A stretch of DNA of 64,000 nt. Origin: Bacteroidales bacterium. Its GTDB lineage: Bacteria; Bacteroidota; Bacteroidia; Bacteroidales; P3. Positions 1 through 64,000 of this stretch are shown in pieces. A program made the position numbers and the translations under genes. The notes beneath the pieces are model-generated. The model saw only the letters and a list, made by a program, of their open reading frames with translations. It searched no databases and was not told where the DNA came from. Location: positions 114,889-178,888 of the forward strand of contig JAFVBC010000008.1 in the NCBI GenBank assembly GCA_017480185.1, in the 5' to 3' direction. Within the stretch, counting starts at the first letter, position 1. Each line of letters opens with the position of its first letter.

Positions 1-363
1 ATAAGCTTTTCCAACATACACATAACCAGCCTCGTTGGGGGTGGTGTGGTAGTACATATTGATCAGTGGGGTATAGCCTTTATTGCGGAAATAGAACTGA
101 GCTAAACCAACACGGTTCTCAATAGTATCGGCCGAGATGTATTTGAAAGTAGCGGCTTGTGGAGCAAAAGTCGAGTCTGCCCATGAGATTTGAAGTGTAC
201 CTTGATCGGGAGTGTCGGGTGTCGGTGGGGTTGGGGGTTGAGGATTAACGTTACCACCGTTGTTGCCACCATTGCCTGGTTCTTCTTCAGGATCGTTACC
301 GCAAGCCACAACCAAAGTGGTAGCCAAAATAGCAACGCCTAAAAATTTGAAAATGTTTTTCAT
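1..363 (-). CDS. Lipoprotein, N-terminal part; gene continues past the window start
   Basis: Reverse-strand ATG at 363-361. Translation MKNIFKFLGVAILATTLVVACGNDPEEEPGNGGNNGG... has a signal peptide with an LVVAC lipobox, then a Gly/Asn/Pro-rich linker. The frame stays open to base 1. Not in the ORF track because it is truncated. Confidence 0.55.
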   Translation of the reverse strand, partial: MKNIFKFLGVAILATTLVVACGNDPEEEPGNGGNNGGNVNPQPPTPPTPDTPDQGTLQISWADSTFAPQAATFKYISADTIENRVGLAQFYFRNKGYTPLINMYYHTTPNEAGYVYVGKAY

Positions 364-541
364 GTTTTAATGTTTTAGGTTAGATTATTTCTGTAATGTA
401 TTCATTCCTAATCTTTGGGCAAAGATACGAAGAAAACGCCGAAAAAGTATAAAAAATGTGGTTGTAATTTGTTATATGATGTTAAAATACTGTAATGTAA
501 TGGTTTGGTCGGAAGTGGTGAGGCCAATTTAGGCTCATGTG

Positions 542-931
542 TTAGTCTATTTTTATTTGGCCTGTACCAATCTCTTTTGGGCTTATGCTATCAAGAATTC
601 GCACTACTTCTTTGTGTATTTCGAAATATTTGTCGGGGTGTTCGGAATAGTAGAAAAGGCTTCGTTCAACCTCTTCGCGCGACAGATGTTGTGATTCAAG
701 CAGGCGATCATAGGCCGATATTATCTCATCGTTTATTGAGTCGAATGTAAAATTAGTCTCAACCGCGTAGAACCCTTCCAGCTGATAAGCTTGCGTTAGA
801 AAGTTTACCATGTCATGGTGGTCAAGGATGCCGTCGGGAAGTCGGTTCCTATGGCAAGCAACTGAAATGCAACATGCGCATAGCAGTGCCAGTGTAAATA
901 TTCTGTGTGCAACCGATTTAGGCATGGTCAT
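542..931 (-). CDS. Small lipoprotein, function unknown; possibly DUF4296-like
   Basis: 129-aa ORF. N-terminus MTMPKSVAHRIFTLALLCACCISVAC is a lipoprotein signal peptide. No enzymatic motif seen. Confidence 0.5.
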   Translation of the reverse strand: MTMPKSVAHRIFTLALLCACCISVACHRNRLPDGILDHHDMVNFLTQAYQLEGFYAVETNFTFDSINDEIISAYDRLLESQHLSREEVERSLFYYSEHPDKYFEIHKEVVRILDSISPKEIGTGQIKID

Positions 932-977
932 GTATTGCTAAAAAAAATCCCCCGTAGATGGCGGTGGATTTTGCGTG

Positions 978-1052
978 TGGGAGTAACTGGGTTCGAACCA
1001 GTGACCTCCTGCTTGTAAGGCAGGCGCTCTGAACCAGCTGAGCTATACTCCC
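978..1052 (-). tRNA. tRNA-Val, anticodon TAC
   Basis: Reverse complement reads GGGAGTATAGCTCAGCTGGTTCAGAGCGCCTGCCTTACAAGCAGGAGGTCACTGGTTCGAACCCAGTTACTCCCA (75 nt). It has GTATAGCTCAGCTGG in the D-arm and GGTTCGAACCC in the T-arm. The anticodon stem CCTGC/GCAGG encloses loop CTTACAA, giving anticodon UAC. CCA is not encoded. Confidence 0.85.
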
Positions 1053-1135
1053 TCTCTTTTCGTTTGCAAAGGTACGTCTTTTTATGTTACTGGCAAAAAA
1101 AATGTTTCTGATAAATTGGTAAGTGCTAATAATCA

Positions 1136-1172
1136 TTGAAAAAAAAGAGAGCCGACGCTATGTCGGCTCTCT
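1136..1172 (-). terminator. Rho-independent terminator downstream of lipoprotein gene 1193..1633
   Basis: Minus strand reads GAGAGCCGAC-atagc-GTCGGCTCTC, a 10-bp GC-rich stem, followed by TTTTTTTT. Confidence 0.55.
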
Positions 1173-1192
1173 TAAACAAGTCTCGCTTAAAC

Positions 1193-1633
1193 TTATTTTT
1201 GTTTACGACCAGTTGAAGATGTTCCAACATTGCCTTGCACATTGTTGGGGTCAACTGCGTTAACAGCGGCTTGAGCAGCTGCATTGGCAACTTTACGACC
1301 AGTCGATGAGGTGTTGGTGTTGCCTTGCACGTTGTTGGGGTCAATAGCGTTGCCAGCCTCCGAGATAGCGGCTTCGGCAGCGGCAGTACCAGCGGCTACG
1401 GCCACTTCTTTCACAGTGGCTTTCTTGGTAGTGGCCTGCTTCTTAACGGGCTCGTCGTTTACCACTTCGACTACATCTTCGGCGATGGTGTCAACTATCT
1501 CGTCGACTACAGTCTCGATAGCGGTGGTGTCTTCCTCAGGAAGTTCAACTTCGGTGTTGGCTTTGCTCTTGCAAGCAACGGTCAAACCCATGGCGATGAC
1601 TGCTATAGCAGCCAGTCTGAACATTTTCTTCAT
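1193..1633 (-). CDS. Lipoprotein with an acidic region and a duplicated C-terminal motif
   Basis: 146-aa ORF. N-terminus MKKMFRLAAIAVIAMGLTVAC is a lipobox signal. The C-terminus carries two copies of A(I/V)DPNNVQGN(T/V)..TSSTGRK. The duplication is also visible at nucleotide level around 1200-1330. Confidence 0.55.
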   Translation of the reverse strand: MKKMFRLAAIAVIAMGLTVACKSKANTEVELPEEDTTAIETVVDEIVDTIAEDVVEVVNDEPVKKQATTKKATVKEVAVAAGTAAAEAAISEAGNAIDPNNVQGNTNTSSTGRKVANAAAQAAVNAVDPNNVQGNVGTSSTGRKQK

Positions 1634-1674
1634 TTTTCTATTCTTTTTGCTTATTTGCTATTTCTTTGTGTTGA

Positions 1675-2232
1675 TTAGCGAGTAAGAGCTTGATTTCTTA
1701 CTTTGACCTCCAAAGTAGCCTCAACCACATTGCTCAAGTCGTGTTCACCGTCCCAAGCGTCGTAGTTGAACATGGTGGCCTCAATGTCGGCCGACACATT
1801 CAAGTTGTCAGCGTCAAATTCGGTAACCTTAATTTCGCATTTCTTTGTCCACCAGTCGGGAGTGGTAGCATTGTCTTTGTAGTAGGTGAGTTCAGAAATG
1901 TTCTCGTTGAAAGTGGTCAAAGCGGGGATTTCATAGTATACACCCAAAGAGTCGGTCTGCTCGGTAGCTGTAACAGTGGCTTTGAAAGTCTTTTCCTTGC
2001 CAAGGAAACTGGTGCACAATGCGGGATTGTGGCCAGCGGTTTCGTTTGCAAAAATGTAAACAAAGCCAGTGGGGAGGAGTTTTGCACTGATAGCATCACT
2101 TGCAGCAGCCCATTCGGTGCCAGCAAACGTTACGTTTACGCCGTCGGGAGTCTCGTCATCTTTTTTGCAAGCGGTAAACAGCATGCTACCAGCCAGCATG
2201 GCCACGGCCATCAGTTTGAATGTGTTTTTCAT
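1675..2232 (-). CDS. Lipoprotein, function unknown
   Basis: The ORF-track ORF 1675..2361 has a long unlikely leader. The internal ATG at 2232 gives MKNTFKLMAVAMLAGSMLFTAC, a lipoprotein signal, and a 185-aa product. Confidence 0.5.
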   Translation of the reverse strand: MKNTFKLMAVAMLAGSMLFTACKKDDETPDGVNVTFAGTEWAAASDAISAKLLPTGFVYIFANETAGHNPALCTSFLGKEKTFKATVTATEQTDSLGVYYEIPALTTFNENISELTYYKDNATTPDWWTKKCEIKVTEFDADNLNVSADIEATMFNYDAWDGEHDLSNVVEATLEVKVRNQALTR

Positions 2233-2376
2233 GTTGTTGATTTGTTTTAAGTTAATTATTCGTTTCTTGGTATAATTTCTATCCTTACGAAGTGCAAAGT
2301 TACTTTTTTTTTGTGTAGTCGGAAATAAAAGCTTTGCTTTAAGTTTTTTTAACGTTGACAAATAGTGTCGGACGTG

Positions 2377-3474
2377 TCAACGCTTAATATCGAGCGCGTC
2401 GCGCAGACCGCTCCCCACCAGCATAAAGGCCAATACAATGAGCATTATTGCTGCTCCAGGTAGCAATGCCAGATAGGCACTGTCGAGCATCAAGTAGCCA
2501 TAGTTCTCCTTTACCATCATACCCCACGATGGGGTCGGCGGTTGCACGCCGATGCCGAGAAAACTCAATCCGGCTTCGAGTAGTATGGCGCTTGCAAAAT
2601 TTGAGGCAGCTATGACCACTACTGCACCTGCCGTGTTGGGCAGTATGTGGCGCACGATGATGCGTAGTGGGCGGTAGCCCAGTGCTCGGGCGGCTTCGAC
2701 ATATTCTTTCTCTTTCAGCGACATCACTTCGCCACGCACCACACGTGCCACGTCGACCCACATGGTCAAACCCACGGCCACGAATATTTGCCAAAATCCT
2801 TTGCCCAAAGCAAAGGTTATGGCTATCACGAGTAGCACCGTCGGTATAGACCACACCACGTTTATGAGCCACATGATGGCATTGTCGACCCATCCACCAA
2901 AGTAGGCTGCTGCTGCTCCAAGGGTTATGCCAATGACCAACGCAATTATAATGGCTATGAATCCTACCGATAGGCTCACCCTCGAGCCAATCATGAGCAT
3001 GCTGGCCACATCGCGTCCAAAGGCATCGGTGCCAAGCATAAAGGTACGATGTTTAATGCCGACCACTTCGCTGTTTGCCCATGCCAAACGTTGCCCAGCC
3101 ATCGAGAAGGCTACAGTGCTGTCGGCCTCTTGGTTCACACTCTGCACAGGTACAGCGGTGTAGGGCAACGGGGCTCCGTGAATCAAGGTGCTTATCCACG
3201 ATGGGCGTGGCTTGTCGGAGAGCGAGTTGTGCAGACAAACAAACGTTGCCTTGCTACCTGGTTTAAGTGTGGCCAACTCAAGATATTGCTGATTGCAGTG
3301 TGGGGTGTGGTCGGGAGTGATGATATAGCCCATTATCGACATGATTGAGAAGAGGGCAATCACCACCAGTCCCGACACAGCGAGTGGGTTGCGGCAAAAC
3401 TTGCGCCATGCCAGTTGGTCAAGCGACAATCCAACCAGCGCGTCAACGCGTCGTTTTCTTTTCTGCTGCAACAT
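2377..3474 (-). CDS. ABC transporter permease, oligopeptide/dipeptide OppC/DppC family
   Basis: 365-aa polytopic protein. It carries the ABC permease EAA-like signature region EAARALGYRPLRIIVRHILPNTAGAVVVIAASNFASAILLEAGLSFLGIG. Confidence 0.8.
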   Translation of the reverse strand: MLQQKRKRRVDALVGLSLDQLAWRKFCRNPLAVSGLVVIALFSIMSIMGYIITPDHTPHCNQQYLELATLKPGSKATFVCLHNSLSDKPRPSWISTLIHGAPLPYTAVPVQSVNQEADSTVAFSMAGQRLAWANSEVVGIKHRTFMLGTDAFGRDVASMLMIGSRVSLSVGFIAIIIALVIGITLGAAAAYFGGWVDNAIMWLINVVWSIPTVLLVIAITFALGKGFWQIFVAVGLTMWVDVARVVRGEVMSLKEKEYVEAARALGYRPLRIIVRHILPNTAGAVVVIAASNFASAILLEAGLSFLGIGVQPPTPSWGMMVKENYGYLMLDSAYLALLPGAAIMLIVLAFMLVGSGLRDALDIKR

Positions 3475-3500
3475 GGCAAGAGGGCTGTGTTGAGGTAAGA

Positions 3501-3818
3501 CTACATCAGCCCGAGTTCAACCTTTGCGTCGTCGCTCATGCGGTCGGTGCTCCATGGTGGGTCGAACGTCAGCTGCACGTCTACGCTTTTCACCTCGTTG
3601 ATATAACCTATCATCTGTTTCACTTCCATAAAGAGGTATTCGCTCTCGGGACAATCGGGGGCGGTCATTGTCATCAGCACGCGCACGTTGTACTCGTCGT
3701 CAATGGCAATGTCGTACACCAGTCCGAGGTCGTATATGTTGACTGGTATCTCGGGGTCGTAAATCGAGCGCAGGCAGTTCACCACTGCGTCGTTAATCAT
3801 CTCTTTTGTTATGGTCAT
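3501..3818 (-). CDS. DUF59/MIP18-family Fe-S assembly protein (SufT-like)
   Basis: 105 aa containing ...DPEIPVNIYDLGLVYDI..., typical of DUF59. Its start overlaps the upstream SufE stop in an ATGA arrangement. Confidence 0.75.
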   Translation of the reverse strand: MTITKEMINDAVVNCLRSIYDPEIPVNIYDLGLVYDIAIDDEYNVRVLMTMTAPDCPESEYLFMEVKQMIGYINEVKSVDVQLTFDPPWSTDRMSDDAKVELGLM

Positions 3819-4261
3819 TGCTCGGACGATGTTTGATTGGTCGGTTGTTTCATCGAGTAGGCCAGGGCATACATTTTCATTTGCTTCACCATCGAAGTGA
3901 GGCCGTTAGAGCGTGTGGGCGACAGATGTTCGCGCAGCCCTATGGCATCGATAAACGACAGGTCGGCGTTCATAATATCGGACGGCGTCTGCCCATCCAG
4001 CACACGAATCAGCAGCGTGATGATGCCACGAGTGATGAGGGCATCGCTGTCGGCCTGAAAAAAGAGGCGGCCATCGCGATAGTCGCAGTTCAGCCACACC
4101 CTCGATTGGCATCCTTTAATCAGGTTGGCTTCGGTTTTGTGGCGTTCGTCGATGGTGGGACAGTCTTTGCCCAAGTCGATCAGATAGGCATACTTGTCGA
4201 GCCACTCATCGAAGTTGGCAAACTCGTCAATCACCTGTTGGGCTATTTCGTTGGTTGTCAT
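3815..4261 (-). CDS. sufE: Cysteine desulfuration protein SufE
   Basis: 148 aa with the conserved SufE active-site region LIKGCQSRVWL. Translationally coupled to the DUF59 gene. Confidence 0.8.
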   Translation of the reverse strand: MTTNEIAQQVIDEFANFDEWLDKYAYLIDLGKDCPTIDERHKTEANLIKGCQSRVWLNCDYRDGRLFFQADSDALITRGIITLLIRVLDGQTPSDIMNADLSFIDAIGLREHLSPTRSNGLTSMVKQMKMYALAYSMKQPTNQTSSEQ

Positions 4262-4287
4262 TGTTGAAAAGGGATGAACTGTGGGTT

Positions 4288-5433
4288 TTATTTAGGTGCT
4301 TTTTTTACCAACACGTAGGCTGCCACGGCAAATACCAATTGTGGCAACAGTACGGCCATAAAAGGCGAGAGGTTGCCGTTGATGGCAAACGTGGAGGTGA
4401 TTTTCATAAAGAATATGTAGGCAAACGCCAGGGTGATGCCCACGGCCAAGTGCATGCCCATGCCACCGCGTGTTTTGCGTGAGGCTACGGCCACGCCTAT
4501 TATAGACATTATGATTATAGCCAACGGCGTCATAAGCCGCTGGTAGAGTTCGATCTCGGCCTCTTTCACCAGTCCTGTTCCACGCTGTCGCTCGCGAGCA
4601 ATGTGCTGCCACAGCCGCGGTGTGGTCATGGTCTCGATGCGCTGCGCTTTTATGTCGAAGTCGGCATCGGTCAGTCCAAGATGCTGTTCGGCATAGGCTT
4701 TGAAACTGAGGCTCTCCACTCCGTCGGCACCAATGGTGCGATTGGCATAGTTGCTGCACTGCCATAATTGGCGCGTAGTGTCGAAGGTGATGATGTCGGC
4801 GGTTTGGCGTTGCAGCAGATGTCCGTAGTCGTCGAACGATTCGATGCGCACCTTGTGGCCACGATGCTGACGCACGTCGTAGCTGTCGGCATAAACCAGG
4901 GTGTGGCTGTCGGCTTGAAAGTGGATGTCGCTGTAGTAGTTTGTGGCGCGTTTCTTTACGTAGTGTTCTTCAAAATCAAACAATGTGCGGTTCGACACAG
5001 GGATAACAAAGTTGCCCAACACCAACACCAGTGCCGCCACCACCAGTGAGCCGTGCATGTAGGGACGCAACATGCGCTTGTAACTGATGCCTGCTCCCAG
5101 AATGGCTATCACCTCGGTGTTGGTGGCCATTTTTGAGGTAAAGAAAATGACCGATATGAATACAAACAGCGGACTGAACAGATTGACAAACCCTGGCAGG
5201 AAGTTCAGATAGTATTGAAACACAATCTTGTCGAGTGGAGCGTGGTGCGACAAAAAGTCGTCGAGCTTTTCCGAGAGGTCGAACGTGATGATGATGACGA
5301 TGATGAGCGCCATGGCCAGCAGGAACGTCTTGATGTATTTCAGCAAGATGTAGCGGTCAATGCGGTTGTAGTGCAGGCGACTCATGCTATGGTTGCAGGG
5401 TTGAATATCAATCTTGTAGGTGTTATGCCCCAT
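4288..5433 (-). CDS. LptF/LptG-family permease (YjgP/YjgQ)
   Basis: Polytopic membrane protein with N-terminus ...RIDRYILLKYIKTFLLAMALIIVIIITF..., characteristic of LptF/G. The ORF-track start at 5442 is TTG. The first ATG is at 5433 and another is at 5385, so the start is uncertain. Confidence 0.8.
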   Translation of the reverse strand: MGHNTYKIDIQPCNHSMSRLHYNRIDRYILLKYIKTFLLAMALIIVIIITFDLSEKLDDFLSHHAPLDKIVFQYYLNFLPGFVNLFSPLFVFISVIFFTSKMATNTEVIAILGAGISYKRMLRPYMHGSLVVAALVLVLGNFVIPVSNRTLFDFEEHYVKKRATNYYSDIHFQADSHTLVYADSYDVRQHRGHKVRIESFDDYGHLLQRQTADIITFDTTRQLWQCSNYANRTIGADGVESLSFKAYAEQHLGLTDADFDIKAQRIETMTTPRLWQHIARERQRGTGLVKEAEIELYQRLMTPLAIIIMSIIGVAVASRKTRGGMGMHLAVGITLAFAYIFFMKITSTFAINGNLSPFMAVLLPQLVFAVAAYVLVKKAPK

Positions 5434-5511
5434 TGCGGACAATCACCGCAAAGTTACTCTTTTTTCGCAAACGCCTATTGCTATCTGTTTTGGGGCACAT
5501 CATGTAGGCTG

Positions 5512-5613
5512 CATGTAGGGGGCAAGTAAGGCCGTTCTTCAGTTGTTCTTCAGTCAACGACTGAAGAACAACTGAAGAACGACTGAAGAAATGCCTTAGT
5601 TGATCCCTACTTG
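5512..5613. repeat. Intergenic nested palindromic repeat, copy A; right arm degenerate
   Basis: catgtaggg-ggCAAGTAAGGCCGTTCTTCAGttGTTCTTCAGTCAACGACTGAAGAAcaACTGAAGAACGACTGAAGAAatgccttagttgat-ccctacttg. The same element recurs at 28925..29026 and 41464..41545. Confidence 0.6.
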
Positions 5614-5755
5614 ATGCTTGGTTGCACCACCAATGTTTCATTCACGTAGGTTAAGCAATGTGTGTTTGTTGCAAAGACTCACGGGGTAGCCATCGAGGCT
5701 TGCAAAAAACAGGGGTGCGCAAAATATGTGTGTGCGGCGCGCGTTATGTAACCGT

Positions 5756-8700
5756 ATGCACCCATTTGTTATATGCAAGGCCTCGGCAGGGGCGGGCAAG
5801 ACGTTCACCCTTGTCAAGGAGTATCTGCGTTTTGTGCTTCAGGGCGACGAGCAGGGCATAGCGCGACGATTTCGGTCGGTGCTTGCTGTTACCTTTACCA
5901 ACAAGGCCACCAACGAGATGAAAGAGCGCGTGCTGCGCGAAGTGGATGCTATTGCCACCATGCCCATAGGGGGCGAATTGACGGGAATGGGACGTGCTCT
6001 TTACGAGAGCATGCTCGAACAAGAGCCCTCGCTCGGACCCGACCAGTTGCGCAGTCGAGCCGAAAGGCTGCGATCAATAATCCTGCACCACTATTCCGAC
6101 CTTTCGGTCTATACCATCGACTCGTTTATGCACCGCATTGTGCGCACTTTTGCCCAAGATCTTGATCAGCCTGTCAATTTCGACCTTATGGTTGATTCTG
6201 ACGATATGCTCAGCCATGCCGTCGAGCAGTTGATGGATAAAGTGGGGCAAGAGGGGAACGAACAACTGACAGCTCTGGTGGTCGACTATGCCTCAAACAT
6301 GATGCAGGATGGGAGCCCGTTCGACATCGAGCGGCGCTTGGGCGAACTGGGTACCGAGTTGCTCACCGAGCGTGGCGAACAAAACGTGCGTCGGCTGACG
6401 CAGTTGTCGTTGCCCGACTTCCGACAGTTGGCTCGGCGTTATGCCGCATATTGTCGTCGGTATGAGTCCGAGGTGCGCTCGGTGGCAAAACAGATGGTGC
6501 AGTGGGCCGCTGAGCATGGGGTGGAGGTGAGTATGACGGTGCAGAAGTCGCGCGGATGGTTGGCCTTTGTGTCCGAACTTGCTGTAGGACGCATAAAAAA
6601 GCCCTCGGCTACGCTGATGAAGGCTTTGCAAACTCACGACATGCTTGACAAGAAGTTGCCACCCGACACGCAGGCCAATCTGAACCCAACGCTGCCAGAT
6701 TTGTTCGCGCTTGCCGACAAGTTGCTTGCCCTTATGGACGAGCAATACGTGAACTATCAGACGGCCAAACTGGTGTTGAAGAATATGCACGTAGAGGCTT
6801 TGCTCGGAGCTCTCGACCACGAACTGCAACAATACCTTCGCGAAACCGGCACCCTGCACATATCGTCGTTCAACAAATTGATAAATCGGGTTGTGGAAAA
6901 CGAACCTGCCCCATTCCTTTTCGAACGACTTGGCAATCGTTATAGGCATGTGTTGATAGACGAGTTTCAAGACACATCGGTGCTGCAATGGCACAACATG
7001 GTGCCCTTGATGGAGAACGGTGTGGCCGAGGGACACGGTTCGATGGTGGTGGGCGACGGTAAACAGGCCATTTATCGCTTCCGTCAAGGTGATGTGCAAC
7101 AGTTTATAGACCTGCCCCATGTGCGCAACATGGCATCGCAACATGGCACGCTGGCTGTGGCGGGCAACTTTGAACACACACGACTGGTGGGCAACTTCCG
7201 CACGGCAAGGCAGGTGGTTGAGTTTAACAACGGTTTCTTTTCGTGGTTGGTGAGACATCGGTATGCCGACAACGACCTGGCCTCGGCTGTATATTTGGGA
7301 CACGACCCCTCGGGGCAATTGCTCCCCGTCGGCAGCGAGGAACTGCGACAAACGCCATGCAGCCCACAAGAAGGTTGCGTCACGATAGACTATGCCCCCA
7401 AGGGCGACGTTGACGCCCTGTGTGGCGCTGTGCTTGCACGGGCCGAGGAGTTGGTGGGCAAGCGCGGTTTCGCTCCCCACGAGGTGATGATCCTAACCCA
7501 TCGCAATCGCGATTTGGCACTGGTGGCCGACTATATGGCTGCCAACAGCACCATTCCTACCACCTCGGCCGAGACACTTTTGTTGCGCAATAGCGACGCC
7601 GTCATGGCGGTGGTGGAAGCCTTGCGTGTGCTTGCCAATCCTGCCGACCGAGTGTCGGCTGTGGCCGTGTGTTTCCATCTCGACCGTCTTGGCTTGATTG
7701 GTGAAGGCGTTGCCGAACGCATTGCGGCCGATGCCTCAATAAACATTGACGGATGGTTGGCTGCATGTGTGCCTCCGATCGATTTCAATATACGCTATCT
7801 TTCATCGCTCGACCTTTACGATTGTTGCGAACACATCATCCGACGCCTACGTCTCGGTGGTGTCGACACCCCATATTTGGCCGCTTTCCTAAACAAAGTG
7901 GCCACCTTTGCATCGCATCGCGACTGCTCAATACAGGCTTTCCTGGAATGGTTCGACAGTAAGAAAGAGCTCAGCGCCTCAACATCGGACAACCTTGATG
8001 CGGTGAAACTAATGACCATTCATAAGGCCAAAGGACTTGAAGCACCGGCAGTGATAGCCCTGTTTCGCAACCACACAGCACGTGCAAAAGCCTTGTGGGT
8101 CGATGTGCCTCCAATTGACGACGAGGCTGTGCAGTTGCCCGTGGCTAATCTGACGTTGGCTAAAGAGAGTTCCACACTCTTTGATGCCGACAGACAGCAC
8201 GAGGAAGAGATGCAGGCTGTTGATGCACTGAACATGGCCTACGTGGCTTTGACACGCCCACGTGAACGGCTGTGTGTTGTGCTTGAAGAGGGCTCGGAAA
8301 AGGGAAAAAACGAAGTGATGGCCGACCTGATGAAAGCCTTTGTTGAAGAGTGCAAGCCCGAAATGGGCAATGTGGAGGCTTCGCGCACGGCTGTGGCACA
8401 AGCCCCCAAGAGCGACATTACCGAAGTTGAGCAATTGAGCTATGCCGATTGGACTACAAAAGTGCGTGTGGCCTCGCCGACCGAACAGCGCCTGGACGAT
8501 GTTAGAGCAGAGGCAATACGCTTCGGACAGCATGCCCACGATTTGCTGTCTGGTATAAAGAATATTGATAATGTGAGCAGTGCGCTTGAAGAGTTTTTTG
8601 CTTTGCACAACATTGCCGATGGCGAACAGCAGCGACTGAACGACCTTGTGGCAAGGGTTACCACCGACAAATTGTGCCAAGACTTTTTTGCCGCAGATGC

Positions 8701-8935
8701 CGAAGTGCTTAACGAGTGTGAATTTGTGGCCGACGGACACCTGCTGCGCCCCGATAGGGTGGTTATCAAGGAGGGTAAATGCTTGGTTGTTGACTATAAG
8801 ACTGGGGCAGAAATGGCCGACCATGCACTGCAGGTTAGACAATATTGCGAGGCAATGAAGCGCATGGGATATGATGAGGTTTCGGGATGGATAGTTTATC
8901 TGATGCCCGATGTGAAGGTGGTGCAATGCGCTTGA
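5756..8935 (+). CDS. UvrD-family helicase fused to a PD-(D/E)XK (RecB-type) nuclease; AddA/RecB-like
   Basis: SF1 helicase motifs are present. Motif I is KASAGAGKTFTL, motif II is VLIDEFQDTS and motif III is GDGKQAIYRFRQGD. Motifs V and VI are TIHKAKGLEAP and YVALTRPRERL. The C-terminal nuclease motif is CEFVADGHLLRPDRV...CLVVDYKTG. Preferred start is the ATG at 5756 (MHPFVICKASAGAGKTF). The ORF track starts 10 codons earlier at 5726. Confidence 0.8.
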   Translation: MHPFVICKASAGAGKTFTLVKEYLRFVLQGDEQGIARRFRSVLAVTFTNKATNEMKERVLREVDAIATMPIGGELTGMGRALYESMLEQEPSLGPDQLRSRAERLRSIILHHYSDLSVYTIDSFMHRIVRTFAQDLDQPVNFDLMVDSDDMLSHAVEQLMDKVGQEGNEQLTALVVDYASNMMQDGSPFDIERRLGELGTELLTERGEQNVRRLTQLSLPDFRQLARRYAAYCRRYESEVRSVAKQMVQWAAEHGVEVSMTVQKSRGWLAFVSELAVGRIKKPSATLMKALQTHDMLDKKLPPDTQANLNPTLPDLFALADKLLALMDEQYVNYQTAKLVLKNMHVEALLGALDHELQQYLRETGTLHISSFNKLINRVVENEPAPFLFERLGNRYRHVLIDEFQDTSVLQWHNMVPLMENGVAEGHGSMVVGDGKQAIYRFRQGDVQQFIDLPHVRNMASQHGTLAVAGNFEHTRLVGNFRTARQVVEFNNGFFSWLVRHRYADNDLASAVYLGHDPSGQLLPVGSEELRQTPCSPQEGCVTIDYAPKGDVDALCGAVLARAEELVGKRGFAPHEVMILTHRNRDLALVADYMAANSTIPTTSAETLLLRNSDAVMAVVEALRVLANPADRVSAVAVCFHLDRLGLIGEGVAERIAADASINIDGWLAACVPPIDFNIRYLSSLDLYDCCEHIIRRLRLGGVDTPYLAAFLNKVATFASHRDCSIQAFLEWFDSKKELSASTSDNLDAVKLMTIHKAKGLEAPAVIALFRNHTARAKALWVDVPPIDDEAVQLPVANLTLAKESSTLFDADRQHEEEMQAVDALNMAYVALTRPRERLCVVLEEGSEKGKNEVMADLMKAFVEECKPEMGNVEASRTAVAQAPKSDITEVEQLSYADWTTKVRVASPTEQRLDDVRAEAIRFGQHAHDLLSGIKNIDNVSSALEEFFALHNIADGEQQRLNDLVARVTTDKLCQDFFAADAEVLNECEFVADGHLLRPDRVVIKEGKCLVVDYKTGAEMADHALQVRQYCEAMKRMGYDEVSGWIVYLMPDVKVVQCA

Positions 8936-9054
8936 AAAGGACAAATGTTTCAACAATTATTTGTTGGTAAAAGAAAAAAAGCATAATTTAGCATCTGAAA
9001 AAGTGGTGTAGACACGGTCTACTATTGTTGATTAAACGATTAAAAGACAAAGAT

Positions 9055-9741
9055 ATGGAACTGAAGAAAAATCCGAAAGCCGACCTTGAAAAACGTCGAG
9101 GCTTGTACCTCGAAATAGGGTTGGTGGTGATTTTGGGTATTTCGCTCATCGCGCTTGAGATTAAGAACTACGACGAAGAGACTATTGTGGTGGAACAGCG
9201 TACTGCCGTTGACGAAATTGAAGACGTGGTGATCCAAACCGATGTTCAAGAAACTCCGCCGCCACCTCCACCAGAAGCTCCAGAGGTTACTACCGAGTTT
9301 GAAATTGTGGACGACGAAGCCGAGATTCAGAATGAGTTGCACGTTGATGCCGAGGTGAAGGAAGACACTCGTAACGTGGAGATAGTGAAAGTTGAGGTGG
9401 AAGAAGAAGAGGAGGAGGTAGAGGAAGAAATTTTCCAAGTGGTGGAGAGCGCTCCAGAGTTCCCAGGTGGCGAAGGCGAGATGTACAAGTACTTTGCGCA
9501 GAACATTAAATACCCCTCTCTGGCTCGGGAAAATGGCATCACTGGTAGAGTGTATGTGACGTTTGTGGTTGAGAAGGATGGTAGCATAGCCAACCCCCGT
9601 GTGTTGCGTGACATTGGAGGCGGATGCGGTGCCGAGGCTGTGCGTGTGGTTAAATCGATGCCTAAATGGAATCCTGGAAAGCAACGTGGAAAAGCTGTGC
9701 GTGTGCAGTTTAACCTGCCTGTAAGCTTCCAGTTGCAGTAA
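9055..9741 (+). CDS. TonB-family energy transducer
   Basis: N-terminal TM helix LYLEIGLVVILGISLIAL. Pro-rich linker ETPPPPPPEAPE and a Glu-rich stretch. The TonB C-terminal domain reads APEFPGGEGEMYKYFAQNIKYPSLARENGITGRVYVTFVVEKDGSI...NLPVSF. The ORF-track start 9025 is TTG. The ATG at 9055 is preferred. Confidence 0.8.
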   Translation: MELKKNPKADLEKRRGLYLEIGLVVILGISLIALEIKNYDEETIVVEQRTAVDEIEDVVIQTDVQETPPPPPPEAPEVTTEFEIVDDEAEIQNELHVDAEVKEDTRNVEIVKVEVEEEEEEVEEEIFQVVESAPEFPGGEGEMYKYFAQNIKYPSLARENGITGRVYVTFVVEKDGSIANPRVLRDIGGGCGAEAVRVVKSMPKWNPGKQRGKAVRVQFNLPVSFQLQ

Positions 9742-9766
9742 ACAAGAATAACCAATTGTACCCCAA

Positions 9767-9801
9767 GAAGCAGAGACAGTAATTGTTTCTGCTTCTTTTT
9801 T
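9767..9801 (+). terminator. Rho-independent terminator after the tonB-like gene
   Basis: GAAGCAGAGACA-gtaat-TGTTTCTGCTTC, a 12-bp stem with one mismatch, followed by TTTTTT. Confidence 0.55.
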
Positions 9802-9871
9802 GAATGCTTTAATGGGGTGATTATCCGAGCCGATAGACTGGCGTGTGGATTGACAATGTAAGAAACGGAAG

Positions 9872-11797
9872 ATGATAAGTGTTAACAACCTGTCGGTGCA
9901 TTTCACGGGCACCGATCTGTTTTCTAACGTTACGTTTAATATCTCCGACCATGAAAGGATCGGATTGGTGGGGATGAATGGCAGTGGGAAGTCGACACTG
10001 TTGAAGATATTGTGTGGAGCGCAAGAGGCGGAAAGTGGCACGGTGGTGGTTGCATCGGGGCAGACGGTGGGCTATCTGCCACAGGAGATGCTACCAGATG
10101 CGGTGGGAACGGTGATTGAAGAGACGATGACTGCATTTAGGCAAATTGACGTTATTGAAGCCGAACTGGAACGCACCACCAACGAGATTGCGCAAAGAGA
10201 CGACTATCACACGGCCGAGTACATGAGGTTGTTGGAACATCATAATGACCTTTCTGAACGCCTTAACATACTTGGAGGCAACAAACGCCGTGAAGCTGCC
10301 GAGAAAATATTGTTGGGACTGGGGTTTAAGCACGAAGAGTTTGAAAGACGGGTGGCAGAATTTAGCGGTGGATGGCAGATGCGAGTGGAGTTGGCTAAAC
10401 TGCTTTTGAAGCATCCCGACTTTTTGCTGCTTGACGAACCTACGAACCATCTTGATATTGAGTCGATAATATGGTTGGAGAATTATCTGACGACATATAG
10501 CGGTGCGGTGGTGCTGGTGAGCCACGATAGGACTTTTCTTGACAATATAACCAAGCGAACCATAGAGATTACGGCAGGACGGATATACGACTATAGATGT
10601 TCATATTCCGACTATGTGGTGCAGATGCAAGAACGCAGAGCCTCGCAGATGGCACAGCTGACGAGTCAGCAACGACAGATTGCACAGATTGAGGCTTTTA
10701 TTGAGAGGTTTAGATACAAGGCAACAAAGTCGAAACAGGTGCAGAGCCGAGTGAAGATGCTGGAAAAGATGGAAATGATCGAGGTGGATGAGGTGTCGTC
10801 GGAAAGCATTCATTTTAGGTTTCCACCAGCTCCACACAGTGGCAAGATTGTGGTTGAAACAAAGGGCTTGGGTAAAAAGTATGGCGAACATGTGGTGTTT
10901 GACGGAGTTGATATGCTCGTAACGTCGGGACAAAAGATTGCTTTTGTGGGAAGAAATGGAGAAGGGAAGTCGACCATGGCAAAGATTATTGTGGGCGAGA
11001 TTGCCGATTACGAGGGCTCGTTTAGGCTCGGGCAGGGAGTGGTGTTGGGCTATTATGCCCAAAATCAGGCTGCTATGCTCGACTTGAACAAGACGGTTTT
11101 TGAAACTATAGACGATGTGGCGCAGGGCGACATTCGTCCTAAAATTAGAAATATACTGGGCAGTTTCCTTTTCTCGAATGAGGATATAGACAAGAAGGTA
11201 CGTGTGTTGTCGGGCGGCGAGAAAGCGAGATTGGCTTTGGCAAAGTTGCTCCTTACGCCATCGAACTTGCTTATACTTGACGAGCCTACAAACCATCTTG
11301 ACATGAACTCGAAAGATGTGTTGAAGAATGCTCTGTTACAATACAGCGGTACGCTAATTGTGGTGAGCCACGACCGCGATTTTTTGCAGGGGTTGAGTGA
11401 GGACTTATTCGAATTTAGAAATGGTGGTGTGCATGAGTTTAAGGGCGATATGACCGAGTTTGTGGAGTGGAGAAGAAAAAGTGTAGCTGAGGAAGAGGCA
11501 ATGTCGGACGCAAAAGCCAGGACGACTGTGCGACAAGAAGCCTCGGAAGGGAAGCGTGCGTATGAGCGAAGTAAGGAAGAAGAACGCGAGCGTCGCCGTT
11601 TGCAGAATATTGTTGACAAGAAGGAAAAAGAGATTGAACAGGCAGAGGAAATCTTGCAACAAATGGAGAAAGAGTTGAGCGATAAGCCTCAACAAGAGCA
11701 CTCGTTCTTTGAAAGATATAATAAACTGAAAGAGAACTTGGCTGTGCTGATGAATGAGTGGGAAGAGGCTGTCATTGCAGTTGAGGAGCGAGTGTAG
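9872..11797 (+). CDS. ABC-F family ATPase (Uup/YheS/EttA-like), two ABC cassettes, no TM domain
   Basis: 641 aa with two Walker A motifs, GMNGSGKST and GRNGEGKST, and two LSGG signature motifs. A charged coiled-coil C-terminal tail follows. Confidence 0.85.
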   Translation: MISVNNLSVHFTGTDLFSNVTFNISDHERIGLVGMNGSGKSTLLKILCGAQEAESGTVVVASGQTVGYLPQEMLPDAVGTVIEETMTAFRQIDVIEAELERTTNEIAQRDDYHTAEYMRLLEHHNDLSERLNILGGNKRREAAEKILLGLGFKHEEFERRVAEFSGGWQMRVELAKLLLKHPDFLLLDEPTNHLDIESIIWLENYLTTYSGAVVLVSHDRTFLDNITKRTIEITAGRIYDYRCSYSDYVVQMQERRASQMAQLTSQQRQIAQIEAFIERFRYKATKSKQVQSRVKMLEKMEMIEVDEVSSESIHFRFPPAPHSGKIVVETKGLGKKYGEHVVFDGVDMLVTSGQKIAFVGRNGEGKSTMAKIIVGEIADYEGSFRLGQGVVLGYYAQNQAAMLDLNKTVFETIDDVAQGDIRPKIRNILGSFLFSNEDIDKKVRVLSGGEKARLALAKLLLTPSNLLILDEPTNHLDMNSKDVLKNALLQYSGTLIVVSHDRDFLQGLSEDLFEFRNGGVHEFKGDMTEFVEWRRKSVAEEEAMSDAKARTTVRQEASEGKRAYERSKEEERERRRLQNIVDKKEKEIEQAEEILQQMEKELSDKPQQEHSFFERYNKLKENLAVLMNEWEEAVIAVEERV

Positions 11798-13109
11798 CCT
11801 TGAGCGCTTGTTTGGTTGAGGGGGTGATGCGATAGCGATGGTCGATGCGCAAACCTACAACCCACAGAATGTGGTCGTTGTTGTCGGTGAGTACGCACAC
11901 ACGCTGTTTCTCAATTGGATTTAGTTTTAGGTCTTTAAGAAAATCGCTAACCAGTCGTTGGTGGTGCATGCCAAACGGTTGGAATTTGTCAGCAGCTCGC
12001 CATCTTCTTATGCGACACGGCATGGCAAAGGTTGAGATGTCGAGATAGGCGACAGCGCTTTTCTTTATTTCTTCGGTAGACTGGATGTCGGTTGCGTTTA
12101 TTGTGTCGAAAAGAATGTTGGGTGAGGTCTCGTTCTGTGAAGGCGAGATGATAAACTGGTTTTTATCAATGGCTAAGGTGTGGGTGGGGGAGAGGAATTG
12201 CTTACCTTTTGTGGTAGAGCAGTTGTTGAGAATGTCTGAAACTATACTGCTATTGAATCCATAGGGGCGGATGAGTTCGAAAAGAAGAGTGTTTGGAGAG
12301 GGAGATTCAATGATTGGCGCAATGGGAAGAAGGGTGTAGCATTCACCGTAAAGTCCGATTATTGAGGATGTAAGTGTTTGTCTGAGTTGTGAGATGTGCT
12401 GTGTGTAGATTTTTTCAATCTCGGAAAGTCGCTGGATGTTTGCCTGCATCGTGTTGTCGATGGCTGGGTAGAGCTCGCGCAAAAGAGGCATTAGGAGATG
12501 TCTGATTTGGTTACGTCGGCTATCGAGTTCGGCATTGGTTAAGTCCTCATCGAAGGGGATATTGTGAGCCTCAATGTAGTGTGTTATCTCGTCTCTACTA
12601 AAACAGAGCATCGGGCGAATTAAGCGATAAGAACCATGAGCGGAGGAGTGGTGAGAAGTGGGGAGTATTCCATGTAGACCACTGATGCCTGTGCCACGGA
12701 AAAGGTTGAGGAAAAATGTTTCGCAGGAGTCGTCTTTGTGGTGGGCGGTGGCTACGCATGTGTAGCCATGTGTCTGACAGAGTGAGCCGAAATAGTTGTA
12801 CCGTAGGTCGCGTGCCGCTTCTTCAATAGAAAGATGATTGTCGGATGCATACTGACGGGTTGGGAAGACGACGGTGTGGAATGGAACATGGAGCGATTGT
12901 GCAAGATCTTTGACATGTGCTTGTTCAATATCACAAGCCCCAGGACGCAACTGGAAGTTGCAGTGTGCTATGGCGAAGTTGTGGTGGGTGAGACTAAAAA
13001 GGTGAGCCATGGCAACGGAGTCGCGCCCTCCGCTAACGGCCAGCAGCACCTTGTCGTCTTCAGAGACAAGGTGCTGCTGGCGGATGTAGTCGGTGAATGT
13101 GTGCAACAT
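11772..13109 (-). CDS. tilS: tRNA(Ile)-lysidine synthetase
   Basis: 445 aa with the PP-loop LLAVSGGRDSVAMAHLF near the N-terminus. Its 3' end overlaps the convergent ABC-F gene by 26 nt. Its start ATG shares a base with the stop of the upstream giant gene. Confidence 0.85.
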   Translation of the reverse strand: MLHTFTDYIRQQHLVSEDDKVLLAVSGGRDSVAMAHLFSLTHHNFAIAHCNFQLRPGACDIEQAHVKDLAQSLHVPFHTVVFPTRQYASDNHLSIEEAARDLRYNYFGSLCQTHGYTCVATAHHKDDSCETFFLNLFRGTGISGLHGILPTSHHSSAHGSYRLIRPMLCFSRDEITHYIEAHNIPFDEDLTNAELDSRRNQIRHLLMPLLRELYPAIDNTMQANIQRLSEIEKIYTQHISQLRQTLTSSIIGLYGECYTLLPIAPIIESPSPNTLLFELIRPYGFNSSIVSDILNNCSTTKGKQFLSPTHTLAIDKNQFIISPSQNETSPNILFDTINATDIQSTEEIKKSAVAYLDISTFAMPCRIRRWRAADKFQPFGMHHQRLVSDFLKDLKLNPIEKQRVCVLTDNNDHILWVVGLRIDHRYRITPSTKQALKATLAPQLQ

Positions 13110-16100
13110 TATCGCAGAATCATCTTTTTCATTTTCTTGTCGCCGTCTACCTCGATACCATAGTAGTATATTCCAGTAGGATAACTGTCCATATTGATGG
13201 TTATGGCATGGTCGCCAGCTGGGTAGAACTGGTTGCTCTCGTAGACCTTCTTACCCATTATATCCATAATAAACAGGCTGACGTTGGCCGAGTTGGGGAT
13301 GGAGAATGGTATCACTGTGTTGTTTGAGAATGGGTTGGGATAGTTTTGCCCAAGGTCAAGTTCGGAGGTGGATAGGGTGGGTACTCCTTCGACATAGTTC
13401 ACCACTTCAACCACAGAAGTTTGATTGTTATCGGTGTTCATCACGTCGATGGCCAAAATGAAACGTCCAGTGCCGATGTACCTGCGTAGCGGACTCTTTT
13501 CTATCTTGGTGGGGAACTGTAGTGTGGCACTTTGACCAGGATCAATCTGGCGGCGGATGTTGTAGGAAAGATTGGTGCCATTGACAGTGCCACGAAGCTG
13601 CAGTGTTCGAGTGGAGTCGAGCGCAAGGTTGCCGACATTGGTTACTTTGATAAACACACGGCAGTCGGGGTTGGCGTTTTCTTCAACAATTACCTTGTCT
13701 ACGGCAAGGTCGAAGTATTGCTCAACCACACGGTTTGTAGTGTCGTTGCTACGGTCGTTGTCGTTGTTTATGTGAACATATCCACTCAATGTGCGGTATC
13801 CAGTTGAGCGCATGGGAAGAACGACATTGAAGAGGTGCGAGGCTGTGGAAAGAGCAGGTATTGGAAGATCTCGATAGTATGTCTCTCGAACCATTGTTGT
13901 TGTATCATTATCGATCCAGAATCCAACATCGAAGTTGTTGGCACCACGAGCGCCTCTGTTTTCGATTATGAGTTCGAATTGTACGGTTCCGTGTTTCGAG
14001 GAGTCGGCTATGACACCGGCTGCAGCAATATCCATGATGGATGATATGCCGTTGATACGGTGTGTGATAGTGTCGTTGTAGATGTAGTCGTTGGAGTCGC
14101 TCTTGATGAATGCTGTTAAATCCATCATACCCATTGATGCTCTGAACTTCTTGCGGAATGTGTAGTTGAAGAATTCCATTGATTCAAGTGGACGACCAAG
14201 CATCTGATTGAAGTCTATGATTTCGACCGCACGGTCTCTGCCGTTGAAATCGAGTGTGGCTGTTGCTGTGGGAATTTCGCTTAAACCGAAGTTTCTTATT
14301 AGAATAGAGACTGCTACTTGAGTGTCGCCAGCGATGACTCGTTCAAGGGGTTGGACGAAATTGATGGCGGCAATGTCGTGATCAAGTGGCGCAATCATAA
14401 ATGTCTGTCTAAGTGTGTCGTTGTCCCAGTAGATGTCAAGAGGTTGCTGGGTAAAGGCTTCGATCTCAAACTCGGTTGGGAAATCGCTTGTTACGAGGAA
14501 TGGCGTAGTGAACGAGAACGTGTCGGTTGCGCCGGGGGCAATGTTGCATGTTATTTCGTTGATCTTTGCCAGATTTGCTCCGTAGTGAGTGTAGCCTATC
14601 TGCATGTTTCGAACGGTGTCATATCCATAGTTCTTCACAACTACTTGAGGATAGAGCTGCTCTCCAAAGCGTGGGTATTGAGGTTGTGTTATTGCTATCA
14701 CTCCCACGTCAATGGCACGTTGAGCACGGCCAATGTAGAAGTTGTCGAGAGCGCAACCATCACCGAAACTGGAGCCGGTGGATGAGCCTTCGGGTGTACG
14801 ATAAACAAATCGGAATTGCAACTTCTCTGGGAACTCAGAACTTATGTGGTTTGTAGTAGTTCGCATCCAGTAGCGGTTGTAGGTATAACCAGATGATGTG
14901 CCATCAAATACCATGTTTTCTTCATTGTTGTAGAAGGTAACCATTGAGTCGTGTTGCAGTTTTGTCCAGTGTCCTTGATAGTTTAGGTATTCAAGGTGTA
15001 GTGTGCTGTTGTTTACCAAATTGCGGAGAAGACGGAATATGATGGTGTCTGGACGGACCTGAGATATGTCAATTATTGGGCTATATAGGTAACTTGCATT
15101 ACCTCGTTTGCCTGATACAATTGGGTTGGCAAGGTCGGTAACCCATGCGTTGGGAGCAGAGTAGGCACTATAGATGACACTCTTGTGGGGCGCTCCCAGT
15201 TGCCAGTAGTTTTTAGTGTAGGCATTGCGCCCTGAAGGAGCATACCAGTAGTTGAGCGAGTCGAACATCTCGTTCATACGAAGGGTAACGGAATGGAATC
15301 GGACGTACTCGTACTCAATGTGATTGTTGGCCGTGTCGGAGTCATTGGGATAGGAGTGGAAAATCTGGACCTTGGTAACTCCGTAGGGGAAGTGGAAGTA
15401 GGGTAGGGTGATGACCATACCAGAATTCGATGCGAGATTGCCAGTCCATGTGCGGCGTACGAATTGCGAAGAGTCGGGATTGTCTGCCTCAAACATACAC
15501 ATGTATTCAAATTCGTTTACTGGTTGAGTACCTTTGTTGTATACGTAGAACGATACCGATGCAGAATCGTCATCAGGAATAGAGAACTTGCGTGGGGAGA
15601 CTATTCGAGTGAATGCCAGGTCTGTGCTCACGGCTTCTTTGTCAACAAATAGGAGGAAGTCTATGGCATGTCCGGAACCACTTGTTGGGCACCCTGTAGA
15701 CTCGGAGGCTCCTTCTGGTTGCACAATGACTCTCATGCGCATGTATCCATACGATGCATTGTTGGGAATGGTCAGTCGGGTGGCAAGTTTTTGTTCTGTT
15801 GCAATTACCGTGGTGGGAGAAATCACACGTTCGGTAGCATCGAAGTTTCCGGAACGATCAAGATCTATGAATACGGATATATCACCAGCTATGGGTGAAT
15901 ATATGTCGTTGATGTTGTTCAACTCCACTATTAACGAGTCTGTCATGCCGCGAGTTACGTGGAGAACTCGTTCTTCGGGATTGGGATAGTCGGCAAGGTC
16001 GGTATAGGTTCGTCCTATGCTTGAAATGTCAAAGTCTATACAGTTGAAAGATACTCGGCTAATGTCTAACATGCCTGGTTCGAAATTGCTGCCAGGCACG

Positions 16101-19100
16101 CACAGCGCTGCACTGGGAGATATGGAAGTGAACCCATACTGTTGCCCCGGATCTGTATTGCCTCCATTGTAAGGCATTCTTAAAGTGTCGTTTCGTCTAA
16201 CATCATCGTTGGCAAGGTCAGTCCACACTTTCAATGTATAGGCTTGTGCTGTAGTGGGCGAGTTGGTCATTAAAAGAGAGTCGAATGTGTAAATAACCGT
16301 TTGCCCTGGTTGTATGCTGCCTGGGTATGTTTCTGTGACTGTTTGTAGAACGGCGTTGTTGCGACGTAGTTGATAAGCCAGTGGGAAGTTGGATTGTGTC
16401 TGTGTACCGTAGTTGATAATTCTTAAGCGTACAGTGTCGTTTTGCATATAAACCCTGTTGCCGAGAGGTGCAATTATAGCCTCAACGCTCAAATCATTCG
16501 GCATTGGAGGAGCTACGGATACTCTTACAGGGGAGAATTTACTTGTACAGTTTTTCGCGCTTATACAGTTGAGATAGTACACAGAGTCGTGGAAGAATTG
16601 AGGCGTATTATTCCACCATCTTGATGTATTATAGTTGGCGTTTGTATAGAATGGATTTGAAAGGGTGTCTCTATACCATCTCACAGCAAGTGGAGTGCTG
16701 GGTAGGTTGTCTTGTGAAGAACGAACTCTTCCCCATGTTCCGTATGCAAAAGTTGTGTCAAATCCGTGTGGCGGGTTAGGTGTGTAGAATGCATCTACGA
16801 TGGGAGATGATGTTTGGGAGAGAGTTGTAGCATTGTTGTCGGTGAGAATATCGTAGAGATGTTTGCACCAACCATCAACACGTACCTTAATGTTGAGTAA
16901 GGTGTCTGTAGGATAAAGATTAGCTTTTCGTACAAACTCAAACACTTTTGTTTCATTCTCGATTATTGGCTCTGTCAGGATTATTGTTTCCTCAACGGTG
17001 TCAATCATGGTCCGAATGTTTATTTTGTTAGCGTTTAAGTTGGTTGTAGCACATGATGGGTAGTAACCTTGTGTATGGTACCCGATACGTATAGAGTCAC
17101 CAGGCAGGAATTGCTTGAACCCAACATTCTTTAGGGTTATCTGAATAACCGCCTCCTCTAAATTACAACCGGAGGGAACTATCATTCTTGTAGCCTCAAG
17201 GTTGTATGCAGGAGCCAAGTAAACAGGAGTCTTCATGTAGTTGTCTTCCATGTTATCATCTTCTCCGATAATCACTTCTACATGAATCATGTGAGTATCT
17301 ATTATCCCAAGAGGTGATGGAACAAGAATAGAGTCCATAAACAACTCTCCAGCAGGAACATTATACAGTGTTTTTGTGATGCTTTGGGATATCCTTGCTC
17401 CAGTTGTGTCTCTATAGTTGGTCATGTATGCGTACCACTGCACGGTACTCTCCATAGAGTTGCCGTTGTTGTAGAATAGCACTTTTACAAGGATGGAATC
17501 AGATTCAATATTAAGAGGGTTATTCCTATTTTCTGGCATCTTCGGCGATTCAATCTTGACAATTGTCATGTCGTGTGCATTACGTTGCATCTCGTGTGCA
17601 CCTATTGTTGGCGCCGGGATTTGGGGGCGAGTATTACCATCAATGTCATCTATAACATCTGGGTTATATTGCGCTTTTGTAACAAAGTTGGTCATAACCA
17701 GATGCAGGTTGGTATCATTCACAAAGTAAGGCGCTTCTTCAAGCGACCGAATATCCATGTTGTTTCTAGTTTGCAGAGTATCCAGGTTGTTGATGAATTG
17801 GCTATTCCATAATGCTAATACATTGCCTTCAGTGTAGTATGCGTTGTAGTTTGATGTGGTGATACCTTCACCATTACGAACATCATAGGCAAATCCCGAA
17901 CCGTAGTTTGCCAAGATATTATTCATAATAATTAGGTGAGAGTTTGTTGCACCTGAATACAGAGAACTCGACATCGTGTTATACTGATTGGCTCCAGTTG
18001 CGTTTATTCTTACTGTGTTGAAGCAAATATTAACGTAGGCACTGCTGGAATCAATCCTGATGCCATTTGGCTGCTCTGAAAGGTTTTGGGCTGGATTGCA
18101 GTTGTGTTGGCAGGAAATCATGTTGTTGGAAACTCTTCCCCATTGTTGATTGATACCAACAATGTTGGAAAGTTTTATGCCGCTTTTACCTCCGTTCATA
18201 GCATCTATTAGGTAAATCTGATTCTTGGATATTAAGAATTTACCTGTTGTATTGGCAATATATACACCAGCTAAATTTCTATTGCTGCGTATCATGCCAG
18301 ACGTTATATAGTTGCCACTAATTTCTAATCCAGAAAGTCCTCTCAGGTTAATACCGTGGAAAGTGAAGTTTTGAAGAGTGTTGTTGGATATGGTTATGTT
18401 TTGGTAGTTTTGAATAGCCCCTGCATGGTGAATGGAGTAGTAACCACTGTCAATCACATTGTTCTCCACGTTGAGTTTTGATACATTCCCATTCAGGACA
18501 ATGCACGATGAGTTAAAGTTGTCTAATGTTCCTTTGACTGTAAGATGGCTATTTCTTACTACAATATTGGACGCATTTTGTATGACGAGGACATCTCCAA
18601 ACTGTACTGTTGGTGGACGAGAAACCAAATGAAGCCTATCTAATATCACATTAGATGCACCATTAAGTTTCAGCACGTAATTATTGGCTTGTGTTGTGGC
18701 TACACGCAAGAATACGCTATCGTTTTCCCCATGGAAAGTGAGAGTATTGTTTGTAGACGACCCCTCAATATTTCCAAGATAGATTTGCTCGGTGTATACT
18801 CCAGGACGAATATCAATTCTGACAGGACCTGCTATACCGACAACATTTAATGTATCAATGAGTTTGGAGAATCTATCAAAGTCTGGTGTCTGTCCGCCAA
18901 CGGTATAGACACCACCGCAGAACCTAACTTTGAACAAACGGCTTAACGTGTCGTTATTGTGAACATCGTCGTTTTCGGCAATTACGTATGCGTGCACAAA
19001 GTGTCTACCTGGTTCAAGCGGCAGCGAAAATAAGGGTAACGTAACGGAGTCTCCACCATGTAATACATTTGTATAAGCTATAGTATCTTTTCGGGCAGCA

Positions 19101-22100
19101 TTATCAACGTAGTAAACAATTTTTGCATTGTTTAGATTGCCAAGGCCAAGGTTACTGATAGTTATAGGTAAGGACACGTTTCCACATGAAGCGTAGGTGG
19201 CGGTGTCATACCCATTGGGCCATGAAATACAAGCGTCAATTTGTGGTGTACCAATAGGCGTGATGCGTATGTTAGTACGAGGGCCTTCGCATGCATAGTC
19301 CGTACCTGTTAATCTAATGTCGGGACGTTTATCAGATTGGGGTAGACCATTGCTAACATACCCTAATAGTGATGGGCTCACGCTATTGTTCGTTGCAATG
19401 TATAGAACACTATTTGCCCTTGTATTGTAGGTAGACTGTATGCCAGATGTTATTGCAGCGGTGTTTTGCATTGCCACTTGAACAACAACGTTGCTCGTAC
19501 CATCCCAAATTATAGGTGTGTCAAATTCGTGTTTTACCCACTTATGATTGTTCCTCTTGTAAAATCTCAAGTTGCTTCTGTACATGACTTGACTTACAGG
19601 TTTCCATGAGTTTCTTGCTGCGAAAAAGGTATCGGTAGTAAGCCCCATGTGTATATAGAAGTCTGCGACTGTTATTGAGTCAATTCGAGTGACCACATTC
19701 ACATCACATAGCGAGTCTTGATAGAATGCCACCGCACTAATTGGCCCGGGCTGTAACCCCATGGCAGTCAGTTCGGCAGCTGTGTATATATATTGTTGTT
19801 TGCTTAATTTATTATAGGTTTGAAACGCAGAAGGGTATTCAGTCTTGGTCGTTTTAGTTTGAGTGTTTCCAAGTTGTTTCTCAGACTTAGTCATCGCCAT
19901 ATAACTCACACCAATCGTTCCCTCGGTATATCTGTTTCCTGTTATAAATGTATACCCAGTGTCAGAGACATTTCCGTCGAAATTATACCATAGAGGCATT
20001 GCATTAGAAGGTGCTGTTATTGTTATTGTATCAGATGTGCCATAGTTTATGGTGCGGTTCGTTGTTACTACAGGTGCCGATGGTGTGAAGTTTACAAACG
20101 TAGAGCCCGATGTCGTGTCGTTTTCTGGTCTATGGTCGTCGGCTACGTTCGAAGACCACACTTTGACAAAGAATGTGCTATCGTATGACACATTCATGTT
20201 TAGCTTGGTATTGAACGTATATATTAAACTATCTCCAGCAGCAATGGGTGTAGTTACAAGTTCACTGACTGTAGCCCCACCTCCATTGTAGTTTAGGGTA
20301 TATCTATTCACCGTAACAGTACCGTAGTTATGAACGGTTACGGTTATGTCTTCAAGCCCCAGACCACAGCCTGTGGGCAACTGCAAATTATCAAGTTCAA
20401 GATCGGTACTGGGGGCTCGTGTTACAACCACATGTGCCGTCCCTTTGTCTCCAGGACAGCCATTGCCGGTAAACATCATAATGCTTGAGTCAACCTCGCC
20501 CAGTGTCATTCTTCGTTCGTTCGAGGCTGCAACCCAGTCAGTAGAGTCGCCGTTAAACGCCACGCGAATGAAACCACTCACATACGAACTGGTTATGGGA
20601 ACTCCTTGAGACCCCCATACATAACTTGGAATATTCAAATCCGCCCATTTAAGTGGTAAGGCCGAGCCAGCCGTCACCAAGTCTTTGAATGCTACAGCAT
20701 CCTCAATTACTCCTTCACGGCGGTAAACAAACCCCAAATTATTATTGTCGGCCATAACCAGTGTCGCTCCGGCATATATGGTTTTTTCTGGATTTACTGG
20801 TGTAGACGCGGACGGAACCAAGTATTGTACCGTCATAGACTGCCCAGGTTGTAGAGTTATGCCAGTAAAACCACATATCTTATTGTTGAGCAATGATGAT
20901 GTTGAAATGGTTTGTAGCGTATCGCGAGTAAGATTTGCTGGAGCATCACCCACATTGGTAATTTGGGCAACAACTCTCACACTTGAAGCCAACCAATCGG
21001 GATATGGTTCGGTAAGACCGACGTAGGAAGTACCTACTCCTCTAAACAATTGTATTTGGGTCAGTCTTACAACAGGCACCTGGCGTCTTTGCTCCATGAA
21101 GAAGTCTTGCGTTACGCGCAAAGGATCGGTAATAAGAGTGTCGCCTATATGCATTGGCACAGTGTCTGTTATGTTTCTGTACCAGTACAATGTTGAACGT
21201 TTCTTTGGTGCTGTTGGATCACTATATACGGCCCACATGTTAATGCCAGCGGTGGGAACAATCGTATCTCTTTCAAAGTATTCAACGCTCGACTCTATTC
21301 TTGTGGGTGCAGTGGCATGATAGCGACTGATCACAGCCAAATCCATCGTGTCGTTTGTCTTGTTGGGATCGCTGGTCGAAGAAACCCAAATACGCATAGC
21401 GTAGGTGCTGTCTTTAAGGCCATTGGGAGGCATTGTTAAGCGTATGCCTGTATTTATGTTGACTGTGTCGTCAGAGTTAATTGTCTGCGTTACGGTAGCA
21501 TACTGTTCGGCATTGTTGTTTATTTTGCAGCCTATACGCAGCGTTGTACCACCGTAGGTATAGCGGTTACTACCAGTGTTGGCCACTTGTAAAATCAGTT
21601 CAGTGTTATTCTCTATTGCGCAGTTGTCTTCAAGTGGTTGCAGCAAAGCTATTGGCTCAAAGTCATATTGCAAAGTGGCAAACTCAAATGCTCCAGCACA
21701 TGGCCGAGAGGCATCTCTCGCCGTGCCAAACATATCTGTCGTTACTTGTGAAATAGGAGTGGCCAACCCCTTTATGACGCGAATATATGTCCTCAAATCA
21801 ACGGGAGTTGAGTTTAAGAAACCAGGATTGGCAGATTGTGATGCATCATCTTCGGTTACTGCCGATTGCCATGCCGCCAAGTCGTCAAACGAAACACCTG
21901 TACGGCGGTTTAGAGTATATCCATTTGAGAAGTACAGGTTGTGATTAACCAAATTGCCATTATCGGCTGGGGCCAAGTAATTGAATGCATAGTTCACGTC
22001 GTCCATGCATGCGACTATGTTGTTCATAAAACGGCAGTTGGTCATCGTCCCTCCACCAAATGTAGCAGCTGCCGTACTTGTACGCTCTCGTGCTGTCAGT

Positions 22101-24943
22101 TTCACCGAGTTGTACACCACGTCAATCCAATTTCCTTGAATGATATTGAATGGGGTGGTGATTTGTGTCGAAAGGCCATCGTCGTTACACACAATCATGT
22201 TGTTTGCAATCAACGCCCTATTGGCCGAAGTGCCTTCCACCGAACTGACACCCAGTGCTCCTGCACCATGCGAGGTGTACAATTTGTTTCCAGTAAAGCG
22301 AACTGTGCCGTCGCATTGATACAGCAGAGCAACGTAACTTGAGTTGCTGCTCACATCAGTCATCTCGCAGTTGCTGATGGTCAGATTCGATTGATTTGCC
22401 GCATATAAGGCATTGGAGGTTTGCCCATCAAAGACACAATTGTTTATCAACTGATTTTGTGATTTCTGGCTGACATCAAGGCCGACAAGGTTAACTCCAA
22501 TGTTTCCGCCGTGGAATGTACAGCCCACGACTTTAAGGCTACTCGCCGAACTGCCGTTTATCAAAGCGTTGATAGTCAGCGATGCATTGGGCGAATCAAT
22601 GCTGTCTGTGAATGTGCAGTCAAGGAATTGGCAGTCGCTACTTGTGCCACTCAACTGCACCATGTTGGTCATCGCGTTGCGTGTACGGTAGAAGTTGAGA
22701 TTTCTAAAACGTATGTGGTTTGCCTGTGTAAGGTCAATCAATGCCGACATGTCCCCTTCAAGGTTGGTAATATTTACCGTTGTGTTCGGTGCACCTTGCA
22801 GAAGCAGATAGTTGCGGGTCGACAAACCTGGTATTGTTGGCACGGTAAATCCGTTGTAAGTGCCGGGCGCCAGAGTTACTATCAGCGAATCGCTAATTCC
22901 ACACAGGCTTAATGCATTGAGAAACTGTTCTATTGTCTCATAGTCAGATGTGGGTGTACCTACGGTGCGTGTGCCGTGCATTGCTCCTGCACACACCACA
23001 AAGTCGGTGGCACTGGTGTCGTTGAACGGTTCATGGTCGCGCCATTGTACACTTGCCGAGGTCAATGTGTCTTCAACCCAAGCTTTCATAGAGTGGTAAC
23101 CTGCGGCGAGTTGAAGCGTGTTGCATACCTCAACGGCTATGCTGTCTCCACCGTTTATTGTCCCTGTCCAGTCAAAGTGTCCGCTGATGGTCTCATCCAC
23201 CAGGTAGGAAATTCGTATTGCATTAACAGGATTTGCACCGTAGTTTTTGAGCCACACTACCAGACGTTCGTTGGGTTGATTGGTCATGGCGGTAGTAGCG
23301 TTTGGATAACTAAAACCGCTCACCCCCATGTCATAAACCAAAGGCATATTCTTTTGCGCTCCAAAACTGAAGGCCGCACGATCGTCCGACACGTCATCGC
23401 CCATCGGTATGCCAGTATAGGCATTGTAGCCGTATGCAGCGGCACCATCGTAAACGTATATTGTTTTTTTTGTTGATGGCGCAGCTATTGTCCTTATCGG
23501 AGTGGCTGCACCATCATCATCGCCGTCGTAGATTATGTGCATCAAAATGTCTTTACCTGCATAGAAGAAAGTGTCGGTAAAGTTTATTGTTTGTTGTGTA
23601 CCTGCACCAACAGCCGATGAAACAAACGTGGTGTCGTACACCACCTGCATATACGACGTTGTGAACTTCCTCGTGGTGGCATCCGATTCGTAATTGTTCG
23701 GTATGTTCTTCATCCAAATTTGGAAATTCGGACGGCGTTGAGTGCTGCTGACGTTGGTGGCAACCGTATAGGTGAGCGAGGTTATTCCTCCCGCTTTATA
23801 TCCTGCATTGGCCAGCAAAGCCGAGTCGTACACCATCTCGCAGCGCATGTCAGCATTGCCCGAAAATGGGAAATACTCGCTCCTGCGGTTGTTGTTATCA
23901 CCAAGTAGAGTGGGTGAATTAGACGACCATGCTTGACCACGCACGCAACGGTAGGTTACGAAAGAGCCTGCAGCGTTTGGATACGACACTTCGTTGTGGT
24001 TTGTGGTGGCATCTTTCACTTGGCAGTAGAAGTCCATAAGTGTGTCATAACCCATAAAGGGCACGCGGTAGGTAAATTCGCCTGCCGATGAGGCTACCGG
24101 ACTCATGGTCTGTTTTGTCCAAATCGAGTCGCTCGACTTGCGATAGAAAATAAACACCGAGTCGGCAGCTATACCTTGCGACACCGATGTGGTAGCACGC
24201 AGTGATACTCGTGCACCACGGCTACTGGGGTGATCTCCGCCATCGGGGTAACACAGCATCTTGATGCGTGGCGACACTATTTGGTTTTGGCTGGCGCGGA
24301 CGCGAATGTTGTCAATCCACCAACTCGTTCCAGTGGCGTTGCCTGTTGATGTCTTCTTCTTGGTAACGAATTTGAATATCAGTTTACGGTCGGATTGAGG
24401 TACGCTTGCCGTCAGAATACTGTTAAGGTCAAAACGTTCGCTCTTCCAGTTGTCGTTAGTGGGAGTGCGCAGGTTCACCCAGTCGGAATAAACCTCCTTA
24501 TTGAACGTACCGATGCTGGTAAACACCGTGCTGTACACTTCGCGGTCGGTGTTATAGTTTTGCGAGGTCAGTTGCTGCCAACGAGTGTCGGGGTCGCGAG
24601 CCAACTTCACATATATCACGCCAACCATAACGTCGCTACCGCTGTTGGTGGCAATGTTGTTGATGTGGTCGAACTCAAGGGTTATGAAACGCAACTGCGT
24701 GTTTTGAGTGAAGTCTATCGTGTCAAGAAACAACTCCACATCATTGTCTCGGCTTTGCGTCAGCTTTATACACTGTGAGCCACTGGCGGCAATGCTATTG
24801 TCTGTACTGTAGGTTCCAGTAGCGTTCCAGTTGGTCGGCGAACCTGGTTCAAAGCCCTGATAGAACATTTCAAAAACCTGTCCGTGGGCAGTAAGGCTCA
24901 TTAGCGTGGCAATCACACATAAAATTGTGAGTCGACGTTTCAT
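13109..24943 (-). CDS. Giant secreted cell-surface protein (about 3,944 aa) with parallel beta-helix modules and a T9SS C-terminal sorting domain
   Basis: N-terminal signal peptide MKRRLTILCVIATLMSLTAHGQ from the ATG at 24943. The ORF-track start 24988 is GTG. Two long stretches of PbH1-like beta-helix repeats, for example NNTLQNFTFHGINLRGLSGLEISGNYITSG. The C-terminus ...LGQNYPNPFSNNTVIPFSIPNSANVSLFIMDIMGKKVYESNQFYPAGDHAITINMDSYPTGIYYYGIEVDG matches the Por_Secre_tail (T9SS type A CTD) pattern. One uninterrupted 11.8-kb frame. Confidence 0.85.
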   Translation of the reverse strand: MKRRLTILCVIATLMSLTAHGQVFEMFYQGFEPGSPTNWNATGTYSTDNSIAASGSQCIKLTQSRDNDVELFLDTIDFTQNTQLRFITLEFDHINNIATNSGSDVMVGVIYVKLARDPDTRWQQLTSQNYNTDREVYSTVFTSIGTFNKEVYSDWVNLRTPTNDNWKSERFDLNSILTASVPQSDRKLIFKFVTKKKTSTGNATGTSWWIDNIRVRASQNQIVSPRIKMLCYPDGGDHPSSRGARVSLRATTSVSQGIAADSVFIFYRKSSDSIWTKQTMSPVASSAGEFTYRVPFMGYDTLMDFYCQVKDATTNHNEVSYPNAAGSFVTYRCVRGQAWSSNSPTLLGDNNNRRSEYFPFSGNADMRCEMVYDSALLANAGYKAGGITSLTYTVATNVSSTQRRPNFQIWMKNIPNNYESDATTRKFTTSYMQVVYDTTFVSSAVGAGTQQTINFTDTFFYAGKDILMHIIYDGDDDGAATPIRTIAAPSTKKTIYVYDGAAAYGYNAYTGIPMGDDVSDDRAAFSFGAQKNMPLVYDMGVSGFSYPNATTAMTNQPNERLVVWLKNYGANPVNAIRISYLVDETISGHFDWTGTINGGDSIAVEVCNTLQLAAGYHSMKAWVEDTLTSASVQWRDHEPFNDTSATDFVVCAGAMHGTRTVGTPTSDYETIEQFLNALSLCGISDSLIVTLAPGTYNGFTVPTIPGLSTRNYLLLQGAPNTTVNITNLEGDMSALIDLTQANHIRFRNLNFYRTRNAMTNMVQLSGTSSDCQFLDCTFTDSIDSPNASLTINALINGSSASSLKVVGCTFHGGNIGVNLVGLDVSQKSQNQLINNCVFDGQTSNALYAANQSNLTISNCEMTDVSSNSSYVALLYQCDGTVRFTGNKLYTSHGAGALGVSSVEGTSANRALIANNMIVCNDDGLSTQITTPFNIIQGNWIDVVYNSVKLTARERTSTAAATFGGGTMTNCRFMNNIVACMDDVNYAFNYLAPADNGNLVNHNLYFSNGYTLNRRTGVSFDDLAAWQSAVTEDDASQSANPGFLNSTPVDLRTYIRVIKGLATPISQVTTDMFGTARDASRPCAGAFEFATLQYDFEPIALLQPLEDNCAIENNTELILQVANTGSNRYTYGGTTLRIGCKINNNAEQYATVTQTINSDDTVNINTGIRLTMPPNGLKDSTYAMRIWVSSTSDPNKTNDTMDLAVISRYHATAPTRIESSVEYFERDTIVPTAGINMWAVYSDPTAPKKRSTLYWYRNITDTVPMHIGDTLITDPLRVTQDFFMEQRRQVPVVRLTQIQLFRGVGTSYVGLTEPYPDWLASSVRVVAQITNVGDAPANLTRDTLQTISTSSLLNNKICGFTGITLQPGQSMTVQYLVPSASTPVNPEKTIYAGATLVMADNNNLGFVYRREGVIEDAVAFKDLVTAGSALPLKWADLNIPSYVWGSQGVPITSSYVSGFIRVAFNGDSTDWVAASNERRMTLGEVDSSIMMFTGNGCPGDKGTAHVVVTRAPSTDLELDNLQLPTGCGLGLEDITVTVHNYGTVTVNRYTLNYNGGGATVSELVTTPIAAGDSLIYTFNTKLNMNVSYDSTFFVKVWSSNVADDHRPENDTTSGSTFVNFTPSAPVVTTNRTINYGTSDTITITAPSNAMPLWYNFDGNVSDTGYTFITGNRYTEGTIGVSYMAMTKSEKQLGNTQTKTTKTEYPSAFQTYNKLSKQQYIYTAAELTAMGLQPGPISAVAFYQDSLCDVNVVTRIDSITVADFYIHMGLTTDTFFAARNSWKPVSQVMYRSNLRFYKRNNHKWVKHEFDTPIIWDGTSNVVVQVAMQNTAAITSGIQSTYNTRANSVLYIATNNSVSPSLLGYVSNGLPQSDKRPDIRLTGTDYACEGPRTNIRITPIGTPQIDACISWPNGYDTATYASCGNVSLPITISNLGLGNLNNAKIVYYVDNAARKDTIAYTNVLHGGDSVTLPLFSLPLEPGRHFVHAYVIAENDDVHNNDTLSRLFKVRFCGGVYTVGGQTPDFDRFSKLIDTLNVVGIAGPVRIDIRPGVYTEQIYLGNIEGSSTNNTLTFHGENDSVFLRVATTQANNYVLKLNGASNVILDRLHLVSRPPTVQFGDVLVIQNASNIVVRNSHLTVKGTLDNFNSSCIVLNGNVSKLNVENNVIDSGYYSIHHAGAIQNYQNITISNNTLQNFTFHGINLRGLSGLEISGNYITSGMIRSNRNLAGVYIANTTGKFLISKNQIYLIDAMNGGKSGIKLSNIVGINQQWGRVSNNMISCQHNCNPAQNLSEQPNGIRIDSSSAYVNICFNTVRINATGANQYNTMSSSLYSGATNSHLIIMNNILANYGSGFAYDVRNGEGITTSNYNAYYTEGNVLALWNSQFINNLDTLQTRNNMDIRSLEEAPYFVNDTNLHLVMTNFVTKAQYNPDVIDDIDGNTRPQIPAPTIGAHEMQRNAHDMTIVKIESPKMPENRNNPLNIESDSILVKVLFYNNGNSMESTVQWYAYMTNYRDTTGARISQSITKTLYNVPAGELFMDSILVPSPLGIIDTHMIHVEVIIGEDDNMEDNYMKTPVYLAPAYNLEATRMIVPSGCNLEEAVIQITLKNVGFKQFLPGDSIRIGYHTQGYYPSCATTNLNANKINIRTMIDTVEETIILTEPIIENETKVFEFVRKANLYPTDTLLNIKVRVDGWCKHLYDILTDNNATTLSQTSSPIVDAFYTPNPPHGFDTTFAYGTWGRVRSSQDNLPSTPLAVRWYRDTLSNPFYTNANYNTSRWWNNTPQFFHDSVYYLNCISAKNCTSKFSPVRVSVAPPMPNDLSVEAIIAPLGNRVYMQNDTVRLRIINYGTQTQSNFPLAYQLRRNNAVLQTVTETYPGSIQPGQTVIYTFDSLLMTNSPTTAQAYTLKVWTDLANDDVRRNDTLRMPYNGGNTDPGQQYGFTSISPSAALCVPGSNFEPGMLDISRVSFNCIDFDISSIGRTYTDLADYPNPEERVLHVTRGMTDSLIVELNNINDIYSPIAGDISVFIDLDRSGNFDATERVISPTTVIATEQKLATRLTIPNNASYGYMRMRVIVQPEGASESTGCPTSGSGHAIDFLLFVDKEAVSTDLAFTRIVSPRKFSIPDDDSASVSFYVYNKGTQPVNEFEYMCMFEADNPDSSQFVRRTWTGNLASNSGMVITLPYFHFPYGVTKVQIFHSYPNDSDTANNHIEYEYVRFHSVTLRMNEMFDSLNYWYAPSGRNAYTKNYWQLGAPHKSVIYSAYSAPNAWVTDLANPIVSGKRGNASYLYSPIIDISQVRPDTIIFRLLRNLVNNSTLHLEYLNYQGHWTKLQHDSMVTFYNNEENMVFDGTSSGYTYNRYWMRTTTNHISSEFPEKLQFRFVYRTPEGSSTGSSFGDGCALDNFYIGRAQRAIDVGVIAITQPQYPRFGEQLYPQVVVKNYGYDTVRNMQIGYTHYGANLAKINEITCNIAPGATDTFSFTTPFLVTSDFPTEFEIEAFTQQPLDIYWDNDTLRQTFMIAPLDHDIAAINFVQPLERVIAGDTQVAVSILIRNFGLSEIPTATATLDFNGRDRAVEIIDFNQMLGRPLESMEFFNYTFRKKFRASMGMMDLTAFIKSDSNDYIYNDTITHRINGISSIMDIAAAGVIADSSKHGTVQFELIIENRGARGANNFDVGFWIDNDTTTMVRETYYRDLPIPALSTASHLFNVVLPMRSTGYRTLSGYVHINNDNDRSNDTTNRVVEQYFDLAVDKVIVEENANPDCRVFIKVTNVGNLALDSTRTLQLRGTVNGTNLSYNIRRQIDPGQSATLQFPTKIEKSPLRRYIGTGRFILAIDVMNTDNNQTSVVEVVNYVEGVPTLSTSELDLGQNYPNPFSNNTVIPFSIPNSANVSLFIMDIMGKKVYESNQFYPAGDHAITINMDSYPTGIYYYGIEVDGDKKMKKMILR

Positions 24944-25032
24944 ATACTGTGTTTTTATATTTCGGTGTATTTCAGTTTGTTGTTGCACAAAACGTGAGCC
25001 GAAATATGCATTTCAGCCCATTCGCGCAATGT

Positions 25033-25040
25033 GCAAATAT
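25033..25040 (-). promoter_or_regulatory. Candidate Bacteroidetes -7 promoter box (TAnnTTTG) for the giant gene
   Basis: Minus strand reads TATATTTG immediately downstream of the rlmB terminator T-run. That leaves a 5'UTR of roughly 90 nt before the ATG at 24943. Motif match only. Confidence 0.3.
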
Positions 25041-25070
25041 ATAAAAAAGACGACATAATGTCGCCTTTTT
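25041..25070 (-). terminator. Rho-independent terminator after rlmB
   Basis: Minus strand reads AGGCGACA-tta-TGTCGTCT, a 7-8 bp stem with one G:U pair, followed by TTTTTTATAT. Confidence 0.45.
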
Positions 25071-25119
25071 CTCAAAAAATGTTTTTTTTAACTTTTGGGG
25101 AGGTGTGGTGCACGCACGA

Positions 25120-25869
25120 CTATTCGTTGCGTTGCGACAGCGCCTCATACATGAATACCCCAGCTGCCACCGACACATTTAGCGATTGCACTTCGCCCAT
25201 GATGGGCAGTTTTGCTCTTATGTCGCTCATTTTCAGTAGGTCGTTGCTTATGCCGTGTTCCTCGTTACCCATTATCAGCAGGGTGGGCTTGCCGAAGTCA
25301 ACCTGTCTGTAGTTCATGGCTGCTTTCTCCGATGCCGCCACCACCTGCATGCCGTATTGTTTGGCTACATTGATGGTGGTTTTCAGATTGTCTTCTCGGC
25401 AAACGGGCAAGCGTAGCAGTGCACCCGAAGAAGTCTTTATAGCATCTTGATTTAGTTGTGCGCTGCCATGGGCAGGCACCACAATGGCGTGCACACCAGC
25501 GCACTCGGCCGTGCGGGCAATGGCTCCGATGTTGCGCACGTCGGTTATGTGGTCGAGCATCACCACAAAGGGTACCTCTCCCTGCTCTTCAAGGCTGGGA
25601 ATGAGGTCGATGAAATTTCTGTATGTCACTGTAGCCATAGTGGCCACAACCCCTTGATGGTTGCCTCTAATCAGGCGGTCGAGCTTTTCTGCTGGCACAT
25701 ACTGTATGGGTATCGAGGCACGCTGTAAGCAGTTGCGCAACTGTGCCACGAGTTCGCCCGAAAGGCCTGCTTGCAGCATCACTTTGTCAATGCGTTTACC
25801 TGCTTCAAGGGCTTCCATCACTGGGCGCAACCCATAGACAATCTGTGGTTTACTATTGCTGTTTTCCAT
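25120..25869 (-). CDS. rlmB: 23S rRNA (guanosine-2'-O)-methyltransferase RlmB (SpoU/TrmH family)
   Basis: 249 aa with an N-terminal substrate-binding region and a C-terminal SpoU methylase fold. Motifs include ...[24 protein letters not shown]... and ...[11 protein letters not shown]... Confidence 0.8.
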
Positions 25870-26503
25870 CTTTTATCACAATTGTTCGGTCGGTCATTGT
25901 GGCCAGTTCTTCGTTATGGGTAACAATGACGAATGTTTGTTTGTAGGTGTCGCGCAGTTGGAAGAAAAGGTCGTGCAACTGGCTAGCATGCACCGAGTCG
26001 AGATTGCCCGAGGGTTCATCGGCCAACACCACGTCGGGGCAATTCATCAGAGCGCGAGCCACCGCCACCCGTTGTTGTTCGCCACCCGAAAGCTGCGATG
26101 GTTTGTGCTCGGCACGATTTGATAGGTTCATAAAGTCGAGCAACTCCAGTGCCCGTTGTCGCGCCTGTTTCATGGGTGTGCCGTTTATTAGTGCAGGCAG
26201 GCACACGTTCTCTGCAGCGGTGAATTCGGGCAGTAGGTGGTGGGCTTGGAATACAAATCCTATGTGTTTGTTGCGAAATGCAGTCAGTTTGTTGTCAGAC
26301 AGTTGGGTTATGTCGGTGTCGTTGTAGAGCACTTGGCCGCTATCAGGGCGGTCAAGCGTGCCGAGTATTTGTAGCAGGGTGGTCTTTCCTGCTCCCGACG
26401 GGCCCACTATGGCCACAACCTCGCCGCTATTGATGCCTATGTCTATGTCTTGAAGTACGTGCAACGAGCCGTACCATTTGTTTATTCCTGTGGCTTTTAT
26501 CAT
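25853..26503 (-). CDS. ABC transporter ATP-binding protein, LolD/FtsE-like
   Basis: 216 aa. Walker A is [11 protein letters not shown], signature is [15 protein letters not shown] and Walker B is [15 protein letters not shown] overlap with the hutI stop. Confidence 0.8.
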
Positions 26504-27741
26504 TGTTCCTTGCCGTTTAGAAATGCTCGTTCCACTTTGTTCTCGCCATAGCTGTAGGGCAAGTATTCAAGTGTTGGTACGGGTTTGGTGATGAAGAAGT
26601 TGGCTTTCTTGCCTACGGCAATGCTACCTGCCATGTGGCTCACCCCCATGGCGTAGGCCGTGTTAAGGGTGGTGGCGTTGATTGCCTCTTCGGGCAGTAG
26701 CCGATAGTTGATGCATGCCATAGAGAGTATGAGCTGCATGTTGACACTTGGCGACGAGCCTGGGTTGCAGTCGGAGGCCATAGCCACACCCAGTCCAGCA
26801 TCGATCATTGTGCGTGCTGGGGCGAATGGCATGTTGAGGAAAAAGGCAGCACCGGGCAGTATGGTTGGCATGGTGGCACTGCCTTGCAGGGCTGCAATCT
26901 CGTCGGCACCCGTGTATTCAAGGTGGTCGCAGCTCAAGGCGTTCCATTTCACGGCACACTGTATGCCACCGCTGCAGGCCAGTTCGTTGGCGTGTATTTT
27001 TGCACGCATACCGTGTTTGGCACCTGCTTCGAGCATGCGCTCTGTCTCGGCCACGGTGAAAAATCCTCGGTCGCAGAAAACGTCGATAAAGTCGGCCAAT
27101 CCTTCGTCGGCTGCTTGGGGTATCATGCGGTCGACTACGAGGTCGACAAAGGCCTCCTGCCGCCCTCGGTATTCAAGGGGTATGCCGTGGGCTCCCAGTA
27201 GCGTAGCCCTCACCACCAGTGGGGCTGTCTCTTTTATGTGGCGCACCACACGCAACATCTTCATCTCGGCCTCGACGGTCATGCCGTAGCCCGATTTTAT
27301 TTCCACCGCACCAGTACCCAACTTCGTCATTTGGGCTATGCGCAGCATGGCATCGTCGTAGAGTTCTTGTTCAGAGGCTTGCTGCACCCGCAGCGCACTG
27401 TTGAGTATGCCTCCACCACGTTGGGCTATCTCTTCGTAGCTCAAGCCGCGTATTTTGTCGACATATTCTATCTCACGACTGCCGGCGTAGACCAGATGGG
27501 TGTGCGAGTCGCAGAACGATGGCATTACCATTCGCCCCGATGCATCTATCTCACGGTCAAAGTGTTCGACGTTGAGGCGTGGGTCAGACATCGAGCCAAA
27601 GGCTTCGATAGTGTCGTCGGCGATGATTAAGAATGCGTTGGCAATATTGTCAAGGTGGCTCATTTCGCTGCCTTGAACGCGCGTCCGAGCCACCAACTCG
27701 GTGTTGATGAGCAGTTTTATGTTCTTTACCAGTGTGCGCAT
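26500..27741 (-). CDS. hutI: Imidazolonepropionase
   Basis: 413-aa amidohydrolase. Metal-binding region [20 protein letters not shown] and overall collinearity with HutI. Confidence 0.8.
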
Positions 27742-27769
27742 AGATTGAAAGTTGGTGTTAAACAGCTGT

Positions 27770-28789
27770 TTACAGGTCGAGCAATTGCTGGTTGCCCCCT
27801 TTGAATTTGCCCAAGTGGCGGTAGGCAGCTTCGGTGGCTTCGCGCCCTCGTGGGGTGCGCATCAGGTAGCCCTCTTGAATCAAGTAGGGCTCGTATACCT
27901 CTTCCACCGTGCCTGCGTCTTCGCCCACGGCGGTGGCTATAGTGCCCACACCCACTGGGCCACCCTTGAATTTTTCGATGATGGTACTCAATATGCGAAT
28001 GTCCATCTCGTCAAGTCCGTTGCGATCTACGTTAAGGGCTTGCAGTGCATAGCGAGCAATGTCGAGGGTGATGGTGCCATCGCCTTTCACCTGGGCAAAG
28101 TCGCGCACCCGTCGCAGCAAGCGGTTGGCTATACGGGGGGTGCCACGACTGCGACGCGCTATCTCGATGGCGCTCTCGCCAGTTATCTTCACCCCCAGCA
28201 ATCCCGCCGAGCGGTTGACAATGGAGGTGAGCGTTGGGGCATCGTAGTATTCCAGCCGACAGTTTATGCCGAAGCGTGCTCGCAGAGGGGCGGTGAGCAT
28301 ACCACTACGAGTGGTGGCACCAATCAGTGTGAAAGGCTTCAGCCGCAGCTGTACACTGCGTGCCGCTGGGCCACTCTCTATCATGATGTCTATCCTAAAA
28401 TCCTCCATCGCCGAGTAGAGATACTCCTCCACCACTGGCGACAGACGATGAATCTCGTCAATGAAAAGCACATCGTTTTCGGCCAACGAGGTGAGCAATC
28501 CAGCCAAGTCGCCAGGCTTGTCGAGCACCGGCCCACTGGTGGTTTTAATGCTGACACCCAACTCGTTGGCAATGATGTTGCTCAACGTTGTCTTACCCAA
28601 TCCCGGCGGACCGTAAAGCAACACGTGGTCAAGGGGTTCGCCACGCTCTTTTGCTGCACTGACAAACACCTTTAGGTTCTCCACCACCTGGTGTTGACCA
28701 GCAAAACTGTCGAAGCCCGACGGACGCAACGCCCGTTCAATATCGCGTTCCTGCACACTGGTGTGGCTGGCATCTAAACTGTCGTTCAT
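27770..28789 (-). CDS. ruvB: Holliday junction branch-migration helicase RuvB
   Basis: 339 aa. Walker A is [20 protein letters not shown]. RuvB-specific N-, middle and winged-helix domains are collinear. Confidence 0.9.
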
Positions 28790-28924
28790 GGCGCAAAATT
28801 ACGAAAAATATCGGTGATAGGATCTCTGCGAGCGGTGGGAAGTATATGAAGTGCAATCGGTCAATAGAAGTGGCTGATTGAGTGGCGGAAAGAAAGATAG
28901 TATAGGGCAGAAGCCAGCAGGTGG

Positions 28925-29026
28925 CAAGTAGGGCTCAAGTAAGGCCGTTCTTCAGTATTTCTTCAGTCAACGACTGAAGAAATACTGAAGAACGACTGAA
29001 GAACAGCCGAAGTTGATCCCTACATG
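28925..29026. repeat. Intergenic nested palindromic repeat, copy B; right arm degenerate
   Basis: caagtaggg-ctCAAGTAAGGCCGTTCTTCAGtaTTTCTTCAGTCAACGACTGAAGAAatACTGAAGAACGACTGAAGAAcagccgaagttgat-ccctacatg. Same family as 5512..5613 and 41464..41545. Confidence 0.6.
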
Positions 29027-29073
29027 ATGGTTAGTTTTTTTTTGCGTGGCTGTTTTTTTTTAGTGGACGTTTA

Positions 29074-29327
29074 CCCACCCCTAACCCCTCCGAGGAGGGG
29101 AAGAAAATGAGGGTCGCAGGTGTGCTATAAAAACCTCCCCTCCCAGGAGGGAAAGAGAATGAGGGTTAATCTCAGTCGGGGAAGAAGATGAGGGATGCAG
29201 GTGTGCTATAAAAAACCTCCCCTCCTGGGAGGGGATAAAGGGGTGGGGTAGATGAGTTAGTTTTCGAGTGTACTATGCTGTGTGATAACCCACCCCTAAC
29301 CCCTCCGAGGAGGGGAAGGAAATGGGG
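29074..29327. repeat. Cluster of GC-tract hairpin repeats (CCCCTCC-N4-GGAGGGG) containing a G-quadruplex motif
   Basis: Four hairpin units at about 29085, 29139, 29220 and 29300. Two near-identical direct repeats, cccacccctaacccctccgaggaggggaag and gcaggtgtgctataaaaa(a)cctcccctcc. A canonical PQS, GGGAGGGGATAAAGGGGTGGGG, lies at 29228-29249. No ORF is supported. The 80-aa ORF 29172..29414 is a repeat artefact. Confidence 0.55.
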
Positions 29328-29428
29328 ACTTCTCTTTCCGTCTACTTTTTCTTTGCTCTGATGCAATAAATCACAACTTTTCATCGTTACACCGCAAAAA
29401 CATATCTGCAACAAAACTCATTCCGAAA

Positions 29429-30268
29429 ATGAAACCTATCATTGTTGGAACCGACTTTTCCGAAGGATCGTACTTGGCTTTAGAACTGGCTGTTGATGTG
29501 GCCAATCGTATGCAAACCGGTATAGTGCTGGTGTGGGCTAAACGCGAAAAGAAATTGTTTAGCAACGACCAGTTGGATGTTATGACCAACCTGGCCAATG
29601 AGAAATTGCGCGAGCTGTGCGCTAAGTTTCGTCCTGCTATGCGATACGGTGAGATTAGCAGTATGATTGAAAACGGTCGAGTGTCGACGGTTATAAGTAA
29701 TTTGGTGAAACGTCTTGAGGCTCCGTTAGTAGTTGTGGGTACAAACGGTGCATCGGGTTTTGAAAAGTACTGGATGGGTAGTCAGGCTGTGCGCATAGTG
29801 CAAGATAGTCCGTGCCCAGTGCTAACCATCCGTCAGGGATATGACTTCCACAAGAAGTTGGAACGCATAGTGGTACCCATTCGTGTTAATGCCAACTCGC
29901 GTCAGAAAGTGGCTCCTGCTACAGGTGTGGCAAGAATATTTGGCTCATCGCTCCACATACTGGGACTGTATGACATGAAAGATCAGGAGACCTCTTTGCG
30001 CACGTTTGTACAGCAAAGTGAAGAATATGCACAACGGCATGGCGTTGAAGCTGTGAGTGTGGTTCGTCCCTACTCAAACTATTGCGACACACTGCTTGAG
30101 TATGCCGACGAAATATCGGCCGACATGTTGGTGGTGAATACCGAGCAAGACCGCATTATCTCGCAGATGTTTCTGGGTACCAATGCCCAGCAGGTGGTCA
30201 ACCGCTCGCAGATACCAGTGTTGAGCATACACCCTGCCGATTTCATCAACGTTGCTTCAAGGGTGTGA
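29429..30268 (+). CDS. Universal stress protein (tandem UspA domains)
   Basis: 279 aa with two Usp-like halves. N-terminus MKPIIVGTDFSEGSYLALELA. The ATP-binding glycine motif VVGTNGASGFEKYWMGS is present. Confidence 0.8.
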   Translation: MKPIIVGTDFSEGSYLALELAVDVANRMQTGIVLVWAKREKKLFSNDQLDVMTNLANEKLRELCAKFRPAMRYGEISSMIENGRVSTVISNLVKRLEAPLVVVGTNGASGFEKYWMGSQAVRIVQDSPCPVLTIRQGYDFHKKLERIVVPIRVNANSRQKVAPATGVARIFGSSLHILGLYDMKDQETSLRTFVQQSEEYAQRHGVEAVSVVRPYSNYCDTLLEYADEISADMLVVNTEQDRIISQMFLGTNAQQVVNRSQIPVLSIHPADFINVASRV

Positions 30269-31524
30269 GTAGTTCGGACTACGATGTGGTGGTGGTGGGA
30301 GGTGGTGCCAGTGGCATGATGGCTGCGCTGACTGCAGCCGATCGTGGGCGACGGGTGCTGCTGATTGAGAAGATGGATCAAGCAGGGCGTAAGTTGCGCA
30401 TAACAGGCAAGGGTCGTTGCAATCTGACCAACACAGCCTCCTTGCGCGACACGCTGACACATATAGGCTCCGACGCTCGTTTCTTGCGCAATGCCTACGC
30501 TCGTTTTTTCAATCGTGAGTTGATGCTTTTTTTTGAGCAACGCGGTGTTCCGCTGGTCGAAGAAAGGGGTGGACGTGTGTTCCCTGCATCGGGTAAATCT
30601 CTTGATGTGTTTCTTGCCCTGATAAAAAGTCTTGAACAACACGAGCTTGTAACCATAAAGAAACCCGTTGCGGTGCGTCGGGTTGAGACTTTGGCCACAC
30701 CCGACGGCGTGCAGACTACTGGTGTGGTGTTGGCCAACGGTAGCCGAATTGGTTGTCGACAGGTGATATTGGCCACAGGTGGTTTGTCGTACCCTACAAC
30801 AGGCTCTACTGGGGCGGGATTGCGCATGGCAACGGAAACGGGTCATAGGGTGGTGGATACGGTGCCTTCGTTGGTGGCTCTGAAATGTGCAGAACCAGTG
30901 CTGCCCGACCTTGTTGGCTTTCAACTGCGCAATGTGCAGCTACGGGTTACCGACGGCGGGCATCGCGAGTTGTGCCGTCTGTTTGGCGAAATGACTTTCC
31001 TTAACGATGCTTTAGCAGGACCCATAGTGCTCAGTGCAAGTCGATTGGTGTCGAGGAAGTTGCACGACGGCGAGCAGTTGTTGGCAACAATAGACCTAAA
31101 GCCAGCCCTTGATGTTAAACAGCTTGACCGTCGTTTGCTTACCGATATTGATGCCAACGGTAAACGCCTGTTTAACGATGCGTTGCGCATGTGGCTGCCC
31201 GCCGAGTTGGTACCCCTGGCACTGAAGAGTTTGCATATTGAGTACTACAAGAGGCTGCATCAAATCAGTGGCGATGAACGCCGACGTTTGGTTGCGTGGC
31301 TTAAAGCAGTGCCATTTACCCTTGTTGGCACTCGCGATTGGAATGAGGCTATAGTAACACAAGGCGGTGTGGCTCTTGACCAGGTTGATCCTCGTACTAT
31401 GCAGTCGCGGCTGGTAAAGGGTTTGTATTTTGTCGGCGAAATGCTTGACCTTGATGCTGATACCGGAGGTTACAACTTGCAGATTGCTTTCTCGACAGGA
31501 CATGCTGCTGGTGAGGCTGTGTAG
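30265..31524 (+). CDS. NAD(P)/FAD-dependent oxidoreductase, HI0933/BaiN (aminoacetone-oxidase-like) family
   Basis: 419 aa. N-terminal FAD-binding GxGxxG motif DVVVVGGGASGMMAA. The start is GTG at 30265, overlapping the usp stop by 4 nt. Confidence 0.8.
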   Translation: MSSSDYDVVVVGGGASGMMAALTAADRGRRVLLIEKMDQAGRKLRITGKGRCNLTNTASLRDTLTHIGSDARFLRNAYARFFNRELMLFFEQRGVPLVEERGGRVFPASGKSLDVFLALIKSLEQHELVTIKKPVAVRRVETLATPDGVQTTGVVLANGSRIGCRQVILATGGLSYPTTGSTGAGLRMATETGHRVVDTVPSLVALKCAEPVLPDLVGFQLRNVQLRVTDGGHRELCRLFGEMTFLNDALAGPIVLSASRLVSRKLHDGEQLLATIDLKPALDVKQLDRRLLTDIDANGKRLFNDALRMWLPAELVPLALKSLHIEYYKRLHQISGDERRRLVAWLKAVPFTLVGTRDWNEAIVTQGGVALDQVDPRTMQSRLVKGLYFVGEMLDLDADTGGYNLQIAFSTGHAAGEAV

Positions 31525-31684
31525 TTAAAGTGAGTGCGAAAGAATAAAATGGATTGAAGTAAAAATCCAATTACAACATTAAAAGAGGGGAATTTTCGCT
31601 TTTTTTTTGGGGGGTAGTATGCAGATAATCAGGTGTTTATACTGATTGTTGCGATGCCTACTTGTATTTCTTATTACTTATTGT

Positions 31685-31692
31685 TACCTTTG
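31685..31692 (+). promoter_or_regulatory. Candidate -7 promoter box (TACCTTTG, matching TAnnTTTG) for the 31.7-38.7 kb operon
   Basis: Sits about 33 nt upstream of the first in-frame ATG (31725) after a 200-bp non-coding gap. Motif match only. Confidence 0.3.
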
Positions 31693-31724
31693 CCACAGGA
31701 ATAATAACTATTACTTCTTTTCTT

Positions 31725-32993
31725 ATGGCAATTATAGATATGGTAAGATGGACTCCCCAAGAGGGTGAGGCTGTCTATGCTTTTCGTTTTCCAGAGACTA
31801 ACCTCAGCACCTATACACAGTTGGTGGTGTATGAGTCGCAGCAAGCGTTGCTTTTTTCTAAAGGTCAATTGTTGGGTAAGTTCGGTCCGGGTAAACATAC
31901 ACTCAACACCGAAAACCTTCCGCTGTTGCGGTCTTTGTTTGGTATACCTTTTGGTGGCAAAAACCCATTCACGGCCGAGATATGGTTTGTGAACCTGTTG
32001 CAACCAGCTAATCTTGAATGGCAAACGGGTAGCATGTCGGTACATGATGCCGACTATAACACTTTCCTGCCGTTGGAGGCTAAAGGACGTTATGGTGTCC
32101 GTGTAGCCGATGCTGAGAGGTTTCTGACGAAGTTGGTTATCCCCCACGCACAATACACCCAAACCGACCTCACCGACCAGTGCTATGGCGAGTTTGTCAA
32201 CAAGACAAAGTCTGCAGTGGTGGGCTATATGACGCAAAATAGGGTGGGGTATAAACAAGTGTCGGCTCATCTCGATAGTTTGTCGACGTTTTTGAGAAGC
32301 AACTTGACTGAGTTTTGGAATGGCTATGGTATAGAGTTGTCGCAGTTCTATATCACGGAGATTGACATTGACACCACAACAGAAGAGGGTCGCCGAGTGA
32401 AGGCTGCCATTGCCGAGCAAGCCGAAATGAGCATCACAGGCCACACCTGGCAGCAGGGACGCATGTTCGACACCGCCCAGGATGCACTGAGTGGTATGGG
32501 AAATGGTCAAGGGGGTATATTGGGTGGCTTGATGGCCATAGGCATGATGGGAGGTCTGCAAGGTGGCAACAGTGCTCATCTGATGACGCCGAACAACAGT
32601 CAACCCACGTTTGGTCAGCCACAGCAGCAAAATGGTATGGGCGCCCCAGTTGGTGGAGGTCAGATGCCTCGTCCAGCATCGGTGTTCTGCTCTAATTGTG
32701 GAAAGCAGTTCTCTACTACGTCGCAGTTCTGCCCCAATTGTGGCCATAAATACAATCCATGTCCCAATTGTGGTCGCGACAATGATGAAAAAGCAAAACG
32801 CTGCACTGGTTGTGGTACAAGGTTGAATGCCGATAGCGAGCGATGCCCTCATTGTGGGGCCCCTGTGTCACAGGGTAGTACATTCTGTAGCTCGTGTGGC
32901 AAGCCAATGCTCATAGGCGATGTGTGCGAACGTTGTCATGCACCATTGCCGCCGTCGGTGAAGTTTTGTCCCAATTGCGGGCATCGCAGGTAG
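31725..32993 (+). CDS. SPFH/band-7 (flotillin-like, COG4260-type) protein with a Gly/Met-rich linker and four C-terminal zinc ribbons
   Basis: The N-terminal roughly 250 aa, MAIIDMVRWTPQEGEAVYAFRFP...KHTLNTENLPLL..., matches the SPFH family typified by B. subtilis YdjI. A disordered GMGNGQGGILGGLMAIGMMGG region follows. Four CxxC...CxxC ribbons follow: CSNCG..CPNCG, CPNCG..CTGCG, CPHCG..CSSCG and CERCH..CPNCG. The ORF-track start 31662 is TTG, so the ATG at 31725 is preferred. Confidence 0.75.
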   Translation: MAIIDMVRWTPQEGEAVYAFRFPETNLSTYTQLVVYESQQALLFSKGQLLGKFGPGKHTLNTENLPLLRSLFGIPFGGKNPFTAEIWFVNLLQPANLEWQTGSMSVHDADYNTFLPLEAKGRYGVRVADAERFLTKLVIPHAQYTQTDLTDQCYGEFVNKTKSAVVGYMTQNRVGYKQVSAHLDSLSTFLRSNLTEFWNGYGIELSQFYITEIDIDTTTEEGRRVKAAIAEQAEMSITGHTWQQGRMFDTAQDALSGMGNGQGGILGGLMAIGMMGGLQGGNSAHLMTPNNSQPTFGQPQQQNGMGAPVGGGQMPRPASVFCSNCGKQFSTTSQFCPNCGHKYNPCPNCGRDNDEKAKRCTGCGTRLNADSERCPHCGAPVSQGSTFCSSCGKPMLIGDVCERCHAPLPPSVKFCPNCGHRR

Positions 32994-33038
32994 TGCACCT
33001 AAGATATTTAATTCCCACTCAAACTAAACAATAGGTAT

Positions 33039-33737
33039 ATGGCACGTAAAATCTTTTCGTGGGTGGCTTTAGTATTGCTTGAAGCTGTCTTGATTACGTC
33101 GTTTATAATTTTCGGTTCGGCAATGCCAACGGGTGTGCTGGTAACGGATATTGTTGTGTCAACAATAATCTTGGCATTACTCTTCATAGACATTATGATG
33201 CCGTGGCACACTGCCAACGATGGGGCTACGCAGCATCTGGGAGCAATGGGCGTGAGGTGGGTGGTAACAATTGTCTATGCCGTTGCCGCTATTGCTGTTA
33301 TGGTGTTGATGCAAAACTACTCGTTTACCACGCAGTTGCTCGTTCAGGGCGGTTTGCTCGCCGTGATGCTACTTGGCATGGCTGGTGTGTTTTCGAGCAA
33401 GGAAAAAATAGGACAGGTGTATCAACAGGAGTCAACCCAATTGAGCGACCGTGAGCAAGTACGTAGCGCTTGGCACACCACCGTAGAGAAGTTGATTGAT
33501 GGGCAGGGGATGCCAGAAGATGTTATAGAACGAGTAAAGGTTGTTGCTGAACAACTGCGGTATGTGTCGCCTTCGAATAGTGCACAGGCAAAGGAACTGG
33601 ACGAACAGTTGATTGCTTGCGCAGAGTCCCTGCGTAGGATGTCGGTGGACTATGAATTGAACAAAGAACGTGTTGCGGCGTATATAGACAAGGCGATGCG
33701 TCTGATTGAACAACGTAAAAGTGCATTTTCACGCTAA
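33039..33737 (+). CDS. Integral membrane protein (4 predicted TM helices plus a C-terminal helical cytoplasmic domain), function unknown
   Basis: 232 aa. Four hydrophobic segments in the first 125 aa and a charged helical tail. 45 nt downstream of the SPFH gene on the same strand. Confidence 0.55.
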   Translation: MARKIFSWVALVLLEAVLITSFIIFGSAMPTGVLVTDIVVSTIILALLFIDIMMPWHTANDGATQHLGAMGVRWVVTIVYAVAAIAVMVLMQNYSFTTQLLVQGGLLAVMLLGMAGVFSSKEKIGQVYQQESTQLSDREQVRSAWHTTVEKLIDGQGMPEDVIERVKVVAEQLRYVSPSNSAQAKELDEQLIACAESLRRMSVDYELNKERVAAYIDKAMRLIEQRKSAFSR

Positions 33738-33765
33738 TATTATCATAAACTAAAAAAAACAAAGT

Positions 33766-35754
33766 ATGCCCGGAAAGATTTTTCCCGAATCGGCCAATAT
33801 CTATCAAGATAAGGCTAAAGTGCTGTTTAACTATTACAGCCAAATGGCAGAGAAGATAGTGGCAGAAGAAGAACGTATAGAAGGCGAGATCTCCAAGCTT
33901 GAGAGTCTGCGCAAAGAAAAAGAACAGTCGTTGAGTAAACTCCTCATTCCGCTAATTATTCCATTTGCAATACTTATCGTCCCTATCTTTATTTATCTTG
34001 TTAAGAAGAAAAATCTGACAAAGGAAATTGCAGAGATAGACGTTAGACTTGACGAGTTTAGAAAACAACACAAAGAGATATTCCGCGATTATAAAGTTAA
34101 TAAACTTGGTGTCGCTTATGTGCCAGTTGCAGAACAGATAAAATACGAGGACAAAAGCTTCATTGTTGACTATACCAATTCGGTTAAAGAATCGAAGGTT
34201 ACACTTCAAATGTCTAACCAAAATGACCTTCTGGTACAGACTATCAATGAGATTGATAACTTGTCGGCCGATGCTCCTGTTACAGAAAGTTCGAATGAGA
34301 TAGAAACAGTTGAGACCGATGATTACTCGACATCAATTCAACAGATTAACCAACACGACTATTTTGGCAAGTTAGAGCGTTCGCTTCGCACTATAGGTTT
34401 CTGCCTTGACGATCTTGATGTCTCGTCGGTCAGTCTACCGTTGGTTGGTGAGGAGTCGGAATATCTTGGGTTCCTGCGTGAATATGCAACTGATGAAGTC
34501 CCCGAGGGCGCTCCTGTTGTGAAAGTATTCGACAAAGAGAGGTTCGAAAAGAGTATAAACAAGTTCCAAGAGTTGAATCGACTCAAAGACTCGTTGTCAA
34601 ATAAGACAGCCCAGTTTGAAGATGTGTTGAAAAACCTAATGGTGACTATGGCGCATTCAGTTCAGACTATATCGGCATTAAAGGTAGCCTCGGCAGACAA
34701 GGTGATATTCGAGTCAAATAAGTTGCTATATCAAATACTTAAAGCTCCATATAACCACTATTCGCCCCTGCTTGAGCACGATGAGATTGAGCGTATTCGT
34801 CAGGAGAAGTTCGACTTTACTGAAGATGTTCAAGGGTACGTGCCGTTCCAATTGAAGGAAAGTTCGAGGGTGAAATATAATTTGATAACTGGTATGTGGA
34901 CTGCTGAAGATGGTACAACCACGACAGTTCCTTTTGGTGTGCACCAAATATATGAGGAAATTGTGGCACCGGTGGTTCAAAATCTGATGCGCGAAACACG
35001 CATTGAACGCCTTAAAATATACAATCACATCAAAGATCAGAAGATTAGTTATTTGAATAAATGGAATCAAGATACCGATGCTTTCTACCGCGACAATAGG
35101 TCGGAGAGTAATAAGATAATCTCGGCCATGCAAGAAAGTCTACGTGAGTATACAGCTGCATATAACACGCTGGTATCTTTGCAACGTACAGAAGCCAACA
35201 TGGCTAAATCTGGTGGCGAACTTGATTCTACTTTGGTTGAGAGTAGCGACAATGTTGCAGAGACTGCAATGGCATTCGAAACACAGTCGCAGCAGTTCAA
35301 ACAGATTCAAAGCCAGTTTGAGGAGTATATGGATCGCTTGCAAGAGGACATCCGAGAGAAGGGCGAGAAGTTTGGCCATGTGGAATACTACGATGCTAAA
35401 TTGAGAGACGGTCATTCTAACGAAGAAGCTGTGGCTGCAGGTGAGGTAAATCAACTGGATAGCCGTCGCAAACCTTTGGCAGCAGCTAATCCACTTTTGG
35501 CTAAGACTGCCGAGATGTTGCCCACCCCCAATATTGATGAAATTACCTACGAATACCTTGAACTTGACCTTCCATCTCTTGCCAATGATGCATTGAATAG
35601 TCTTGGGGAAAAGGTTGAGGTGCTGCAACCAGAGGAAGAAACTTCTGAGGAGCTCAATGCAGAGGTTGATAATACCAGCGAAGTAAGCGTGGAAAATGAG
35701 GCAGTACAAGCAAACGACGATGAGGCTGCAGACGACACAGAGTCGGAGCAATAA
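33766..35754 (+). CDS. 662-aa protein with N-terminal coiled coil, one TM helix and a large acidic-tailed domain, function unknown
   Basis: Residues 1-55 are coiled-coil-like (EEERIEGEISKLESLRKEKEQ). The TM segment is LLIPLIIPFAILIVPIFIYLV. The protein ends in an acidic tail EEETSEELNAEVDNTSE...DDTESEQ. No P-loop or other catalytic motif was found. AT-rich codon usage. Confidence 0.55.
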   Translation: MPGKIFPESANIYQDKAKVLFNYYSQMAEKIVAEEERIEGEISKLESLRKEKEQSLSKLLIPLIIPFAILIVPIFIYLVKKKNLTKEIAEIDVRLDEFRKQHKEIFRDYKVNKLGVAYVPVAEQIKYEDKSFIVDYTNSVKESKVTLQMSNQNDLLVQTINEIDNLSADAPVTESSNEIETVETDDYSTSIQQINQHDYFGKLERSLRTIGFCLDDLDVSSVSLPLVGEESEYLGFLREYATDEVPEGAPVVKVFDKERFEKSINKFQELNRLKDSLSNKTAQFEDVLKNLMVTMAHSVQTISALKVASADKVIFESNKLLYQILKAPYNHYSPLLEHDEIERIRQEKFDFTEDVQGYVPFQLKESSRVKYNLITGMWTAEDGTTTTVPFGVHQIYEEIVAPVVQNLMRETRIERLKIYNHIKDQKISYLNKWNQDTDAFYRDNRSESNKIISAMQESLREYTAAYNTLVSLQRTEANMAKSGGELDSTLVESSDNVAETAMAFETQSQQFKQIQSQFEEYMDRLQEDIREKGEKFGHVEYYDAKLRDGHSNEEAVAAGEVNQLDSRRKPLAAANPLLAKTAEMLPTPNIDEITYEYLELDLPSLANDALNSLGEKVEVLQPEEETSEELNAEVDNTSEVSVENEAVQANDDEAADDTESEQ

Positions 35755-35788
35755 AGAATGTCAAAGTAGAAAGAAAGGACATTAAACT

Positions 35789-36700
35789 ATGGCAAGTATA
35801 GATTGTGTTGTCGACACCCAGCCGATGGCGCGTGAGATAGACAAAGTGTCTCACAATGTTAATCAGACCAAGAATGCCGTCATAGCAATGCAGATGGCGG
35901 TTATACAGGCAGAAAAAGAGGCCTCCGACCATGTGTGTAGCAAGGTTAACCTCGGTTTCTACACCATGATTCGCTCTCAAATATCGCAGAAGATGGCCAA
36001 ATTGCAAAGCGATGTAGACTCATTGCTTATGCAGTTGTCTTATCAACAAAAGCAATTGATGGCTATCAAAATGCGTATGGAACGCGATTATAACATGTTG
36101 CTTGTTAGGTACAACAAGCTTTTCAATGGGCTCAATCAAAACCTAAAGCAGCGTGTATACGAACTCGACCGTCCCACAATGGATTTTGCAGAAAACCAAG
36201 TGGAGCACATTACCAATCGTACAAAACTCATGACTGCTACCGTACCCTTGGGACAAACCGAGTCGGTCAGCCAAAGTCAGAAGATACTGGCTTCTAATGC
36301 CAAGTATCAAAGCAAGCGAGTCATCGATTCCATGACACGTTTCCTTTCCGATTTCAACGAACAGCGCCAACTCACTTCTACCATTCTGCTGGAAGGGAAA
36401 GCTCAGAATGGAGAGTGGTCGGTACCTGTTATTGTCATGCAGTCAAACGTCGATAAAAATGGCACATTGGTAGACCGCGTGTTGGTGAACGAGAATGCAA
36501 TGAGCACATCGATGCAACAGGCCGTTCGCAACACCTTCTCTGCTACCTCCGATGGTTTAGAGTGGAAGACAGCAACCCAGCCCGACAAAGAAACATCCAA
36601 CGAGTTTGCCAAACTTGTGGAGCGGTCCAATTTGAGCGACCGTGTAAAAAATCTTGTGTCGGAGATGTATCGTAACAACAATTATGCAACGCTTAAATAG
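35789..36700 (+). CDS. Coiled-coil cytoplasmic protein, paralogue 1 of a tandem pair, function unknown
   Basis: 303 aa. Alignable over its full length with the next gene, for example GFYTMIRSQISQ...MERDYN...LDRPTMDF against GFFKTVRSDISQ...MEVDYN...LDAPAFNF. No signal peptide or TM. Confidence 0.55.
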   Translation: MASIDCVVDTQPMAREIDKVSHNVNQTKNAVIAMQMAVIQAEKEASDHVCSKVNLGFYTMIRSQISQKMAKLQSDVDSLLMQLSYQQKQLMAIKMRMERDYNMLLVRYNKLFNGLNQNLKQRVYELDRPTMDFAENQVEHITNRTKLMTATVPLGQTESVSQSQKILASNAKYQSKRVIDSMTRFLSDFNEQRQLTSTILLEGKAQNGEWSVPVIVMQSNVDKNGTLVDRVLVNENAMSTSMQQAVRNTFSATSDGLEWKTATQPDKETSNEFAKLVERSNLSDRVKNLVSEMYRNNNYATLK

Positions 36701-36709
36701 CTCCCAGTC

Positions 36710-37720
36710 ATGAGTTACACAAGATCAGTTACAAAGACCATTGCAGTGCATTACTCGGGCTCGGTGAGTTATCCTGCTTCGCAAAATGGTGGCACTGTAG
36801 GATACAGTGGCACTGCCTACGAAAGCGTAACCGTGAATGTACATGTCGACACCCAATCTTTTGATGCCTCGACCGATCAGTGCGCTGGCAAGGTAGGGGT
36901 GCTGACAGGCGCAGTCGTTGCAACAAACGAAGCCCAAGTACTTTCCATCCGCGAAAACTCCAAAAAGGTGGGGCAGACCCTCATCAACGGTTTTTTCAAA
37001 ACGGTTCGCTCCGACATCAGTCAGCAAATAAACGAGCTGAAGAACATCGTTGAAGCAACTTTGCTCAAACTGCAGAGCGATGCCAAACGTTGCAACGAGA
37101 TGCAGCGTCAGATGGAGGTCGACTACAACCGCAAGTGTGTGCAATACATGCACATCTTTGACGATTTAGACAAAGAATTGCACAACCGTATAGTCAATCT
37201 TGATGCTCCCGCTTTCAATTTTGGTCGCGATGTCGACACCGTAAATTCGCGTCTTACCACAACCGATATGGTACCCGTGGTGGCTGTCTCTGGTGGCGAG
37301 AATATGCGTTTGCAAACGCAACTCTCGGTTACTGCCACCAAGCAGCGCGCTTACGATGCCATGGGCAAAGCGCGCCAATTCCTGCAAGTACAGAAAAATG
37401 CAGCCGATGCCATTGCCACCAACACCATTGCCGATGCCCCTCAGGGGCAGATACACCTACCTGTGTGCTACATCGAAGTGGTGAATGAACAAGACTGCCT
37501 TGAACGAAGTATAGAATGTTGCGACAAAATCGATGGCAACGCGCGTAAGATGTTGAGCGATCAGTTGCATAAAACCCAGTTTCCCAAAGCCAAAGAGGCA
37601 GAAAGTAACAAGGTACTCATGTATTTCAAAGAGGCTGTTGCACAGCGCCTCTCGGGAGGTAACGAACACGACGAACGTGTGTGCGAACAAATCATGAAAT
37701 TGTATAACAACAATCAATAG
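36710..37720 (+). CDS. Coiled-coil cytoplasmic protein, paralogue 2 with a roughly 40-aa N-terminal extension, function unknown
   Basis: 336 aa. Starts 9 nt after paralogue 1. Conserved blocks VDTQ, GF(Y/F)..(I/V)RS.ISQ and ME.DYN are shared with the upstream gene. Confidence 0.55.
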   Translation: MSYTRSVTKTIAVHYSGSVSYPASQNGGTVGYSGTAYESVTVNVHVDTQSFDASTDQCAGKVGVLTGAVVATNEAQVLSIRENSKKVGQTLINGFFKTVRSDISQQINELKNIVEATLLKLQSDAKRCNEMQRQMEVDYNRKCVQYMHIFDDLDKELHNRIVNLDAPAFNFGRDVDTVNSRLTTTDMVPVVAVSGGENMRLQTQLSVTATKQRAYDAMGKARQFLQVQKNAADAIATNTIADAPQGQIHLPVCYIEVVNEQDCLERSIECCDKIDGNARKMLSDQLHKTQFPKAKEAESNKVLMYFKEAVAQRLSGGNEHDERVCEQIMKLYNNNQ

Positions 37721-37727
37721 TAAGAAA

Positions 37728-38702
37728 ATGAAAGAACTTAAAGAAATAAGATTCAACGATAACAATGTGCTTTTGAAAGACAACCTAGTCAAGGGTCCAA
37801 TCATACCCGAACAGGTCTCTGAACTGACGCGCGACATCACCATCCAAGCCGACACCATTGTCGAGGGTGCAATTTATGCCCACCGACTTGAGGTGCAGAA
37901 TGGCGAGTGTGTGGTTAAGGGAGCAGTGTTTACCCAACTTGAGCTATATGTCAATGCCGATGCAAAGGGCAGTGTAACCTTTGAAAAGAGTGTGGGCTCG
38001 GTTGATAGCATTGTGTCGCGTGCATCTGGTTGCACCCTCTCGTTCATGTCCGACATCAACGCTCACAGTGTAACCCTCTACAACGCCTATGTGGCGGGTA
38101 GCATCTATGCCGATGAGGTGGTTCTTGAAAACTGTGTGGTTGTTGGAGGTGTGTTTGCATCACAGGGACTCGACATCAACAACTGTATTTTGGGCACATT
38201 TAACGCTCCCACAGTAAACATGTCTGGGTCAATCTTCCTGCTTTTGCCCTCGGCATTTTCGATAGAGAAAGCAGTTGTCGACCCCTCATGCAAGTTTTAT
38301 AACCTCAGTTTGGCCGACCTTGGGGCACTGTACAAAGGGTTGCCACAGGCCGAAAATTCGGGCAAGGTGAAACTTGATGTCGATGCCGACGAGGTAAAAA
38401 CAACCCTTTCTAACGACGAAATACAGAAAACCATTCGTAGCTATACCGTGGTTGGGAAAGTGTTGGCAGCAGATTTAATCGACACCGATAAGTTCCAAAA
38501 CCACTTCCTTATTGCAGCAGCATCGCTTGGCCCGCAGCTGTTGAAAACCTACGACTTGGGGACTGATAAGGGTGGCACTGCAGCAATGCTCACACCCGAG
38601 CGTATTCGCACCTTCTTTTTCGACATTCTTCATGGCAAGATAGAAGTGCAAGACATTGACGGACACTTTAGTATTAGCGATATAGCCCAACGCTACAAGT
38701 AG
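37728..38702 (+). CDS. Beta-helix-like repeat protein (Toastrack/bactofilin-like fold suspected), function unknown
   Basis: 324 aa. The central 200 aa show a short periodic pattern of alternating hydrophobics and Gly/Asn/Asp turns (ITIQADTIVEGAIYAHRLEVQNGECVVKGAVFTQLELYVNADAKGSVTF...). That pattern is typical of single-stranded beta-helices. Last gene before the strong terminator. Confidence 0.5.
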   Translation: MKELKEIRFNDNNVLLKDNLVKGPIIPEQVSELTRDITIQADTIVEGAIYAHRLEVQNGECVVKGAVFTQLELYVNADAKGSVTFEKSVGSVDSIVSRASGCTLSFMSDINAHSVTLYNAYVAGSIYADEVVLENCVVVGGVFASQGLDINNCILGTFNAPTVNMSGSIFLLLPSAFSIEKAVVDPSCKFYNLSLADLGALYKGLPQAENSGKVKLDVDADEVKTTLSNDEIQKTIRSYTVVGKVLAADLIDTDKFQNHFLIAAASLGPQLLKTYDLGTDKGGTAAMLTPERIRTFFFDILHGKIEVQDIDGHFSISDIAQRYK

Positions 38703-38724
38703 TCGTTCTTCATGTCGTGTCTAA

Positions 38725-38765
38725 ACGGGTGCGGTGGCAAAGATGCCACCGCACCCGTTTTTTAT
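38725..38765 (+). terminator. Strong rho-independent terminator closing the 31.7-38.7 kb operon
   Basis: ACGGGTGCGGTGGCA-aaga-TGCCACCGCACCCGT, a perfect 15-bp stem, followed by TTTTTTATTG. The ORF-track start (GTG 38734) of the next gene lies inside this hairpin and is therefore unlikely. Confidence 0.7.
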
Positions 38766-38811
38766 TGTCGAACAAAGCAATAATGACCTGTGTTTTGGGT
38801 TACTATACGCG

Positions 38812-40704
38812 ATGAACACGGCCAACTATTTCGCACAGTTGCGCAACCTTGTCGACAGCGAGCACCAGACCGAGACGCAAGAATTCGTGCAGCAGATTGC
38901 TAACCTCTGCCCCGACGGCACTGGCAAGATAGCACGCCCATCGTGTCGCTACCCTGTCCGTCTGATAGATGAGCGTCGCAACGCAATGAATCAATTTGTG
39001 TTGGGGGTGCTTTTTGATGCCGATAGCGACGATATTGAGCCCGATTTTGAACCAGGCAAGGCGGTTGTGTTTTTCTACTTTAATGGTGCTGAAGCCGTGG
39101 TTGCCACTGTAGCGGTGCAGGTTGAACGTGCCGATGCCAATGGTCTCGCTGTTATTGTTGCTCCCTCGGTGATGCAGCAACTGCAATCCTTGTCGGCACG
39201 CCATTTGCTTGGTATTCATCTGGCAGTCGACGACACTTCTTACCGTGTCATGCGCGATGCCCTGTCGGTAGCATCACAGGCCGACCGCAAAAGCTTCGTT
39301 GCTTTGCGCAACGTGCTTATTGGTGCCGTAGCGCCGACTCGTTCGCCACAACCCACACTTTCTTTTTCTTGGCTCAATGCTGCGCAGAACGCCGCCATAC
39401 AGATGGTGGCCGAGGCGCACGAGGTGGCCATTGTGCATGGACCTCCAGGCACGGGCAAAACCACAACACTGGTTGAGGCCATCATAGAGACACTTCGCCG
39501 CGAGCCTCAAGTGCTGGTGTGTGCCCCAAGTAATGCCGCTGTCGACTGGATTAGCGAGCAACTCATGCGACGTGGTGTGGCTGTGTTGCGGTTGGGAAAC
39601 CCTCTACGTGTGAGCGACACCATGCTGGAATGCAGCTACGAGCAACGTTATGTGGCTCATCCTGATTATCATGAGCTTTGGAATATTCGTCGTCGGCTGC
39701 ATGAGCAAAACGATGGCGAAACCGCACAACGGCTGAGACATCGACAGACCGAACTTGAGATAAAAATAGAGAACGACCTTTACGACCAGGCGCGAGTGGT
39801 GAGTGCCACCCTTGCTGGTGCCGCTATGCGTCTGCCCACTGGAAGGCGATTTGCCACACTTTTTATCGACGAGGCGGCTCAAGCCCTCGAACCCCTCTGC
39901 TGGGCAGCCCTGCTGCGCGCCGACCGTGTGGTCATGGGGGGCGACCATCAGCAGTTGCCACCTACGGTGAAAAGCATCAGTGCCGCCCGACAGGGATTGT
40001 CGACAACCCTAATGCAAAAGGTGGCTCAGTTGTGGCCCAATAGCGTATCTCTGCTCGACACCCAATATCGCATGCATGCCGACATTATGCAGTTTTCGTC
40101 GCAGTGGTTCTATGGCGGCCTACTGAAAGCACATCCGTCGGTAGCCGACCGCTTGGTTTCGCCAATCGACACCCCTCTGGTTTGGGTCGACACCAGCCGT
40201 TTGGGACTGGGCGAGCGCACAGGTGGGCATACGTCGCTGAGCAACATGGGCGAGGCTCGCTTGGTGATTCACACTCTGCGCGACTATATTGAGAGTCTTA
40301 CCCCCACCCTTATCGAAAGTCAACGCACCGATTTTGGCATCATCACCCCCTACCGCAGTCAGGCACGACTGTTGCGACGATTGCTGAAAATGCAACACTT
40401 CTTTCGTCGTTTGAAAGGCCTTATCACGGTGGGGACGGTCGACGGCTTCCAGGGGCGAGAGCGCGACGTTATAATCATCAGCCTGGTGCGCGACAACGAC
40501 AGCCACACCATTGGCTTTATGCGCGATTTGCGACGCATGAACGTGGCTATGACAAGGGCACGCATGAAACTTATCATCGTTGGCAACGCCACCACACTTG
40601 CCTCCAACAGGTTTTATGCTCGGTTGGCACAATATGTTGAAAAACAAGGAAAATTTATAACACTTACACCCTATGAAGACAGTCAAAAAGAAAACCCAGC
40701 TTGA
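38812..40704 (+). CDS. SF1B helicase of the Upf1/IGHMBP2 (DNA2/NAM7) family
   Basis: Motif I is VHGPPGTGKTTTL, motif II is FIDEAAQ and motif III is GDHQQLPP. Motif IV is YRMH, motif V is TVDGFQGRERDVIIIS and motif VI is VAMTRARMKLIIVGN. A roughly 200-aa N-terminal beta-barrel-like domain precedes the helicase. The first ATG after the terminator is at 38812 (MNTANYF...). Confidence 0.8.
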   Translation: MNTANYFAQLRNLVDSEHQTETQEFVQQIANLCPDGTGKIARPSCRYPVRLIDERRNAMNQFVLGVLFDADSDDIEPDFEPGKAVVFFYFNGAEAVVATVAVQVERADANGLAVIVAPSVMQQLQSLSARHLLGIHLAVDDTSYRVMRDALSVASQADRKSFVALRNVLIGAVAPTRSPQPTLSFSWLNAAQNAAIQMVAEAHEVAIVHGPPGTGKTTTLVEAIIETLRREPQVLVCAPSNAAVDWISEQLMRRGVAVLRLGNPLRVSDTMLECSYEQRYVAHPDYHELWNIRRRLHEQNDGETAQRLRHRQTELEIKIENDLYDQARVVSATLAGAAMRLPTGRRFATLFIDEAAQALEPLCWAALLRADRVVMGGDHQQLPPTVKSISAARQGLSTTLMQKVAQLWPNSVSLLDTQYRMHADIMQFSSQWFYGGLLKAHPSVADRLVSPIDTPLVWVDTSRLGLGERTGGHTSLSNMGEARLVIHTLRDYIESLTPTLIESQRTDFGIITPYRSQARLLRRLLKMQHFFRRLKGLITVGTVDGFQGRERDVIIISLVRDNDSHTIGFMRDLRRMNVAMTRARMKLIIVGNATTLASNRFYARLAQYVEKQGKFITLTPYEDSQKENPA

Positions 40705-41407
40705 ACGTGTCGTATTGCTCGGTGTGGCTCTGTTTGCATCAGCAACCGTTTGGGGACAGACCAATGTGCAAGAGATGTACGACTTTAATCGTGGCCACTT
40801 GGTAACAACCGTCGAGGCTTTCCACGCCGACCCCTGGGGCAATACGTTTCTTTTCACCGACATCTACCACCCTGCCGACGTCGATGTCCCCACATCGTTC
40901 TACACCGAGATTGGACGCACCATAAGCATCGGTCAAACAGGTTGGGGCATTCATCTTGAATGGAACGGCGGAAACTTTGCCAACAACGCATTTATGGCCG
41001 GTGTGGATTATTCAATTCACAATGCCGACTTTAGCAACGTCTTCACCTTCCGCCTTATGTACAAGCATGTGCAGGGGGGCACCATGATTTCGCCTTTGCA
41101 GGCCACATTTGTGTGGAATATGAACGGTCTGTTCGGGGTGCAAGGACTGCAGTTTACGGGCAACATTGACTGGTGGCACGAAGAGGTCGCCTTTCCCGGG
41201 CACGAGCCAAACAAAGTGGGGGTATTCCTGTCCGAGCCACAGGTGTGGTACAACATAGGCAGACACTTTGGTTGCCCCAACCTTAACGTGGGAGGCGAGC
41301 TGCGCATAGGCTACAACTTTGCTGGCAACTGGCACAGTGGTGCCGACTTCGAACTTAACCGTGGGTTTGCAGTCGCTCCATGTCTTGGAGCCAAGTGGGC
41401 ATTCTGA
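40673..41407 (+). CDS. Secreted outer-membrane beta-barrel-like protein, function unknown
   Basis: 244 aa. Signal peptide MKTVKKKTQLERVVLLGVALFASATVWGQ. Aromatic/Gly-rich alternating pattern and a C-terminal ...GAKWAF typical of OM beta-barrels. Overlaps the helicase 3' end by 32 nt in another frame. Confidence 0.5.
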   Translation: MKTVKKKTQLERVVLLGVALFASATVWGQTNVQEMYDFNRGHLVTTVEAFHADPWGNTFLFTDIYHPADVDVPTSFYTEIGRTISIGQTGWGIHLEWNGGNFANNAFMAGVDYSIHNADFSNVFTFRLMYKHVQGGTMISPLQATFVWNMNGLFGVQGLQFTGNIDWWHEEVAFPGHEPNKVGVFLSEPQVWYNIGRHFGCPNLNVGGELRIGYNFAGNWHSGADFELNRGFAVAPCLGAKWAF

Positions 41408-41463
41408 TTTCGAGGCGTAAGAGGATGCCTTGATGGGCGCCTCACAAACACATTATCTTCGCA

Positions 41464-41545
41464 TCAAGTAAGGCCGTTCTTCAGTCGTTCTTCAGTCAAC
41501 GACTGAAGAACAACTGAAGAACGACTGAAGAACGGCCTTACTTGA
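41464..41545. repeat. Intergenic nested palindromic repeat, copy C; near-perfect 82-bp palindrome
   Basis: TCAAGTAAGGCCGTTCTTCAGtcGTTCTTCAGTCAACGACTGAAGAACaaCTGAAGAACgaCTGAAGAACGGCCTTACTTGA. It has perfect 21-bp outer arms. Inner arms are 2x GTTCTTCAG and 3x CTGAAGAAC around a CAAC centre. Confidence 0.65.
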
Positions 41546-41672
41546 TACCTATTTGACACACTGCTGATGGTTACTTCCAACACCCTATTCGTAGTGGTAG
41601 AGTTGGGATGGGACAAAATCGAACGGCATCGCCCACACAATAATCCTTGCCGCTATCCGTTTTTGGTGAAAG

Positions 41673-42590
41673 ATGATAACTCCTCCGTTTTTGAAAAAGG
41701 GCGATGCTGTGGGCTTGGTGGCAACGGCTCGGGCTGTCGACGAGAGCATTGTTGAGGCAGCTCGTAACGTCTTTGAATCGTGGGGTCTGCGGGTTGTGGT
41801 GCCCGACGATGTGTATGCGCAGTATGGCCAGTTGGCAGGCGACGACAACCTTCGCGCTTGTGCCATGCAGAGCATGCTGGACGACGACAGTGTGCGCGCT
41901 GTTGTGGCTCTGCGGGGTGGCTATGGCACGGTGCGAATCATAGACCGTTTGGACTTTTCGCGATTTATGCAAAATCCCAAATGGCTGGTTGGTTACAGCG
42001 ACTTTACGGTGATGCACTGCCATTTGCAGCAGGTGCTTGGTGTGGAGTCGATCCATGCCGTGATGCCAGTCAATTTTCCAGAATGCGACGACGATAGTGT
42101 GGCTCTGTGCTCGTTGCGTCGTGCGCTGTTTGGCGAAGCTGACTGTTATGAGGTTGAGCCATCGGCCATCAATCGAGAGGGTACGGCCGAAGGCGTTGTG
42201 GTTGGGGGAAATTTGTCGGTGATTTATAGTCTGCTGGGGTCGGTTTCGGCACCCGACACACGAGGAAAAATACTGCTTGTAGAAGATCTTGACGAGTATA
42301 TCTACCACATTGACCGCATGATGCAAAACCTGTTGCGCAACGGCATGCTCGATGGTTTGCAAGGACTGATAGTGGGTGGGCTCACTCAGATGCACGACAA
42401 TGCTATGCCCTTTGGCCGAACGGCTCGGCAGGTGGTGCGCGACGCTGTTGAGAGGTTTAACTACCCAGTGCTTTTCGATGCTCCGTTTGGCCATATTGGA
42501 GCCAGTAACCGTGCACTTCTTTTAGGCTCAAACATAAGGCTCGAAAGTAGCACCGACAAGATGTGTCATATAACACCTGTGGCATGCTGA
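41673..42590 (+). CDS. ldcA: LD-carboxypeptidase (peptidase S66, muramoyltetrapeptide carboxypeptidase)
   Basis: 305 aa with conserved blocks LKKGDAVGLVA, ALRGGYGTVRI and VGYSDFTVMH that include the catalytic Ser-containing motif. Confidence 0.8.
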   Translation: MITPPFLKKGDAVGLVATARAVDESIVEAARNVFESWGLRVVVPDDVYAQYGQLAGDDNLRACAMQSMLDDDSVRAVVALRGGYGTVRIIDRLDFSRFMQNPKWLVGYSDFTVMHCHLQQVLGVESIHAVMPVNFPECDDDSVALCSLRRALFGEADCYEVEPSAINREGTAEGVVVGGNLSVIYSLLGSVSAPDTRGKILLVEDLDEYIYHIDRMMQNLLRNGMLDGLQGLIVGGLTQMHDNAMPFGRTARQVVRDAVERFNYPVLFDAPFGHIGASNRALLLGSNIRLESSTDKMCHITPVAC

Positions 42591-43906
42591 CAGTGTTTGT
42601 TCCCAAACTTACCAACAGGGTGGGCTACACGTTGAAGGTGTTGTTCACTCGGTTGATGCGTGTTGACTATTGCATCACCACCGACGCTGCTCATTTTGCC
42701 ACCCTCACCACACCGACGCTCTGTTATGCGCCAGAGAGGGTAGGGCAGGGAGTGTACCTAAAAAGTTGTAACCTGCTGTTTTCCACCACTATCGAAGAGC
42801 AACGGTTGCAGTGTAGAAAAGAGGCCGACGGGGTGATAATGTTTCCTGTCTATGGCGGTGGAACCGACTTGCCCTTCGACCCGTTGGCGGCCATTTTCTT
42901 CATGATAAGTCGTTACGAGGAGTATCTGCCATTCAAACTTGACGCTCATGGGCGCTTTGGTGTGCAACAGAGCGTGGCTTACCGCGAGGACTTTGTGATG
43001 CAGCCTGTTGTTGAACAATGGGGAGAACGCATTGCCGAGTTGCTGCGCCGCCATTTCCCAGAACTGAAAATTGTGCACCGACAATTCATGTATTTGCAAA
43101 CAATCGATATTGATGCGGCGTGGTGCTATAAGCACAAGGGGTTTGGACGCAACATGGCAGGATTGGTGCGCGACGCTGTGAAACCCAACTCATGGCCACG
43201 TGTTGTGCAACGGCTGAGGGTTATGTTGCGGCGTGAACCCGACCCATTTGACACCTACGACTTCATAATCAGCCATAGTCCGCGTAAAGTGGGTGGCCAT
43301 CTGTTGTTTTTTGCTTTGGTGGCCGACTACGACCACTATGATAAACCCATATCGCATCTTGAGCCACATCTGCGCCACTTGATGATGCATCTCGGCGACT
43401 ATGCAAAGATTGGTCTGCACCCGGGCTACTACACCATGGAGCAGCCATCGCAATTTGATGTTGAAAAACAGCGGCTTGAGGCTATGTTGCACCGCAATGT
43501 GCTTCGCTCGCGGTTTCATTATCTCCGCATGCGATTGCCATACGCCTACCGCATACTGTTGCACGCAGGTGTGCAAACCGACTATTCAATGGGCTTTGCC
43601 GACGGTAGTGGCTTTAGGGCGGGCATAAGCATTGCTTACCCTTTTTTTGATTTGGAACGAGATATTGAAACCACGCTTGATATACAGCCATTTTGCACAA
43701 TGGACACGTCGCAGCGGATGTATCAAGGCTTAACGGCCGACGAGGCGGTGCAGCAGAGCAGGTCGTTGATTGATGAACTGAAAACTACGGGCGGTACGTT
43801 CTGCTCGGTGTGCCACAATCAAAATCTTTCGGCTTTTGAGGGGTGGGAACCCTGGCGAGAGGCATATGCAGATGTGGCAAAATATGCCATTGCTGCTATG
43901 CAATGA
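42584..43906 (+). CDS. Hypothetical protein, possibly polysaccharide-deacetylase-family-like
   Basis: Preferred ATG at 42584 (MLTVFVPKLTNRVGYTLKVLF...) rather than the GTG at 42563. This N-terminus resembles Bacteroidales proteins annotated as polysaccharide deacetylase family. I cannot verify the catalytic motifs. Confidence 0.45.
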   Translation: MLTVFVPKLTNRVGYTLKVLFTRLMRVDYCITTDAAHFATLTTPTLCYAPERVGQGVYLKSCNLLFSTTIEEQRLQCRKEADGVIMFPVYGGGTDLPFDPLAAIFFMISRYEEYLPFKLDAHGRFGVQQSVAYREDFVMQPVVEQWGERIAELLRRHFPELKIVHRQFMYLQTIDIDAAWCYKHKGFGRNMAGLVRDAVKPNSWPRVVQRLRVMLRREPDPFDTYDFIISHSPRKVGGHLLFFALVADYDHYDKPISHLEPHLRHLMMHLGDYAKIGLHPGYYTMEQPSQFDVEKQRLEAMLHRNVLRSRFHYLRMRLPYAYRILLHAGVQTDYSMGFADGSGFRAGISIAYPFFDLERDIETTLDIQPFCTMDTSQRMYQGLTADEAVQQSRSLIDELKTTGGTFCSVCHNQNLSAFEGWEPWREAYADVAKYAIAAMQ

Positions 43907-43922
43907 ACTGTATGATAATTAG

Positions 43923-44453
43923 TTGATGCCTATGATTAACTATAAGCAAAAACTTGCGCCGATAAGGGCGTTTGTGTTCGACTTTGATGGTGTGATGACC
44001 AATGGCGATGTGTGGATTACGCCCGATGGGCAAACCATGCGTCGCGGAAGTAGCAAAGATGGCTATGCTTTGCAATATGCGGTGCGTCAAGGCTACCATG
44101 TGGCCGTGATAACTGGTGCCAACGCTCAATGCATAGAACATAGGATGCGCTCGTTGGGGGTGGAAGACGTGTTTACTGGTTGTGCCGATAAACGTCGGGC
44201 TTATAATGCCTTTTTGAATAAATATGGACTGAAAGATGAGGAGGTGCTGTGCATGGGCGACGACATTCCCGACCTACCCTTGTTGCGCCTTGTAGGGGTG
44301 GCAACCTGCCCGGCCGATGCTGCTGTTGAGGTTAAAGAAAGGGTTGATTATATCTCTTTGTTGGAAGGTGGTAAGGGCTGTGTGCGCGATGTGATAGAAC
44401 AGGTGATGCGTCTGCATGGCAAGTGGATGTCCGACCAGGCTGAGATATGGTAA
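43923..44453 (+). CDS. kdsC: 3-deoxy-D-manno-octulosonate-8-phosphate phosphatase (HAD-IIIA)
   Basis: 176 aa. HAD motif I is VFDFDGVMTNG. The C-terminus has GDDIPDLP and a conserved KGG motif. Confidence 0.8.
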   Translation: MMPMINYKQKLAPIRAFVFDFDGVMTNGDVWITPDGQTMRRGSSKDGYALQYAVRQGYHVAVITGANAQCIEHRMRSLGVEDVFTGCADKRRAYNAFLNKYGLKDEEVLCMGDDIPDLPLLRLVGVATCPADAAVEVKERVDYISLLEGGKGCVRDVIEQVMRLHGKWMSDQAEIW

Positions 44454-45232
44454 GGCGCATTTTGTTGACTGCACTGATGTGCGTGATGGTGGCGGTGTGC
44501 GCCGAGGCGCAGAACTACTCTGTCAACGACACCACTACGGAGTACCCCAACAAGGGCACTTTCTATCACGACCGCTTTGAGGGACGAAAAACAGCCTCGG
44601 GCGAGGTGTTTGATCAGAACAAATTCACCGCAGCCCACTGGAGGATAAAACTTGGAACGATGATTCTTGTAACCAATAGAAACAGCGGGAAGCAGGTGAT
44701 AGTAAAGGTGAACGACCGTTGCCCTAAACACGGGGTGATAGACCTCAGCCATCGTGCCGCTGTTAGTATTGGCATAAAAGGTTGTCAGCCTGTAACAGTG
44801 AGGATTTTGCCCTCAGGATATGAGGAACGATGGATGGCTCAGGACACTGTGTTTGACTCGGTTAGTTCACGTTTGGTAAAACTTGCCTCTCCGCAATCTG
44901 CAGCGCGCAAAGAATCCAAAACGGAAAAACTAACCGAAAAAGACAAGTCAGAAGAAAAAGTAGACCTTGAAAAAGATAGTATAGTATCAAAGTTAGAACC
45001 CTCGGTTAACTGCAGAATTGTGCTGTGCACTGTCGCGTCGCACAGTGAGGCATTCGACAAGGTGCAATCCCTGCCCGAATTATATCGGCAACGGGTTATT
45101 GTTGAACCGATTGACTCGTCGGAGCAACTTGACTTAATCCTACCGTTGACGCTGCCACTGAGTAGGGCTCGGGAACTGGCCAAGGCATTGTCCCACACTT
45201 TCGGTCAGTGTAAGTTGGAGGTGAATGATTGA
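44447..45232 (+). CDS. rlpA: Septal ring lytic transglycosylase RlpA-family protein (DPBB domain plus C-terminal SPOR domain)
   Basis: Signal peptide, then DPBB core ...GEVFDQNKFTAAHWRIKLGTMILVTNRNSGKQVIVKVNDRCP... A C-terminal SPOR-like roughly 80 aa follows. 7-nt overlap with kdsC. Confidence 0.75.
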   Translation: MVRRILLTALMCVMVAVCAEAQNYSVNDTTTEYPNKGTFYHDRFEGRKTASGEVFDQNKFTAAHWRIKLGTMILVTNRNSGKQVIVKVNDRCPKHGVIDLSHRAAVSIGIKGCQPVTVRILPSGYEERWMAQDTVFDSVSSRLVKLASPQSAARKESKTEKLTEKDKSEEKVDLEKDSIVSKLEPSVNCRIVLCTVASHSEAFDKVQSLPELYRQRVIVEPIDSSEQLDLILPLTLPLSRARELAKALSHTFGQCKLEVND

Positions 45233-45294
45233 AAATAGAGTGTGCACAACGGTTTTGGACTGCAAAAAAAAATAAACAAATAGAGAAATATTTA

Positions 45295-45302
45295 TATCTT
45301 TG
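45295..45302 (+). promoter_or_regulatory. Candidate -7 promoter box (TATCTTTG) for the porPKLMN operon
   Basis: Perfect TAnnTTTG match 45 nt upstream of the porP ATG, in a 114-bp non-coding gap. Confidence 0.3.
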
Positions 45303-45346
45303 CACATTCATACCCATGTGAATAAATTGCGAATGATTTATTAAGC

Positions 45347-46420
45347 ATGAGTTTTGAATGTGTTGAAAAACAATATATTGTGTTGCCGGTCGACAGACAT
45401 CAAGTGCGCAGGCAAAGGCTGAAATTGATTGTTGTTTCGGCTCTTGTGATGCTATTTGCCCCTTGCGTAAAAGCGCAGAACGAGGGTCAATACACGCATT
45501 TTATGTTTAATCGGTTGAGTTATAACCCGGCCTACGCAGGCAGTTCGGGCTCAATATCGCTCACGGCTTTATATCGCAATCAGTGGATGGGTTTGACTCT
45601 GCAGCCCACGGTGTTGGGTGAGGAAGCAGGAACGACACCAACCAATATGCTTTTCAGTTTTGATATGCCAGTGTCGGTGTTGCATGGCGGTTTGGGCTTG
45701 ACTGTGAATTCAGAAAAGTATGGATTCCACAACAACTTGAATATCGACATTGATTATGCTTTCAGAATTTTTTGGGGACCTGGCAATTTGGCTGCAGCAA
45801 TAGAAGCAAATCTGTATAGTTACCAGTTTGATAAAAGCAATCTGCATGGGTCGAGCGACCTTTCGGGGCGTATACTTGACCCGACTGTCACTACAACCGA
45901 CCCCGTGCTTGGAGGGAGCGAGTCGTCGTTTATGATTGATTTTTCGACAGGTTTGTACTATCAAGTGCCCAGTGTTTACTATGTTAGCCTGTCGGTAAAG
46001 AATCTGCTTGGCTCTTCGAATGATGATTTGGGAGTTAAAAATGTGCGTACGCTTTATCTTATGGCTGGATATGAGTACAACTTCCCCTATAACCCATCGT
46101 TCACAATTAAGCCATCAATGCTTGTAAAGGCTGCAGGCTTTTCGGCTTTTCAAGCGGATGTGGCCTGTTTGATTGATTATGAGAACATTTTTTGGGGTGG
46201 ACTTGGCTATCGTTGGGGAGATGCTTTCACTTTCATGGGTGGTTTGAACTTCTTGAAAGTGATGCAGGTGGGCATCGCTTACGACCTAACCACATCGAGG
46301 CTCGGCTTTGGTGGAGGACGGAGTATTGGGTCGGCAGAGATATATTTGAATGCAAGTTTCCAAATAACAATACCAAAGAAAGCACCGTCGGTTAATAGGA
46401 ACACCAGATACTTGTTGTGA
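45347..46420 (+). CDS. porP: T9SS membrane protein PorP/SprF family
   Basis: The N-terminal mature region ...QNEGQYTHFMFNRLSYNPAYAGSSG matches the PorP/SprF signature (Q..QFSQYMFN....NPAYAG). 357 aa from the ATG at 45347. An in-frame GTG at 45404 would give a cleaner signal peptide VRRQRLKLIVVSALVMLFAPCVKA. Confidence 0.7.
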   Translation: MSFECVEKQYIVLPVDRHQVRRQRLKLIVVSALVMLFAPCVKAQNEGQYTHFMFNRLSYNPAYAGSSGSISLTALYRNQWMGLTLQPTVLGEEAGTTPTNMLFSFDMPVSVLHGGLGLTVNSEKYGFHNNLNIDIDYAFRIFWGPGNLAAAIEANLYSYQFDKSNLHGSSDLSGRILDPTVTTTDPVLGGSESSFMIDFSTGLYYQVPSVYYVSLSVKNLLGSSNDDLGVKNVRTLYLMAGYEYNFPYNPSFTIKPSMLVKAAGFSAFQADVACLIDYENIFWGGLGYRWGDAFTFMGGLNFLKVMQVGIAYDLTTSRLGFGGGRSIGSAEIYLNASFQITIPKKAPSVNRNTRYLL

Positions 46421-46485
46421 AAAAAGACGGTGAAAATGAAACATTTTTGAGAAAAACCCGTTTAGAAAACAAAAACCAGGATAAT

Positions 46486-47847
46486 ATGAAGAAGTTGTTT
46501 TTCATTCTCGCAGCGTCGACAGCAATGCTCTGCGCTTGCAGTTCTTCCAATAATGGAGAACTGACAGGTGTGGCCAATCGCCCTTACTTTGAGGATATTG
46601 ACCTCAAGGGAATGGTGTTTGTCAACCAAGGAAATTACACCATGGGCGCTGGTACACAAGATGTGACCTACGGCAAGACAACGCAGCCCCGCAAAATGCA
46701 GATTGAGTCATTCTTTATGGATGAAACCGAGATTACAAACAATGAATATCGTCAGTTTGTATATGCTGTGCGCGACTCGGTGGCCCGTCGCATTCTTGGA
46801 GATGCTGGTATCGATGGCTTTATCATTGAAGAAGATAAGTATGGTGAGCCACTTGATCCACCCATCTTGAACTATAAGACAAAAATTAACTTCAATGATG
46901 TTGATGTGCGTCAGGCGTTGATCGACGGTGGTTTCTATGTCACTGATATTAACCATCGTAAGGCTCTTGATGTGTCGAAGATGAATTATGAGTATTATTT
47001 CATCGATTATAATGATGTCTCGAAGAAGGAAAACGGTGTGAATGCTCGCGCCGAACATAAGGGCACTTCGTTCGCCGTTCGTCCAAAAGGATTGAACAAT
47101 CGTGCTTCTCAAATTCAGAGGGAGTATGTGAATATCTACCCCGACACACTTTGCTGGGTCCACGACTATGCTTACAGCATGAATGAGGACTATACTCGTA
47201 ACTACTTCTCGTCGCCAGCTTATGACAATTACCCTGTTGTCGGTGTGAGTTGGAGACAGGCTAAAGCTTTCTGCGTATGGCGCTCGAACATGCTGAATCA
47301 GTATCTTGAGAATATCGACTATTCGCAACTTAATGACTTCCGTCTGCCGACCGAGAGTGAATGGGAGTTTGCTGCCCGTGGTGGAATTGCTGCTCAAAGT
47401 TATCCTTGGGGCGGACCGTACGTGAGAAATCCCAATGGCTGTTTCTTGGCAAACTATGAACCTTTGAGAGGCGCTTACGACGACGATGGTGGTGTCCGCA
47501 CACTCATGGTTGGCCACTATGCTCCTAATGACTATGGCTTGTATGATATGGCTGGTAACGTCAGTGAGTGGTGTTTGGATGCCTATAATGAGTCAACGTA
47601 CATTGTCGCAAACGCTATTACCCCCTACTATAATTACGATGCGAAAGACGATGATCCACTGGCTATGAAACGCAAAGTGGTTAGAGGTGGTAGTTGGAAA
47701 GACCAAAAGTACTATATCCAAGTTCAAACTCGCACCTACGAGTTTATGGATACTGCAAAATGTTACATTGGTTTCCGTTGCGTGCAGCCTTATTTGGGTC
47801 GTGTGAAGGGTGATAACCTACGCACAGCTTCAAACGTGGCGAGATAA
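46486..47847 (+). CDS. porK: T9SS lipoprotein PorK/GldK (formylglycine-generating-enzyme-like fold)
   Basis: Lipoprotein signal MKKLFFILAASTAMLCAC at the ATG at 46486. The ORF-track start 46417 is GTG. FGE/SUMF1-like C-terminal motifs include VVRGGSWKD. Confidence 0.8.
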   Translation: MKKLFFILAASTAMLCACSSSNNGELTGVANRPYFEDIDLKGMVFVNQGNYTMGAGTQDVTYGKTTQPRKMQIESFFMDETEITNNEYRQFVYAVRDSVARRILGDAGIDGFIIEEDKYGEPLDPPILNYKTKINFNDVDVRQALIDGGFYVTDINHRKALDVSKMNYEYYFIDYNDVSKKENGVNARAEHKGTSFAVRPKGLNNRASQIQREYVNIYPDTLCWVHDYAYSMNEDYTRNYFSSPAYDNYPVVGVSWRQAKAFCVWRSNMLNQYLENIDYSQLNDFRLPTESEWEFAARGGIAAQSYPWGGPYVRNPNGCFLANYEPLRGAYDDDGGVRTLMVGHYAPNDYGLYDMAGNVSEWCLDAYNESTYIVANAITPYYNYDAKDDDPLAMKRKVVRGGSWKDQKYYIQVQTRTYEFMDTAKCYIGFRCVQPYLGRVKGDNLRTASNVAR

Positions 47848-47911
47848 GATAATCTCAAAAGCTTATATTGAATAACATAATCTATTAACAACTATAAACA
47901 AAAGCTAAATT

Positions 47912-48805
47912 ATGAGTTTTATTAACAGGCTCGTTCGTAGTAAAGCATACAAAACATTCATGGGATACCTTTATGGTATCGGTGCTGCCGTTGTGATTGT
48001 GGGTGCTCTGTTCAAAATTAACCACTGGCCTGGTGCAACGTTAATGCTTATTATGGGTATGGGTACAGAGGCTGTTATATTCGTTCTATCTTCGTTTGAG
48101 CCGCCACATAAGGAGTGGGACTGGAGTTTGGTGTACCCCGAATTGGCTGGCATGATTGAACAGCCAGGAGGTGAAGGCTTGAATGTTGAACCAATGGTTG
48201 ACGAGAATGGTAATATTATTGAAAATGCAGAAGGCGAGGTGGCTCAACCTGTGAGTAAGGATCCTCTTACGGCACAACTTGATAAAATGCTCGAAGATGC
48301 TAATATCAGTCCCGAACTCATTGACCGTTTAGGCCAGGGAATGCAGAATCTTGCTGAAAGTGCCAATTCTATGAACAATATGGCGACAGCTACTGCTGCT
48401 ACTGACAAGTTTGTAAGCAATATGGATGGTGTTGCCGATCAGGCTGGTAAGTTGTTGCAAAGCATGCAAGGCGCACCTGAAGCAGTCTCTACGCTCTCTT
48501 CTATCTATCAGGAAACAGCCCAATCGTTGAATGGGGAAATATCCTATGTTGATGAGATGAAGAAGATGACCGCAAGTTTGAGCTCGATCAATGCAATGTA
48601 TGAGATGCAGATAAACAATGCTTCTACACAGTTGACATTGAACAAAGAGTTTGAGGAGAAAATGGGTACGATGCTTAGCAACTTCACGGATTCAGCCGAT
48701 GGTATCATGAAGTATAAAGAACAAGTAGATGCCCTGACTCGCAAGGTGGCTGAATTGAACAACGTGTATGGTAACATGTTGGCTGCTATGCAGACAAGAA
48801 TATAG
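47912..48805 (+). CDS. porL: T9SS/gliding motility protein PorL/GldL
   Basis: 297 aa. Two N-terminal TM helices (YGIGAAVVIVGALFKI, ATLMLIMGMGTEAVIFVLSSF) then a cytoplasmic helical domain. Operon position between porK and porM. Confidence 0.75.
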   Translation: MSFINRLVRSKAYKTFMGYLYGIGAAVVIVGALFKINHWPGATLMLIMGMGTEAVIFVLSSFEPPHKEWDWSLVYPELAGMIEQPGGEGLNVEPMVDENGNIIENAEGEVAQPVSKDPLTAQLDKMLEDANISPELIDRLGQGMQNLAESANSMNNMATATAATDKFVSNMDGVADQAGKLLQSMQGAPEAVSTLSSIYQETAQSLNGEISYVDEMKKMTASLSSINAMYEMQINNASTQLTLNKEFEEKMGTMLSNFTDSADGIMKYKEQVDALTRKVAELNNVYGNMLAAMQTRI

Positions 48806-48854
48806 AGAGAGAAAGACAACAACACACCTAACGCACAGCTAAACTAGATTTAAT

Positions 48855-50519
48855 ATGGGTGCAACAAACTGCCCGGAGACCCCGAGGCAAAAGATGATTA
48901 CGATGATGTACCTTGTGTACACCGCCCTGCTGGCTCTGAACGTCTCTGCAGCTGTCATTGATGGATTTAAGAACGTGGGTAACGTTATGCAGTTGTCGAA
49001 TGAGACTGTACAGGCAAAGGTGGACGATACTTTTGAAAACTTTAAGAGGGCTTATGATAACAGTCCAGATAAGGTGAGGGAGAAGTATCAGAATGCACAG
49101 ACGGTACAGGCATTGACCAACGATTTGATAAGTTATATTGATAGTATTGAGTATACTTATATCGCTAAAACAACTAAAGGCGCCAAGGGCGAATTCCCTC
49201 CAAAATCTGGTAATAAATTTGATATCAAGTTTATTGATGCCAACGGTAATTATCTGCTTGACAGTGTGAAGAAGGTGATGGATATGTCCGGTTTCTCGTG
49301 GTTCAATGATAAGCAGTTGGAAAACAATAATGATCCTACCAGTTTCTTTTATGGGAAAGGCGATGTGGTTAATGGTCATGCTGTTGGATTGAAAGAAAGG
49401 GTGATTGAGTATAAGGCACAGATACGAAAGATTCTTGGTGCAGACTCGTTGCATGTGAAGTTGGGCCTAAATGTTGAGGATACTTTCTATAGCAAGGACG
49501 GAAAAGAAGAATCGTGGGAGAAGCATCATTTCAATGAGGTGGTTTCTGGTGCAGCACTTGTGACCTTAACTCAGATGAAGACGGAGGCTATGAATGCCGA
49601 GTATGACGCTGTGAACTTTCTATATAAACAGGTAAGTTCTGGCGACCACTCGTTTGATAAACTGACACTTATCGGAAGAGCAAAGAGTGGATATATTCTG
49701 CAAGGTGGAACGTATGAGGCCGATTTTTACGTTGGTGCTTACGACTCGAAACAGGCTTTTACAGGAACGGTGAATGGTCAGACATTGAGTAATACGGACT
49801 CTGGTTCGTTGCATTACAGGACGGTTTGTAACTCTGTTGGTCTGCAAAAGGTGAATGTGTCAGCCACCGTGAAAGGACCGAATGGAGATGAAACAATAAC
49901 CTATTCGGATAATTACTACGTAGCTAAACCAGCGGCTGTCGTATCTTTGGACAATATGCAGGTGCTTTATGCAGGTATTGAAAATCCTATTACGGTGTCG
50001 GTCCCTGGCGTAGATAGCCGCAACCTCAAGGTTTATATAAAAGAGGGAAAGGGGAAACTGGCAAATGGTGATGGTGAAGGAAAGTATTTGGTTACCCCCG
50101 ATGTTGGTGGAAAGAAGATGGTGATTGGCGTGGATGCAATGATAGACAAGAAGCAAACTAACATGGGAGACAATGTGTATAAGGTTAGGGATATTCCTGA
50201 TCCTACGATTACGGTTGGTCAGTTTGCTAATGGGGCAAATGTAGCAAAGAGCGATTTCAGTGATGGTATGCAGGTACGTGCGAGTTTCCAGAAAGGATTT
50301 GAGTTTAAGCTCTCCAAAGGTGCGATGAGTATTAGATCAATAGAGGTAAGCGTGGGTAATAAGAGCCCTGTTACTGTAAATGGAGCAGCTTTCTCCCCCG
50401 ATATTATTTCAGCTATTAAAAAGGCTAACCGTGGTGATAAACTGTATGTTACTGCCCATGTAAAGATGCCTTCGGGTACTACGAGTGTTGCATACTGCGT
50501 ATTCACAATAAAGAAGTAA
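48855..50519 (+). CDS. porM: T9SS/gliding motility protein PorM/GldM
   Basis: The N-terminus MGATNCPETPRQKMITMMYLVYTALLALNVS matches the conserved GldM start (PRQKMI.LMYLV...ALN.S). 554 aa with a single N-terminal TM and a periplasmic multi-domain body. Confidence 0.8.
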   Translation: MGATNCPETPRQKMITMMYLVYTALLALNVSAAVIDGFKNVGNVMQLSNETVQAKVDDTFENFKRAYDNSPDKVREKYQNAQTVQALTNDLISYIDSIEYTYIAKTTKGAKGEFPPKSGNKFDIKFIDANGNYLLDSVKKVMDMSGFSWFNDKQLENNNDPTSFFYGKGDVVNGHAVGLKERVIEYKAQIRKILGADSLHVKLGLNVEDTFYSKDGKEESWEKHHFNEVVSGAALVTLTQMKTEAMNAEYDAVNFLYKQVSSGDHSFDKLTLIGRAKSGYILQGGTYEADFYVGAYDSKQAFTGTVNGQTLSNTDSGSLHYRTVCNSVGLQKVNVSATVKGPNGDETITYSDNYYVAKPAAVVSLDNMQVLYAGIENPITVSVPGVDSRNLKVYIKEGKGKLANGDGEGKYLVTPDVGGKKMVIGVDAMIDKKQTNMGDNVYKVRDIPDPTITVGQFANGANVAKSDFSDGMQVRASFQKGFEFKLSKGAMSIRSIEVSVGNKSPVTVNGAAFSPDIISAIKKANRGDKLYVTAHVKMPSGTTSVAYCVFTIKK

Positions 50520-50542
50520 AAACAATAGTAATACATATCGTT

Positions 50543-51421
50543 ATGAAGAAGTTAATGTTAGGTTTGTTTGCCATTCTTTCTTTGGGTTATGGTGTCAATG
50601 CTCAAAGTATTGTTGATGCAGAAGATGGGACTAATCCAAACGATTTTTACCAGACTGGCATCGTTGTTGGCAAAAGGGCCATGCCTTATCCTTACTTGCG
50701 TGAGAGCGATGTAGTATGGAAAATGCTTGTGTGGCGCAAGATAGACTTCAATGAAAGTTTTAACCAATTCTTTTATTTCCCTGTTGATCAGGACAAGAAC
50801 ACGCAGGGGCGTATCAGCCTTGTAAATCTTATAATCAATGCTGCCAAGAATGGTAGTTTTGAGGTGTATGAGGACGATGATATGAAAGTGCCTCAAGACT
50901 TGGAAAAAGCAATTGCAGGCTTGAACGGACAACGCAAGACAACCGAGTATGGTGAGGAGGATGAGTTTGGTGATGTGGAGGAAAAAGAGGTTATTTCACC
51001 CGACCCATTTGATGCAGGCTCTGTAAAAACAGCCATGCTCAAAGAGTGCTGGTATATTGATAAGCAAGACACACGTCAGAAAGTGAGAATCGTCGGACTT
51101 GCTTTCAGTTATAGAAAAAACATGGTGCGTGCTGGTCAGGAAGAGGAAACCCAAGCCGAGTCGTTTTGGATACCGATGAATCACATGACTGTGCGACAAG
51201 TGTTGGTGAATGCTAATGCTTTTGACGAAAACAATGACGTAGCTGAGCGTTCGTACGACGATGTGTTTATTCAAAGGTACTTCGATAGTTATATAACCAG
51301 AAAGTCAAATAAGTTCAACCGTCGTATAGATGAATATCTGACAGGAGAAGATGCGATAGTGCAGTCGCAAATGATAGAAGAAGAGTTATTCAACATTGAG
51401 TCGGATATGTGGGAATATTGA
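50543..51421 (+). CDS. porN: T9SS/gliding motility protein PorN/GldN
   Basis: 292 aa. Signal peptide MKKLMLGLFAILSLGYGVNAQ. GldN-family blocks include VVWKMLVWRKID..E.FNQFFYFP and KQDTRQ. Operon position after porM. Confidence 0.75.
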   Translation: MKKLMLGLFAILSLGYGVNAQSIVDAEDGTNPNDFYQTGIVVGKRAMPYPYLRESDVVWKMLVWRKIDFNESFNQFFYFPVDQDKNTQGRISLVNLIINAAKNGSFEVYEDDDMKVPQDLEKAIAGLNGQRKTTEYGEEDEFGDVEEKEVISPDPFDAGSVKTAMLKECWYIDKQDTRQKVRIVGLAFSYRKNMVRAGQEEETQAESFWIPMNHMTVRQVLVNANAFDENNDVAERSYDDVFIQRYFDSYITRKSNKFNRRIDEYLTGEDAIVQSQMIEEELFNIESDMWEY

Positions 51422-51446
51422 TGTGTGAAACTTTGAAACCAAACAA

Positions 51447-51487
51447 AGAGAGTTAAGAGAGAGATACTCTTAACTCTCTTCTATTTT
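51447..51487 (+). terminator. Rho-independent terminator between porN and its paralogue
   Basis: AGAGAGTTAAGAG-agagata-CTCTTAACTCTCT, a perfect 13-bp stem, followed by TCTATTTTAATT. Confidence 0.55.
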
Positions 51488-51491
51488 AATT

Positions 51492-52367
51492 ATGCACAGG
51501 CCAGGTTTGTTTCTATGCTGTTTCTTTTTTGCGTTTTGTGCTTCGTCCGTGGCACAACAAGAAATACGTACGGCCAACGACTTCTATGAAAGAAATATTG
51601 TTAAAACACAGCGCGCTATCCGTTACCCATTTATTCGTCAGTCTGATGTGGTGTGGTCAGTAGCTATTTGGAAAAAGATTGAGGTAAGCGAGGCGTTTAA
51701 TCAGTTTTTTTATTTCCCGATAGATCCGAGTGCTGATTCTACAGAAAAAAGTTTGGCCAACATATTGTGGGATGCTGTAGCAGCCGACGAAATCCCCATC
51801 TATGAGGATGAGCAAATGGATGTGCCATTGGATAATCTGGCTTTTGTAAAACGCATGACTAAACCGGATACCCTAATGTTGGAAATTGGTTATGACGATG
51901 ACTTTAACGAAGAGTATGAGACGGTAGTGAAAAGTCATGACTTTGATGGTGCGGAAGTTCTACAATACACGTTCAGGGAGGTGTGGTTTATCGGGAAACA
52001 AGATACGAGACAAGACTCACGTCGGATATCATTGGCTCCGATGCGCGCTGCTTATAGGCGTCTTGGTAAGAGCGATGAGGAAATATACCTTGGTATGCAA
52101 CCTCTATTCTGGGTACCCATGCTAAATCCTCGTGTCCGTGACTTACTGGCAAGATATGAAGCACGAACTGAAGAGGTGAATATGGCTGCTTGGCCTTCAT
52201 GGGACTTTATTTTTGTCAACCAACATTATGAGGCATATGTTGTTAGGAAGTCGAATACTTTCGATCGTGATATATCTCGCTATTTGACAGGTGAGGATGT
52301 GCTGTTTGAGGCTTCAGAAATAGAAGCGAAAGTGTTTGAAATAGAGAATGACATGTGGGATTATTGA
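51492..52367 (+). CDS. PorN/GldN paralogue (GldO-like second copy)
   Basis: 291 aa. Clearly homologous to the preceding gene, for example YPFIRQSDVVWSVAIWKKIEVSEAFNQFFYFP against YPYLRESDVVWKMLVWRKIDFNESFNQFFYFP. Both end in E.DMW(D/E)Y. It has its own signal peptide. Confidence 0.7.
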   Translation: MHRPGLFLCCFFFAFCASSVAQQEIRTANDFYERNIVKTQRAIRYPFIRQSDVVWSVAIWKKIEVSEAFNQFFYFPIDPSADSTEKSLANILWDAVAADEIPIYEDEQMDVPLDNLAFVKRMTKPDTLMLEIGYDDDFNEEYETVVKSHDFDGAEVLQYTFREVWFIGKQDTRQDSRRISLAPMRAAYRRLGKSDEEIYLGMQPLFWVPMLNPRVRDLLARYEARTEEVNMAAWPSWDFIFVNQHYEAYVVRKSNTFDRDISRYLTGEDVLFEASEIEAKVFEIENDMWDY

Positions 52368-52444
52368 TTTCTCTTTTGGGAGGGATCGAGCTCTTTTGGC
52401 TGTATTATAGCATGTGTTCATGTTATGAAGTATGGTGCGTATGT

Positions 52445-53878
52445 TTATACTGGCCAAGTTATCTCTCGTCGTTGTGCTAAGAATCGGAGTGAGAGGATTA
52501 TGCAGATGCATCCAACCCACAGGAGGATGCTGAATATAGGCGACGTAGATGTGATGACTATATTGGCATGTGGCCATTGAGACACGGTAGTGGACACAAG
52601 TTGGGTGAAATCAAGGAGTGGCATGAGGAATAATTGACTAAAACTGCATGGGGCAATCATATAAAGCAACGATGCACCAACCAGTAAACTTGCCATCGGA
52701 ACAATTATAACATTGGCTACGAGAAAGTATGGTAATAAGTTGTGAAAGATAGTGGCAGTGATGGGTAGGGTTGAGATATATGCCACGGTACTGACAGCCA
52801 TATAACGCATGATTTTATTTTCGATTTTATTGAAAAATGGAGAACAACAAAGTAGTCCTCCAACAGCAGCATAGGAGAGTTGCCACCCTGTATCAAATAG
52901 CAATTGTGGGGAATTCGCGAGTGTGATGATGGCCGTTAGGGCAAGTATGTTGAGGCTTGAGGTACGACGACCTATGACGCGAGCTATTATGAAGCACGAA
53001 ATCATTAGTGCGGCGCGTATTGAAGATGGAGCTGCGCCAGAAATGGCTACAAATATCCATACCAGTGCAAATTGCACAGAACCTTTTAACGCCCTTCCTC
53101 GTCTTGTGCGAGGCAAGAAAAAAAGCATTGCCTCTACCAAAGCTGCCACTATCCCGACATGAAGCCCCGACACTGCTAATAAGTGACTAATGCCAGCATC
53201 CTTAAAAGCCTTATACGTGGGGGGGGCAATTTCGGACTTCCACCCCAGCACGAGTGCAGCGGATATTGCAGTCTTTTGGTCATCCATCGGTCCGCGGTGC
53301 ATTCTTTGTAGCAAAGAAACTCGGATGTCTTCACATCGTTTGCGGAGGTTTGGTGACATACATACGTATATTGTATCTATGGCAGTTGAGTAAATGTACA
53401 TTTGTTTTCTGTGAGAGAGAAGTAATCCATTAGCCAGTAGCGTATCACCATAGTACAGTGTTGGCTGGGCATGAAGGCTATCGGTGGTGATGAAGAGGTG
53501 TAATTGCCCACAGGTAGAGCGGCCGTCAATGCTTTCCACGTTGGCTTGTGCCTGTATGCGTTGGCCTGTAAAATATGGCGTTGTCGTAAGACGCAGTGTG
53601 GCCGTGTGGCGACCATCTGCAAAGTGGGTGTAGTGATTGACTTTGTTTATAGGTTCAGATATGTGTCCAATCAGCATGCCGATAGAGCTAAATAGTAGCA
53701 CTATGCAAAGCATTGTAGTTCGCGGTGGTGCATTAAAAGTTAGGCATAGGCCTATGGCAACAACAGATAAAGCCAACGGCAGCATTATCCATGCTGTAGC
53801 CATTGACGTGAGGAAATGTTGCAAAAAAATACCTATGATAAATGCCAAAGCTGGAGGCACCAGTGGCATACTACGCAT
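52445..53878 (-). CDS. comEC: ComEC/Rec2-family membrane protein; short form lacking the metallo-beta-lactamase domain
   Basis: 477 aa with a DUF4131-like N-terminus and a competence-domain TM core ...GISHLLAVSGLHVGIVAALV... Confidence 0.75.
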   Translation of the reverse strand: MRSMPLVPPALAFIIGIFLQHFLTSMATAWIMLPLALSVVAIGLCLTFNAPPRTTMLCIVLLFSSIGMLIGHISEPINKVNHYTHFADGRHTATLRLTTTPYFTGQRIQAQANVESIDGRSTCGQLHLFITTDSLHAQPTLYYGDTLLANGLLLSHRKQMYIYSTAIDTIYVCMSPNLRKRCEDIRVSLLQRMHRGPMDDQKTAISAALVLGWKSEIAPPTYKAFKDAGISHLLAVSGLHVGIVAALVEAMLFFLPRTRRGRALKGSVQFALVWIFVAISGAAPSSIRAALMISCFIIARVIGRRTSSLNILALTAIITLANSPQLLFDTGWQLSYAAVGGLLCCSPFFNKIENKIMRYMAVSTVAYISTLPITATIFHNLLPYFLVANVIIVPMASLLVGASLLYMIAPCSFSQLFLMPLLDFTQLVSTTVSQWPHANIVITSTSPIFSILLWVGCICIILSLRFLAQRREITWPV

Positions 53879-54518
53879 CGTGGTTGAGAATAAGTTTTTC
53901 GGCTACTATTTTGGGTACATAGTGAATGCCGTTTTCTCGGTAATATGAGTGATTTTGTTCTGGACTAATGGAAGTGAGTGCAATGCGATCAATGCCTTTG
54001 CCAATGGCCAGTATCATGAGTGGGCGTAATGCAATGCTGAATGTTTTCTGTACTTTTTCGGCGTTGAATGCACCAATTGTCAATGCGTTTAGGCCCATCT
54101 CTACGGCTTTAAGCATCATGCTTTGTAAGGCAATGCCGAGATCAATATCAATAAGGCGGTCTTCGTCTACTGTTGCACAGCAGATGATGAATGCTTCGGG
54201 CTCTGTATTTGGTAGTGGTAGGTGCAGTTGAGGTAGAGCGGCTCCCAATTTTATGAGAGGCAGCAATTCGCGTCCGCCTGTGTTATAGGTTAGCAAATGA
54301 AAACGTAAGGCCTGTCGATTGCAGCCACTTGGAATGCGACTGCATACGCTGACGATACGTTCCAATTCAGCACGACTTACTTTGTATGAGGATAGGAAAG
54401 CCCGATGACTGCGGTTGCGCAGCAGCAAATCATCTACGGTATGTCCGATGCTTTTTACTTTAGGTCTTGATGCCCCAAGCGTCTCTTCATATCTTTTTTC
54501 GAGGTAATTGTCGGCCAT
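53871..54518 (-). CDS. Nitroreductase-family protein
   Basis: 215 aa containing ...RSHRAF... and collinear with the nitroreductase fold. Confidence 0.7.
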   Translation of the reverse strand: MADNYLEKRYEETLGASRPKVKSIGHTVDDLLLRNRSHRAFLSSYKVSRAELERIVSVCSRIPSGCNRQALRFHLLTYNTGGRELLPLIKLGAALPQLHLPLPNTEPEAFIICCATVDEDRLIDIDLGIALQSMMLKAVEMGLNALTIGAFNAEKVQKTFSIALRPLMILAIGKGIDRIALTSISPEQNHSYYRENGIHYVPKIVAEKLILNHDA

Positions 54519-54544
54519 GTTTATAAGTTCTTACGGTGGAGGTT

Positions 54545-55567
54545 TTAATTTTGACGGTTAGCTGTGTATGTGCGCCAGCGATCTATGCAGGTCTGTATGT
54601 CGGCTGGCAGCGGACAAGCAAAATGCATTGTTTTACCAGTGGTGGGGTGAACAAAACCCAAAGTGGTTGCGTGCAATGCCTGTCGGGGCAATATTTGAAA
54701 GCAATTCTGTACAAATTGCTTGTATTTTGTAAATGTTGTACCTTTCAGGATAACATCTCCACCATAGGCACTGTCGTTAAAAAGAGGGTGCCCAATGTGG
54801 CGCATGTGAGCACGTATTTGGTGTGTACGCCCTGTTTCAAGGCGACACGATATGAGGGAAACGTAACCAAAACGTTCTTCAACATGCCAGTGGGTTACAG
54901 CATGTTTACCTCGTTTTAGCTCATCTGGTATGTCATCTTCATCAGGATAGACACACATAACACGCCTGTCTTGAGGAGATCGACCAATGCGCCCAACTAT
55001 TGTGCCATCATTGTCGGTAAAGTCGCCCCACACAAGGGCAAGGTATTTGCGCTCGGTGGTATGATCAAAAAATTGTTTTGCTAAAAACACCTGCGCCTCT
55101 TCGTTTTTTGCCACCAGTAGCAATCCTGAAGTATCCTTATCAATGCGGTGTACCAAGAACGGTTTTGATGAGGTACCTTGCATGTGGAAAAGCAAACCGT
55201 TCAGTAACGTGCCAGTGAAATTGCCAACACCAGGATGTACAACCAGTCCGGCTGGTTTGTTGACAACTATCACATCATTGTCTTCATATACAACGTCAAT
55301 AGCGATAGGCTCTGGGCGTATGTCAAGTTCATGTGGGGGCTCGGGCAGCAGGACACTTATCTCGTCCAGTGGTTTAACCTTATAGTTAGCCTTTGCCGTA
55401 TGGCCGTTCACAACAATACAACCAGCATGTGTGGCTGCTTGAATTTTGTTGCGCGACACCCCTGATAATTTCTCTTGCAGAAATTTGTCTATACGAAGGG
55501 GTGTTTGCCCTCGGTCAACAACTATGTGGTGATGTTCGTAGAGGTCTTGTTGGTCGTCAGTAATCAT
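54545..55567 (-). CDS. rluD: RluA/RluD-family 23S rRNA pseudouridine synthase (S4 domain plus catalytic domain)
   Basis: N-terminal S4 RNA-binding region RIDKFLQEKLSGVSRNKIQ. Catalytic motif HRIDKDTSGLLLVAKN. Its start abuts the stop of the upstream T9SS-cargo gene. Confidence 0.85.
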   Translation of the reverse strand: MITDDQQDLYEHHHIVVDRGQTPLRIDKFLQEKLSGVSRNKIQAATHAGCIVVNGHTAKANYKVKPLDEISVLLPEPPHELDIRPEPIAIDVVYEDNDVIVVNKPAGLVVHPGVGNFTGTLLNGLLFHMQGTSSKPFLVHRIDKDTSGLLLVAKNEEAQVFLAKQFFDHTTERKYLALVWGDFTDNDGTIVGRIGRSPQDRRVMCVYPDEDDIPDELKRGKHAVTHWHVEERFGYVSLISCRLETGRTHQIRAHMRHIGHPLFNDSAYGGDVILKGTTFTKYKQFVQNCFQILPRQALHATTLGFVHPTTGKTMHFACPLPADIQTCIDRWRTYTANRQN

Positions 55568-57439
55568 TCAATGTTGTACGATAAATTTCAGCAAATGAAA
55601 GGATTTATCTGTAGATTGCACACGTGCAAAATACATCCCACTGGGTAGGTGTGAGACGACAATCCCATTATCAGAACCAATTGTACTTATGACTTGTCGA
55701 CCGGTTAGGTCGAAGATTTGTATTTGTGAGTGGAGCAGTATGTCGGAAAAAAAGATACTATTCGATGCAATGGTTGGATGCAACTGCGGAATAGTGGCTG
55801 TTTGCGGATGGGCAATGCCGAGGGTGGAGCGCCCTAAATGTGGCCGCATGAGTAGCGATCCGCTGAGAATGCTTTGCTGCCAATCAGTGCCTGTTAAATA
55901 AAAAATATTGGTCGAAGAATTGAAGCTACGGTCAAACCCCAGGTTGATAAAGTCGTTGTTGCTTTGCTCAAAGCCTACATATATCGTTCCACTCACGGCC
56001 TGCGGACGCTCAAGTTCGTAGCGATAAAGGCCGTCGTTACTGGCAAAAAGAGGACGACGTGCTTCTTGGTCGCGGTAGATGGCATTGCCAGGCCTACCAT
56101 TGTTGTCGTCCCAAATGGTTAGATAAAATGGTATAGTTTCATTTTCTTGCTGTATGGTGCGATTAAAACCTATGGATATGGCAAATATTGTATCGGGGAA
56201 ATTGAGAGGGAAACGATAGGCTAAAAACATACGACTGGCAGTCGATGTGAGACCAAAACCATTCTCGGCGGATCCATCGTCGTAGGCATAGTAGTCATCA
56301 AATACCTGTAATGTACTCATGGTGTCGTTTTGTGGGTATGAGTCGCCACCCACCCCCTCTTTTATAGAATGCAATATTGTGTAGGTCGTAGGGGCCGACA
56401 TTGTGGGGAAAGCGTAGGCAATTGGAGGATGGGCATGGGCACTGTCTGATTGATAGCCGTGTTGTGGGCGAAAAGGGGGAGCGTTGGTGTATCCGCCGGT
56501 GTAGTGGTACAACGTATCGGCATGGCTGTTAATGATATAATAATCGTATATTGATGCCAGTGTTGATGTGTATAAATTTGTGATAACGAGGTCAAAGTGA
56601 GGCGCCATATCGGCAGAGGTGTATTGTCGCCATGGCATTGCACGGAAATATTTTAACGGAGGTGTGGCTGGCTGTACGAAAGCCACATCGTGGGGGAAGG
56701 GAAAGGCTGTAGTGGTGCGCTGTTTGTCAACCAAGATGTAGTCAATGTTCCATTGGTCGCAGTTTCCTCGCATACCGCGTTTGTTGTCATTTGCAAGACT
56801 GCAATAGTTTCGGAAACGAAACTGAAATGCGCTATCAAGCAGCAAAGGATTGTCTATTTTCAGTACTACATATTGCCACGTTTCGCCTGTTTGAGCCAAT
56901 AGTGTATCAACGCTTATTCCAGGTGTACTCCATGCTTTCTGCCACGATATCTGTTGTGCAGAGCGCACCTCCAACACCAACGAGTCGGTAGCATCTGGCG
57001 CATCGCCCACAAGTTCCCACCTGTTACCGTGGCCACCTCCTGGGAGATAAAAGAAACTGAATACCACCGAGTCGGCAATGGTCAGTCCTTGCAAGTTTAT
57101 AGGCCGTGAAAGAAGGGTATCAGCAGGGAATGGTGTTGTGCTGGCCTGTGGGTATAGCTGACCATCGGCACCCATGGCATCCAATGTCGCCATGCCGATG
57201 GTGGGGGGCAATTGTCCGTAGCCTGTATTGACTGTCGCCTGATTGTTCATCCACAGTGTGGATGAAAGACTGTTGCGTGGCGACGAAAAATCATCAAAAA
57301 AAGGCAGTTCTACAGCCGACGTGTTTTTTGTACTCCATACGACATTGGGCGATGTAAACTGTAGCGGACAAAGTATTTCCTGCCCAAATGTTAATAGTGG
57401 GGAAATAAGAAGCACAGCAAGGACAACTTTCCTTACCAT
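55568..57439 (-). CDS. Secreted protein with a T9SS C-terminal sorting domain, function unknown
   Basis: 623 aa. Signal peptide MVRKVVLAVLLISPLLTFGQ. C-terminus ...IQIFDLTGRQVISTIGSDNGIVVSHLPSGMYFARVQSTDKSFHLLKFIVQH fits the Por_Secre_tail pattern. Confidence 0.75.
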   Translation of the reverse strand: MVRKVVLAVLLISPLLTFGQEILCPLQFTSPNVVWSTKNTSAVELPFFDDFSSPRNSLSSTLWMNNQATVNTGYGQLPPTIGMATLDAMGADGQLYPQASTTPFPADTLLSRPINLQGLTIADSVVFSFFYLPGGGHGNRWELVGDAPDATDSLVLEVRSAQQISWQKAWSTPGISVDTLLAQTGETWQYVVLKIDNPLLLDSAFQFRFRNYCSLANDNKRGMRGNCDQWNIDYILVDKQRTTTAFPFPHDVAFVQPATPPLKYFRAMPWRQYTSADMAPHFDLVITNLYTSTLASIYDYYIINSHADTLYHYTGGYTNAPPFRPQHGYQSDSAHAHPPIAYAFPTMSAPTTYTILHSIKEGVGGDSYPQNDTMSTLQVFDDYYAYDDGSAENGFGLTSTASRMFLAYRFPLNFPDTIFAISIGFNRTIQQENETIPFYLTIWDDNNGRPGNAIYRDQEARRPLFASNDGLYRYELERPQAVSGTIYVGFEQSNNDFINLGFDRSFNSSTNIFYLTGTDWQQSILSGSLLMRPHLGRSTLGIAHPQTATIPQLHPTIASNSIFFSDILLHSQIQIFDLTGRQVISTIGSDNGIVVSHLPSGMYFARVQSTDKSFHLLKFIVQH

Positions 57440-58317
57440 TCCCTGTCAAGATAGTTGTCCACCTCGTCGGGTGTTGGCCGACCGTCATTTATAAATTCAA
57501 GGTCTTCAATTTTACTTGAGTCTACCTTAAAGTCGTTTATCATTTTGGCAATATCGTTGTCGTCGGCATCAATATACCATAGTTCAATGGCAGTTCCGAG
57601 TGGGTATTTTGACCCCCCTGTGTAGTCTGGCTCTTGTCTGTACACTACTGCTGCCGACTTGTCTCTGACTCCATTAAAGTGTTCGACACCAGTGTTGAAC
57701 GAGGCTGTCAGGATGTCCCGTCGGGCCTGTTGCTGATTTTTACCTATAACAAATGGTACGGTACTTCGGCTGTCCCCCTCCCCGAGGCCTACAACGAGGT
57801 CAACCCTTGAATTTTTCTTCATTTTTTGACCCGTGCTGACAGGTTTCCCATTTTGGGTTTGTTCGAGGACGTTGTTTTTATACGGGTCGGAAACAAACTT
57901 CAGTCTACCTGCATCAAGACCACAATTACGCAACTCTGACACTGCTTGTCGCACGGTGAGTCCAATTAAATCGGGCATTATAGCATCGCCAGCATCGGCA
58001 GCGGTAATGGTAATGTAGACCTTTCGTCCGCTTTTTATCCATGTGTCGGCTTTAGGATCTTGCGTCAATATTACGCCCGGGTCAGTCCCCTTTTGGTATA
58101 CAGAATCCATTACGACAAAGTGCAGCCCTATATTGTCGGTTGCTTTGGCATCCTCAAGTGTCGTCCCTACCATGTCTGGGATTTGGTATTCGTGTCCCTG
58201 ACGGGCATAAATCCTTATAAAAATAAACACCACGATGAGCACTGCCACCGATATGCCGAGCATAATTAGCAAGTGAAGCACCCACGGAAAACGTTTGAAA
58301 AACTTTTCTTTCGCCAT
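57433..58317 (-). CDS. PASTA domain-containing membrane protein
   Basis: 294 aa. N-terminal TM (WVLHLLIMLGISVAVLIVVFIFI) then repeated PASTA-like units (IPDMVGTTLEDAKA..., MPDLIGLTVRQAVSELRNCGL..., VPFVIGKNQQQARRDIL...). Confidence 0.75.
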   Translation of the reverse strand: MAKEKFFKRFPWVLHLLIMLGISVAVLIVVFIFIRIYARQGHEYQIPDMVGTTLEDAKATDNIGLHFVVMDSVYQKGTDPGVILTQDPKADTWIKSGRKVYITITAADAGDAIMPDLIGLTVRQAVSELRNCGLDAGRLKFVSDPYKNNVLEQTQNGKPVSTGQKMKKNSRVDLVVGLGEGDSRSTVPFVIGKNQQQARRDILTASFNTGVEHFNGVRDKSAAVVYRQEPDYTGGSKYPLGTAIELWYIDADDNDIAKMINDFKVDSSKIEDLEFINDGRPTPDEVDNYLDREW

Positions 58318-58369
58318 ATATTCAAATCGGTAACGTCGTGTACAAGGCTTTTATTGTGCAAAGTTGGTT

Positions 58370-59680
58370 CTAATCAGCAAGCTTGCCAATCAATGTTGCT
58401 GCCGTGCAACTCTCTACAATCGTACGTCGATAAGTGCCAGGAATAGCATCTCTCTTATCAAACACAATCACCTTGTTTTGGCTGTTTCGGCCAAACAGCT
58501 GACTTTTGTTCCTGTGAGAAACTCCCTCAACCAGCACTTCATATTCGCGCCCAATTTCTTTTTGGTTATTCTCAAGAGCAATCTCACCCTGCAATTTAAT
58601 TATCTCATTCAGGCGACGTGTCTTTTCTTCCTCGCCAACATCATCGTGCATGTGTCTATGGGCGTAGGTGTTTGGTCGCATGGAGTATTTGAACATATAA
58701 GCGTAGTCGTAGCGCACTTGGCGAAAGAGGTCGAGGGTTGCCTGGTGGTCGTCGAGTGTTTCACCGCAAAAACCTGCTATCACGTCGGTTGTGATGGAAC
58801 AGTCGGGAATATATTTCCGTATGGCATCAACTCTCTCAAGATACCACTCAATGGTGTAGTGGCGGTTCATGGCTTTGAGCATGTGATTGCTGCCGCTCTG
58901 AACTGGCAGATGAATACAGCGGCAGATATTGCTGTGTGCAGCCATTGCTTGCAGCAGTTTATCGCTCAAGTCTTTGGGATGCGACGTGGCAAAACGAACC
59001 CTTAAATCGGGCGAGATGGCTGCAACGTCTTCAATCAGTTGAGGAAAGTCATAGTTATCGCAGTTATAAGAGTTGACGTTCTGTCCCAATAGGGTTACTT
59101 CTCGGTAGCCCTGTTGCCACAGCTTCCGCGCCTCGTCAACTATTGTTTGTGGCTGACGACTGCGTTCTCTTCCTCGGGTGTAGGGCACCACGCAGTAGGT
59201 GCAATAGTTTTGGCAGCCACGCATTATGGAAATATAGGCCGAAATCCCATTACTCGCCAGCCTCACTGGTTCTATGTCGGCATAAGTCTCTGTCTGACTC
59301 AATTCGGTCTCGGCTGCTTTTTGCCCCTGTCGCACCTGCTGCAATATTGAGGGCAACTGCCTGTATGCGTCGGGCCCAACCACAAACGACACATTCTCTT
59401 CTTCGCTCATAAGTTGGCTTTGCAGCCTCTCAGCCATACAACCCAGTATGCCAATGCGCATTTGTCTACGCTTGTTTTGCTGGGCTTTCAACTCTCTCAC
59501 ACGGTGTCTTACCCGCTGTTCGGCATTGTCGCGTATGGCACACGTGTTTATAAGTACAAAATCGGCTTGCTCTATGTCGTCTGTTAGGGCATAGTTGTTG
59601 GTCTTCAATATCGCACCTACGACTTCGCTATCGGCAAAATTCATTTGGCAGCCGTAGGTTTCAATCAGCACTTTCTCCAT
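58370..59680 (-). CDS. miaB: Radical-SAM methylthiotransferase, MiaB family
   Basis: 436 aa. N-terminal MTTase domain ETYGCQMNFADSE. The radical SAM cysteine triad lies in SIMRGCQNYCTYCVVP. A C-terminal TRAM-like domain is present. Confidence 0.8.
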   Translation of the reverse strand: MEKVLIETYGCQMNFADSEVVGAILKTNNYALTDDIEQADFVLINTCAIRDNAEQRVRHRVRELKAQQNKRRQMRIGILGCMAERLQSQLMSEEENVSFVVGPDAYRQLPSILQQVRQGQKAAETELSQTETYADIEPVRLASNGISAYISIMRGCQNYCTYCVVPYTRGRERSRQPQTIVDEARKLWQQGYREVTLLGQNVNSYNCDNYDFPQLIEDVAAISPDLRVRFATSHPKDLSDKLLQAMAAHSNICRCIHLPVQSGSNHMLKAMNRHYTIEWYLERVDAIRKYIPDCSITTDVIAGFCGETLDDHQATLDLFRQVRYDYAYMFKYSMRPNTYAHRHMHDDVGEEEKTRRLNEIIKLQGEIALENNQKEIGREYEVLVEGVSHRNKSQLFGRNSQNKVIVFDKRDAIPGTYRRTIVESCTAATLIGKLAD

Positions 59681-59733
59681 TTAGAGGTTTGGTGTTCAAT
59701 TGGTTTTGTCCTGTACACTACAGGCCTTTTAAG

Positions 59734-59774
59734 CACAAAAGTACATTTTTTAGAGCGGAATGTGTACTTTTGTG
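59734..59774. promoter_or_regulatory. 12-bp perfect inverted repeat in the miaB / 59777 divergent intergenic region; candidate operator or 5'UTR hairpin
   Basis: CACAAAAGTACA-(17 nt)-TGTACTTTTGTG ends 2 nt before the GTG start at 59777. Confidence 0.35.
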
Positions 59775-59776
59775 GG

Positions 59777-61021
59777 GTGAAAAAGTTACTTTTTTTCTTG
59801 CTTGTTGCGTGTTGCATTGTTGGCGCAGAAGCGCAGCATGCTACCGATTCGGTCGCTGCACCCTGGGTTAAAAGCATTTTTCTTACCCGACAAGGCATCG
59901 ATCTTGAACCTCCTATATTGACGGTTGGTTCGACTGAACAACTTGATTTGCAGTTCGATATTCTGGTCGAACAGCCAATAGCCTTGCGCTACACCATCGT
60001 GCATTGCGATGCCAACTGGGAGGTCGACGACCTTCTTCCATCCGATTTTATGACAGGGTTTGAGAGTGAGGTGATAGAACAATACGACTTTTCTTTCACC
60101 ACACTCACACCGTTCGTTCACTACAGGCAGACGTTACCAGCTCGGTATTCCACATTTACCCATTCTGGCAACTACGCCCTGCGGGTGTTTATCGACGAGC
60201 ATCCAGATAGCATTCTTTTCGTTAGGCGGTTTTATGTAACCGAGCAGGCTTTGGATGTCAACGCCACCATTGGGCGCCCTGTCGATGGACTGTCCATCGA
60301 GCGGCGGCAGCAAGTCGACGTTTGTCTTTCTTCCGACGATGTTTTGCCCAACCCTCAATATGTAAAGGTAAAGGTTCAGCAAAACGGACGCACCGACAAC
60401 GAGCGTCTTTTGCAGTTCTCGGGCTACAATCGCGATGGCATGTGCTACCGCCAACGTGAGGCTAATGTGTTTTGGGGCGGTAACAATTTTAGATATTTCG
60501 ATGTGAGCAACCTGCGGACACCAGCATATAACGTGCAACAAATATCCGACTATGGAGGCGAACTATTAGCTCTTTTGCGCCCCGACGAGAATCGTTCGCG
60601 CAACCATTTTGTGAGCCAAACCACATTGAACGGGGGGATGAAGGTGAACGCTTTCGATCGGAGCAACAAAACTCTTGAAGCCGATTATGTGTGGGTCGGA
60701 TTCTCTTTACCCGCCACTACTCCCTACCTTGATGGTAGCGTGCACGTGGTTGGGCAGTTGACCGACTGGCGCATCGACAGCACAAGTCGCATGGACTACG
60801 ACCCCCACTTGCGAGCCTACACCAAACGTCTGCTTCTTAAGCAGGGCTACTATTCCTATCAACTTCTTTTCTTGCCCGTAGACACCACCGAGGGCGTAAC
60901 CTCGCGCATTGAGGGCGACCATTTTCAAGCCCCCAATATCTACACCGTTTACGTCTACCTGCGTCAGCCTTCCGACCTCGCCGACCGCCTTGTGGCGGTT
61001 AAGCGAGTGGCCGTCCGATAA
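59777..61021 (+). CDS. Secreted hypothetical protein
   Basis: The ORF-track ORF starts at 59645 inside miaB. The in-frame GTG at 59777 gives VKKLLFFLLVACCIVGAEAQ, a signal peptide, and a 414-aa product. No catalytic motif recognised. The start call is uncertain. Confidence 0.5.
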   Translation: MKKLLFFLLVACCIVGAEAQHATDSVAAPWVKSIFLTRQGIDLEPPILTVGSTEQLDLQFDILVEQPIALRYTIVHCDANWEVDDLLPSDFMTGFESEVIEQYDFSFTTLTPFVHYRQTLPARYSTFTHSGNYALRVFIDEHPDSILFVRRFYVTEQALDVNATIGRPVDGLSIERRQQVDVCLSSDDVLPNPQYVKVKVQQNGRTDNERLLQFSGYNRDGMCYRQREANVFWGGNNFRYFDVSNLRTPAYNVQQISDYGGELLALLRPDENRSRNHFVSQTTLNGGMKVNAFDRSNKTLEADYVWVGFSLPATTPYLDGSVHVVGQLTDWRIDSTSRMDYDPHLRAYTKRLLLKQGYYSYQLLFLPVDTTEGVTSRIEGDHFQAPNIYTVYVYLRQPSDLADRLVAVKRVAVR

Positions 61022-61027
61022 GGACTG

Positions 61028-62239
61028 CTAAACGCATGTCAGCAACACCATCAGCTGTGCGGTCAACACCCGTAGAAACATGGATAGGGGATAGACCGTC
61101 GTATAGGCTATGCTGGCTTGGCTGCCACCGCAAATATCGTTGCTGTAGGCCAGTGCTGGGGGGTCGGTGGTAGCACCGCTTATCAAACCCGCAATAGTGA
61201 AATAACTCAATTTGCAACCCCATCGGGCAATGGCACCCACAAGCAACAATGGCACCATCGTTATCACAACGCCATAAATCACCCACAGGTAGCCTCCATT
61301 CACTATGGCTTGAATAAAACCTTGACCAGCCCCAAGCCCCACGGCAGCCATAAACATGCTTATTCCAATCTGCCGTATCATCAAGTTGGCCGACTCGGTG
61401 GTGTAGGTGTTGATGTGTAGTTTCGGACCAAAATAAGTGAGCAAAATTGACACGATCAAAGGCCCTCCTGCCAATCCTATCTTTATTGGCATGGCAATGC
61501 CGGGCACTTTCAGTGGCAGCACCCCGAGTATCACCCCCAGCATGATACCTATGAATATGAAGAAAAGGTTGGGTTGATGAGTCTTCTCGCCCATCTCGCT
61601 GTCAAGTCGTCGCTGCAGATTTATACCGTTGCGGTCGGCATTTTTTCGGTAGAGGGCATTTTCGCGGTCTATATCGATGCGAAAGAATATTCGTAGCAGG
61701 GTGATACTCAGTATGATGCCAATCACACCCAGTGGGTAAGCCACAGCGTAGCCCTGCGCAAAAAGCACGTTTGTCTCACCGTTGCTCAAATCGGCAAAGG
61801 TCTGTTGTGCTGCACCCAAGCCGGGGGTGTTGGTTGCGGCACCATACAGCACGCCCACCATAGCCACTGGCGAGGTGTGTGTCAGATGCCCGATCAGTAG
61901 TGTTATGGCGCACCCCATCACCACTATCAATGCGGCCAAGCCATTGAGCAACAGACCTCCCGAGCGGAATGCGGCAAAGAACCGTGGCCCCACCTCGATG
62001 CCTATAGAGTAGATGAAAAGTATCAGTCCAAATTCTTTAACAAACAAAGCCGTCTGCGCATCAATGGTCAGCCCCATTTGCCCTGCTGCTATTCCGGCAA
62101 ACAATATCCAGGTAACGCCCAGGTTTATATGCCCCAGCTTTATGTGGCTCAACGTAAGGCCAACGGCTATTATTAGGGTAATCACCACCAGCGAGTGTGC
62201 CACGCTGTGTTCGGTGAAAAGTTGCACAATCCAGTTCAT
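61028..62239 (-). CDS. YidE/YbjL (AspT)-family putative transporter; short form without TrkA-C domains
   Basis: 403 aa with two homologous roughly 170-aa membrane halves (GxGLxxxGLxL...GLxxxG pattern). They are joined by a roughly 45-aa charged linker. Confidence 0.7.
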   Translation of the reverse strand: MNWIVQLFTEHSVAHSLVVITLIIAVGLTLSHIKLGHINLGVTWILFAGIAAGQMGLTIDAQTALFVKEFGLILFIYSIGIEVGPRFFAAFRSGGLLLNGLAALIVVMGCAITLLIGHLTHTSPVAMVGVLYGAATNTPGLGAAQQTFADLSNGETNVLFAQGYAVAYPLGVIGIILSITLLRIFFRIDIDRENALYRKNADRNGINLQRRLDSEMGEKTHQPNLFFIFIGIMLGVILGVLPLKVPGIAMPIKIGLAGGPLIVSILLTYFGPKLHINTYTTESANLMIRQIGISMFMAAVGLGAGQGFIQAIVNGGYLWVIYGVVITMVPLLLVGAIARWGCKLSYFTIAGLISGATTDPPALAYSNDICGGSQASIAYTTVYPLSMFLRVLTAQLMVLLTCV

Positions 62240-62251
62240 TTTATCGTTGGT

Positions 62252-63628
62252 TTATTCTTGCAACACAAAGTCGGCAATGGCCTGCATCGCTTCGGTGGCA
62301 AAGGTTTCTTCAATGGTAGCATATTCCTGTGGCAGACCGCTTTGGCAGTGCTGCATAAGGTGGTTGAGGTGGGGCATCTGTATGCACATTGCGCGGTGAG
62401 TGGTCAGACTGTCAATCATCTTCAGATTGGGGTCGGGGGGCACCTGTAGGTCAAGCTCTCCAGTAATGGCCAACGTGCGACACTTCACATTGGGCAATAT
62501 CCTTGCCATGTCAATGTTTATGAATGCTTGCATCCACGGCATTTGCAACTGGTTGCGCAGGGCGTAGGCATCGGCTTTGCGCATACCTATTTTGGCTTTA
62601 GTTGGCTCATCAAGATGTGCGGTCAGGCGTTGCATGGTGGCTTGAAAGGCTTTCACGCTGGCTGTCGGTGGCATCTGCATAAGCGAGTCGATGCATGTGG
62701 TTCGAGCGTCGACAGCTGAGCTATCCATGCCCATGGCGGCATATATGGCACGGTTTTGTTGCACCATTACCTCACGTCCCGAGCATCCCTGTCCGCCCAG
62801 CATCACCAGCAGGTGCACGTCGTTGCGTTTGGCCGCCAGCATAGCCGCTATAACCGCCCCCTCGCTGTGCCCAACAATACCGCTGCGCTTGCGGTCTACG
62901 CCTTTCACCTTTAGCATGGCGCGCCACATGGCCTCGGCATCTTCGGCAAACAGGGCGGTGGTGGCACGGTCAAGATTGCCTGTTGAGCGGCCGATGCCAC
63001 GGTCGTCAAACCGTCCCACGGCAACACCGTGGCGTGTGAGATAGTCGGTGAGCACAAGAAACGGATGGTGCCCCAGCAACTCGCAGTCGCGGTTTTGTTG
63101 CCCACTGCCACTTACAAGCATCACCAAGGGGTATTTGCCTTTTGTGCTCGGCAGGGCAACGACACCGCTCATGTGTACTCGGTTGCCTTCACTGTCGGTG
63201 TAGTCGACCTCTACCTCTCGTTCCACAAACGAGTAGGGCACCTGTGGAGTTTGTGGTCGGCGCAGCGTAAACAGCGTGTCGGCTGGTGCAAACACCACCT
63301 CTTCGCGCATCACTCCCTGTCGCCAGCGACCATGCCAGCTACTGTCGGCCGAGCCATAAACCAATGTGGCTCGTAGACCAATGCCACCACACACAATGCG
63401 CAACGTGTCGCCTTGGCGCGAGTAGTCGGTTACCTGTATGGGCAACTTGCTTTGCATCGGACTGTAAAGCTCGGGTGTAGAACTGGGGGCGATGTGCATA
63501 CACAAGGCCAGCCCCGTTTGTTGGCTCCAAGCCGTCCACCAACCCGTTTGAGCAATTGCGTGATTGTGAAATACAAATGCAACTGCCAGTAGAGCAAGCA
63601 GTTTTCCTTTTTTGAGACCGAAAATCAT
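62252..63628 (-). CDS. Secreted alpha/beta-hydrolase
   Basis: 458 aa. Signal peptide MIFGLKKGKLLALLAVAFVFHNHAIAQ. Nucleophile elbow GHSEGA within ...RSGIVGHSEGAVIAAMLAA... Confidence 0.7.
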   Translation of the reverse strand: MIFGLKKGKLLALLAVAFVFHNHAIAQTGWWTAWSQQTGLALCMHIAPSSTPELYSPMQSKLPIQVTDYSRQGDTLRIVCGGIGLRATLVYGSADSSWHGRWRQGVMREEVVFAPADTLFTLRRPQTPQVPYSFVEREVEVDYTDSEGNRVHMSGVVALPSTKGKYPLVMLVSGSGQQNRDCELLGHHPFLVLTDYLTRHGVAVGRFDDRGIGRSTGNLDRATTALFAEDAEAMWRAMLKVKGVDRKRSGIVGHSEGAVIAAMLAAKRNDVHLLVMLGGQGCSGREVMVQQNRAIYAAMGMDSSAVDARTTCIDSLMQMPPTASVKAFQATMQRLTAHLDEPTKAKIGMRKADAYALRNQLQMPWMQAFINIDMARILPNVKCRTLAITGELDLQVPPDPNLKMIDSLTTHRAMCIQMPHLNHLMQHCQSGLPQEYATIEETFATEAMQAIADFVLQE

Positions 63629-63693
63629 CTTTGCAAAGATAGCGTTTTTTTTCGTGGATAATGTTGAGGCAAGCCAAGCCTTGTTTATCGCAG

Positions 63694-64000
63694 CCCCACC
63701 CCTTTATCCCCTCCCAGGAGGGGAAGTTTTTACATTCCTCACAATCCTATGAGGCGTTTCCATACAATCCTATACTCCTGATAGGGCGTATTCTCACTTT
63801 CCCTCTCACTTGGTGAGGGCTCTTTCTCTAACACCTCCCCTCCTGGGAGGGGCTGGGGGTGGGGTGAAATATGGAGTGTAGGAGGGGTGTATCGCAAGTG
63901 AGTGCATACGGCGTTGCTGTTGTAGACCCACCCCTTAATCCCCTCCCAGGGAGGGGACGTTTTTTACATTCCTCACAATCTTGTGGTATGTTTCCATGCA
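63694..64000. repeat. Second cluster of CCCCTCC/GGAGGGG hairpin repeats with a G-quadruplex motif; runs off the window end
   Basis: A roughly 75-bp unit, ccacccctt(t/a)atcccctcccagg(g)agggga(a/c)gtttttt(t)acattcctcacaatc, occurs at 63694 and 63918. Between the two units lie CCTCCCCTCCTGGGAGGGG and a PQS GGGAGGGGCTGGGGGTGGGG (63846-63867). Begins about 65 bp upstream of the hydrolase start. Confidence 0.55.

Follow-up and report, generated by a model that had tools for sequence, protein, structure and literature searches.

In the 64,000-nucleotide stretch of Bacteroidales DNA analysed here (the window), tilS, encoding tRNA(Ile)-lysidine synthetase, begins on the last base of an 11.8-kb reading frame for a predicted surface protein of 3,944 amino acids, and each of the 11 related lineages sampled has a giant gene of this family immediately before tilS in the same orientation. 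tilS is an essential gene, and TilS is needed for AUA decoding. The adjacency, together with the lack of a canonical -7 box within 2.4 kb upstream of tilS, makes co-transcription and translational coupling with tilS the best reading of the sequence. We consider it reasonably likely that the two genes form an operon in which tilS is translated by termination-reinitiation, and that the giant gene product is a surface protein, probably a non-catalytic one. This two-gene operon appears to have been kept in one clade of uncultured gut Bacteroidales. Because the whole clade conserves the pairing, TilS is most likely produced from the 3' end of the giant gene's transcript.

The initial annotation described a single giant frame whose stop codon overlaps the tilS start, and both points are confirmed: the translated minus-strand frame contains no internal stop, and the plus strand reads c-a-t-t-a where the minus strand reads TAATG (Table 1). 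The corresponding NCBI protein, MBR1798672.1, carries the name "T9SS type A sorting domain-containing protein". The downstream product is clearly TilS (TIGR02432, 171.6 bits versus 93.6; TIGR02433, 28.1 versus 20.2; PF01171, E = 1.7e-45) and is 100% identical to an NCBI MAG TilS, in a search that found roughly 3,900 TilS homologues. Upstream of the giant gene, a hairpin with a T-run ends the SpoU-methylase gene, and a new transcription unit would therefore begin with the giant gene. A Bacteroidetes-type -7 box precedes the giant gene, with identical boxes upstream of other window genes, and four lineages (the window, L001, L046, and L047) have a TAnnTTTG box 85-107 nt before the giant start codon. 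Promoters were sought with the -7 consensus TAnnTTTG only, a sigma-70 scan having been set aside as inapplicable to Bacteroidetes. Upstream of tilS, the coding strand contains no such box from 13109 to 15497 (2.4 kb), and none was found within 3 kb of tilS in lineage L037 or at a conserved position in the orthologues. Neither the dedicated tilS promoter considered in the initial annotation nor a separate tilS promoter in relatives was thus detected as a canonical box.

Table 1. Positions of the features discussed in the text, numbered from the first base of the window.
Feature	Coordinates	Strand	Description
tilS	11772..13109	minus	tRNA(Ile)-lysidine synthetase, 445 aa; TIGR02432, TilS_C
TAATG junction	13107..13111	minus	Giant TAA and tilS ATG (13109-13107) share one A
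Giant gene	13109..24943	minus	3,944 codons plus TAA; ATG at 24943, TAA at 13111-13109
Type A T9SS C-terminal sorting domain (CTD)	13115..13342	minus	Residues 3868-3943; Por_Secre_tail, TIGR04183
GEVED domain	15653..15880	minus	Residues 3022-3097; 37.8-44.1 bits, cut-off 24.4
Supermodule 2	17234..19888	minus	Residues ~1686-2570, beta-helix 2010-2465; collinear ancient duplicate of supermodule 1
Ig_7-like and lamin-tail-like (LTD) region	20414..21298	minus	Residues ~1216-1510; matches in family members
Supermodule 1	21329..23941	minus	Residues ~335-1205: beta domain X, CARDB-like, right-handed beta-helix (655-1100), CARDB-like
N-terminal jelly-roll (MAM-like) domain	24284..24877	minus	Residues ~23-220; AF2 model, Foldseek
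Predicted signal peptide	24878..24943	minus	Residues 1-22, MKRRLTILCVIATLMSLTAHG followed by Q; read from sequence; helix 2-19 in model
Bacteroidetes-type -7 box	25034..25041	minus	TATATTTG(C), a TATATTTGC box; 98 nt upstream of giant ATG
Hairpin and T-run	25043..25065	minus	GGCGACAUUAUGUCGUC plus UUUUUU; ends the upstream SpoU-methylase gene
T9SS core genes	45347..52367	plus	porP, porK, porL, porM, porN, second porN
T9SS plug-protein gene	59645..61021	plus	~47 kb from tilS here; adjoins tilS in several relatives

The spacing of the two genes differs among the linked lineages. The 1-nt overlap, as TAATG or TGATG, is shared by the window and five others. In one more lineage the genes are 4 nt apart, and in four a hairpin spacer of 67-77 nt precedes tilS, with a T-run in three of the four hairpins. 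Two distant family members, L046 and L047, have a terminator after the giant gene and lack tilS at this place. What follows tilS varies between lineages, and the giant-tilS pair can be said to have survived rearrangement because, in the window, more than 40 kb separates tilS from the block that adjoins it in relatives. A neighbour-joining tree of TilS, drawn without support values, shows the linked clade as monophyletic and the terminator-spacer group as sister to the overlap group. The evolutionary path suggested would begin with the unlinked outgroups, in which an intrinsic terminator follows the giant gene, proceed to a state seen in the sister clade, with tilS just behind that terminator, and arrive at the crown clade, in which the terminator would have been lost and the giant gene and tilS overlap. 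This natural series, from terminator to terminator plus tilS to 1-nt overlap, would represent the absorption of an essential housekeeping gene into the transcription unit of a 12-kb surface-protein gene.

In the proposed operon, transcription would start from the giant gene's own -7 box with a leader of approximately 90 nt, and tilS would be translated from the 3' end of a transcript of approximately 13.3 kb, the ribosome that ends at the giant TAA restarting at the overlapping tilS ATG. The expected result is low TilS expression, proportional to that of the giant gene. Termination-reinitiation couples the translation of overlapping co-directional pairs, and in Bacteroidetes even reinitiation proceeds without Shine-Dalgarno sequences (Huber et al. 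2019, PMC6728339). The giant-tilS pair shares with coupled overlapping pairs (PMC6728339; PMC10666635) its co-directional -1 overlap and its lack of a Shine-Dalgarno sequence. Such pairs often encode subunits of one complex (PMC10666635), whereas here a 3,944-codon frame for a predicted surface protein precedes an unrelated cytoplasmic tRNA-modification enzyme, and the giant protein and TilS probably have no functional relationship. Tight coupling is not obligatory, as four linked lineages retain a hairpin, three of these with a T-run; in the hairpin lineages tilS must be expressed by read-through or from an unrecognised promoter. If tilS does depend on the giant promoter and on reinitiation, the pair would be an extreme test case of termination-reinitiation in a phylum without Shine-Dalgarno use, and this dependence could protect a costly giant gene against loss. 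The giant-tilS finding alone opens no long-standing question.

Alternatively, the overlap may be a product of genome compaction only. In that case tilS would have a weak or non-canonical promoter of its own within the final few hundred bases of the giant gene, and its translation would be independent. We regard this as a serious explanation that nonetheless falls on the unlikely side. Overlap as such is common, affecting 10 of the window's 34 co-directional pairs and approximately 15% of such pairs in most prokaryotes (PMC6728339), and the description of this overlap as unusual in the initial annotation is not supported; what is unusual is the pairing of these partners and its conservation. 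Compaction explains less readily why six lineages have kept the 1-nt overlap, whether the stop is TAA or TGA. The promoter search used the -7 consensus alone, which leaves room for a non-canonical element, but no conserved stretch of synonymous sites is present in the last 120 codons (360 nt) of the giant gene, and TAnnTTTG boxes are absent over the 2.4 kb and 3 kb searched in the window and in L037, with none conserved in position. The four linked lineages with a hairpin or terminator between the genes still need TilS, and this is consistent with independent expression. So is the sequence upstream of the tilS ATG, which is A-rich and unstructured (z = 0.54 for the junction RNA), as would fit Shine-Dalgarno-independent initiation in Bacteroidetes (PMC6847099). 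Rfam searches returned nothing near the giant-tilS locus.

The operon, which we continue to favour, would begin with the gene for a protein of fixed architecture composed of approximately 30 domains, about 80% of its length being without a Pfam family match. Its domain content comprises MAM-like, Ig-like, LTD, and GEVED domains, about 12 CARDB-like domains, and two pectin-lyase-fold beta-helices. The signal peptide, the two internally duplicated beta-helix regions, and the Por_Secre_tail CTD proposed in the initial annotation are all upheld. The predicted signal peptide, read by eye, shows KRR in its n-region, then a hydrophobic core and AHG followed by Q; its n-, h-, and c-regions and the Gln at +1 are kept in 20 orthologues. 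The CTD exceeds the cut-offs of both PF18962 (35.6 bits in the whole protein and 39.2 in the segment, cut-off 27) and TIGR04183 (32.6 bits, cut-off 23). Direct pairwise comparison of the two beta-helix regions gives 24% identity over approximately 470 aa (E = 5e-14), and comparison with block HMMs places them in a duplicated supermodule of approximately 800 aa at a constant offset of approximately 1,355 aa; BLASTP of the protein against itself found no duplication. Pfam gathering scores are exceeded by CARDB (37.7 bits, cut-off 22.7) and Ig_7 (29.3 bits, cut-off 27.3). At positions orthologous to residues ~1216-1510, 12 of 13 family members have an Ig_7 match and six of 13 an LTD match (best E = 6.7e-09), LTD being below threshold in the window protein itself. 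Of the domains that the initial annotation proposed to look for, TIGR04183 and the beta-helices were found, and CUB, fn3, and lectin domains were absent from the Pfam matches.

Structure prediction with AF2 covers residues 1-1200, with a pLDDT of 87.7 from a 32-sequence alignment (45 from a 4-sequence alignment). The N-terminal jelly-roll domain, which has no Pfam match, is modelled as all-beta with a pLDDT of approximately 85, and its top Foldseek match is the MAM-Ig-FN3 ectodomain of RPTP-mu. A weak similarity of this domain to residues 3346-3403 of the same protein was also observed.

Whether the giant protein acts as an enzyme turns largely on its beta-helices. A right-handed parallel beta-helix fold is present, and both beta-helix modules could be catalytic, making the protein a polysaccharide lyase, hydrolase, or epimerase anchored at the cell surface; we judge this unlikely. 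Sequence identity to known pectin-lyase-fold proteins (NosD, Pel9A, AlgE4, PL6 lyases, S. pneumoniae PfbA, and phage tailspikes) reaches only 9-17%, which places the match at the level of fold, and the non-enzymes NosD, the adhesin PfbA, and Vag8 score as high. The giant also differs from these proteins in that its beta-helix occurs twice and is set between CARDB-like domains. Pfam, NCBIfam, and PDB sequence searches found no polysaccharide lyase, glycoside hydrolase, or other catalytic family, the PDB search returning nothing for either the whole protein or a profile of region 1216-1510. In both helix cores, the residues kept in at least 19 of 20 members are the Asn-ladder, Gly, Phe, Cys, Ala, Tyr, or Gln, and no Asp, Glu, Lys, Arg, or His is conserved to that degree in either core, leaving no invariant catalytic residues. 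The suggestion of an enzyme candidate in the initial annotation is therefore not sustained. Judging from the missing invariant residues and family matches, which are negative evidence, the protein is probably non-catalytic; it is most likely a structural surface or binding protein that forms part of the core biology of the clade.

The giant protein would be exported by Sec and then passed through the T9SS by means of its type A CTD. T9SS core genes are present in its genome, as expected for type A cargo, and porPKLMN lie 20 kb away in the same window as previously noted; PorU, PorV, and Sov were not seen within the window. A comparison with established type A cargo, such as the gingipains and PPAD of P. 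gingivalis and the S-layer proteins TfsA and TfsB of T. forsythia, shows a common N-terminal signal peptide and a CTD that exceeds the TIGR04183 and PF18962 cut-offs. The giant is 3-10 times longer than these proteins, has a duplicated 800-aa supermodule, and is predicted to be operonic with a housekeeping gene. As type A cargo, it is expected by analogy to be anchored to anionic LPS, the surface attachment given for this class in PMC9143113. The gliding adhesins SprB and RemA of Flavobacterium johnsoniae are likewise large, beta-rich, repetitive T9SS surface proteins, with secretion being inferred for the giant, which has no sequence similarity to them. SprB carries a CTD of type B, and its gene adjoins that of a dedicated PorP/SprF-like partner (PMC9143113); in contrast, the giant gene is flanked by the SpoU methylase gene and tilS, with the nearest porP 20 kb distant. 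An SprB-like identity was rejected on CTD type, as TIGR04131 gave no match and CHU_C reached only 21.5-24 bits against a cut-off of 27. Literature searches found nothing relevant linking tilS to the T9SS, or GEVED or CARDB to the T9SS.

Residues 1-660 of the giant match only 112 proteins among 1.84 billion cluster representatives. The 19 full-length cluster representatives are 3,826-4,014 aa long (mean ~3,933, SD ~43), and all 19 are collinear over at least 93% of the giant with 27-45% identity and a flat conservation profile. Unlike proteins with variable repeat numbers, the family is constant in length to approximately 1%. A separate homologue search with residues 1-1200 returned only three fragments. 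Orthologues in the linked relatives, which were sampled mainly from ruminant and other animal gut samples, are 45-50% identical to the giant, and their TilS proteins are likewise 45-50% identical. In its sequence conservation, the giant behaves like a core gene and not like a variable adhesin, and the family is an uncharacterised one of fixed architecture in uncultured Bacteroidales. The "accessory" label of the initial annotation does not fit a family that is collinear, conserved in length, and about as diverged as TilS. This core-like behaviour makes the giant a candidate major surface structure of these Bacteroidales. A bolder proposal, which we put forward only as quite unlikely, is that members of the ~3,933-aa family form a fibre, ruler, or S-layer-like coat, a new class of surface structure that depends on the T9SS and is constrained in length. 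The family would in effect be a core envelope component of the clade, and its operon the sole route of tilS expression, such that the giant could not be silenced or lost without losing AUA decoding. tilS would then be a "hostage" stabilising a very costly gene.

A functional link between the giant frame and tilS, in which AUA-dependent completion of the giant frame would close a feedback loop, appears very improbable. The giant frame contains 110 AUA codons, and ribosomes must finish it for tilS reinitiation to occur, but AUA makes up 0.41 of its Ile codons, against 0.376 pooled over 23 other window genes, and only 0.13-0.17 in four giant orthologues, and distant family members are unlinked to tilS. 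The AUA-codon link was rejected, as AUA is not enriched in the giant and is low in orthologues.

An assembly artefact, the collapsed repeats or chimeric join that might be feared in a metagenome-assembled genome, can be excluded with near certainty because two independent assemblies from other runs agree on an identical junction (Logan assembly SRR12529321 recovers the entire 3,944-aa frame, identical in product, with the tilS overlap, and ENA assembly SAMN15829980 the final 1,696 aa with the overlap) and Tandem Repeats Finder detects no DNA tandem repeats in 13000-25200, while the internal duplicates share just 24% protein identity and length and domain order are common to 19 orthologues. Metagenome orthologues in L001 and L002 do contain an in-frame stop or frameshift, either as assembly errors or as a sign that the giant gene can be lost. 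A GTG at 24988 offers an alternative giant start, which is unlikely because the giant orthologues begin with the same Met and signal peptide.

The gene that encodes the giant protein lies on the minus strand. It is a single open reading frame, and its stop codon overlaps the start of the next gene, as the initial annotation had reported and as reading the frame and the junction directly bears out. The minus-strand sequence there is ...CTG CGA TAA TG TTG..., and the giant stop and the downstream start therefore have one A in common. A longer reading frame from GTG 24988 is unlikely, because this Met (ATG 24943) is also where the family consensus starts, with a signal peptide and an AQ/GQ | xxxxYxQGFE motif immediately after it. 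The downstream gene is indeed tilS: its product scores 171.6 bits with TIGR02432, whose cut-off is 93.6, and is matched by both TilS_C models, so that the PP-loop and C-terminal models defining TilS are present. tilS and a convergent ABC-F gene (9872-11797) share 26 nt at their 3' ends (window 11772-11797).

Coordinates of features of the giant-tilS locus, the giant protein and the junctions compared
Feature	Position or locus	Strand	Remark
Giant ORF	ATG 24943 to TAA 13111-13109	minus	3,944 aa, zero internal stops
tilS	13109-11772	minus	next ORF after giant
Perfect TATATTTGC box	25041-25034	minus	98 nt upstream of giant ATG
porP, porK, porL, porM, two porN genes	45347-52367		
T9SS plug gene	59645-61021		
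Supermodule copy 1	residues 335-530, 535-650, 655-1100, 1100-1205		unknown beta domain X, CARDB-like, beta-helix, CARDB-like
Supermodule copy 2	residues 1686-2570		
Ig_7-like domains	near residues 1215-1290, 1625-1700, 2745-2812		block HMMs
Junction, 1-nt overlap TAATG	window, L041, L042, L043		
Junction, 1-nt overlap TGATG	L037, L040		
Junction, 4-nt gap	L044		
Junction, 77-nt GC-rich hairpin spacer	L045		

An assembly artefact was ruled out. The junction recurs in two independent assemblies: a Logan assembly of SRR12529321, which also yields the complete 3,944-aa product, and an ENA assembly of a different sample, which contains its final 1,696 aa. No DNA tandem repeats were found within the giant gene, and the window TilS is 100% identical to an NCBI MAG protein. 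The giant is deposited as MBR1798672.1, [quoted passage not shown], and the G+C content of its gene (0.40-0.49) is slightly lower than that of the flanks (0.47-0.55). Two metagenome orthologues about 46% identical (L001 10001-20265, L002 72-6816) have their frame broken by a stop at codon 1250 and by frameshifts; these may be errors of assembly, or they may reflect genuine pseudogenisation or phase variation.

Residues 1-660 have no Pfam match, and a search with them of 1.84 billion cluster representatives found only 112 proteins. Nineteen of these are full-length matches of 3,826-4,014 aa (mean ~3,933, SD ~43 by our own arithmetic), all collinear over at least 93% of the window giant at 27-45% identity, and the fixed length persists down to 27% identity; a second tier comprises proteins of 2,000-3,300 aa at 22-28% identity. 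Conservation in the alignment of the 19 members is flat along the entire protein, and the giant shares 45-50% identity over its whole length with orthologues from loci whose TilS is also 45-50% identical. Given this fixed length, collinearity and identity matching that of TilS, the giant behaves as a constrained core gene. This speaks against its earlier description as an accessory surface protein, as a length-fixed, collinear family diverging like TilS is unlike a fast-evolving adhesin with variable repeats. What is new here is a giant family of fixed architecture among the surface cargo of the T9SS, whose gene is joined to a housekeeping gene in a conserved, putative operon; our literature search found no paper linking tilS to T9SS and none describing the family.

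TilS was used as the query in a genome scan and then in a protein search, and the contigs of the closest relatives were inspected. The scan returned three MAGs of Bacteroidales sampled from the rectum of buffalo and yak (TilS 41-43% identical), all with a collinear giant orthologue (33-37% identical) on the same strand directly upstream of tilS, at a spacing of 67-76 nt that includes a strong hairpin and T-run. The closest TilS relatives in the protein search are only about 50% identical, and on every contig inspected a giant CTD gene of ~3,930-3,964 aa ends at tilS. The far side of tilS varies by lineage, with a T9SS plug gene, a pseudouridine synthase or an AbiEii toxin gene in place of the ABC-F gene of the window. 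A block of MiaB-like, PASTA, 623-aa CTD protein and RluD-like genes plus the plug gene flanks tilS in the relatives L037, L040, L042 and L045 but lies at 54.5-61.0 kb in the window (54545-61021), more than 40 kb from tilS, and rearrangements have thus left giant and tilS joined. No giant-type gene precedes tilS in the more distant Bacteroidota examined. In two distant family members (L046 and L047, with 27-29% identity across the N-terminal 660 aa), an intrinsic terminator comes after the giant gene, with no tilS behind. In a neighbour-joining TilS tree without support values, the linked lineages are monophyletic and divide into a terminator-spacer group and its sister, a crown group, in which the window diverges first and the +4 and +77 cases lie nested. 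This topology suggests three successive states, in which a giant gene with its terminator would have acquired tilS just behind the terminator, which would then have been lost so that the genes overlap.

A sigma-70 promoter scan is uninformative for this phylum, and the Bacteroidetes -7 box consensus TAnnTTTG (PMC6847099, PMC7366714) was used. Such boxes precede many window genes, often 12-14 nt before the ATG (TAnnTTTGC at 5456, 28801 and 63641 (-), for example), implying leaderless mRNAs. The box before the giant gene directly follows the hairpin ending the SpoU-methylase gene, and in L001, L046 and L047 a box of this type precedes the giant gene by 85-107 nt. Unlike the genes with close boxes, the giant gene has a conserved leader of ~85-107 nt, which could be regulatory. 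In L001, the SpoU and giant genes are separated by additional genes for T9SS cargo and one for a sigma factor.

The best-supported reading of the locus is that the giant gene's promoter would produce a bicistronic giant-tilS transcript, from which TilS would be made by termination-reinitiation at TAATG. Such tight coupling of overlapping co-directional pairs is described in two papers (PMC6728339; PMC10666635), and in Bacteroidetes even reinitiation proceeds without a Shine-Dalgarno sequence (PMC6728339). By itself the overlap is ordinary, since 10 of 34 co-directional pairs in the window overlap, as do ~15% in most prokaryotic groups (PMC6728339). The arrangement had been called unusual, and this holds for the partner pair, the 3,944-codon upstream cistron and the conservation, not for the overlap.

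The main rival is that tilS is transcribed from an unrecognised promoter inside the giant gene and its translation initiated independently. No TAnnTTTG occurs on the coding strand upstream of tilS as far as 15497 (2.4 kb), nor within 3 kb in L037, and the comparison of relatives proposed in the initial annotation found none at a conserved position in orthologues. The last 120 codons of the giant gene contain no island of conserved synonymous sites, the junction RNA has no unusual structure (z = 0.54), and Rfam has no match at the locus. This rival still stands, because four linked lineages (L003-L005 and L045) retain a hairpin between giant and tilS; their spacers contain no canonical -7 box, and the tilS ATG follows the terminator T-run after only ~15-25 nt. 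That tilS serves as a hostage locking in a costly core surface structure is rather improbable. A functional link by way of AUA decoding was also put to the test and rejected.

The C-terminal sorting domain proposed for the giant is confirmed as type A (residues 3868-3943, above both curated cut-offs); the protein has the sequence features of T9SS type A cargo and lacks those of SprB-like type B cargo. Pfam and NCBIfam cover only about one fifth of it (CARDB, Ig_7, GEVED, Beta_helix and CTD). The two duplicated beta-helix regions are likewise real (24% identity over ~470 aa, pairwise E = 5e-14), and the duplication is ancient. A scan of the giant itself with block HMMs derived from 20 family members revealed an ~800-aa supermodule present twice at a constant offset of ~1,355 aa, ~12 CARDB-like domains each ending in an N-D-T motif, and a weak resemblance of the N-terminal domain to residues 3226-3410. 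At positions orthologous to residues 1216-1510, 12 of 13 members match Ig_7 and six of 13 a lamin-tail domain. An AlphaFold model of residues 1-1200, made from 32 aligned family sequences, is all-beta and reaches pLDDT 87.7, against 45 when four sequences were aligned; in Foldseek the top PDB match, at fold level only, is the MAM-Ig-FN3 ectodomain of RPTP-mu. The giant shares the fold of pectin-lyase-fold enzymes without their hallmarks. In the cores of both helices, the positions shared by 19 or more of the 20 members hold Asn-ladder, Gly, Phe, Cys, Ala, Tyr or Gln residues; neither core has an acidic or a basic residue conserved to this degree, and the giant has no lyase or hydrolase family match. 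This negative evidence disfavours the enzyme role once suggested for the giant and favours a probably non-catalytic, structural or binding one.

The T9SS core genes noted earlier do lie in the same window. Two tandem PorN/GldN paralogues follow porM (50543-52367 (+)), and the same pair occurs in L037 and L041. At 33039-41407 (+), five consecutive ORFs (232, 662, 303, 336 and 324 aa) match nothing in Pfam at 1e-5, and after them come genes for an AAA_11/AAA_12 SF1 helicase and for a DUF5020 protein; the region may be an uncharacterised island, such as a defence system.

Follow-up and report, generated by a model that had tools for sequence, protein, structure and literature searches.

The window, that is, the whole 64-kb stretch of DNA that was analysed, comes from an uncultured Bacteroidales MAG. 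In this window, ruvB (27770-28789, - strand) and the tandem-Usp gene usp (29429-30268, + strand) are divergent, and the gene coordinates bear out the arrangement given in the first-pass annotation. The gap between the two genes is 639 bp, in agreement with the earlier figure of about 640 bp, but it is not free of open reading frames as had been supposed, as an 80-codon ORF with a TTG start was found at 29172-29414 on the - strand. This ORF was rejected as a gene because it merely reads through the repeats.

Within 29073-29318, a single type of unit was found in three complete copies, with a fourth that is partial. About 30 nt long, it comprises an A-CCCACCCC box, a linker of 3-5 nt and the palindrome CCCCTCC-(2-3 nt)-GGAGGGG, the consensus of box, linker and hairpin being ACCCACCCC-N3-5-CCCCTCC-N2-3-GGAGGGG. 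This larger unit, common to the full copies, had been overlooked in the first-pass annotation, which described four 7-bp GC-only hairpins of the form CCCCTCC-N4-GGAGGGG. The pattern as written has no match in the window. Four hairpins were indeed located, as CCCCTC-N4-GAGGGG at 29085-29100, 29137-29152, 29219-29234 and 29300-29315, but each arm contains a T or an A and they are thus not GC-only. The corrected pattern has 6 matches in the window, compared with 0.02 expected from shuffles. Since the 7-nt arms have just 2 nt between them, the hairpin is physically a 6-bp stem with a 4-nt loop.

Unit A (29073-29103, + strand) is a full copy in the C-orientation and consists of A-CCCACCCC (29074-81), TAA, CCCCTCC (29085-91), GA, GGAGGGG (29094-29100) and AAG. 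Unit B (29135-29155, + strand) is partial, without the CCCACCCC box, and its hairpin CCCCTCC-CA-GGAGGGA (29137-29152) carries one arm mismatch; on the - strand a T-run comes next, so that unit B looks terminator-like on that strand. Unit C (29219-29248, - strand) is full and reads in the G-orientation on the + strand, CCCCTCC-TG-GGAGGGG-ATAAA-GGGGTGGGG; its hairpin is followed by T6 on the - strand and has a similar terminator-like look. A spacer of about 40 nt (29249-29288) separates it from unit D (29288-29318, + strand), a full copy in the C-orientation that shares 95% identity with unit A across 40 nt. Order and orientation across 29073-29318 are therefore +, (+), -, +, which is an alternating cluster, and about 110 bp of ordinary sequence lies between the last unit and the usp start codon. 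Both pairs of direct repeats reported earlier were recovered, at 29073-29112 / 29288-29327 (95%) and 29097-29147 / 29178-29228 (82%). The latter, a 51-nt direct repeat, is the form taken in the window by a variable-number module (29097-29228, + strand) made up of truncated unit copies and purine-rich GGGGAAGRARATGRGGG spacers. A CRISPR array was ruled out on account of the irregular unit-to-unit spacings (52, 82 and 81 nt), the mixed orientations and the fact that the spacers are themselves repeated.

Other repeats were observed beside the array. The T-rich segment 29028-29072, situated between a long palindrome and unit A, contains an 18-nt near-direct repeat, TTTTTTTTGCGTGGCTG / TTTTTTTTTAGTGGACG. 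The long palindrome itself (28925-29026) is a member of another family of dispersed repeats, with further palindromes, likewise about 100 nt long, at 5505-5612 and 41465-41552 in the window. The palindromes have a perfect 22-23-bp core, GACTGAAGAAnnACTGAAGAAC and its complement, 11-nt periodic ACTGAAGAAC sub-repeats and the flanks CAAGTAAGGCC / GGCCTTACTTG, with 8 matches found and 0 expected.

A second array of the unit was found upstream of a hydrolase gene, where units E, F and G (63694-63956) are oriented +, -, +. Unit E (63694-63723, + strand, C-orientation) reads CCCACCCC-TTTAT-CCCCTCC-CA-GGAGGGG, unit F (63837-63864, - strand, G-orientation) reads CCCCTCC-TG-GGAGGGG-CTG-GGGGTGGGG, and unit G (63926-63956, + strand, C-orientation) matches the unit as well, with a spacer of about 63 nt between F and G, again G-then-C. 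This array extends past the end of the window, as further alternating units were present in contigs L125 and L126 of other assemblies (+, -, +, -, + overall). In total, the 64-kb window contains 6 full unit copies at two intergenic loci.

The arrays differ between strains. A 114-nt tandem module occurs about once in the window, twice in contig L002 and at least 2.6 times in L003, and the ruvB-to-usp junction was confirmed in L002 together with its extra module. In L004, point changes disrupt one hairpin arm. Contigs from other samples that encode an identical Usp or hydrolase protein terminate inside one of the two arrays, and in contig L001, which encodes an identical RuvB, synteny stops at the long palindrome 28925-29026 with a different neighbour just past it. 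Relatives whose Usp is about 70% identical retain the usp/HI0933-like operon next to another neighbour gene, and no units were found in the approximately 120 bp upstream of their orthologous usp. The missing array in relatives, the strain variation and the change of neighbour indicate that the array is lineage-specific, length-unstable and located at a synteny break. The array at ruvB–usp behaves unlike a conserved regulator. In another species, the array flanking an identical DUF559 gene (see below) ranges from 90 to 298 nt with one to four hairpins; array length thus varies both at the window locus and around DUF559 elsewhere, indicating that instability is a general property of these arrays.

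Distribution and contexts of the unit

The strict 22-nt motif of the unit was detected in at least 120 stretches of a one-genome-per-species collection (596 Gb), in more than 10 phyla as judged by record titles, whereas roughly one match was estimated to be expected by chance. The matches listed included Cyanobacteria (Okeania, Moorena, Nostoc and Trichodesmium), Bacteroidota (Pontibacter, Alistipes and many Bacteroidales), Verrucomicrobia, Planctomycetes, Nitrospirae, Acidobacteria, Clostridia, Ignavibacteriales, Calditrichales, Latescibacterota and more. The first-pass annotation would have put the units down to chance if unique to the two window loci and absent from relatives; they are instead widespread. 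Just about 30 nt are conserved and the flanks are unrelated between lineages; (A/G)A stands beside the box, and no consistent tag was found there. Conservation within the unit is confined to three blocks; linker and loop are free to vary and can differ even within a single cassette, from one end to the other. Variant unit types combine ACACACCCC with CCCCTCTC/GAGAGGGG or ACCCACCTC with CTCCTCC/GGAGGAG, and every one of them keeps its two hairpin arms complementary. As the motif is of low complexity, some of the matches may reflect convergence.

Units were arranged singly, as inverted pairs, as a 42-nt full palindrome, in tandem arrays, beside purine-rich short tandem repeats and in frame within ORFs. 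Insertions within ORFs were recorded, among others, in TnpB genes of Okeania and in an Eco57I-like enzyme, at two different sites in each case, and those in L017 and L026 showed no target-site duplication. In these two Okeania loci (L017 5049-5090; L026 1017-1060 and 1664-1705), TnpB (IS605 OrfB) genes carry the 42-nt palindrome CCCACCCC-CAT-CCCCTCC-TG-GGAGGGG-AGCAGA-GGGGTGGG in frame, and its position in the gene is not the same in both cases. Both insertions come after AAAAACCNNAA, with no visible target duplication.

Several features accompany the unit in particular genomes. In some units (L091 upstream of 1112; L241-L248 at about 3520-3570; L145; L206), the linker that joins hairpin and GGGGTGGG box holds a small second hairpin (CCTGTCCCGCTTCGGCGGGAGG and variants), these insertions being nested at the same spot in unrelated genomes. 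Purine-rich short tandem repeats regularly surround units, of the GACGAAGAG type, as a cyanobacterial heptamer or, in the window, as GGGGAAGRARATGRGGG; embedded units of this kind occur at L241-L248 2700-3000 and at Okeania/Moorena loci such as L007, L024 and L052, and the number of purine-rich repeats differs between strains too. In three Alistipes genomes (L031, L035 and L074), a GC hairpin and a conserved TTTRCAAATCYRA precede the unit and ACTT follows it, which is a genus-specific extended form of the element.

Quadruplex, RNA and terminator readings

The tract GGGAGGGGATAAAGGGGTGGGG had been singled out as a canonical G-quadruplex motif. It does fit that pattern, with four G-runs, each three or more long, and loops of 1, 5 and 1 nt; its position is 29227-29248, one base away from where it had been placed. 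The tract is unit C read on the + strand and spans the 3' hairpin arm, the linker and the box. Two of the four G-tracts make up this arm and are used by the competing hairpin. When the tract was folded in silico with the ViennaRNA quadruplex model, the minimum-energy fold contained no quadruplex. The quadruplex pattern is a by-product of the repeat-unit sequence. A tract with the canonical pattern at 208-237, GGGAGTGTCGGGTGTCGGTGGGGTTGGGGG, is unrelated to the unit.

A quadruplex/hairpin switch or structured 5' leader governing usp (or ruvB) could draw on two observations: the G3+ N1-7 pattern occurs once at 29227-29248 and three times at the second locus, and the predicted folding of the region is more stable than that of shuffled sequence (z = -4.1). 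We nevertheless regard it as very improbable, since the G-tracts are the arm and box of a repeat unit that recurs in unrelated settings, no quadruplex appears in the fold predicted for the tract, the 120 bp upstream of usp in relatives that share the operon contain no units, some 110 bp of ordinary sequence precede the usp start codon, and no Rfam match was obtained. For the window, a G-quadruplex regulator of usp no longer needs to be invoked.

Of the three identities first offered for the region, namely a regulatory element, a structured ncRNA or a small repeat element, just the last was supported. Scanning against Rfam, which covered the region, the whole window and five cassette loci, produced only sub-threshold, chance-level hits at the units and no family match for a structured ncRNA. 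The sole Rfam match at gathering score in the 64 kb was a tRNA gene (978-1052, - strand). The mini-ORFs MRVAGVL and MRDAGVL, each closed by a stop codon and lying behind a Shine-Dalgarno-like GGAGG, were rejected since the additional modules in L002 and L003 lack their ATG. Shine-Dalgarno sequences are rarely used by Bacteroidota, which also counted against them.

We consider it unlikely, too, that the units serve as terminators or insulators between divergent genes, halting read-through or antisense transcription. T5-T6 follows hairpins B and C on the - strand and units E and G on the + strand, seven overlapping terminator-like hits were obtained at hairpins B and C and one unrelated site (0.8 expected), and the downstream unit comes directly after the DUF559 stop codon. 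However, units A and D are without a T-run on both strands, as are most members of the unit family elsewhere, and units are also found in either orientation and inside ORFs. That relatives lack the array at the same site, and that its copy number varies, likewise argues against such a role.

Association of the unit with DUF559 genes

All ORFs of the 120 listed motif loci were clustered, and DUF559 was sought by tblastn and HMM search. The largest shared cluster comprised ORFs containing, or flanking, a DUF559 domain, and DUF559 was the sole family directly adjoining units among these loci. TnpB appeared only as an insertion target, and the clustering yielded no transposase family common to the loci. 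A DUF559 gene was present in 8 of the 120 (about 7%), and in 6-7 of these 8 it was bracketed by units, G-orientation upstream and C-orientation downstream, the latter beginning 4-12 nt past the conserved protein end. The C-orientation unit overlaps or directly trails the 3' end of the gene in cassettes. A G-orientation copy upstream together with a C-orientation copy at the 3' end amounts to inverted terminal repeats of a small DUF559 cassette. The window units are identical in all 22 specified bases to units flanking DUF559 (L056, L070, L091, L112, L183, L185 and others). Neither the 64-kb window nor the strain contigs examined yielded a DUF559 ORF on tblastn and HMM search, and none of 29 viral stretches with the motif contained DUF559.

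Two side observations concern the setting of the cassettes. In several Bacteroidales (L183, L185, L168, L056 and L091) the DUF559 cassette is at the same site, after a gene whose product ends in ...DWERE and before a gene that is ispG-like, as judged by eye from its translation. In L046 (1-3757), an ORF for an Eco57I-like type IIG enzyme runs stop-free through an entire cassette (units, gene, units) and stays open across another unit inserted farther along, the host frame being kept.

For a reciprocal test, 80 metagenome loci were chosen by the DUF559 protein alone, without the motif. The query protein was itself taken from a locus with the motif, the 80 loci are its best matches and they are not phylogenetically independent, so the result describes one DUF559 subfamily. 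In these loci 150 relaxed units were detected, against 0 in first-order Markov simulations, and 58 of the 80 had a unit within 400 nt of the gene. Orientation was strongly polar: within 100 nt upstream of DUF559, 32 units were '-' (G-orientation) and 1 was '+' (p = 8e-9), and within 60 nt downstream, 35 were '+' (C-orientation) and 1 was '-' (p = 1e-9). Upstream units lay a median of 48 nt from the protein match, downstream units a median of 6 nt. Unit density was estimated at about 1.8 per kb near the gene (111 hits) vs 0.076 per kb beyond 600 nt. Box type agreed between the left and right cassette ends in 32 of 33 cases (24 + 8 concordant, 1 discordant).

The cassette gene encodes a protein of about 130 aa belonging to Pfam DUF559 (E = 1e-32), with a Vsr-like PD-(D/E)XK fold, and the DUF559 profile matches PDB 3hrl. 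The subfamily comprises at least 7,724 sequence clusters at 90% identity in an independent protein database. Among the 120 best-matching database DUF559 proteins, 78 end in the tail KPTPxPSxEGN, which is the C-orientation unit translated in one fixed frame. Internal stop codons were present in 2 of the 80 DUF559 genes.

These findings bear on whether the units could be classical REP/REPIN elements mobilised by a RAYT (a Y1 HUH transposase) elsewhere in the genome, the DUF559 link being secondary. Short GC-rich palindromes that alternate and form inverted pairs and clusters are what BIMEs and REPINs look like, and RAYTs, being single-copy, would rarely be included in a sample of unit sites. Such an origin nevertheless appears unlikely. 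DUF559 was the only family beside the units in the ORF clustering, and the fixed position and orientation of units around it, together with the translated C-terminal tail, are hard to call secondary. Moreover, the unit is without the conserved GTAG or CGTC end tag that serves to classify REPs (PMC3733652).

The history of individual cassettes was also examined. One DUF559 protein, followed in 10 places (of 24 contigs), had the same neighbour genes throughout and the flanking array alone varied, which indicates that this DUF559 copy has not been recently mobile. Two Bacteroidales MAGs, on the other hand, each contain both a cassette and a separate unit locus without a DUF559 gene within 8 kb.

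The stable context of that one DUF559 locus would also suit units that are recognition sites for a host function, such as self-marks, recombination hot spots or inversion sites, with DUF559 as a host enzyme, and conserved blocks with a freely varying linker and loop do point to sequence-specific recognition. In a published screen (PMC9881135), 'DUF559 domain-containing protein' is enriched among predicted programmed-inversion targets, which again favours such sites and fits genes located between inverted repeats. We think a host function improbable all the same, as the array is missing from the orthologous usp site in relatives and strain-variable in copy number, units lie within ORFs, some DUF559 copies are pseudogenised and the taxonomic spread is patchy.

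Proposed origin and comparison with known systems

The window contains two G-then-C pairs of the kind seen around DUF559 elsewhere, units C and D (29219-29248 / 29288-29318) and units F and G (63837-63864 / 63926-63956). As neither encloses a DUF559 gene, both arrays can be read as gene-less cassette ends with a BIME-like organisation. Adjacent-unit spacing gave no signature distinguishing such 'empty sites' from other pairs. We consider it reasonably probable that the region 29074-29327 is a BIME-like cluster of gene-less copies of DUF559-cassette ends in alternating orientation. The lack of a DUF559 gene in the window and in the strain contigs examined speaks against this reading, as does the small share of motif loci, about 7%, in which the gene is present. 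The hairpins between ruvB and usp are, then, probably gene-less copies of a selfish element and not a G-quadruplex regulator of usp.

The window copies would be non-autonomous or relic cassette ends, the pair of units C and D being a candidate 'empty' site. Units may spread by nuclease-triggered recombinational copying in a homing-like manner, or through some other action of DUF559 in trans. In the homing-like case, cleavage of an empty G-then-C site would be followed by repair for which the conserved units could provide short homology. Arrays might lengthen or shorten by slippage or unequal recombination between units, and effects on ruvB or usp would be incidental, although two copies resemble - strand terminators.

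Whether the nuclease acts on the units and so drives their spread or maintenance is a more tentative matter, and we rate it as possible but somewhat doubtful. In its favour are the two Bacteroidales MAGs with both a cassette and a separate gene-less unit locus. The fixed context of one cassette and the lack of target-site duplication are points against it. To our knowledge, a PD-(D/E)XK nuclease alone is not a known transposase, which also counts against mobilisation. With similar reserve we suggest that unit and DUF559 gene may together form an undescribed small selfish element, in which a Vsr-fold nuclease of about 130 aa is bracketed by 30-nt inverted repeats and spreads or maintains gene-less units in trans across more than 10 phyla.

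The unit sequences had no match in a full-text search of the literature, whose coverage lies mostly outside subscription papers such as Elhai et al. 2008. In the same search DUF559 was mentioned in body text only, never in a title or abstract, and the passages on DUF559 that were consulted make no mention of flanking repeats. DUF559 is a very large family without an established role, and the database label 'very-short-patch-repair endonuclease' carried by its members rests on similarity only. If the selfish-element proposal is true, this family gains a function and the system becomes an analogue of REP/RAYT with a different enzyme class. The fixed, polar association of DUF559 with the unit offers a concrete substrate for testing, and may account for a widespread class of intergenic and in-frame repeats. 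In addition, the arrays break metagenome assemblies and yield spurious ORFs and protein tails (KPTPxPSxEGN, FPSWEGLGVG), and together with the strain variation this makes them relevant to annotation and strain typing.

The elements described here are small palindromic repeats of the REP, BIME or MITE sort. Like the REP, BIME and REPIN sequences of E. coli and Pseudomonas, which are imperfect GC-rich palindromes of 20-40 nt and mostly extragenic, the unit of about 30 nt occurs singly, in inverted pairs and in clusters of alternating orientation; in both, a small nuclease gene is bracketed by inverted copies and copy number varies between strains. In contrast to REP/RAYT, the bracketed gene encodes a PD-(D/E)XK DUF559 nuclease and not a Y1 HUH transposase, the end tag is lacking, and units are also found in frame within ORFs. 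REP families are usually species- or genus-specific, whereas the three blocks of the unit are identical across phyla.

Similarities to MITEs such as Nezha, Correia/NEMIS and RUP were also apparent. These are gene-less doublets, about 100-180 bp in length and ending in inverted repeats of some 30 nt, that are mostly intergenic and disturb assembly, and the window has doublets with inverted unit ends at 29073-29248 (176 bp) and 63694-63864 (171 bp). Unlike in MITEs, no target-site duplication was seen and no parent IS with a DDE transposase was found, and just the ends of the doublets, not their interior, are conserved between loci. Rickettsia palindromic elements are very small palindromic repeats that lie in frame in protein-coding genes, are nested and have no known transposase. 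Small dispersed repeats of Nostocaceae, which Elhai and co-workers reportedly described in 2008, are said to be tiny palindromes that are likewise in frame in genes, nested and without a known transposase. Compared by description, both differ from the unit in being restricted to one lineage.

A parallel to the enzyme itself is the Vsr-like homing endonuclease I-Bth0305I (PDB 3r3p), whose catalytic domain is matched by the DUF559 profile (E = 2e-5), more weakly than 3hrl. I-Bth0305I resides in a phage group I intron, whereas the cassettes described here are free-standing with inverted repeats of hairpin and box, no intron or intein having been seen at them. It nonetheless sets a precedent for a Vsr-fold (EDxHD) nuclease acting as a selfish homing enzyme.

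Follow-up and report, generated by a model that had tools for sequence, protein, structure and literature searches.

A six-gene operon found in a 64,000-nucleotide stretch of Bacteroidales DNA (hereafter, the window) may encode a heteromeric, enzyme-free scaffold on the cytoplasmic membrane, built by analogy like the PspA-SamGHI system of B. subtilis but with other polymer partners. We put the probability of this reading at roughly 0.45. It is based on a conserved gene order, on an SPFH protein of a known type (g1), on two membrane proteins (g2 and g3), on a pair of helical paralogues (g4 and g5) and on a bactofilin-like protein (g6).

Organization of the Operon

All six ORFs lie on the plus strand, span positions 31725–38702 and are separated by 45, 28, 34, 9 and 7 nt, which on an ORF recheck agreed exactly with an earlier, sequence-only reading of this DNA. 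Upstream of g1 there is a 200-bp leader (31525–31724, plus strand), for which no known RNA family was matched in Rfam. Sequence inspection and a pattern scan placed a Bacteroidota-type −7 box, TAnnTTTG (TACCTTTG, 31685–31692, plus strand), within this leader, 32 nt upstream of the g1 ATG. In the window, the pattern alone occurs at chance frequency (51 matches versus 42 ± 6 expected in the pattern scan). Across orthologous loci, it was found no more than 150 nt upstream of g1 in 45 of 69, with 0.067 expected per 150 nt, and before g2–g6 in just 0–2 of about 75. Thus, the leader and box described earlier are present, and the box is positionally conserved.

The operon is closed, ahead of a helicase gene, by an intrinsic terminator (38723–38760, plus strand; terminator scan and sequence) with a perfect stem, a 4-nt loop and a T run. 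The stem measures 17 bp; its perfect pairing had been recognized before, but its length had been given as 15 bp. The 90 nt past g6 fold to −20 kcal/mol or below, i.e., into a strong hairpin, in 72% of 76 loci.

The six genes occur in the same order in about 70 of the 80 loci fetched from Bacteroidota genomes of several orders. Order and strand were identical in all loci, divergent members likewise kept the order, flanking genes were never shared, and the median intergenic gaps were 4–24 nt across about 75 loci. The compact operon first noticed in a single sequence is therefore co-conserved across a phylum, as judged by the gene neighborhoods of the fetched Bacteroidota loci. Because a conserved box precedes g1 and almost none precede g2–g6, a conserved terminator follows g6, the gaps are short, and order and strand are constant while the flanks differ, the six genes are read as one transcription unit.

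Proteins Encoded by the Operon

The first gene, g1 (31725–32993, plus strand; 422 aa from ATG), encodes a soluble SPFH protein with a SamI/YdjI-type architecture. A Band_7_1 domain (residues 20–219; Pfam E = 1.8e-31, 109.9 bits, cut-off 24) is followed by a low-complexity linker rich in Gly, Gln and Met and then by four C-terminal zinc ribbons (approximately 317–420) of the CxxC...CxxC type, the protein containing 17 Cys in total. Pfam also returned DZR (3.5e-27) and Zn_Ribbon_1 in four stretches. The match to the classical Band_7 family was weak (1.5e-06), and g1 falls into the Band_7_1 branch (PF13421). Hydropathy analysis revealed no hydrophobic segment and no membrane anchor of its own. 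The protein was present in 70 of 81 loci (80 fetched and L001, the window's own contig), with 50–73% identity. Given a domain score above the curated threshold and agreement with the published description of YdjI, we assign g1 to the SamI/YdjI-type (Band_7_1, COG4260) SPFH proteins. YdjI has an SPFH domain, lacks a membrane anchor and has a region of low complexity together with a zinc finger close to its C-terminus; it depends on the membrane proteins YdjG and YdjH of its operon and ties PspA, a polymer, to the membrane (PMC8581546; bioRxiv 10.64898/2026.02.06.704340). In about 70 loci, g1 is followed by g2 (four TM segments) and then g3 (one TM segment), which are candidate membrane partners.

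The product of g2 (33039–33737, plus strand; 232 aa) is a membrane protein with four hydrophobic segments by hydropathy (at about 9–27, 32–50, 72–90 and 100–118) and a helical tail of about 115 aa, in which the family alignment revealed a conserved RY.SPSN motif. It is the least conserved of the six members (22–39% identity). A Pfam scan of 31 orthologues gave no recurrent family, with a Halogen_Hydrol match in just one of them.

The bitopic protein g3 (33766–35754, plus strand; 662 aa) consists of a charged N-terminal helix of about 58 aa, a TM segment (59–79), a highly conserved stretch of about 530 aa rich in helices and, at the end, an acidic tail, the length of which differs between orthologues; D and E account for 18.6% of its residues. 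Across 29 orthologues, identity was 54–77%, with about 190 invariant columns. Nearly all of its 2481 database relatives are labeled "hypothetical", no match was obtained in Pfam, PDB, PADLOC or NCBIfam, and the AF2 model (pLDDT 49) was unusable. The charges flanking the TM segment weakly favor a cytoplasmic C-terminal domain, the topology being ambiguous. A Ter/TelA module was also considered for g3 and rejected: TerB_C, TerB and TelA were not among the best 25 of the 32 Pfam families matched by 30 orthologues, and the window's protein had no Pfam match whatever. One orthologue is called "TerB-C domain-containing" in UniRef, a name that most likely stems from the acidic tail.

The next two genes encode coiled-coil proteins with a C-terminal alpha/beta region. 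Their sequences match each other by BLASTP (2e-18), and their family profiles align by hhalign with a probability of 100 and an E-value of 1.6e-43 over 293 columns; we consider them full-length paralogues on this basis. The second, g5 (36710–37720, plus strand; 336 aa), has an additional N-terminal beta-hairpin that g4 (35789–36700, plus strand; 303 aa) lacks. This hairpin of about 46 aa (residues 3–20 and 29–46) is highly conserved, including the charged residues R5, K9 and E38, and is followed by long helices (66–184 and 191–238) and a small C-terminal alpha/beta domain.

The sequence-only reading had described these proteins well: the COG4260-type SPFH protein with four zinc ribbons, the four TM segments of g2, the TM segment and acidic tail of g3 and the tandem coiled-coil paralogues were all recovered. 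Its term "uncharacterised" holds for four of the six, since g2–g5 matched no described family in Pfam, NCBIfam, PADLOC, PHROG or PDB. The families of g2, g3 and g4/g5 have thousands of database members, nearly all hypothetical, and finding a role for them would annotate a sizeable block of the Bacteroidota "dark matter".

The last gene, g6 (37728–38702, plus strand; 324 aa), is well conserved (mean column identity of 75%) and appears to combine a bactofilin-like beta-helix in its N-terminal half (about 25–160) with a C-terminal domain that is conserved, about 160 aa long and of no recognized type. The window's protein matched Pfam Bactofilin at E = 0.011 (16.4 bits), under the cut-off of 27.9, and 24 of 30 orthologues matched PF04519 at E ≤ 0.1 (best 8e-5). 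The sole PDB match of the family profile was Bactofilin A (2n3d, E = 0.1, residues 58–135), and many orthologues are named "cytoskeletal protein CcmA (bactofilin family)" by JGI. Based on this similarity, which is reproducible yet below the Pfam gathering score, we regard g6 as a remote bactofilin relative. It had earlier been suggested to be either Toastrack or bactofilin; the former (a DUF4097-type beta-helix of LiaG/PspC partners) was discarded, as Pfam (E ≤ 0.1) returned no such family for any of 30 orthologues.

A Proposed Membrane Scaffold

Searches of Pfam, NCBIfam and PADLOC revealed no catalytic or NTPase domain in g1–g6. We infer the partner binding, membrane topology, polymerization and physiological role of the assembly as follows. 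The soluble g1 would be docked to the membrane by the operon's own g2, with four TM segments, and g3, with one TM segment and a large conserved domain. It would then link these membrane proteins to cytoplasmic proteins of polymer or coiled-coil type, namely the g4/g5 pair and the bactofilin-like g6. Such an assembly could organize, sense or stabilize a patch of the envelope and possibly position periplasmic peptidoglycan enzymes. Bactofilins polymerize, associate with the membrane and hold envelope enzymes in position.

Accessory genes point to a tie between the operon and the cell envelope. In L049, a TM-anchored YkuD L,D-transpeptidase is encoded within the operon, adjoining a zinc-ribbon-TM-SH3_3 protein, and related YkuD genes (43–51% identical) lie beside the operon in L056 and L073, so that the association was seen in 3 of about 75 loci. 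Membrane proteins with zinc-ribbon/DUF805 or GYF_2 domains immediately flank the operon in L016, L017, L056, L073 and L087. These flanking proteins are reminiscent of the zinc-ribbon membrane protein SamG/YdjG.

The closest known counterpart is pspA-ydjGHI (pspA-samGHI) of B. subtilis, which comprises the SPFH protein SamI/YdjI, the membrane proteins SamG (with a zinc ribbon) and SamH, and the polymer PspA. There, the membrane proteins recruit the soluble SPFH protein, which in turn recruits the polymer (PMC8581546; bioRxiv 10.64898/2026.02.06.704340). In both systems, the Band_7_1 SPFH protein lacks an anchor and contains a low-complexity stretch and one or more C-terminal zinc fingers, and its operon also encodes integral membrane proteins as well as helical or polymer-type proteins of the cytoplasm; zinc-ribbon membrane proteins recur beside the Bacteroidota operon. 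The likening of g2/g3 to YdjG/YdjH concerns layout, not homology. In contrast to the B. subtilis system, the present operon has no PspA/ESCRT-III homologue, its zinc ribbons, four in number, are fused to the SPFH protein, and it has three extra cytoplasmic components (g4/g5 and the bactofilin-like protein). Its SPFH gene comes first and not last, and the module was found only in Bacteroidota. Assigning it a role would reveal how a SamI-type SPFH protein operates without PspA.

Flotillin/stomatin-NfeD and HflK/C systems also pair an SPFH protein with dedicated membrane partners, and membrane scaffolding is the function expected in both cases; however, g1 belongs to the Band_7_1 branch, has neither a TM segment nor a hairpin anchor, and is not accompanied by an NfeD or FtsH-type partner. 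As for bactofilin scaffolds (PF04519/COG1664), such as Caulobacter BacA/B-PbpC, Helicobacter CcmA-Csd and Hyphomonas BacA-LmdC, g6 matches them consistently, if weakly, over its N-terminal half, and the L,D-transpeptidases that now and then join the operon resemble the bactofilin–enzyme pairs. Unlike classical bactofilins, g6 stays below the family threshold, has the extra C-terminal domain and belongs to a fixed operon that also encodes an SPFH protein. In the literature searched, neither a bactofilin in an SPFH operon nor a module joining the two was described. Scaffolds of either kind, SPFH or bactofilin, are widespread, yet what they do in bacteria is only partly understood.

A bolder reading, which we hold only tentatively, is either a Bacteroidota-specific membrane cytoskeleton of a kind not recognized before, in which three protein families with putative new folds (g3 and the g4/g5 pair) would join an SPFH assembly to a bactofilin-like filament, or an entirely new enzyme-free membrane defense. 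The cytoskeleton could pattern the envelope, e.g., by cross-linking peptidoglycan locally, by forming vesicles or by repairing the membrane, and would need no ESCRT-III or nucleotide-driven component.

Distribution and Alternative Functions

The distribution looks patchy on a pattern-limited scan, which covered 185,579 species-representative genomes and recovered 112 relatives. The g3 tree conflicts with taxonomy, with Muribaculaceae in three clades and Alistipes and Flavobacteriales in two each. Because of this conflict and the patchiness, we suggest that the operon is an accessory module moving horizontally between Bacteroidota lineages. A patchy, horizontally moving pattern is also typical of defense systems.

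An unlikely alternative to the scaffold is a new membrane-acting anti-phage system of the abortive-infection type. The SPFH/zinc-ribbon protein and the membrane proteins would sense infection, and g4, g5 and g6 would damage the membrane or block phage assembly, possibly by means of the conserved g5 hairpin. The signs of horizontal spread fit this proposal, as do a genomic context that is different in every lineage and a multi-gene operon encoding uncharacterized proteins. The genome of Dysgonomonas termitidis harbors two identical copies, surrounded by transposases as well as BREX and restriction-type genes. One copy has a BrxL/kinase/PP2C cluster on one side and a PLD-SNF2 helicase with an MmeI-type methylase on the opposite side; the second copy is broken up by an IS110 element. 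However, the 108 nearest neighboring genes are mostly housekeeping, with isolated defense-type matches and two integrases, and plasmids, phages and IMG/VR contigs gave no copy. The comparison with defense models proposed earlier left the operon without a PADLOC match (PADLOC-DB 2.0.0, nothing better than E = 0.003 for g1–g6), and no effector domain, be it of a nuclease, an NTPase, a protease or another type, was found. The top Foldseek matches of g5 were stems of beta-barrel pore-forming toxins, but these were non-significant (E ≥ 0.48), and the charged R5, K9 and E38 of the hairpin are unlike a membrane-spanning stem. The accessory genes, moreover, indicate peptidoglycan and not nucleic acids.

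The sequence-only reading had also mentioned defense islands with SPFH and helicase genes. The helicase downstream belongs to the IGHMBP2 family (above the TIGR00376 cut-off) and was the only gene to match in PADLOC, to MkoA-type helicase models. Because it lies past the terminator and accompanies the operon in none of the 80 other loci, it is considered unrelated to it, and this idea was abandoned.

Far less probable is a divergent Psp/ESCRT-III membrane-repair module, with g4/g5 as far-diverged PspA/Vipp1 proteins recruited by the SPFH protein. The architecture of g1 is shared with YdjI/SamI, for which PspA is the known client (PMC8581546). In the model, g4/g5 are predicted to be mostly helical, with helices of more than 100 residues. 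Other ESCRT-III systems are known to have helical polymers with tandem paralogues, and the tandem g4/g5 pair can be compared with these. Against this, hhalign with PspA (4WHE) and Vipp1 (sll0617) gave a probability of only 0.1% for the g4 profile and 1.2% for that of g5. Among all PDB sequences (hmmsearch, E ≤ 10), g4 had no match, and neither profile retrieved a PspA, Vipp1 or ESCRT-III chain; PspA_IM30 and Snf7 were not matched in Pfam, and a relation to any known polymer was not detectable by sequence. The ESCRT-III fold, an alpha1-alpha2 hairpin packed by alpha3-alpha5, was not recognized in either protein, and the modeled C-terminal alpha/beta domain and g5 hairpin would be foreign to it. 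Psp/ESCRT-III membership of g4/g5 is thus largely refuted at the sequence level. Where a divergent Psp-type module or, alternatively, something new had been proposed, Psp survives only as an architectural analogy, and the second alternative fares better.

That six unrelated genes lacking a common function happen to follow one another on the same strand is refuted: in about 70 loci from several orders, with unrelated flanks, the six families keep one order at spacings of a few nucleotides, divergent members retain this order too, and a promoter motif stands almost exclusively before g1.

Composition and Carriers

GC content was 46.3% in the cluster and 48.0% in the window as a whole, and values equal to or below that of the cluster were seen in 33% of 7-kb windows. 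GC3 of g1, g2, g4, g5 and g6 (0.52–0.55) was the same as in the flanks, the low composition being confined to g3 (GC 0.425, GC3 0.437). The A/T-rich segment reported earlier therefore exists for g3 only, and the conclusion of acquired DNA drawn from it fails, the cluster showing no compositional anomaly.

The carriers are rumen, gut, oral, termite-gut and environmental Bacteroidota. Among them are cultured bacteria, namely Capnocytophaga sputigena, C. granulosa, Dysgonomonas termitidis, Parabacteroides sp. AD58 and Labilibaculum filiforme, which makes the function of the operon directly testable.

Predicted Transcription Unit and Its Surroundings

The operon comprises six genes (g1–g6) on the plus strand of the window, and its reading frames, with gaps of 45, 28, 34, 9 and 7 nt between them, agree with what had been read from the sequence. 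The preceding gene stops at 31524, which leaves the claimed 200-bp leader, and the leader contains the claimed TAnnTTTG box (TACCTTTG, 31685–31692). The terminator described after g6 was also found as a perfect hairpin with a T run (38723–38760), but its stem has 17 bp and not 15. Rfam returned no known family for the leader, and the idea that it holds a riboswitch or another known RNA was rejected.

Of 69 loci with operon relatives, 45 have a TAnnTTTG box in the 150 nt that precede g1 (0.067 expected), while no more than 2 of about 75 carry one before g2–g6. In 72% of the loci, g6 is followed by a strong hairpin. Box and hairpin together give good comparative evidence for a single predicted promoter and a single predicted terminator.

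The two genes upstream of the operon (29429–31524, plus strand) encode a tandem Usp-domain protein and an HI0933-like flavoprotein; their reading frames share 4 nt, and the pair has the appearance of a unit of its own. Both were conserved solely in L001, the identical metagenome contig. The region is present as an identical copy on a public metagenome contig, and the g3 product has a 100% identical counterpart in a "Bacteroidales bacterium" MAG.

Conservation of the Operon

A g5 profile scan in which each prokaryotic species was represented by one genome (185,579 genomes), limited by its two peptide patterns, gave 112 relatives, from which 80 loci were kept; within such a pattern-limited scan, the distribution looks patchy. 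The loci originated from Bacteroidales (Alistipes, Muribaculaceae, Prevotellaceae, Barnesiella, Paludibacter, Tannerella and Dysgonomonas) and, beyond this order, from Capnocytophaga, other Flavobacteriales, Chitinophagales, Cytophagaceae and Marinilabiliales.

The six products and four flanking products were then compared by tblastn with 81 loci (the 80 plus L001). Genes g4, g5 and g6 were each detected in all 81 loci, g3 in 76, and g1 and g2 in 70 each, the absences being mostly due to contig ends. Of the 81 loci, L001 alone has the flanking genes (Usp, flavoprotein, helicase and DUF5020). Gene order and strand are constant and median intergenic gaps are 4–24 nt, which bears out the co-conservation of the six genes. 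Even the two most divergent g3 relatives among 1.84 billion representatives keep the operon context.

In three loci with 6–10 kb of upstream sequence (L007, L055 and L056), g1 is missing, and in two of them (L007 and L056) g2 was also undetectable. Thus, the invariant core is g3–g6, and the SPFH gene g1 is not strictly obligatory beside it. In another locus, L087, g1 and g3 have no g2 gene between them.

A complete operon was also found in L053 (JAMPBP010000007.1), a contig from a MAG that bears the label "Clostridiales bacterium". In the tree, its g3 clusters with Bacteroides, Muribaculaceae and Alistipes MAGs, and mis-binning is more likely than an occurrence in Firmicutes. The operon was undescribed in the literature searched.

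Protein Families

The g1 product (31725–32993) was correctly recognized as an SPFH protein with four zinc ribbons (Band_7_1, 1.8e-31), the ribbons being placed after a low-complexity linker. No hydrophobic segment was found in it, and its domain architecture is that published for B. subtilis YdjI (SamI). The g2 product (33039–33737) has the four hydrophobic segments expected of a four-TM protein, followed by a helical tail; a family search assigned it to no family. Similarity of g2 to Halogen_Hydrol/XpaC was rejected, as it came from a weak Pfam hit in one of 31 members.

The g3 product (33766–35754) contains one TM segment and the predicted acidic tail, whose length varies. About 530 residues are strongly conserved (54–77% identity, about 190 invariant columns), and no match was obtained in Pfam, NCBIfam, PADLOC, PHROGs or PDB. 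An AF2 model built from 35 homologues reached a pLDDT of 49, too low for a fold search. Against the 1.84 billion representatives, the g3 profile retrieved its own family only (fragments and about 25 clusters of full length); none of the 150 matches listed links it to a known superfamily. Pairwise hhalign comparison of g2, g3 and g4 gave no internal relationship.

Genes g4 (35789–36700) and g5 (36710–37720) are indeed paralogous over their full length (hhalign E = 1.6e-43). In addition, g5 has a highly conserved N-terminal beta-hairpin (residues 1–46, 36710–36850), in which hydrophobic residues alternate with Ser/Thr/Tyr and a YSG motif is repeated (HYSGS/YSGT). It is possible that the hairpin serves for strand addition to the g6 beta-helix, for oligomerisation or for membrane contact. 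A role of g5 as a beta-barrel pore former was rejected, given non-significant matches and the conserved charges in the hairpin. Profiles of g3, g4 and g5 gave nothing meaningful against the PDB, with g4 and g5 matching no solved structure by sequence, and a structure search with the g5 model returned generic coiled coils only.

For g6 (37728–38702), a Toastrack or bactofilin fold had been considered. No Toastrack model matches, and the bactofilin assignment holds as a remote relationship: g6 itself scores 16.4 bits against PF04519, under the threshold, but 24 of 30 orthologues match this family (best 8e-5), the family profile has Bactofilin A as its sole PDB match, and many orthologues carry the JGI label CcmA/bactofilin.

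Neighbouring Genes

The 108 nearest neighbours at about 60 loci represent 144 different Pfam families, each present at most three times. They are largely housekeeping genes (FeoB, PEPCK, LpxK and acyl-CoA dehydrogenase) and include two integrases; PADLOC matches among them are isolated. The sequence-only reading had raised the idea of an SPFH-plus-helicase defence island. The helicase (38812–40704, plus strand; TIGR00376 IGHMBP2 family, 391.5 bits against a cut-off of 348.9) scores 7e-87 against PADLOC MkoA helicase models, but it lies downstream of the terminator and adjoins the operon in none of the other 80 loci, and a link between the two was rejected. Its defence-like score is therefore attributed to the shared SF1 helicase core.

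The sole functional hint comes from accessory genes. In L049, from a Draconibacterium sp. MAG, two additional genes on the same strand separate g2 from g3 (4076–5632), one for a zinc-ribbon-TM-SH3_3 protein and the other for a TM-anchored YkuD L,D-transpeptidase. YkuD genes related to the latter neighbour the operon in L056 (6023–6508, minus strand) and L073 (13370–14059, plus strand). By a rough estimate rather than a computed statistic, chance would place about 0.3 YkuD neighbours in 75 loci. In five loci, the operon is directly adjoined by small membrane proteins of the zinc-ribbon/DUF805 or GYF_2 type; in L056, a zinc-ribbon/DUF805 protein is immediately downstream of g6, and GYF_2-domain proteins directly flank the operon in L087 (7286–8731) and L073 (11994–13346), one of them also carrying TPR and a double zinc ribbon. 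An envelope role is suggested by the peptidoglycan enzymes that accompany the operon now and then.

Proposed Role

No catalytic or NTP-binding domain is recognizable in any of the six products. Going beyond domain content and operon structure, we tentatively suggest as the best-supported reading (probability about 0.45) that the operon encodes a scaffold anchored in the membrane. In this arrangement, g2 and g3 as membrane proteins would hold the soluble SPFH-zinc-ribbon protein g1, and the resulting platform would connect with the coiled-coil pair g4/g5 and with the bactofilin-like g6. The same layout has been shown experimentally in B. subtilis for SamG/SamH, SamI and PspA (PMC8581546; bioRxiv 10.64898/2026.02.06.704340), whereas the polymer partners of the Bacteroidota operon are unrelated. 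By analogy, the operon may work like a SamGHI-type SPFH module with a bactofilin-like protein.

The main alternative, a new enzyme-free membrane defence system, would fit the patchy, horizontally spread distribution, but it is unlikely in view of the housekeeping neighbourhoods, the peptidoglycan type of the accessory genes and the lack of any defence-model match. Membership in the Psp/ESCRT-III group, proposed earlier, fails, with hhalign probabilities for PspA/Vipp1 of 0.1% (g4) and 1.2% (g5). The operon falls outside the Psp systems, the Toastrack modules and the known defence systems. We place it among SPFH-centred membrane scaffold operons, with four of its protein families undescribed. 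The operon is real, widespread and uncharacterised, and no striking mechanism is demonstrable yet; cultured carrier species make it testable.

Composition and Mobility

The cluster had appeared A/T-rich, consistent with acquired DNA. Its GC content is in fact lower than that of the window (46.3% against 48.0%), with g3 low, but one in three 7-kb windows has a GC content this low or lower. At third codon positions, five of the six genes have the same GC as the flanks, and g3 alone is lower. Thus, composition shows no foreign signature. The lowest GC of the window (0.40–0.42, below the operon) is found at 17001–20000 and 49001–52000. A plasmid or phage origin was rejected, since no g3 relatives were found on the plasmids, phages and IMG/VR contigs searched.

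The g3 tree conflicts with taxonomy, and Dysgonomonas termitidis (contig BAAHYD010000002.1) carries two operon copies, L084 and L085, with identical g3 proteins. Together with the patchy distribution, this indicates that the operon behaves as an accessory module, mobile inside the phylum. The D. termitidis copies are surrounded by transposases and by BREX and restriction-type genes. In L085, an IS110-family transposase splits the operon between g4 and g5; L084 is bordered on one side by a BrxL/Ser-Thr kinase/zinc-ribbon/FGE-sulfatase/PP2C cluster and on the other by a PLD-SNF2 helicase and an MmeI-type methylase.

Follow-up and report, generated by a model that had tools for sequence, protein, structure and literature searches.

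The window analyzed here (the whole stretch of 64,000 nt) contains three intergenic copies of a palindromic repeat element, all in the same orientation, which a repeat search placed at 5506–5623 (copy A), 28919–29036 (copy B), and 41448–41565 (copy C). Copies A and B each lie between two divergently transcribed genes; copy C lies between two co-directional genes and precedes a same-strand string (41673–52367) that is headed by ldcA and continues with DUF7033, HAD, DPBB, porP, gldK, gldL, gldM, and two gldN genes. The neighboring genes are those named in the initial annotation (lptF/addA-like, ruvB/usp, and ldcA). The features are listed below.

4288–5442 (− strand) and 5726–8935 (+ strand): divergent neighbors of copy A, encoding an lptF/G-like permease and a UvrD-PD(D/E)XK AddA-like helicase-nuclease
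5506–5623 (no strand assigned): copy A, full element, reference copy of the 118-nt family
5535 and 5546: TTCTTCAG units in the left arm of copy A
5561, 5572, and 5583: CTGAAGAA units in the right arm of copy A
5515–5520 and 5605–5610: GTAGGG and CCCTAC of copy A
27770–28789 (− strand) and 29429–30268 (+ strand): ruvB and usp, divergent neighbors of copy B
28919–29036 (no strand assigned): copy B, full element, 86% identical to copy A
28948 and 28959 (left); 28974, 28985, and 28996 (right): units of copy B
28928–28933 and 29018–29023: GTAGGG and CCCTAC of copy B
40673–41407 (+ strand) and 41673–42590 (+ strand): co-directional neighbors of copy C, a DUF5020 gene and an S66 LD-carboxypeptidase gene (ldcA)
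41448–41565 (no strand assigned): copy C, 81% identical to copy A, without the left outermost unit
41463–41496 (+ strand): left arm of copy C, consisting of the outer unit ATCAAGTAAGGCCG and then two TTCTTCAGTNN units (41477–41484, 41488–41495); these 34 nt are 100% complementary to 41513–41546
41496–41502 (no strand assigned): 7-nt core TCAACGA of copy C, invariant in copies A, B, and C; the inner register turns its AAC into a 3-nt loop
41503–41546 (+ strand): right arm of copy C, consisting of three CTGAAGAA units (41503, 41514, 41525) and then CGGCCTTACTTGAT
41547–41556 (+ strand): right outermost unit of copy C, ACCTATTTGA, a decayed CCCTACTTGA

The three copies represent one 118-nt family. 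An invariant 23-mer core (TTCTTCAGTCAACGACTGAAGAA) was present exactly three times in the window, as compared to no occurrence in 100 shuffles, and the 8-mer TTCTTCAG was present 18 times (1.9 expected). Fifteen of these 18 occurrences are the 2 + 3 units of copies A to C, in agreement with the earlier claims of a three-copy palindromic family and of a half-site found 2 + 3 times per copy; the three occurrences outside the elements represent no enrichment over the 1.9 expected in the window, and a role as a DNA-uptake sequence was rejected on these grounds. The repeat period is exactly 11 nt (Tandem Repeats Finder). A profile search with nhmmer found no further copy in the window, and matches in the window together with ~780 kb of related loci were the elements themselves only. 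GC skew was positive over the whole window, which places the three same-orientation copies on one replichore; three copies are too few for their orientation to be interpreted.

Each arm of the element is a tandem array of ~11-nt units without self-complementarity, and the two arms are inverted copies around the core TCAACGA. In the window's lineage, each arm presents two tiers, with ATCAAGTARGG-type units outside and TTCTTCAGTNN units inside; the outer units, which include GTAGGG/CCCTAC, were found almost solely within elements. The left arm of copies A to C has two inner units and the right arm has three, so that two pairing registers are possible. In copies A and B, the inner register is perfect, with 23-nt arms, a 3-nt loop, and one unit bulged out; in copy C, the outer register is perfect, with 34-nt arms and 16 nt between them, and the inner register (23-nt arms and 3-nt loop) is also present, so that the 21 bp initially assigned to its perfect arms is an underestimate. 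The outermost tier of copy C is found on the right side only, where it reads ACCTAT. Both strands of all three copies are predicted to form very stable hairpins, with −52 to −70 kcal/mol and z = −8 to −14.6 for RNA, and z = −11 to −14.7 for DNA.

Searches for known signals and for traces of transposition were negative. With Rfam 15 at the gathering threshold, the only match in the window was a tRNA gene (978–1052, − strand) and none fell on the elements; in E-value mode, the surroundings of copy C gave only sub-threshold miRNA-hairpin look-alikes, which we judged spurious. A terminator scan found no hairpin with a U-tract at copies A to C, and a scan for sigma-70-type promoters, which does not cover Bacteroidota promoters, found none in these copies. 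No parent IS or Y1 transposase gene was found in the window or beside the related loci examined. Other features of the window include two T9 runs split by GCGTGGCTG directly after copy B (29034–29072, + strand), and a same-strand block (33039–40704) of five ORFs without a Pfam match (232, 662, 303, 336, and 324 aa) followed by an AAA_11/AAA_12 (Upf1-like) helicase gene, which could represent an uncharacterized system, for example one related to defence. A giant ORF of 3959 aa is located at 13109–24988 (− strand); the near-identical product encoded on another contig of the species (L003, see below) has 3944 aa and carries GEVED and Por_Secre_tail domains, indicating that the giant ORF encodes a T9SS-secreted surface protein.

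Among 185,579 species representatives, the core 23-mer matched one genome, the Bacteroidales MAG RGIG5037 from roe-deer rumen (L001), whose copy is 89% identical over ~100 nt and adjoins a second repeat family, which is also found beside copy B. This second family is built from a G+C-rich hairpin, CCCCTCC-NNN-GGAGGGG, and a tail of CCCACCCC/GGGGTGGG; the window contains six of its sites, as compared to 0.02 expected, and the family is located at 29069–29330 and 63692–63964 of the window as well as in L001 (3100–3500), L004 (1–360), and L006 (140–520). Several of its sites are terminator-like on the − strand according to the terminator scan. A block of ~114 nt (29140–29235 plus spacer) is found once in the window and in tandem in L006 (two copies) and L004 (at least three), and in RGIG5037 the second family forms a tandem array of ~59-nt units right beside the TTCTTCAG element. 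It is this second family that looks like the genome's true REP/BIME-like family.

Exact matches to proteins of the window's species all came from ruminant metagenome assemblies (XIEF21 samples and Logan runs), and the contigs recovered through these proteins either stay within the window or end at repeats. Identity to the closest non-self homologue of LdcA is no higher than 61%, so that the lineage stands isolated in databases and close relatives for an empty-site comparison are missing. Copy C is identical in L008, the one scaffold that spans it; four short-read contigs break off within it or at its boundary (L002 at 41504, L007 at 41489, L010 at 41527, and L009 at 41556), and the start of L009 falls exactly on the boundary of the right outermost unit. 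Copy B in another sample (L006) presents the same unit numbers and one SNP. Unit numbers of copies B and C are identical across three samples, and no presence/absence polymorphism was seen, as all contigs from other samples that span either copy contain it with unchanged unit numbers; phase variation was rejected because of the constant unit numbers.

The RuvB encoded on one contig, L003 (1–9763), is identical to that of the window, and the contig follows the window with 99.94% colinearity until position 29026 within copy B, where the match ends. From there on, L003 presents a different element arm (GTAGGGCTCAAGTAGGGCAT), followed by a 250-aa ORF and FtsK instead of usp. This junction may result either from recombination between two element copies or from a chimeric assembly join at the repeat; whichever the cause, it implies a fourth element locus in the species. 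Identity across these unrelated loci (window, L001, and the distal arm of L003) is 81–89% over ~118 nt, and conservation between loci spans all 118 nt, including the parts outside the units.

These additional copies bear on how the ends of the element are to be read. The terminal inverted repeats CATCAAGTAGGG...CCCTACTTGATG are intact in copies A and B, L001, and L003, and are found on the right side only in copy C, whose right outermost unit ACCTATTTGA matches the right end of the L001 copy exactly. In copies A and B, L001, and L003, GTAG is confined to the outer unit CAAGTAGGG; the inner unit and copy C carry GTAA. The flanking inverted repeat GTAGGG...CCCTAC, which copies A and B were thought to have acquired, is therefore probably not an acquisition, as it belongs to the second-tier unit ATCAAGTARGG and is also present in L001 and L003. 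Similarly, the view of copies A and B as decayed versions of copy C is probably wrong, A and B being the fuller two-tier form and C the one without the left outer unit. Target-site duplications, which the initial annotation proposed to look for, were not found: no direct repeat of 2–10 nt abuts the ends of the five copies (A, B, C, L001, and L003).

Metagenome contigs were also scanned with the pattern TTCTTCAGTNNTTCTTCAGTC, which demanded two perfect units; at least 120 stretches matched, and about half of the matches listed were coincidental Glu/Lys-rich coding sequence. Among the matches listed, at least 36 unique loci present the same kind of hairpin, (TTCTTCAGTNN)n, a 7-nt core, and (NNACTGAAGAA)m, with n and m between 1 and 4. 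The contigs carrying these core-type hairpins have a GC content of 46–58% and encode T9SS cargo, gingipain-like C25 peptidases, and S46 peptidases, indicating that the hosts are Bacteroidota. The initial annotation regarded a functional element as unlikely if only three copies existed and relatives had none; the copies in RGIG5037, the fourth locus, and the >35 core-sharing metagenome loci do not fit this scenario. All core-type hairpins listed are intergenic. Crude ORF calls assigned ~13 of 19 classifiable loci to co-directional, 5 to divergent, and 1 to convergent contexts. The neighboring genes mostly represent diverse housekeeping functions (NIF3, GlnS, LepA, MnmA, a histidine kinase, GmrSD, and others), and no transposase or regulator gene recurred at the core-type loci examined; only T9SS cargo paralogues did. 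Approximately 8 of 33 core-type loci abut T9SS cargo genes (Por_Secre_tail or CHU_C) on the 5′ or 3′ side (L041, L047, L075, L076, L086, L105, L114, and L087/L119), which possibly represents non-random placement.

The window profile aligns with the core-type relatives in its central part only, and their outer flanks differ, although the outer units of one locus (L082) are intermediate. The core-type hosts showed one element per contig, versus three per 64 kb in the window, so that the composite 118-nt form seems to have been amplified specifically in the window's lineage. In viral contigs, three patterns recovered no elements (the three matches were Glu/Lys-rich coding sequence), and plasmids in PLSDB gave no match. 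We found no description of this element family in the literature, which does not prove that none exists. Soil-type contigs with a GC content of 65–73% carry a different hairpin family, which shares the 8-mer and the 11-nt period but has the opposite polarity. It reads (GGACTGAAGAA)2–3, loop, (TCCTTCTTCAG)2–7, is bounded by GACTCCACGTACGAG / CTCGTACGTGGAGTC, and was found at L011, L013, L016, L017, L027, L031, L034, L061, L064, L065, L068, L077, L079, L096, L107, L115, L117, and L125; the search pattern may have brought up the shared 8-mer by coincidence, or the 8-mer may hint at a wider recognition of the duplex.

Comparison of the 36 elements among the matches listed indicates how the hairpin changes over time. 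The period is always 11 nt, or 22 nt where a unit has decayed, and in 22 of the 36 elements one arm has one unit more than the other; 10 elements have arms of equal unit number, and in the other 4 the difference is two units. In-register 3-nt spacers, of which there are six types, were perfectly complementary in 27 of 43 cases, as compared to 11.5 (maximum 20) in 2000 shuffles; a coupled change of both arms is also seen in the window, with TTG/CAA in copy A versus TAT/ATA in copy B. Unit sequence is nearly perfect next to the loop and no better than random at unit 5, with the first two positions partly fixed by the search pattern. Some elements carry one variant throughout one arm and another throughout the other (L040/L060/L108, with TGTCCAG versus CTGAAGAA, and also L083 and L032), which points to homogenization of units within an arm. 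At one orthologous site, where the flanking proteins are 76–91% identical, four plus three perfect units in L099 compare with a decayed 2 + 4 form in L024/L120; at another, L032 and L090 (82% identical) differ by one unit and a point change. The central AAC reads GTT in L001, relative to the asymmetric outer arms, which is compatible with inversion of the spacer.

Within-arm homogenization, co-variation of spacers, and change in unit number together fit replication slippage combined with fold-back template switching. Template switching is a documented route by which perfect stems are created and maintained (PMC8794818), and the available parts of the quasipalindrome literature (PMC8794818, PMC8604942, PMC7202029) describe it as also inverting spacers. 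Slippage is not fast, given that copies B and C have the same unit numbers in all three samples.

We consider the best explanation to be a DNA-level, REP/MITE-like dispersed palindrome, a mirrored minisatellite shaped by slippage and hairpin-templated copying, and assign this reading a probability of roughly 0.55. Under the proposed mechanism, unit number would shift in 11-nt steps by replication slippage, each arm independently, yielding the 2 + 3, 3 + 2, and 4 + 3 forms; units would become homogenized within an arm; complementarity between the arms would be kept or made by fold-back (hairpin-templated) template switching near the tip; and outer units would decay. Dispersal to new loci would be a further step, for which a trans-acting transposase and recombination are candidate agents. 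Judged by sequence comparison, the ancestral TTCTTCAG hairpin is widespread in Bacteroidota, and the 118-nt composite form appears to have spread to at least four unrelated intergenic sites in the rumen Bacteroidales lineage. The element marks breakpoints of synteny and of assembly. Any effect on neighboring genes, through an RNA hairpin or a cruciform, is probably incidental.

A role at the RNA level would mean that UTR transcripts contain the hairpin, which would then serve, as has been proposed for REPs, to terminate transcription, to insulate, or to determine mRNA stability. Such a role would account for the very stable RNA hairpins, for the location of many co-directional core-type elements 17–100 nt past the upstream stop codon (e.g., L099), and for the T-runs that follow some copies (e.g., copy B). 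We nevertheless regard this role as unlikely. Two of the three window copies and ~5 of the 19 classifiable loci lie between divergent starts, with only one locus in a convergent context, and the elements do not present the G+C-rich stem and U-run 3′ of a gene expected of an intrinsic terminator, copies A and B being placed between divergent starts and no U-tract following the stem directly. In co-directional contexts, G-U-dependent stability favored the sense strand in four cases and the antisense strand in six and was equal in two; the TCA form of the loop was found on the sense strand in eight cases and on the antisense strand in five; hairpin stability and loop polarity thus show no bias to the transcribed strand. 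With this lack of bias, the divergent-start placement, and the missing U-tract, a terminator or stabilizer role is a minority possibility, and the decay of the element in one lineage at an orthologous site and the lack of an Rfam family match also argue against an RNA-level role. Classical non-autonomous transposition, by which an IS transposase reading the CATCAAGTAGGG ends would move a MITE or a RAYT reading a GTAG hairpin would move a REPIN, is very doubtful. The intact terminal inverted repeats of A, B, L001, and L003, the GTAG inside CAAGTAGGG, and the dispersal to unrelated intergenic sites are what such an origin would leave behind, Porphyromonas gingivalis, also a member of the Bacteroidales, has MITEs with internal minisatellites (PMC4596501), and RAYTs cleave at GTAG beside hairpins (PMC3733652). 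Set against this are the lack of flanking direct repeats at any of the five copies, of a parent IS or Y1 transposase in the window or beside related loci, and of presence/absence polymorphism among strains, as well as arms that are not self-palindromic REP units and core-type relatives with quite different ends.

The alternatives that involve a binding protein start from the constancy of the 8-mer. Spacing of the 8-bp TTCTTCAG sites is strictly 11 bp, which would place them on one helix face, mirrored around the loop, and the 8-mer is constant while the spacers (T-N-N) and the loop vary across >35 loci; such constancy across hosts may be due to protein recognition and not to common descent, although it is partly an ascertainment effect, as the search pattern demanded two perfect units. 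A phased binding array read by a putative regulator, nucleoid/partition-like protein, or domesticated transposase would also fit the retention of the element at orthologous sites, the ~8 of 33 loci beside T9SS cargo genes, and the position of copy C ahead of the ldcA...porP-gldKLMN string. We find this array improbable, since simpler sites are lacking elsewhere (3 TTCTTCAG outside the elements versus 1.9 expected), all 118 nt are conserved between copies, including the non-unit parts, neighboring genes are mostly unrelated in function, and outer units decay freely; the first three of these also speak against a transcription-factor operator array, whose motif would recur as simpler sites at other regulated promoters and would be the only conserved part. 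An extended form of the idea, which we hold to be just as improbable, would make the TTCTTCAG hairpin a functional, Bacteroidota-wide cis element, with identical 8-bp sites phased at 11 bp, close to one helical turn, and mirrored round a conserved polar loop (TCA-NNN-A), of which the window's lineage amplified a composite version. The putative protein reading it might be a domesticated transposase, a structure-specific DNA-binding protein, or a dsRNA-binding factor, and the element would perhaps be tied to T9SS cargo genes.

The DNA-level, dispersed palindrome has practical and general implications. Palindromes of this kind break short-read assemblies, which explains fragmented rumen Bacteroidales MAGs, and the elements are usable as strain markers. 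The family represents a natural series of hairpins with minisatellite arms in which slippage, homogenization, and template switching can be read from sequence, and it bears on how REP-like repeats arise and remain palindromic. If it were true that a protein recognizes the 8-mer, the hairpin would represent a new cis element in a phylum that is abundant in gut and rumen.

REP and REPIN elements are found in tens to hundreds of copies per genome, for example in E. coli and Pseudomonas, and are mobilized by RAYT Y1 transposases. The element resembles them in being intergenic and multi-copy, in forming as a whole a hairpin of ~100 nt with a GTAG motif near each end, and in acting as a hotspot of recombination or assembly breakage; all copies are extragenic, with three in 64 kb plus the fourth locus, and one per contig in other hosts. 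However, a REP unit is an imperfect palindrome of ~20–40 nt with a GTAG tag at one end (PMC3733652), whereas the arms of the element are tandem 11-nt units rather than short GTAG-tagged palindromes; in addition, two of the three copies lie between divergent starts and not at 3′ ends, the host belongs to Bacteroidota, and no RAYT (IS200/IS605-like Y1 transposase) gene was found among the immediate neighbors examined. As for MITEs, the element has terminal inverted repeats and presents neither a target-site duplication, a parent IS, nor presence/absence polymorphism. The initial proposal of a REP-like element, a decayed MITE, or a regulator-binding array thus holds in its general sense of a REP/MITE-like dispersed hairpin, while assignment to REP/REPIN or MITE in the strict sense does not, and the case for a regulator array is weak.

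The nearest taxonomic analogue is represented by the BrickBuilt/PgRS MITEs, which share a Bacteroidales host, a strictly intergenic location, and an internal minisatellite with variable unit number. BrickBuilt elements, present in ~19 copies per P. gingivalis genome, have a non-repetitive leader and a non-repetitive tail that enclose tandem direct repeats of 23 nt, with the IS5-like ends GAGACCTTCGCA / TGAAAGGTCTC (GAGACC...), and the direct repeats of BrickBuilt/PgRS are 23 or 41 nt long (PMC4596501). The element described here differs from them in its 11-nt unit, its mirrored arrays, its other ends, and the lack of a known IS partner, and is not a member of this group. In architecture, the nearest analogue is BOX of Streptococcus pneumoniae, which the available part of the source (PMC3049150) describes as boxA-boxB(n)-boxC with modules of ~45–60 nt, and which is likewise modular and intergenic, with a variable number of internal modules and a stable structure; on that description, BOX has no sequence or taxonomic kinship with the element, and its modules do not form a mirror-image tandem array. 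Template-switch quasipalindromes, as far as the available parts of that literature describe them, resemble the element in their coupled arm changes and in a stem that is perfect next to the loop, but template switching is a mutational process and not an element family, and would explain maintenance, not dispersal. Set beside these systems, the element is a small interspersed repeat of an ordinary kind with an unusual build, and what is noteworthy about it is the mirrored 11-nt minisatellite architecture together with its wide occurrence in Bacteroidota.
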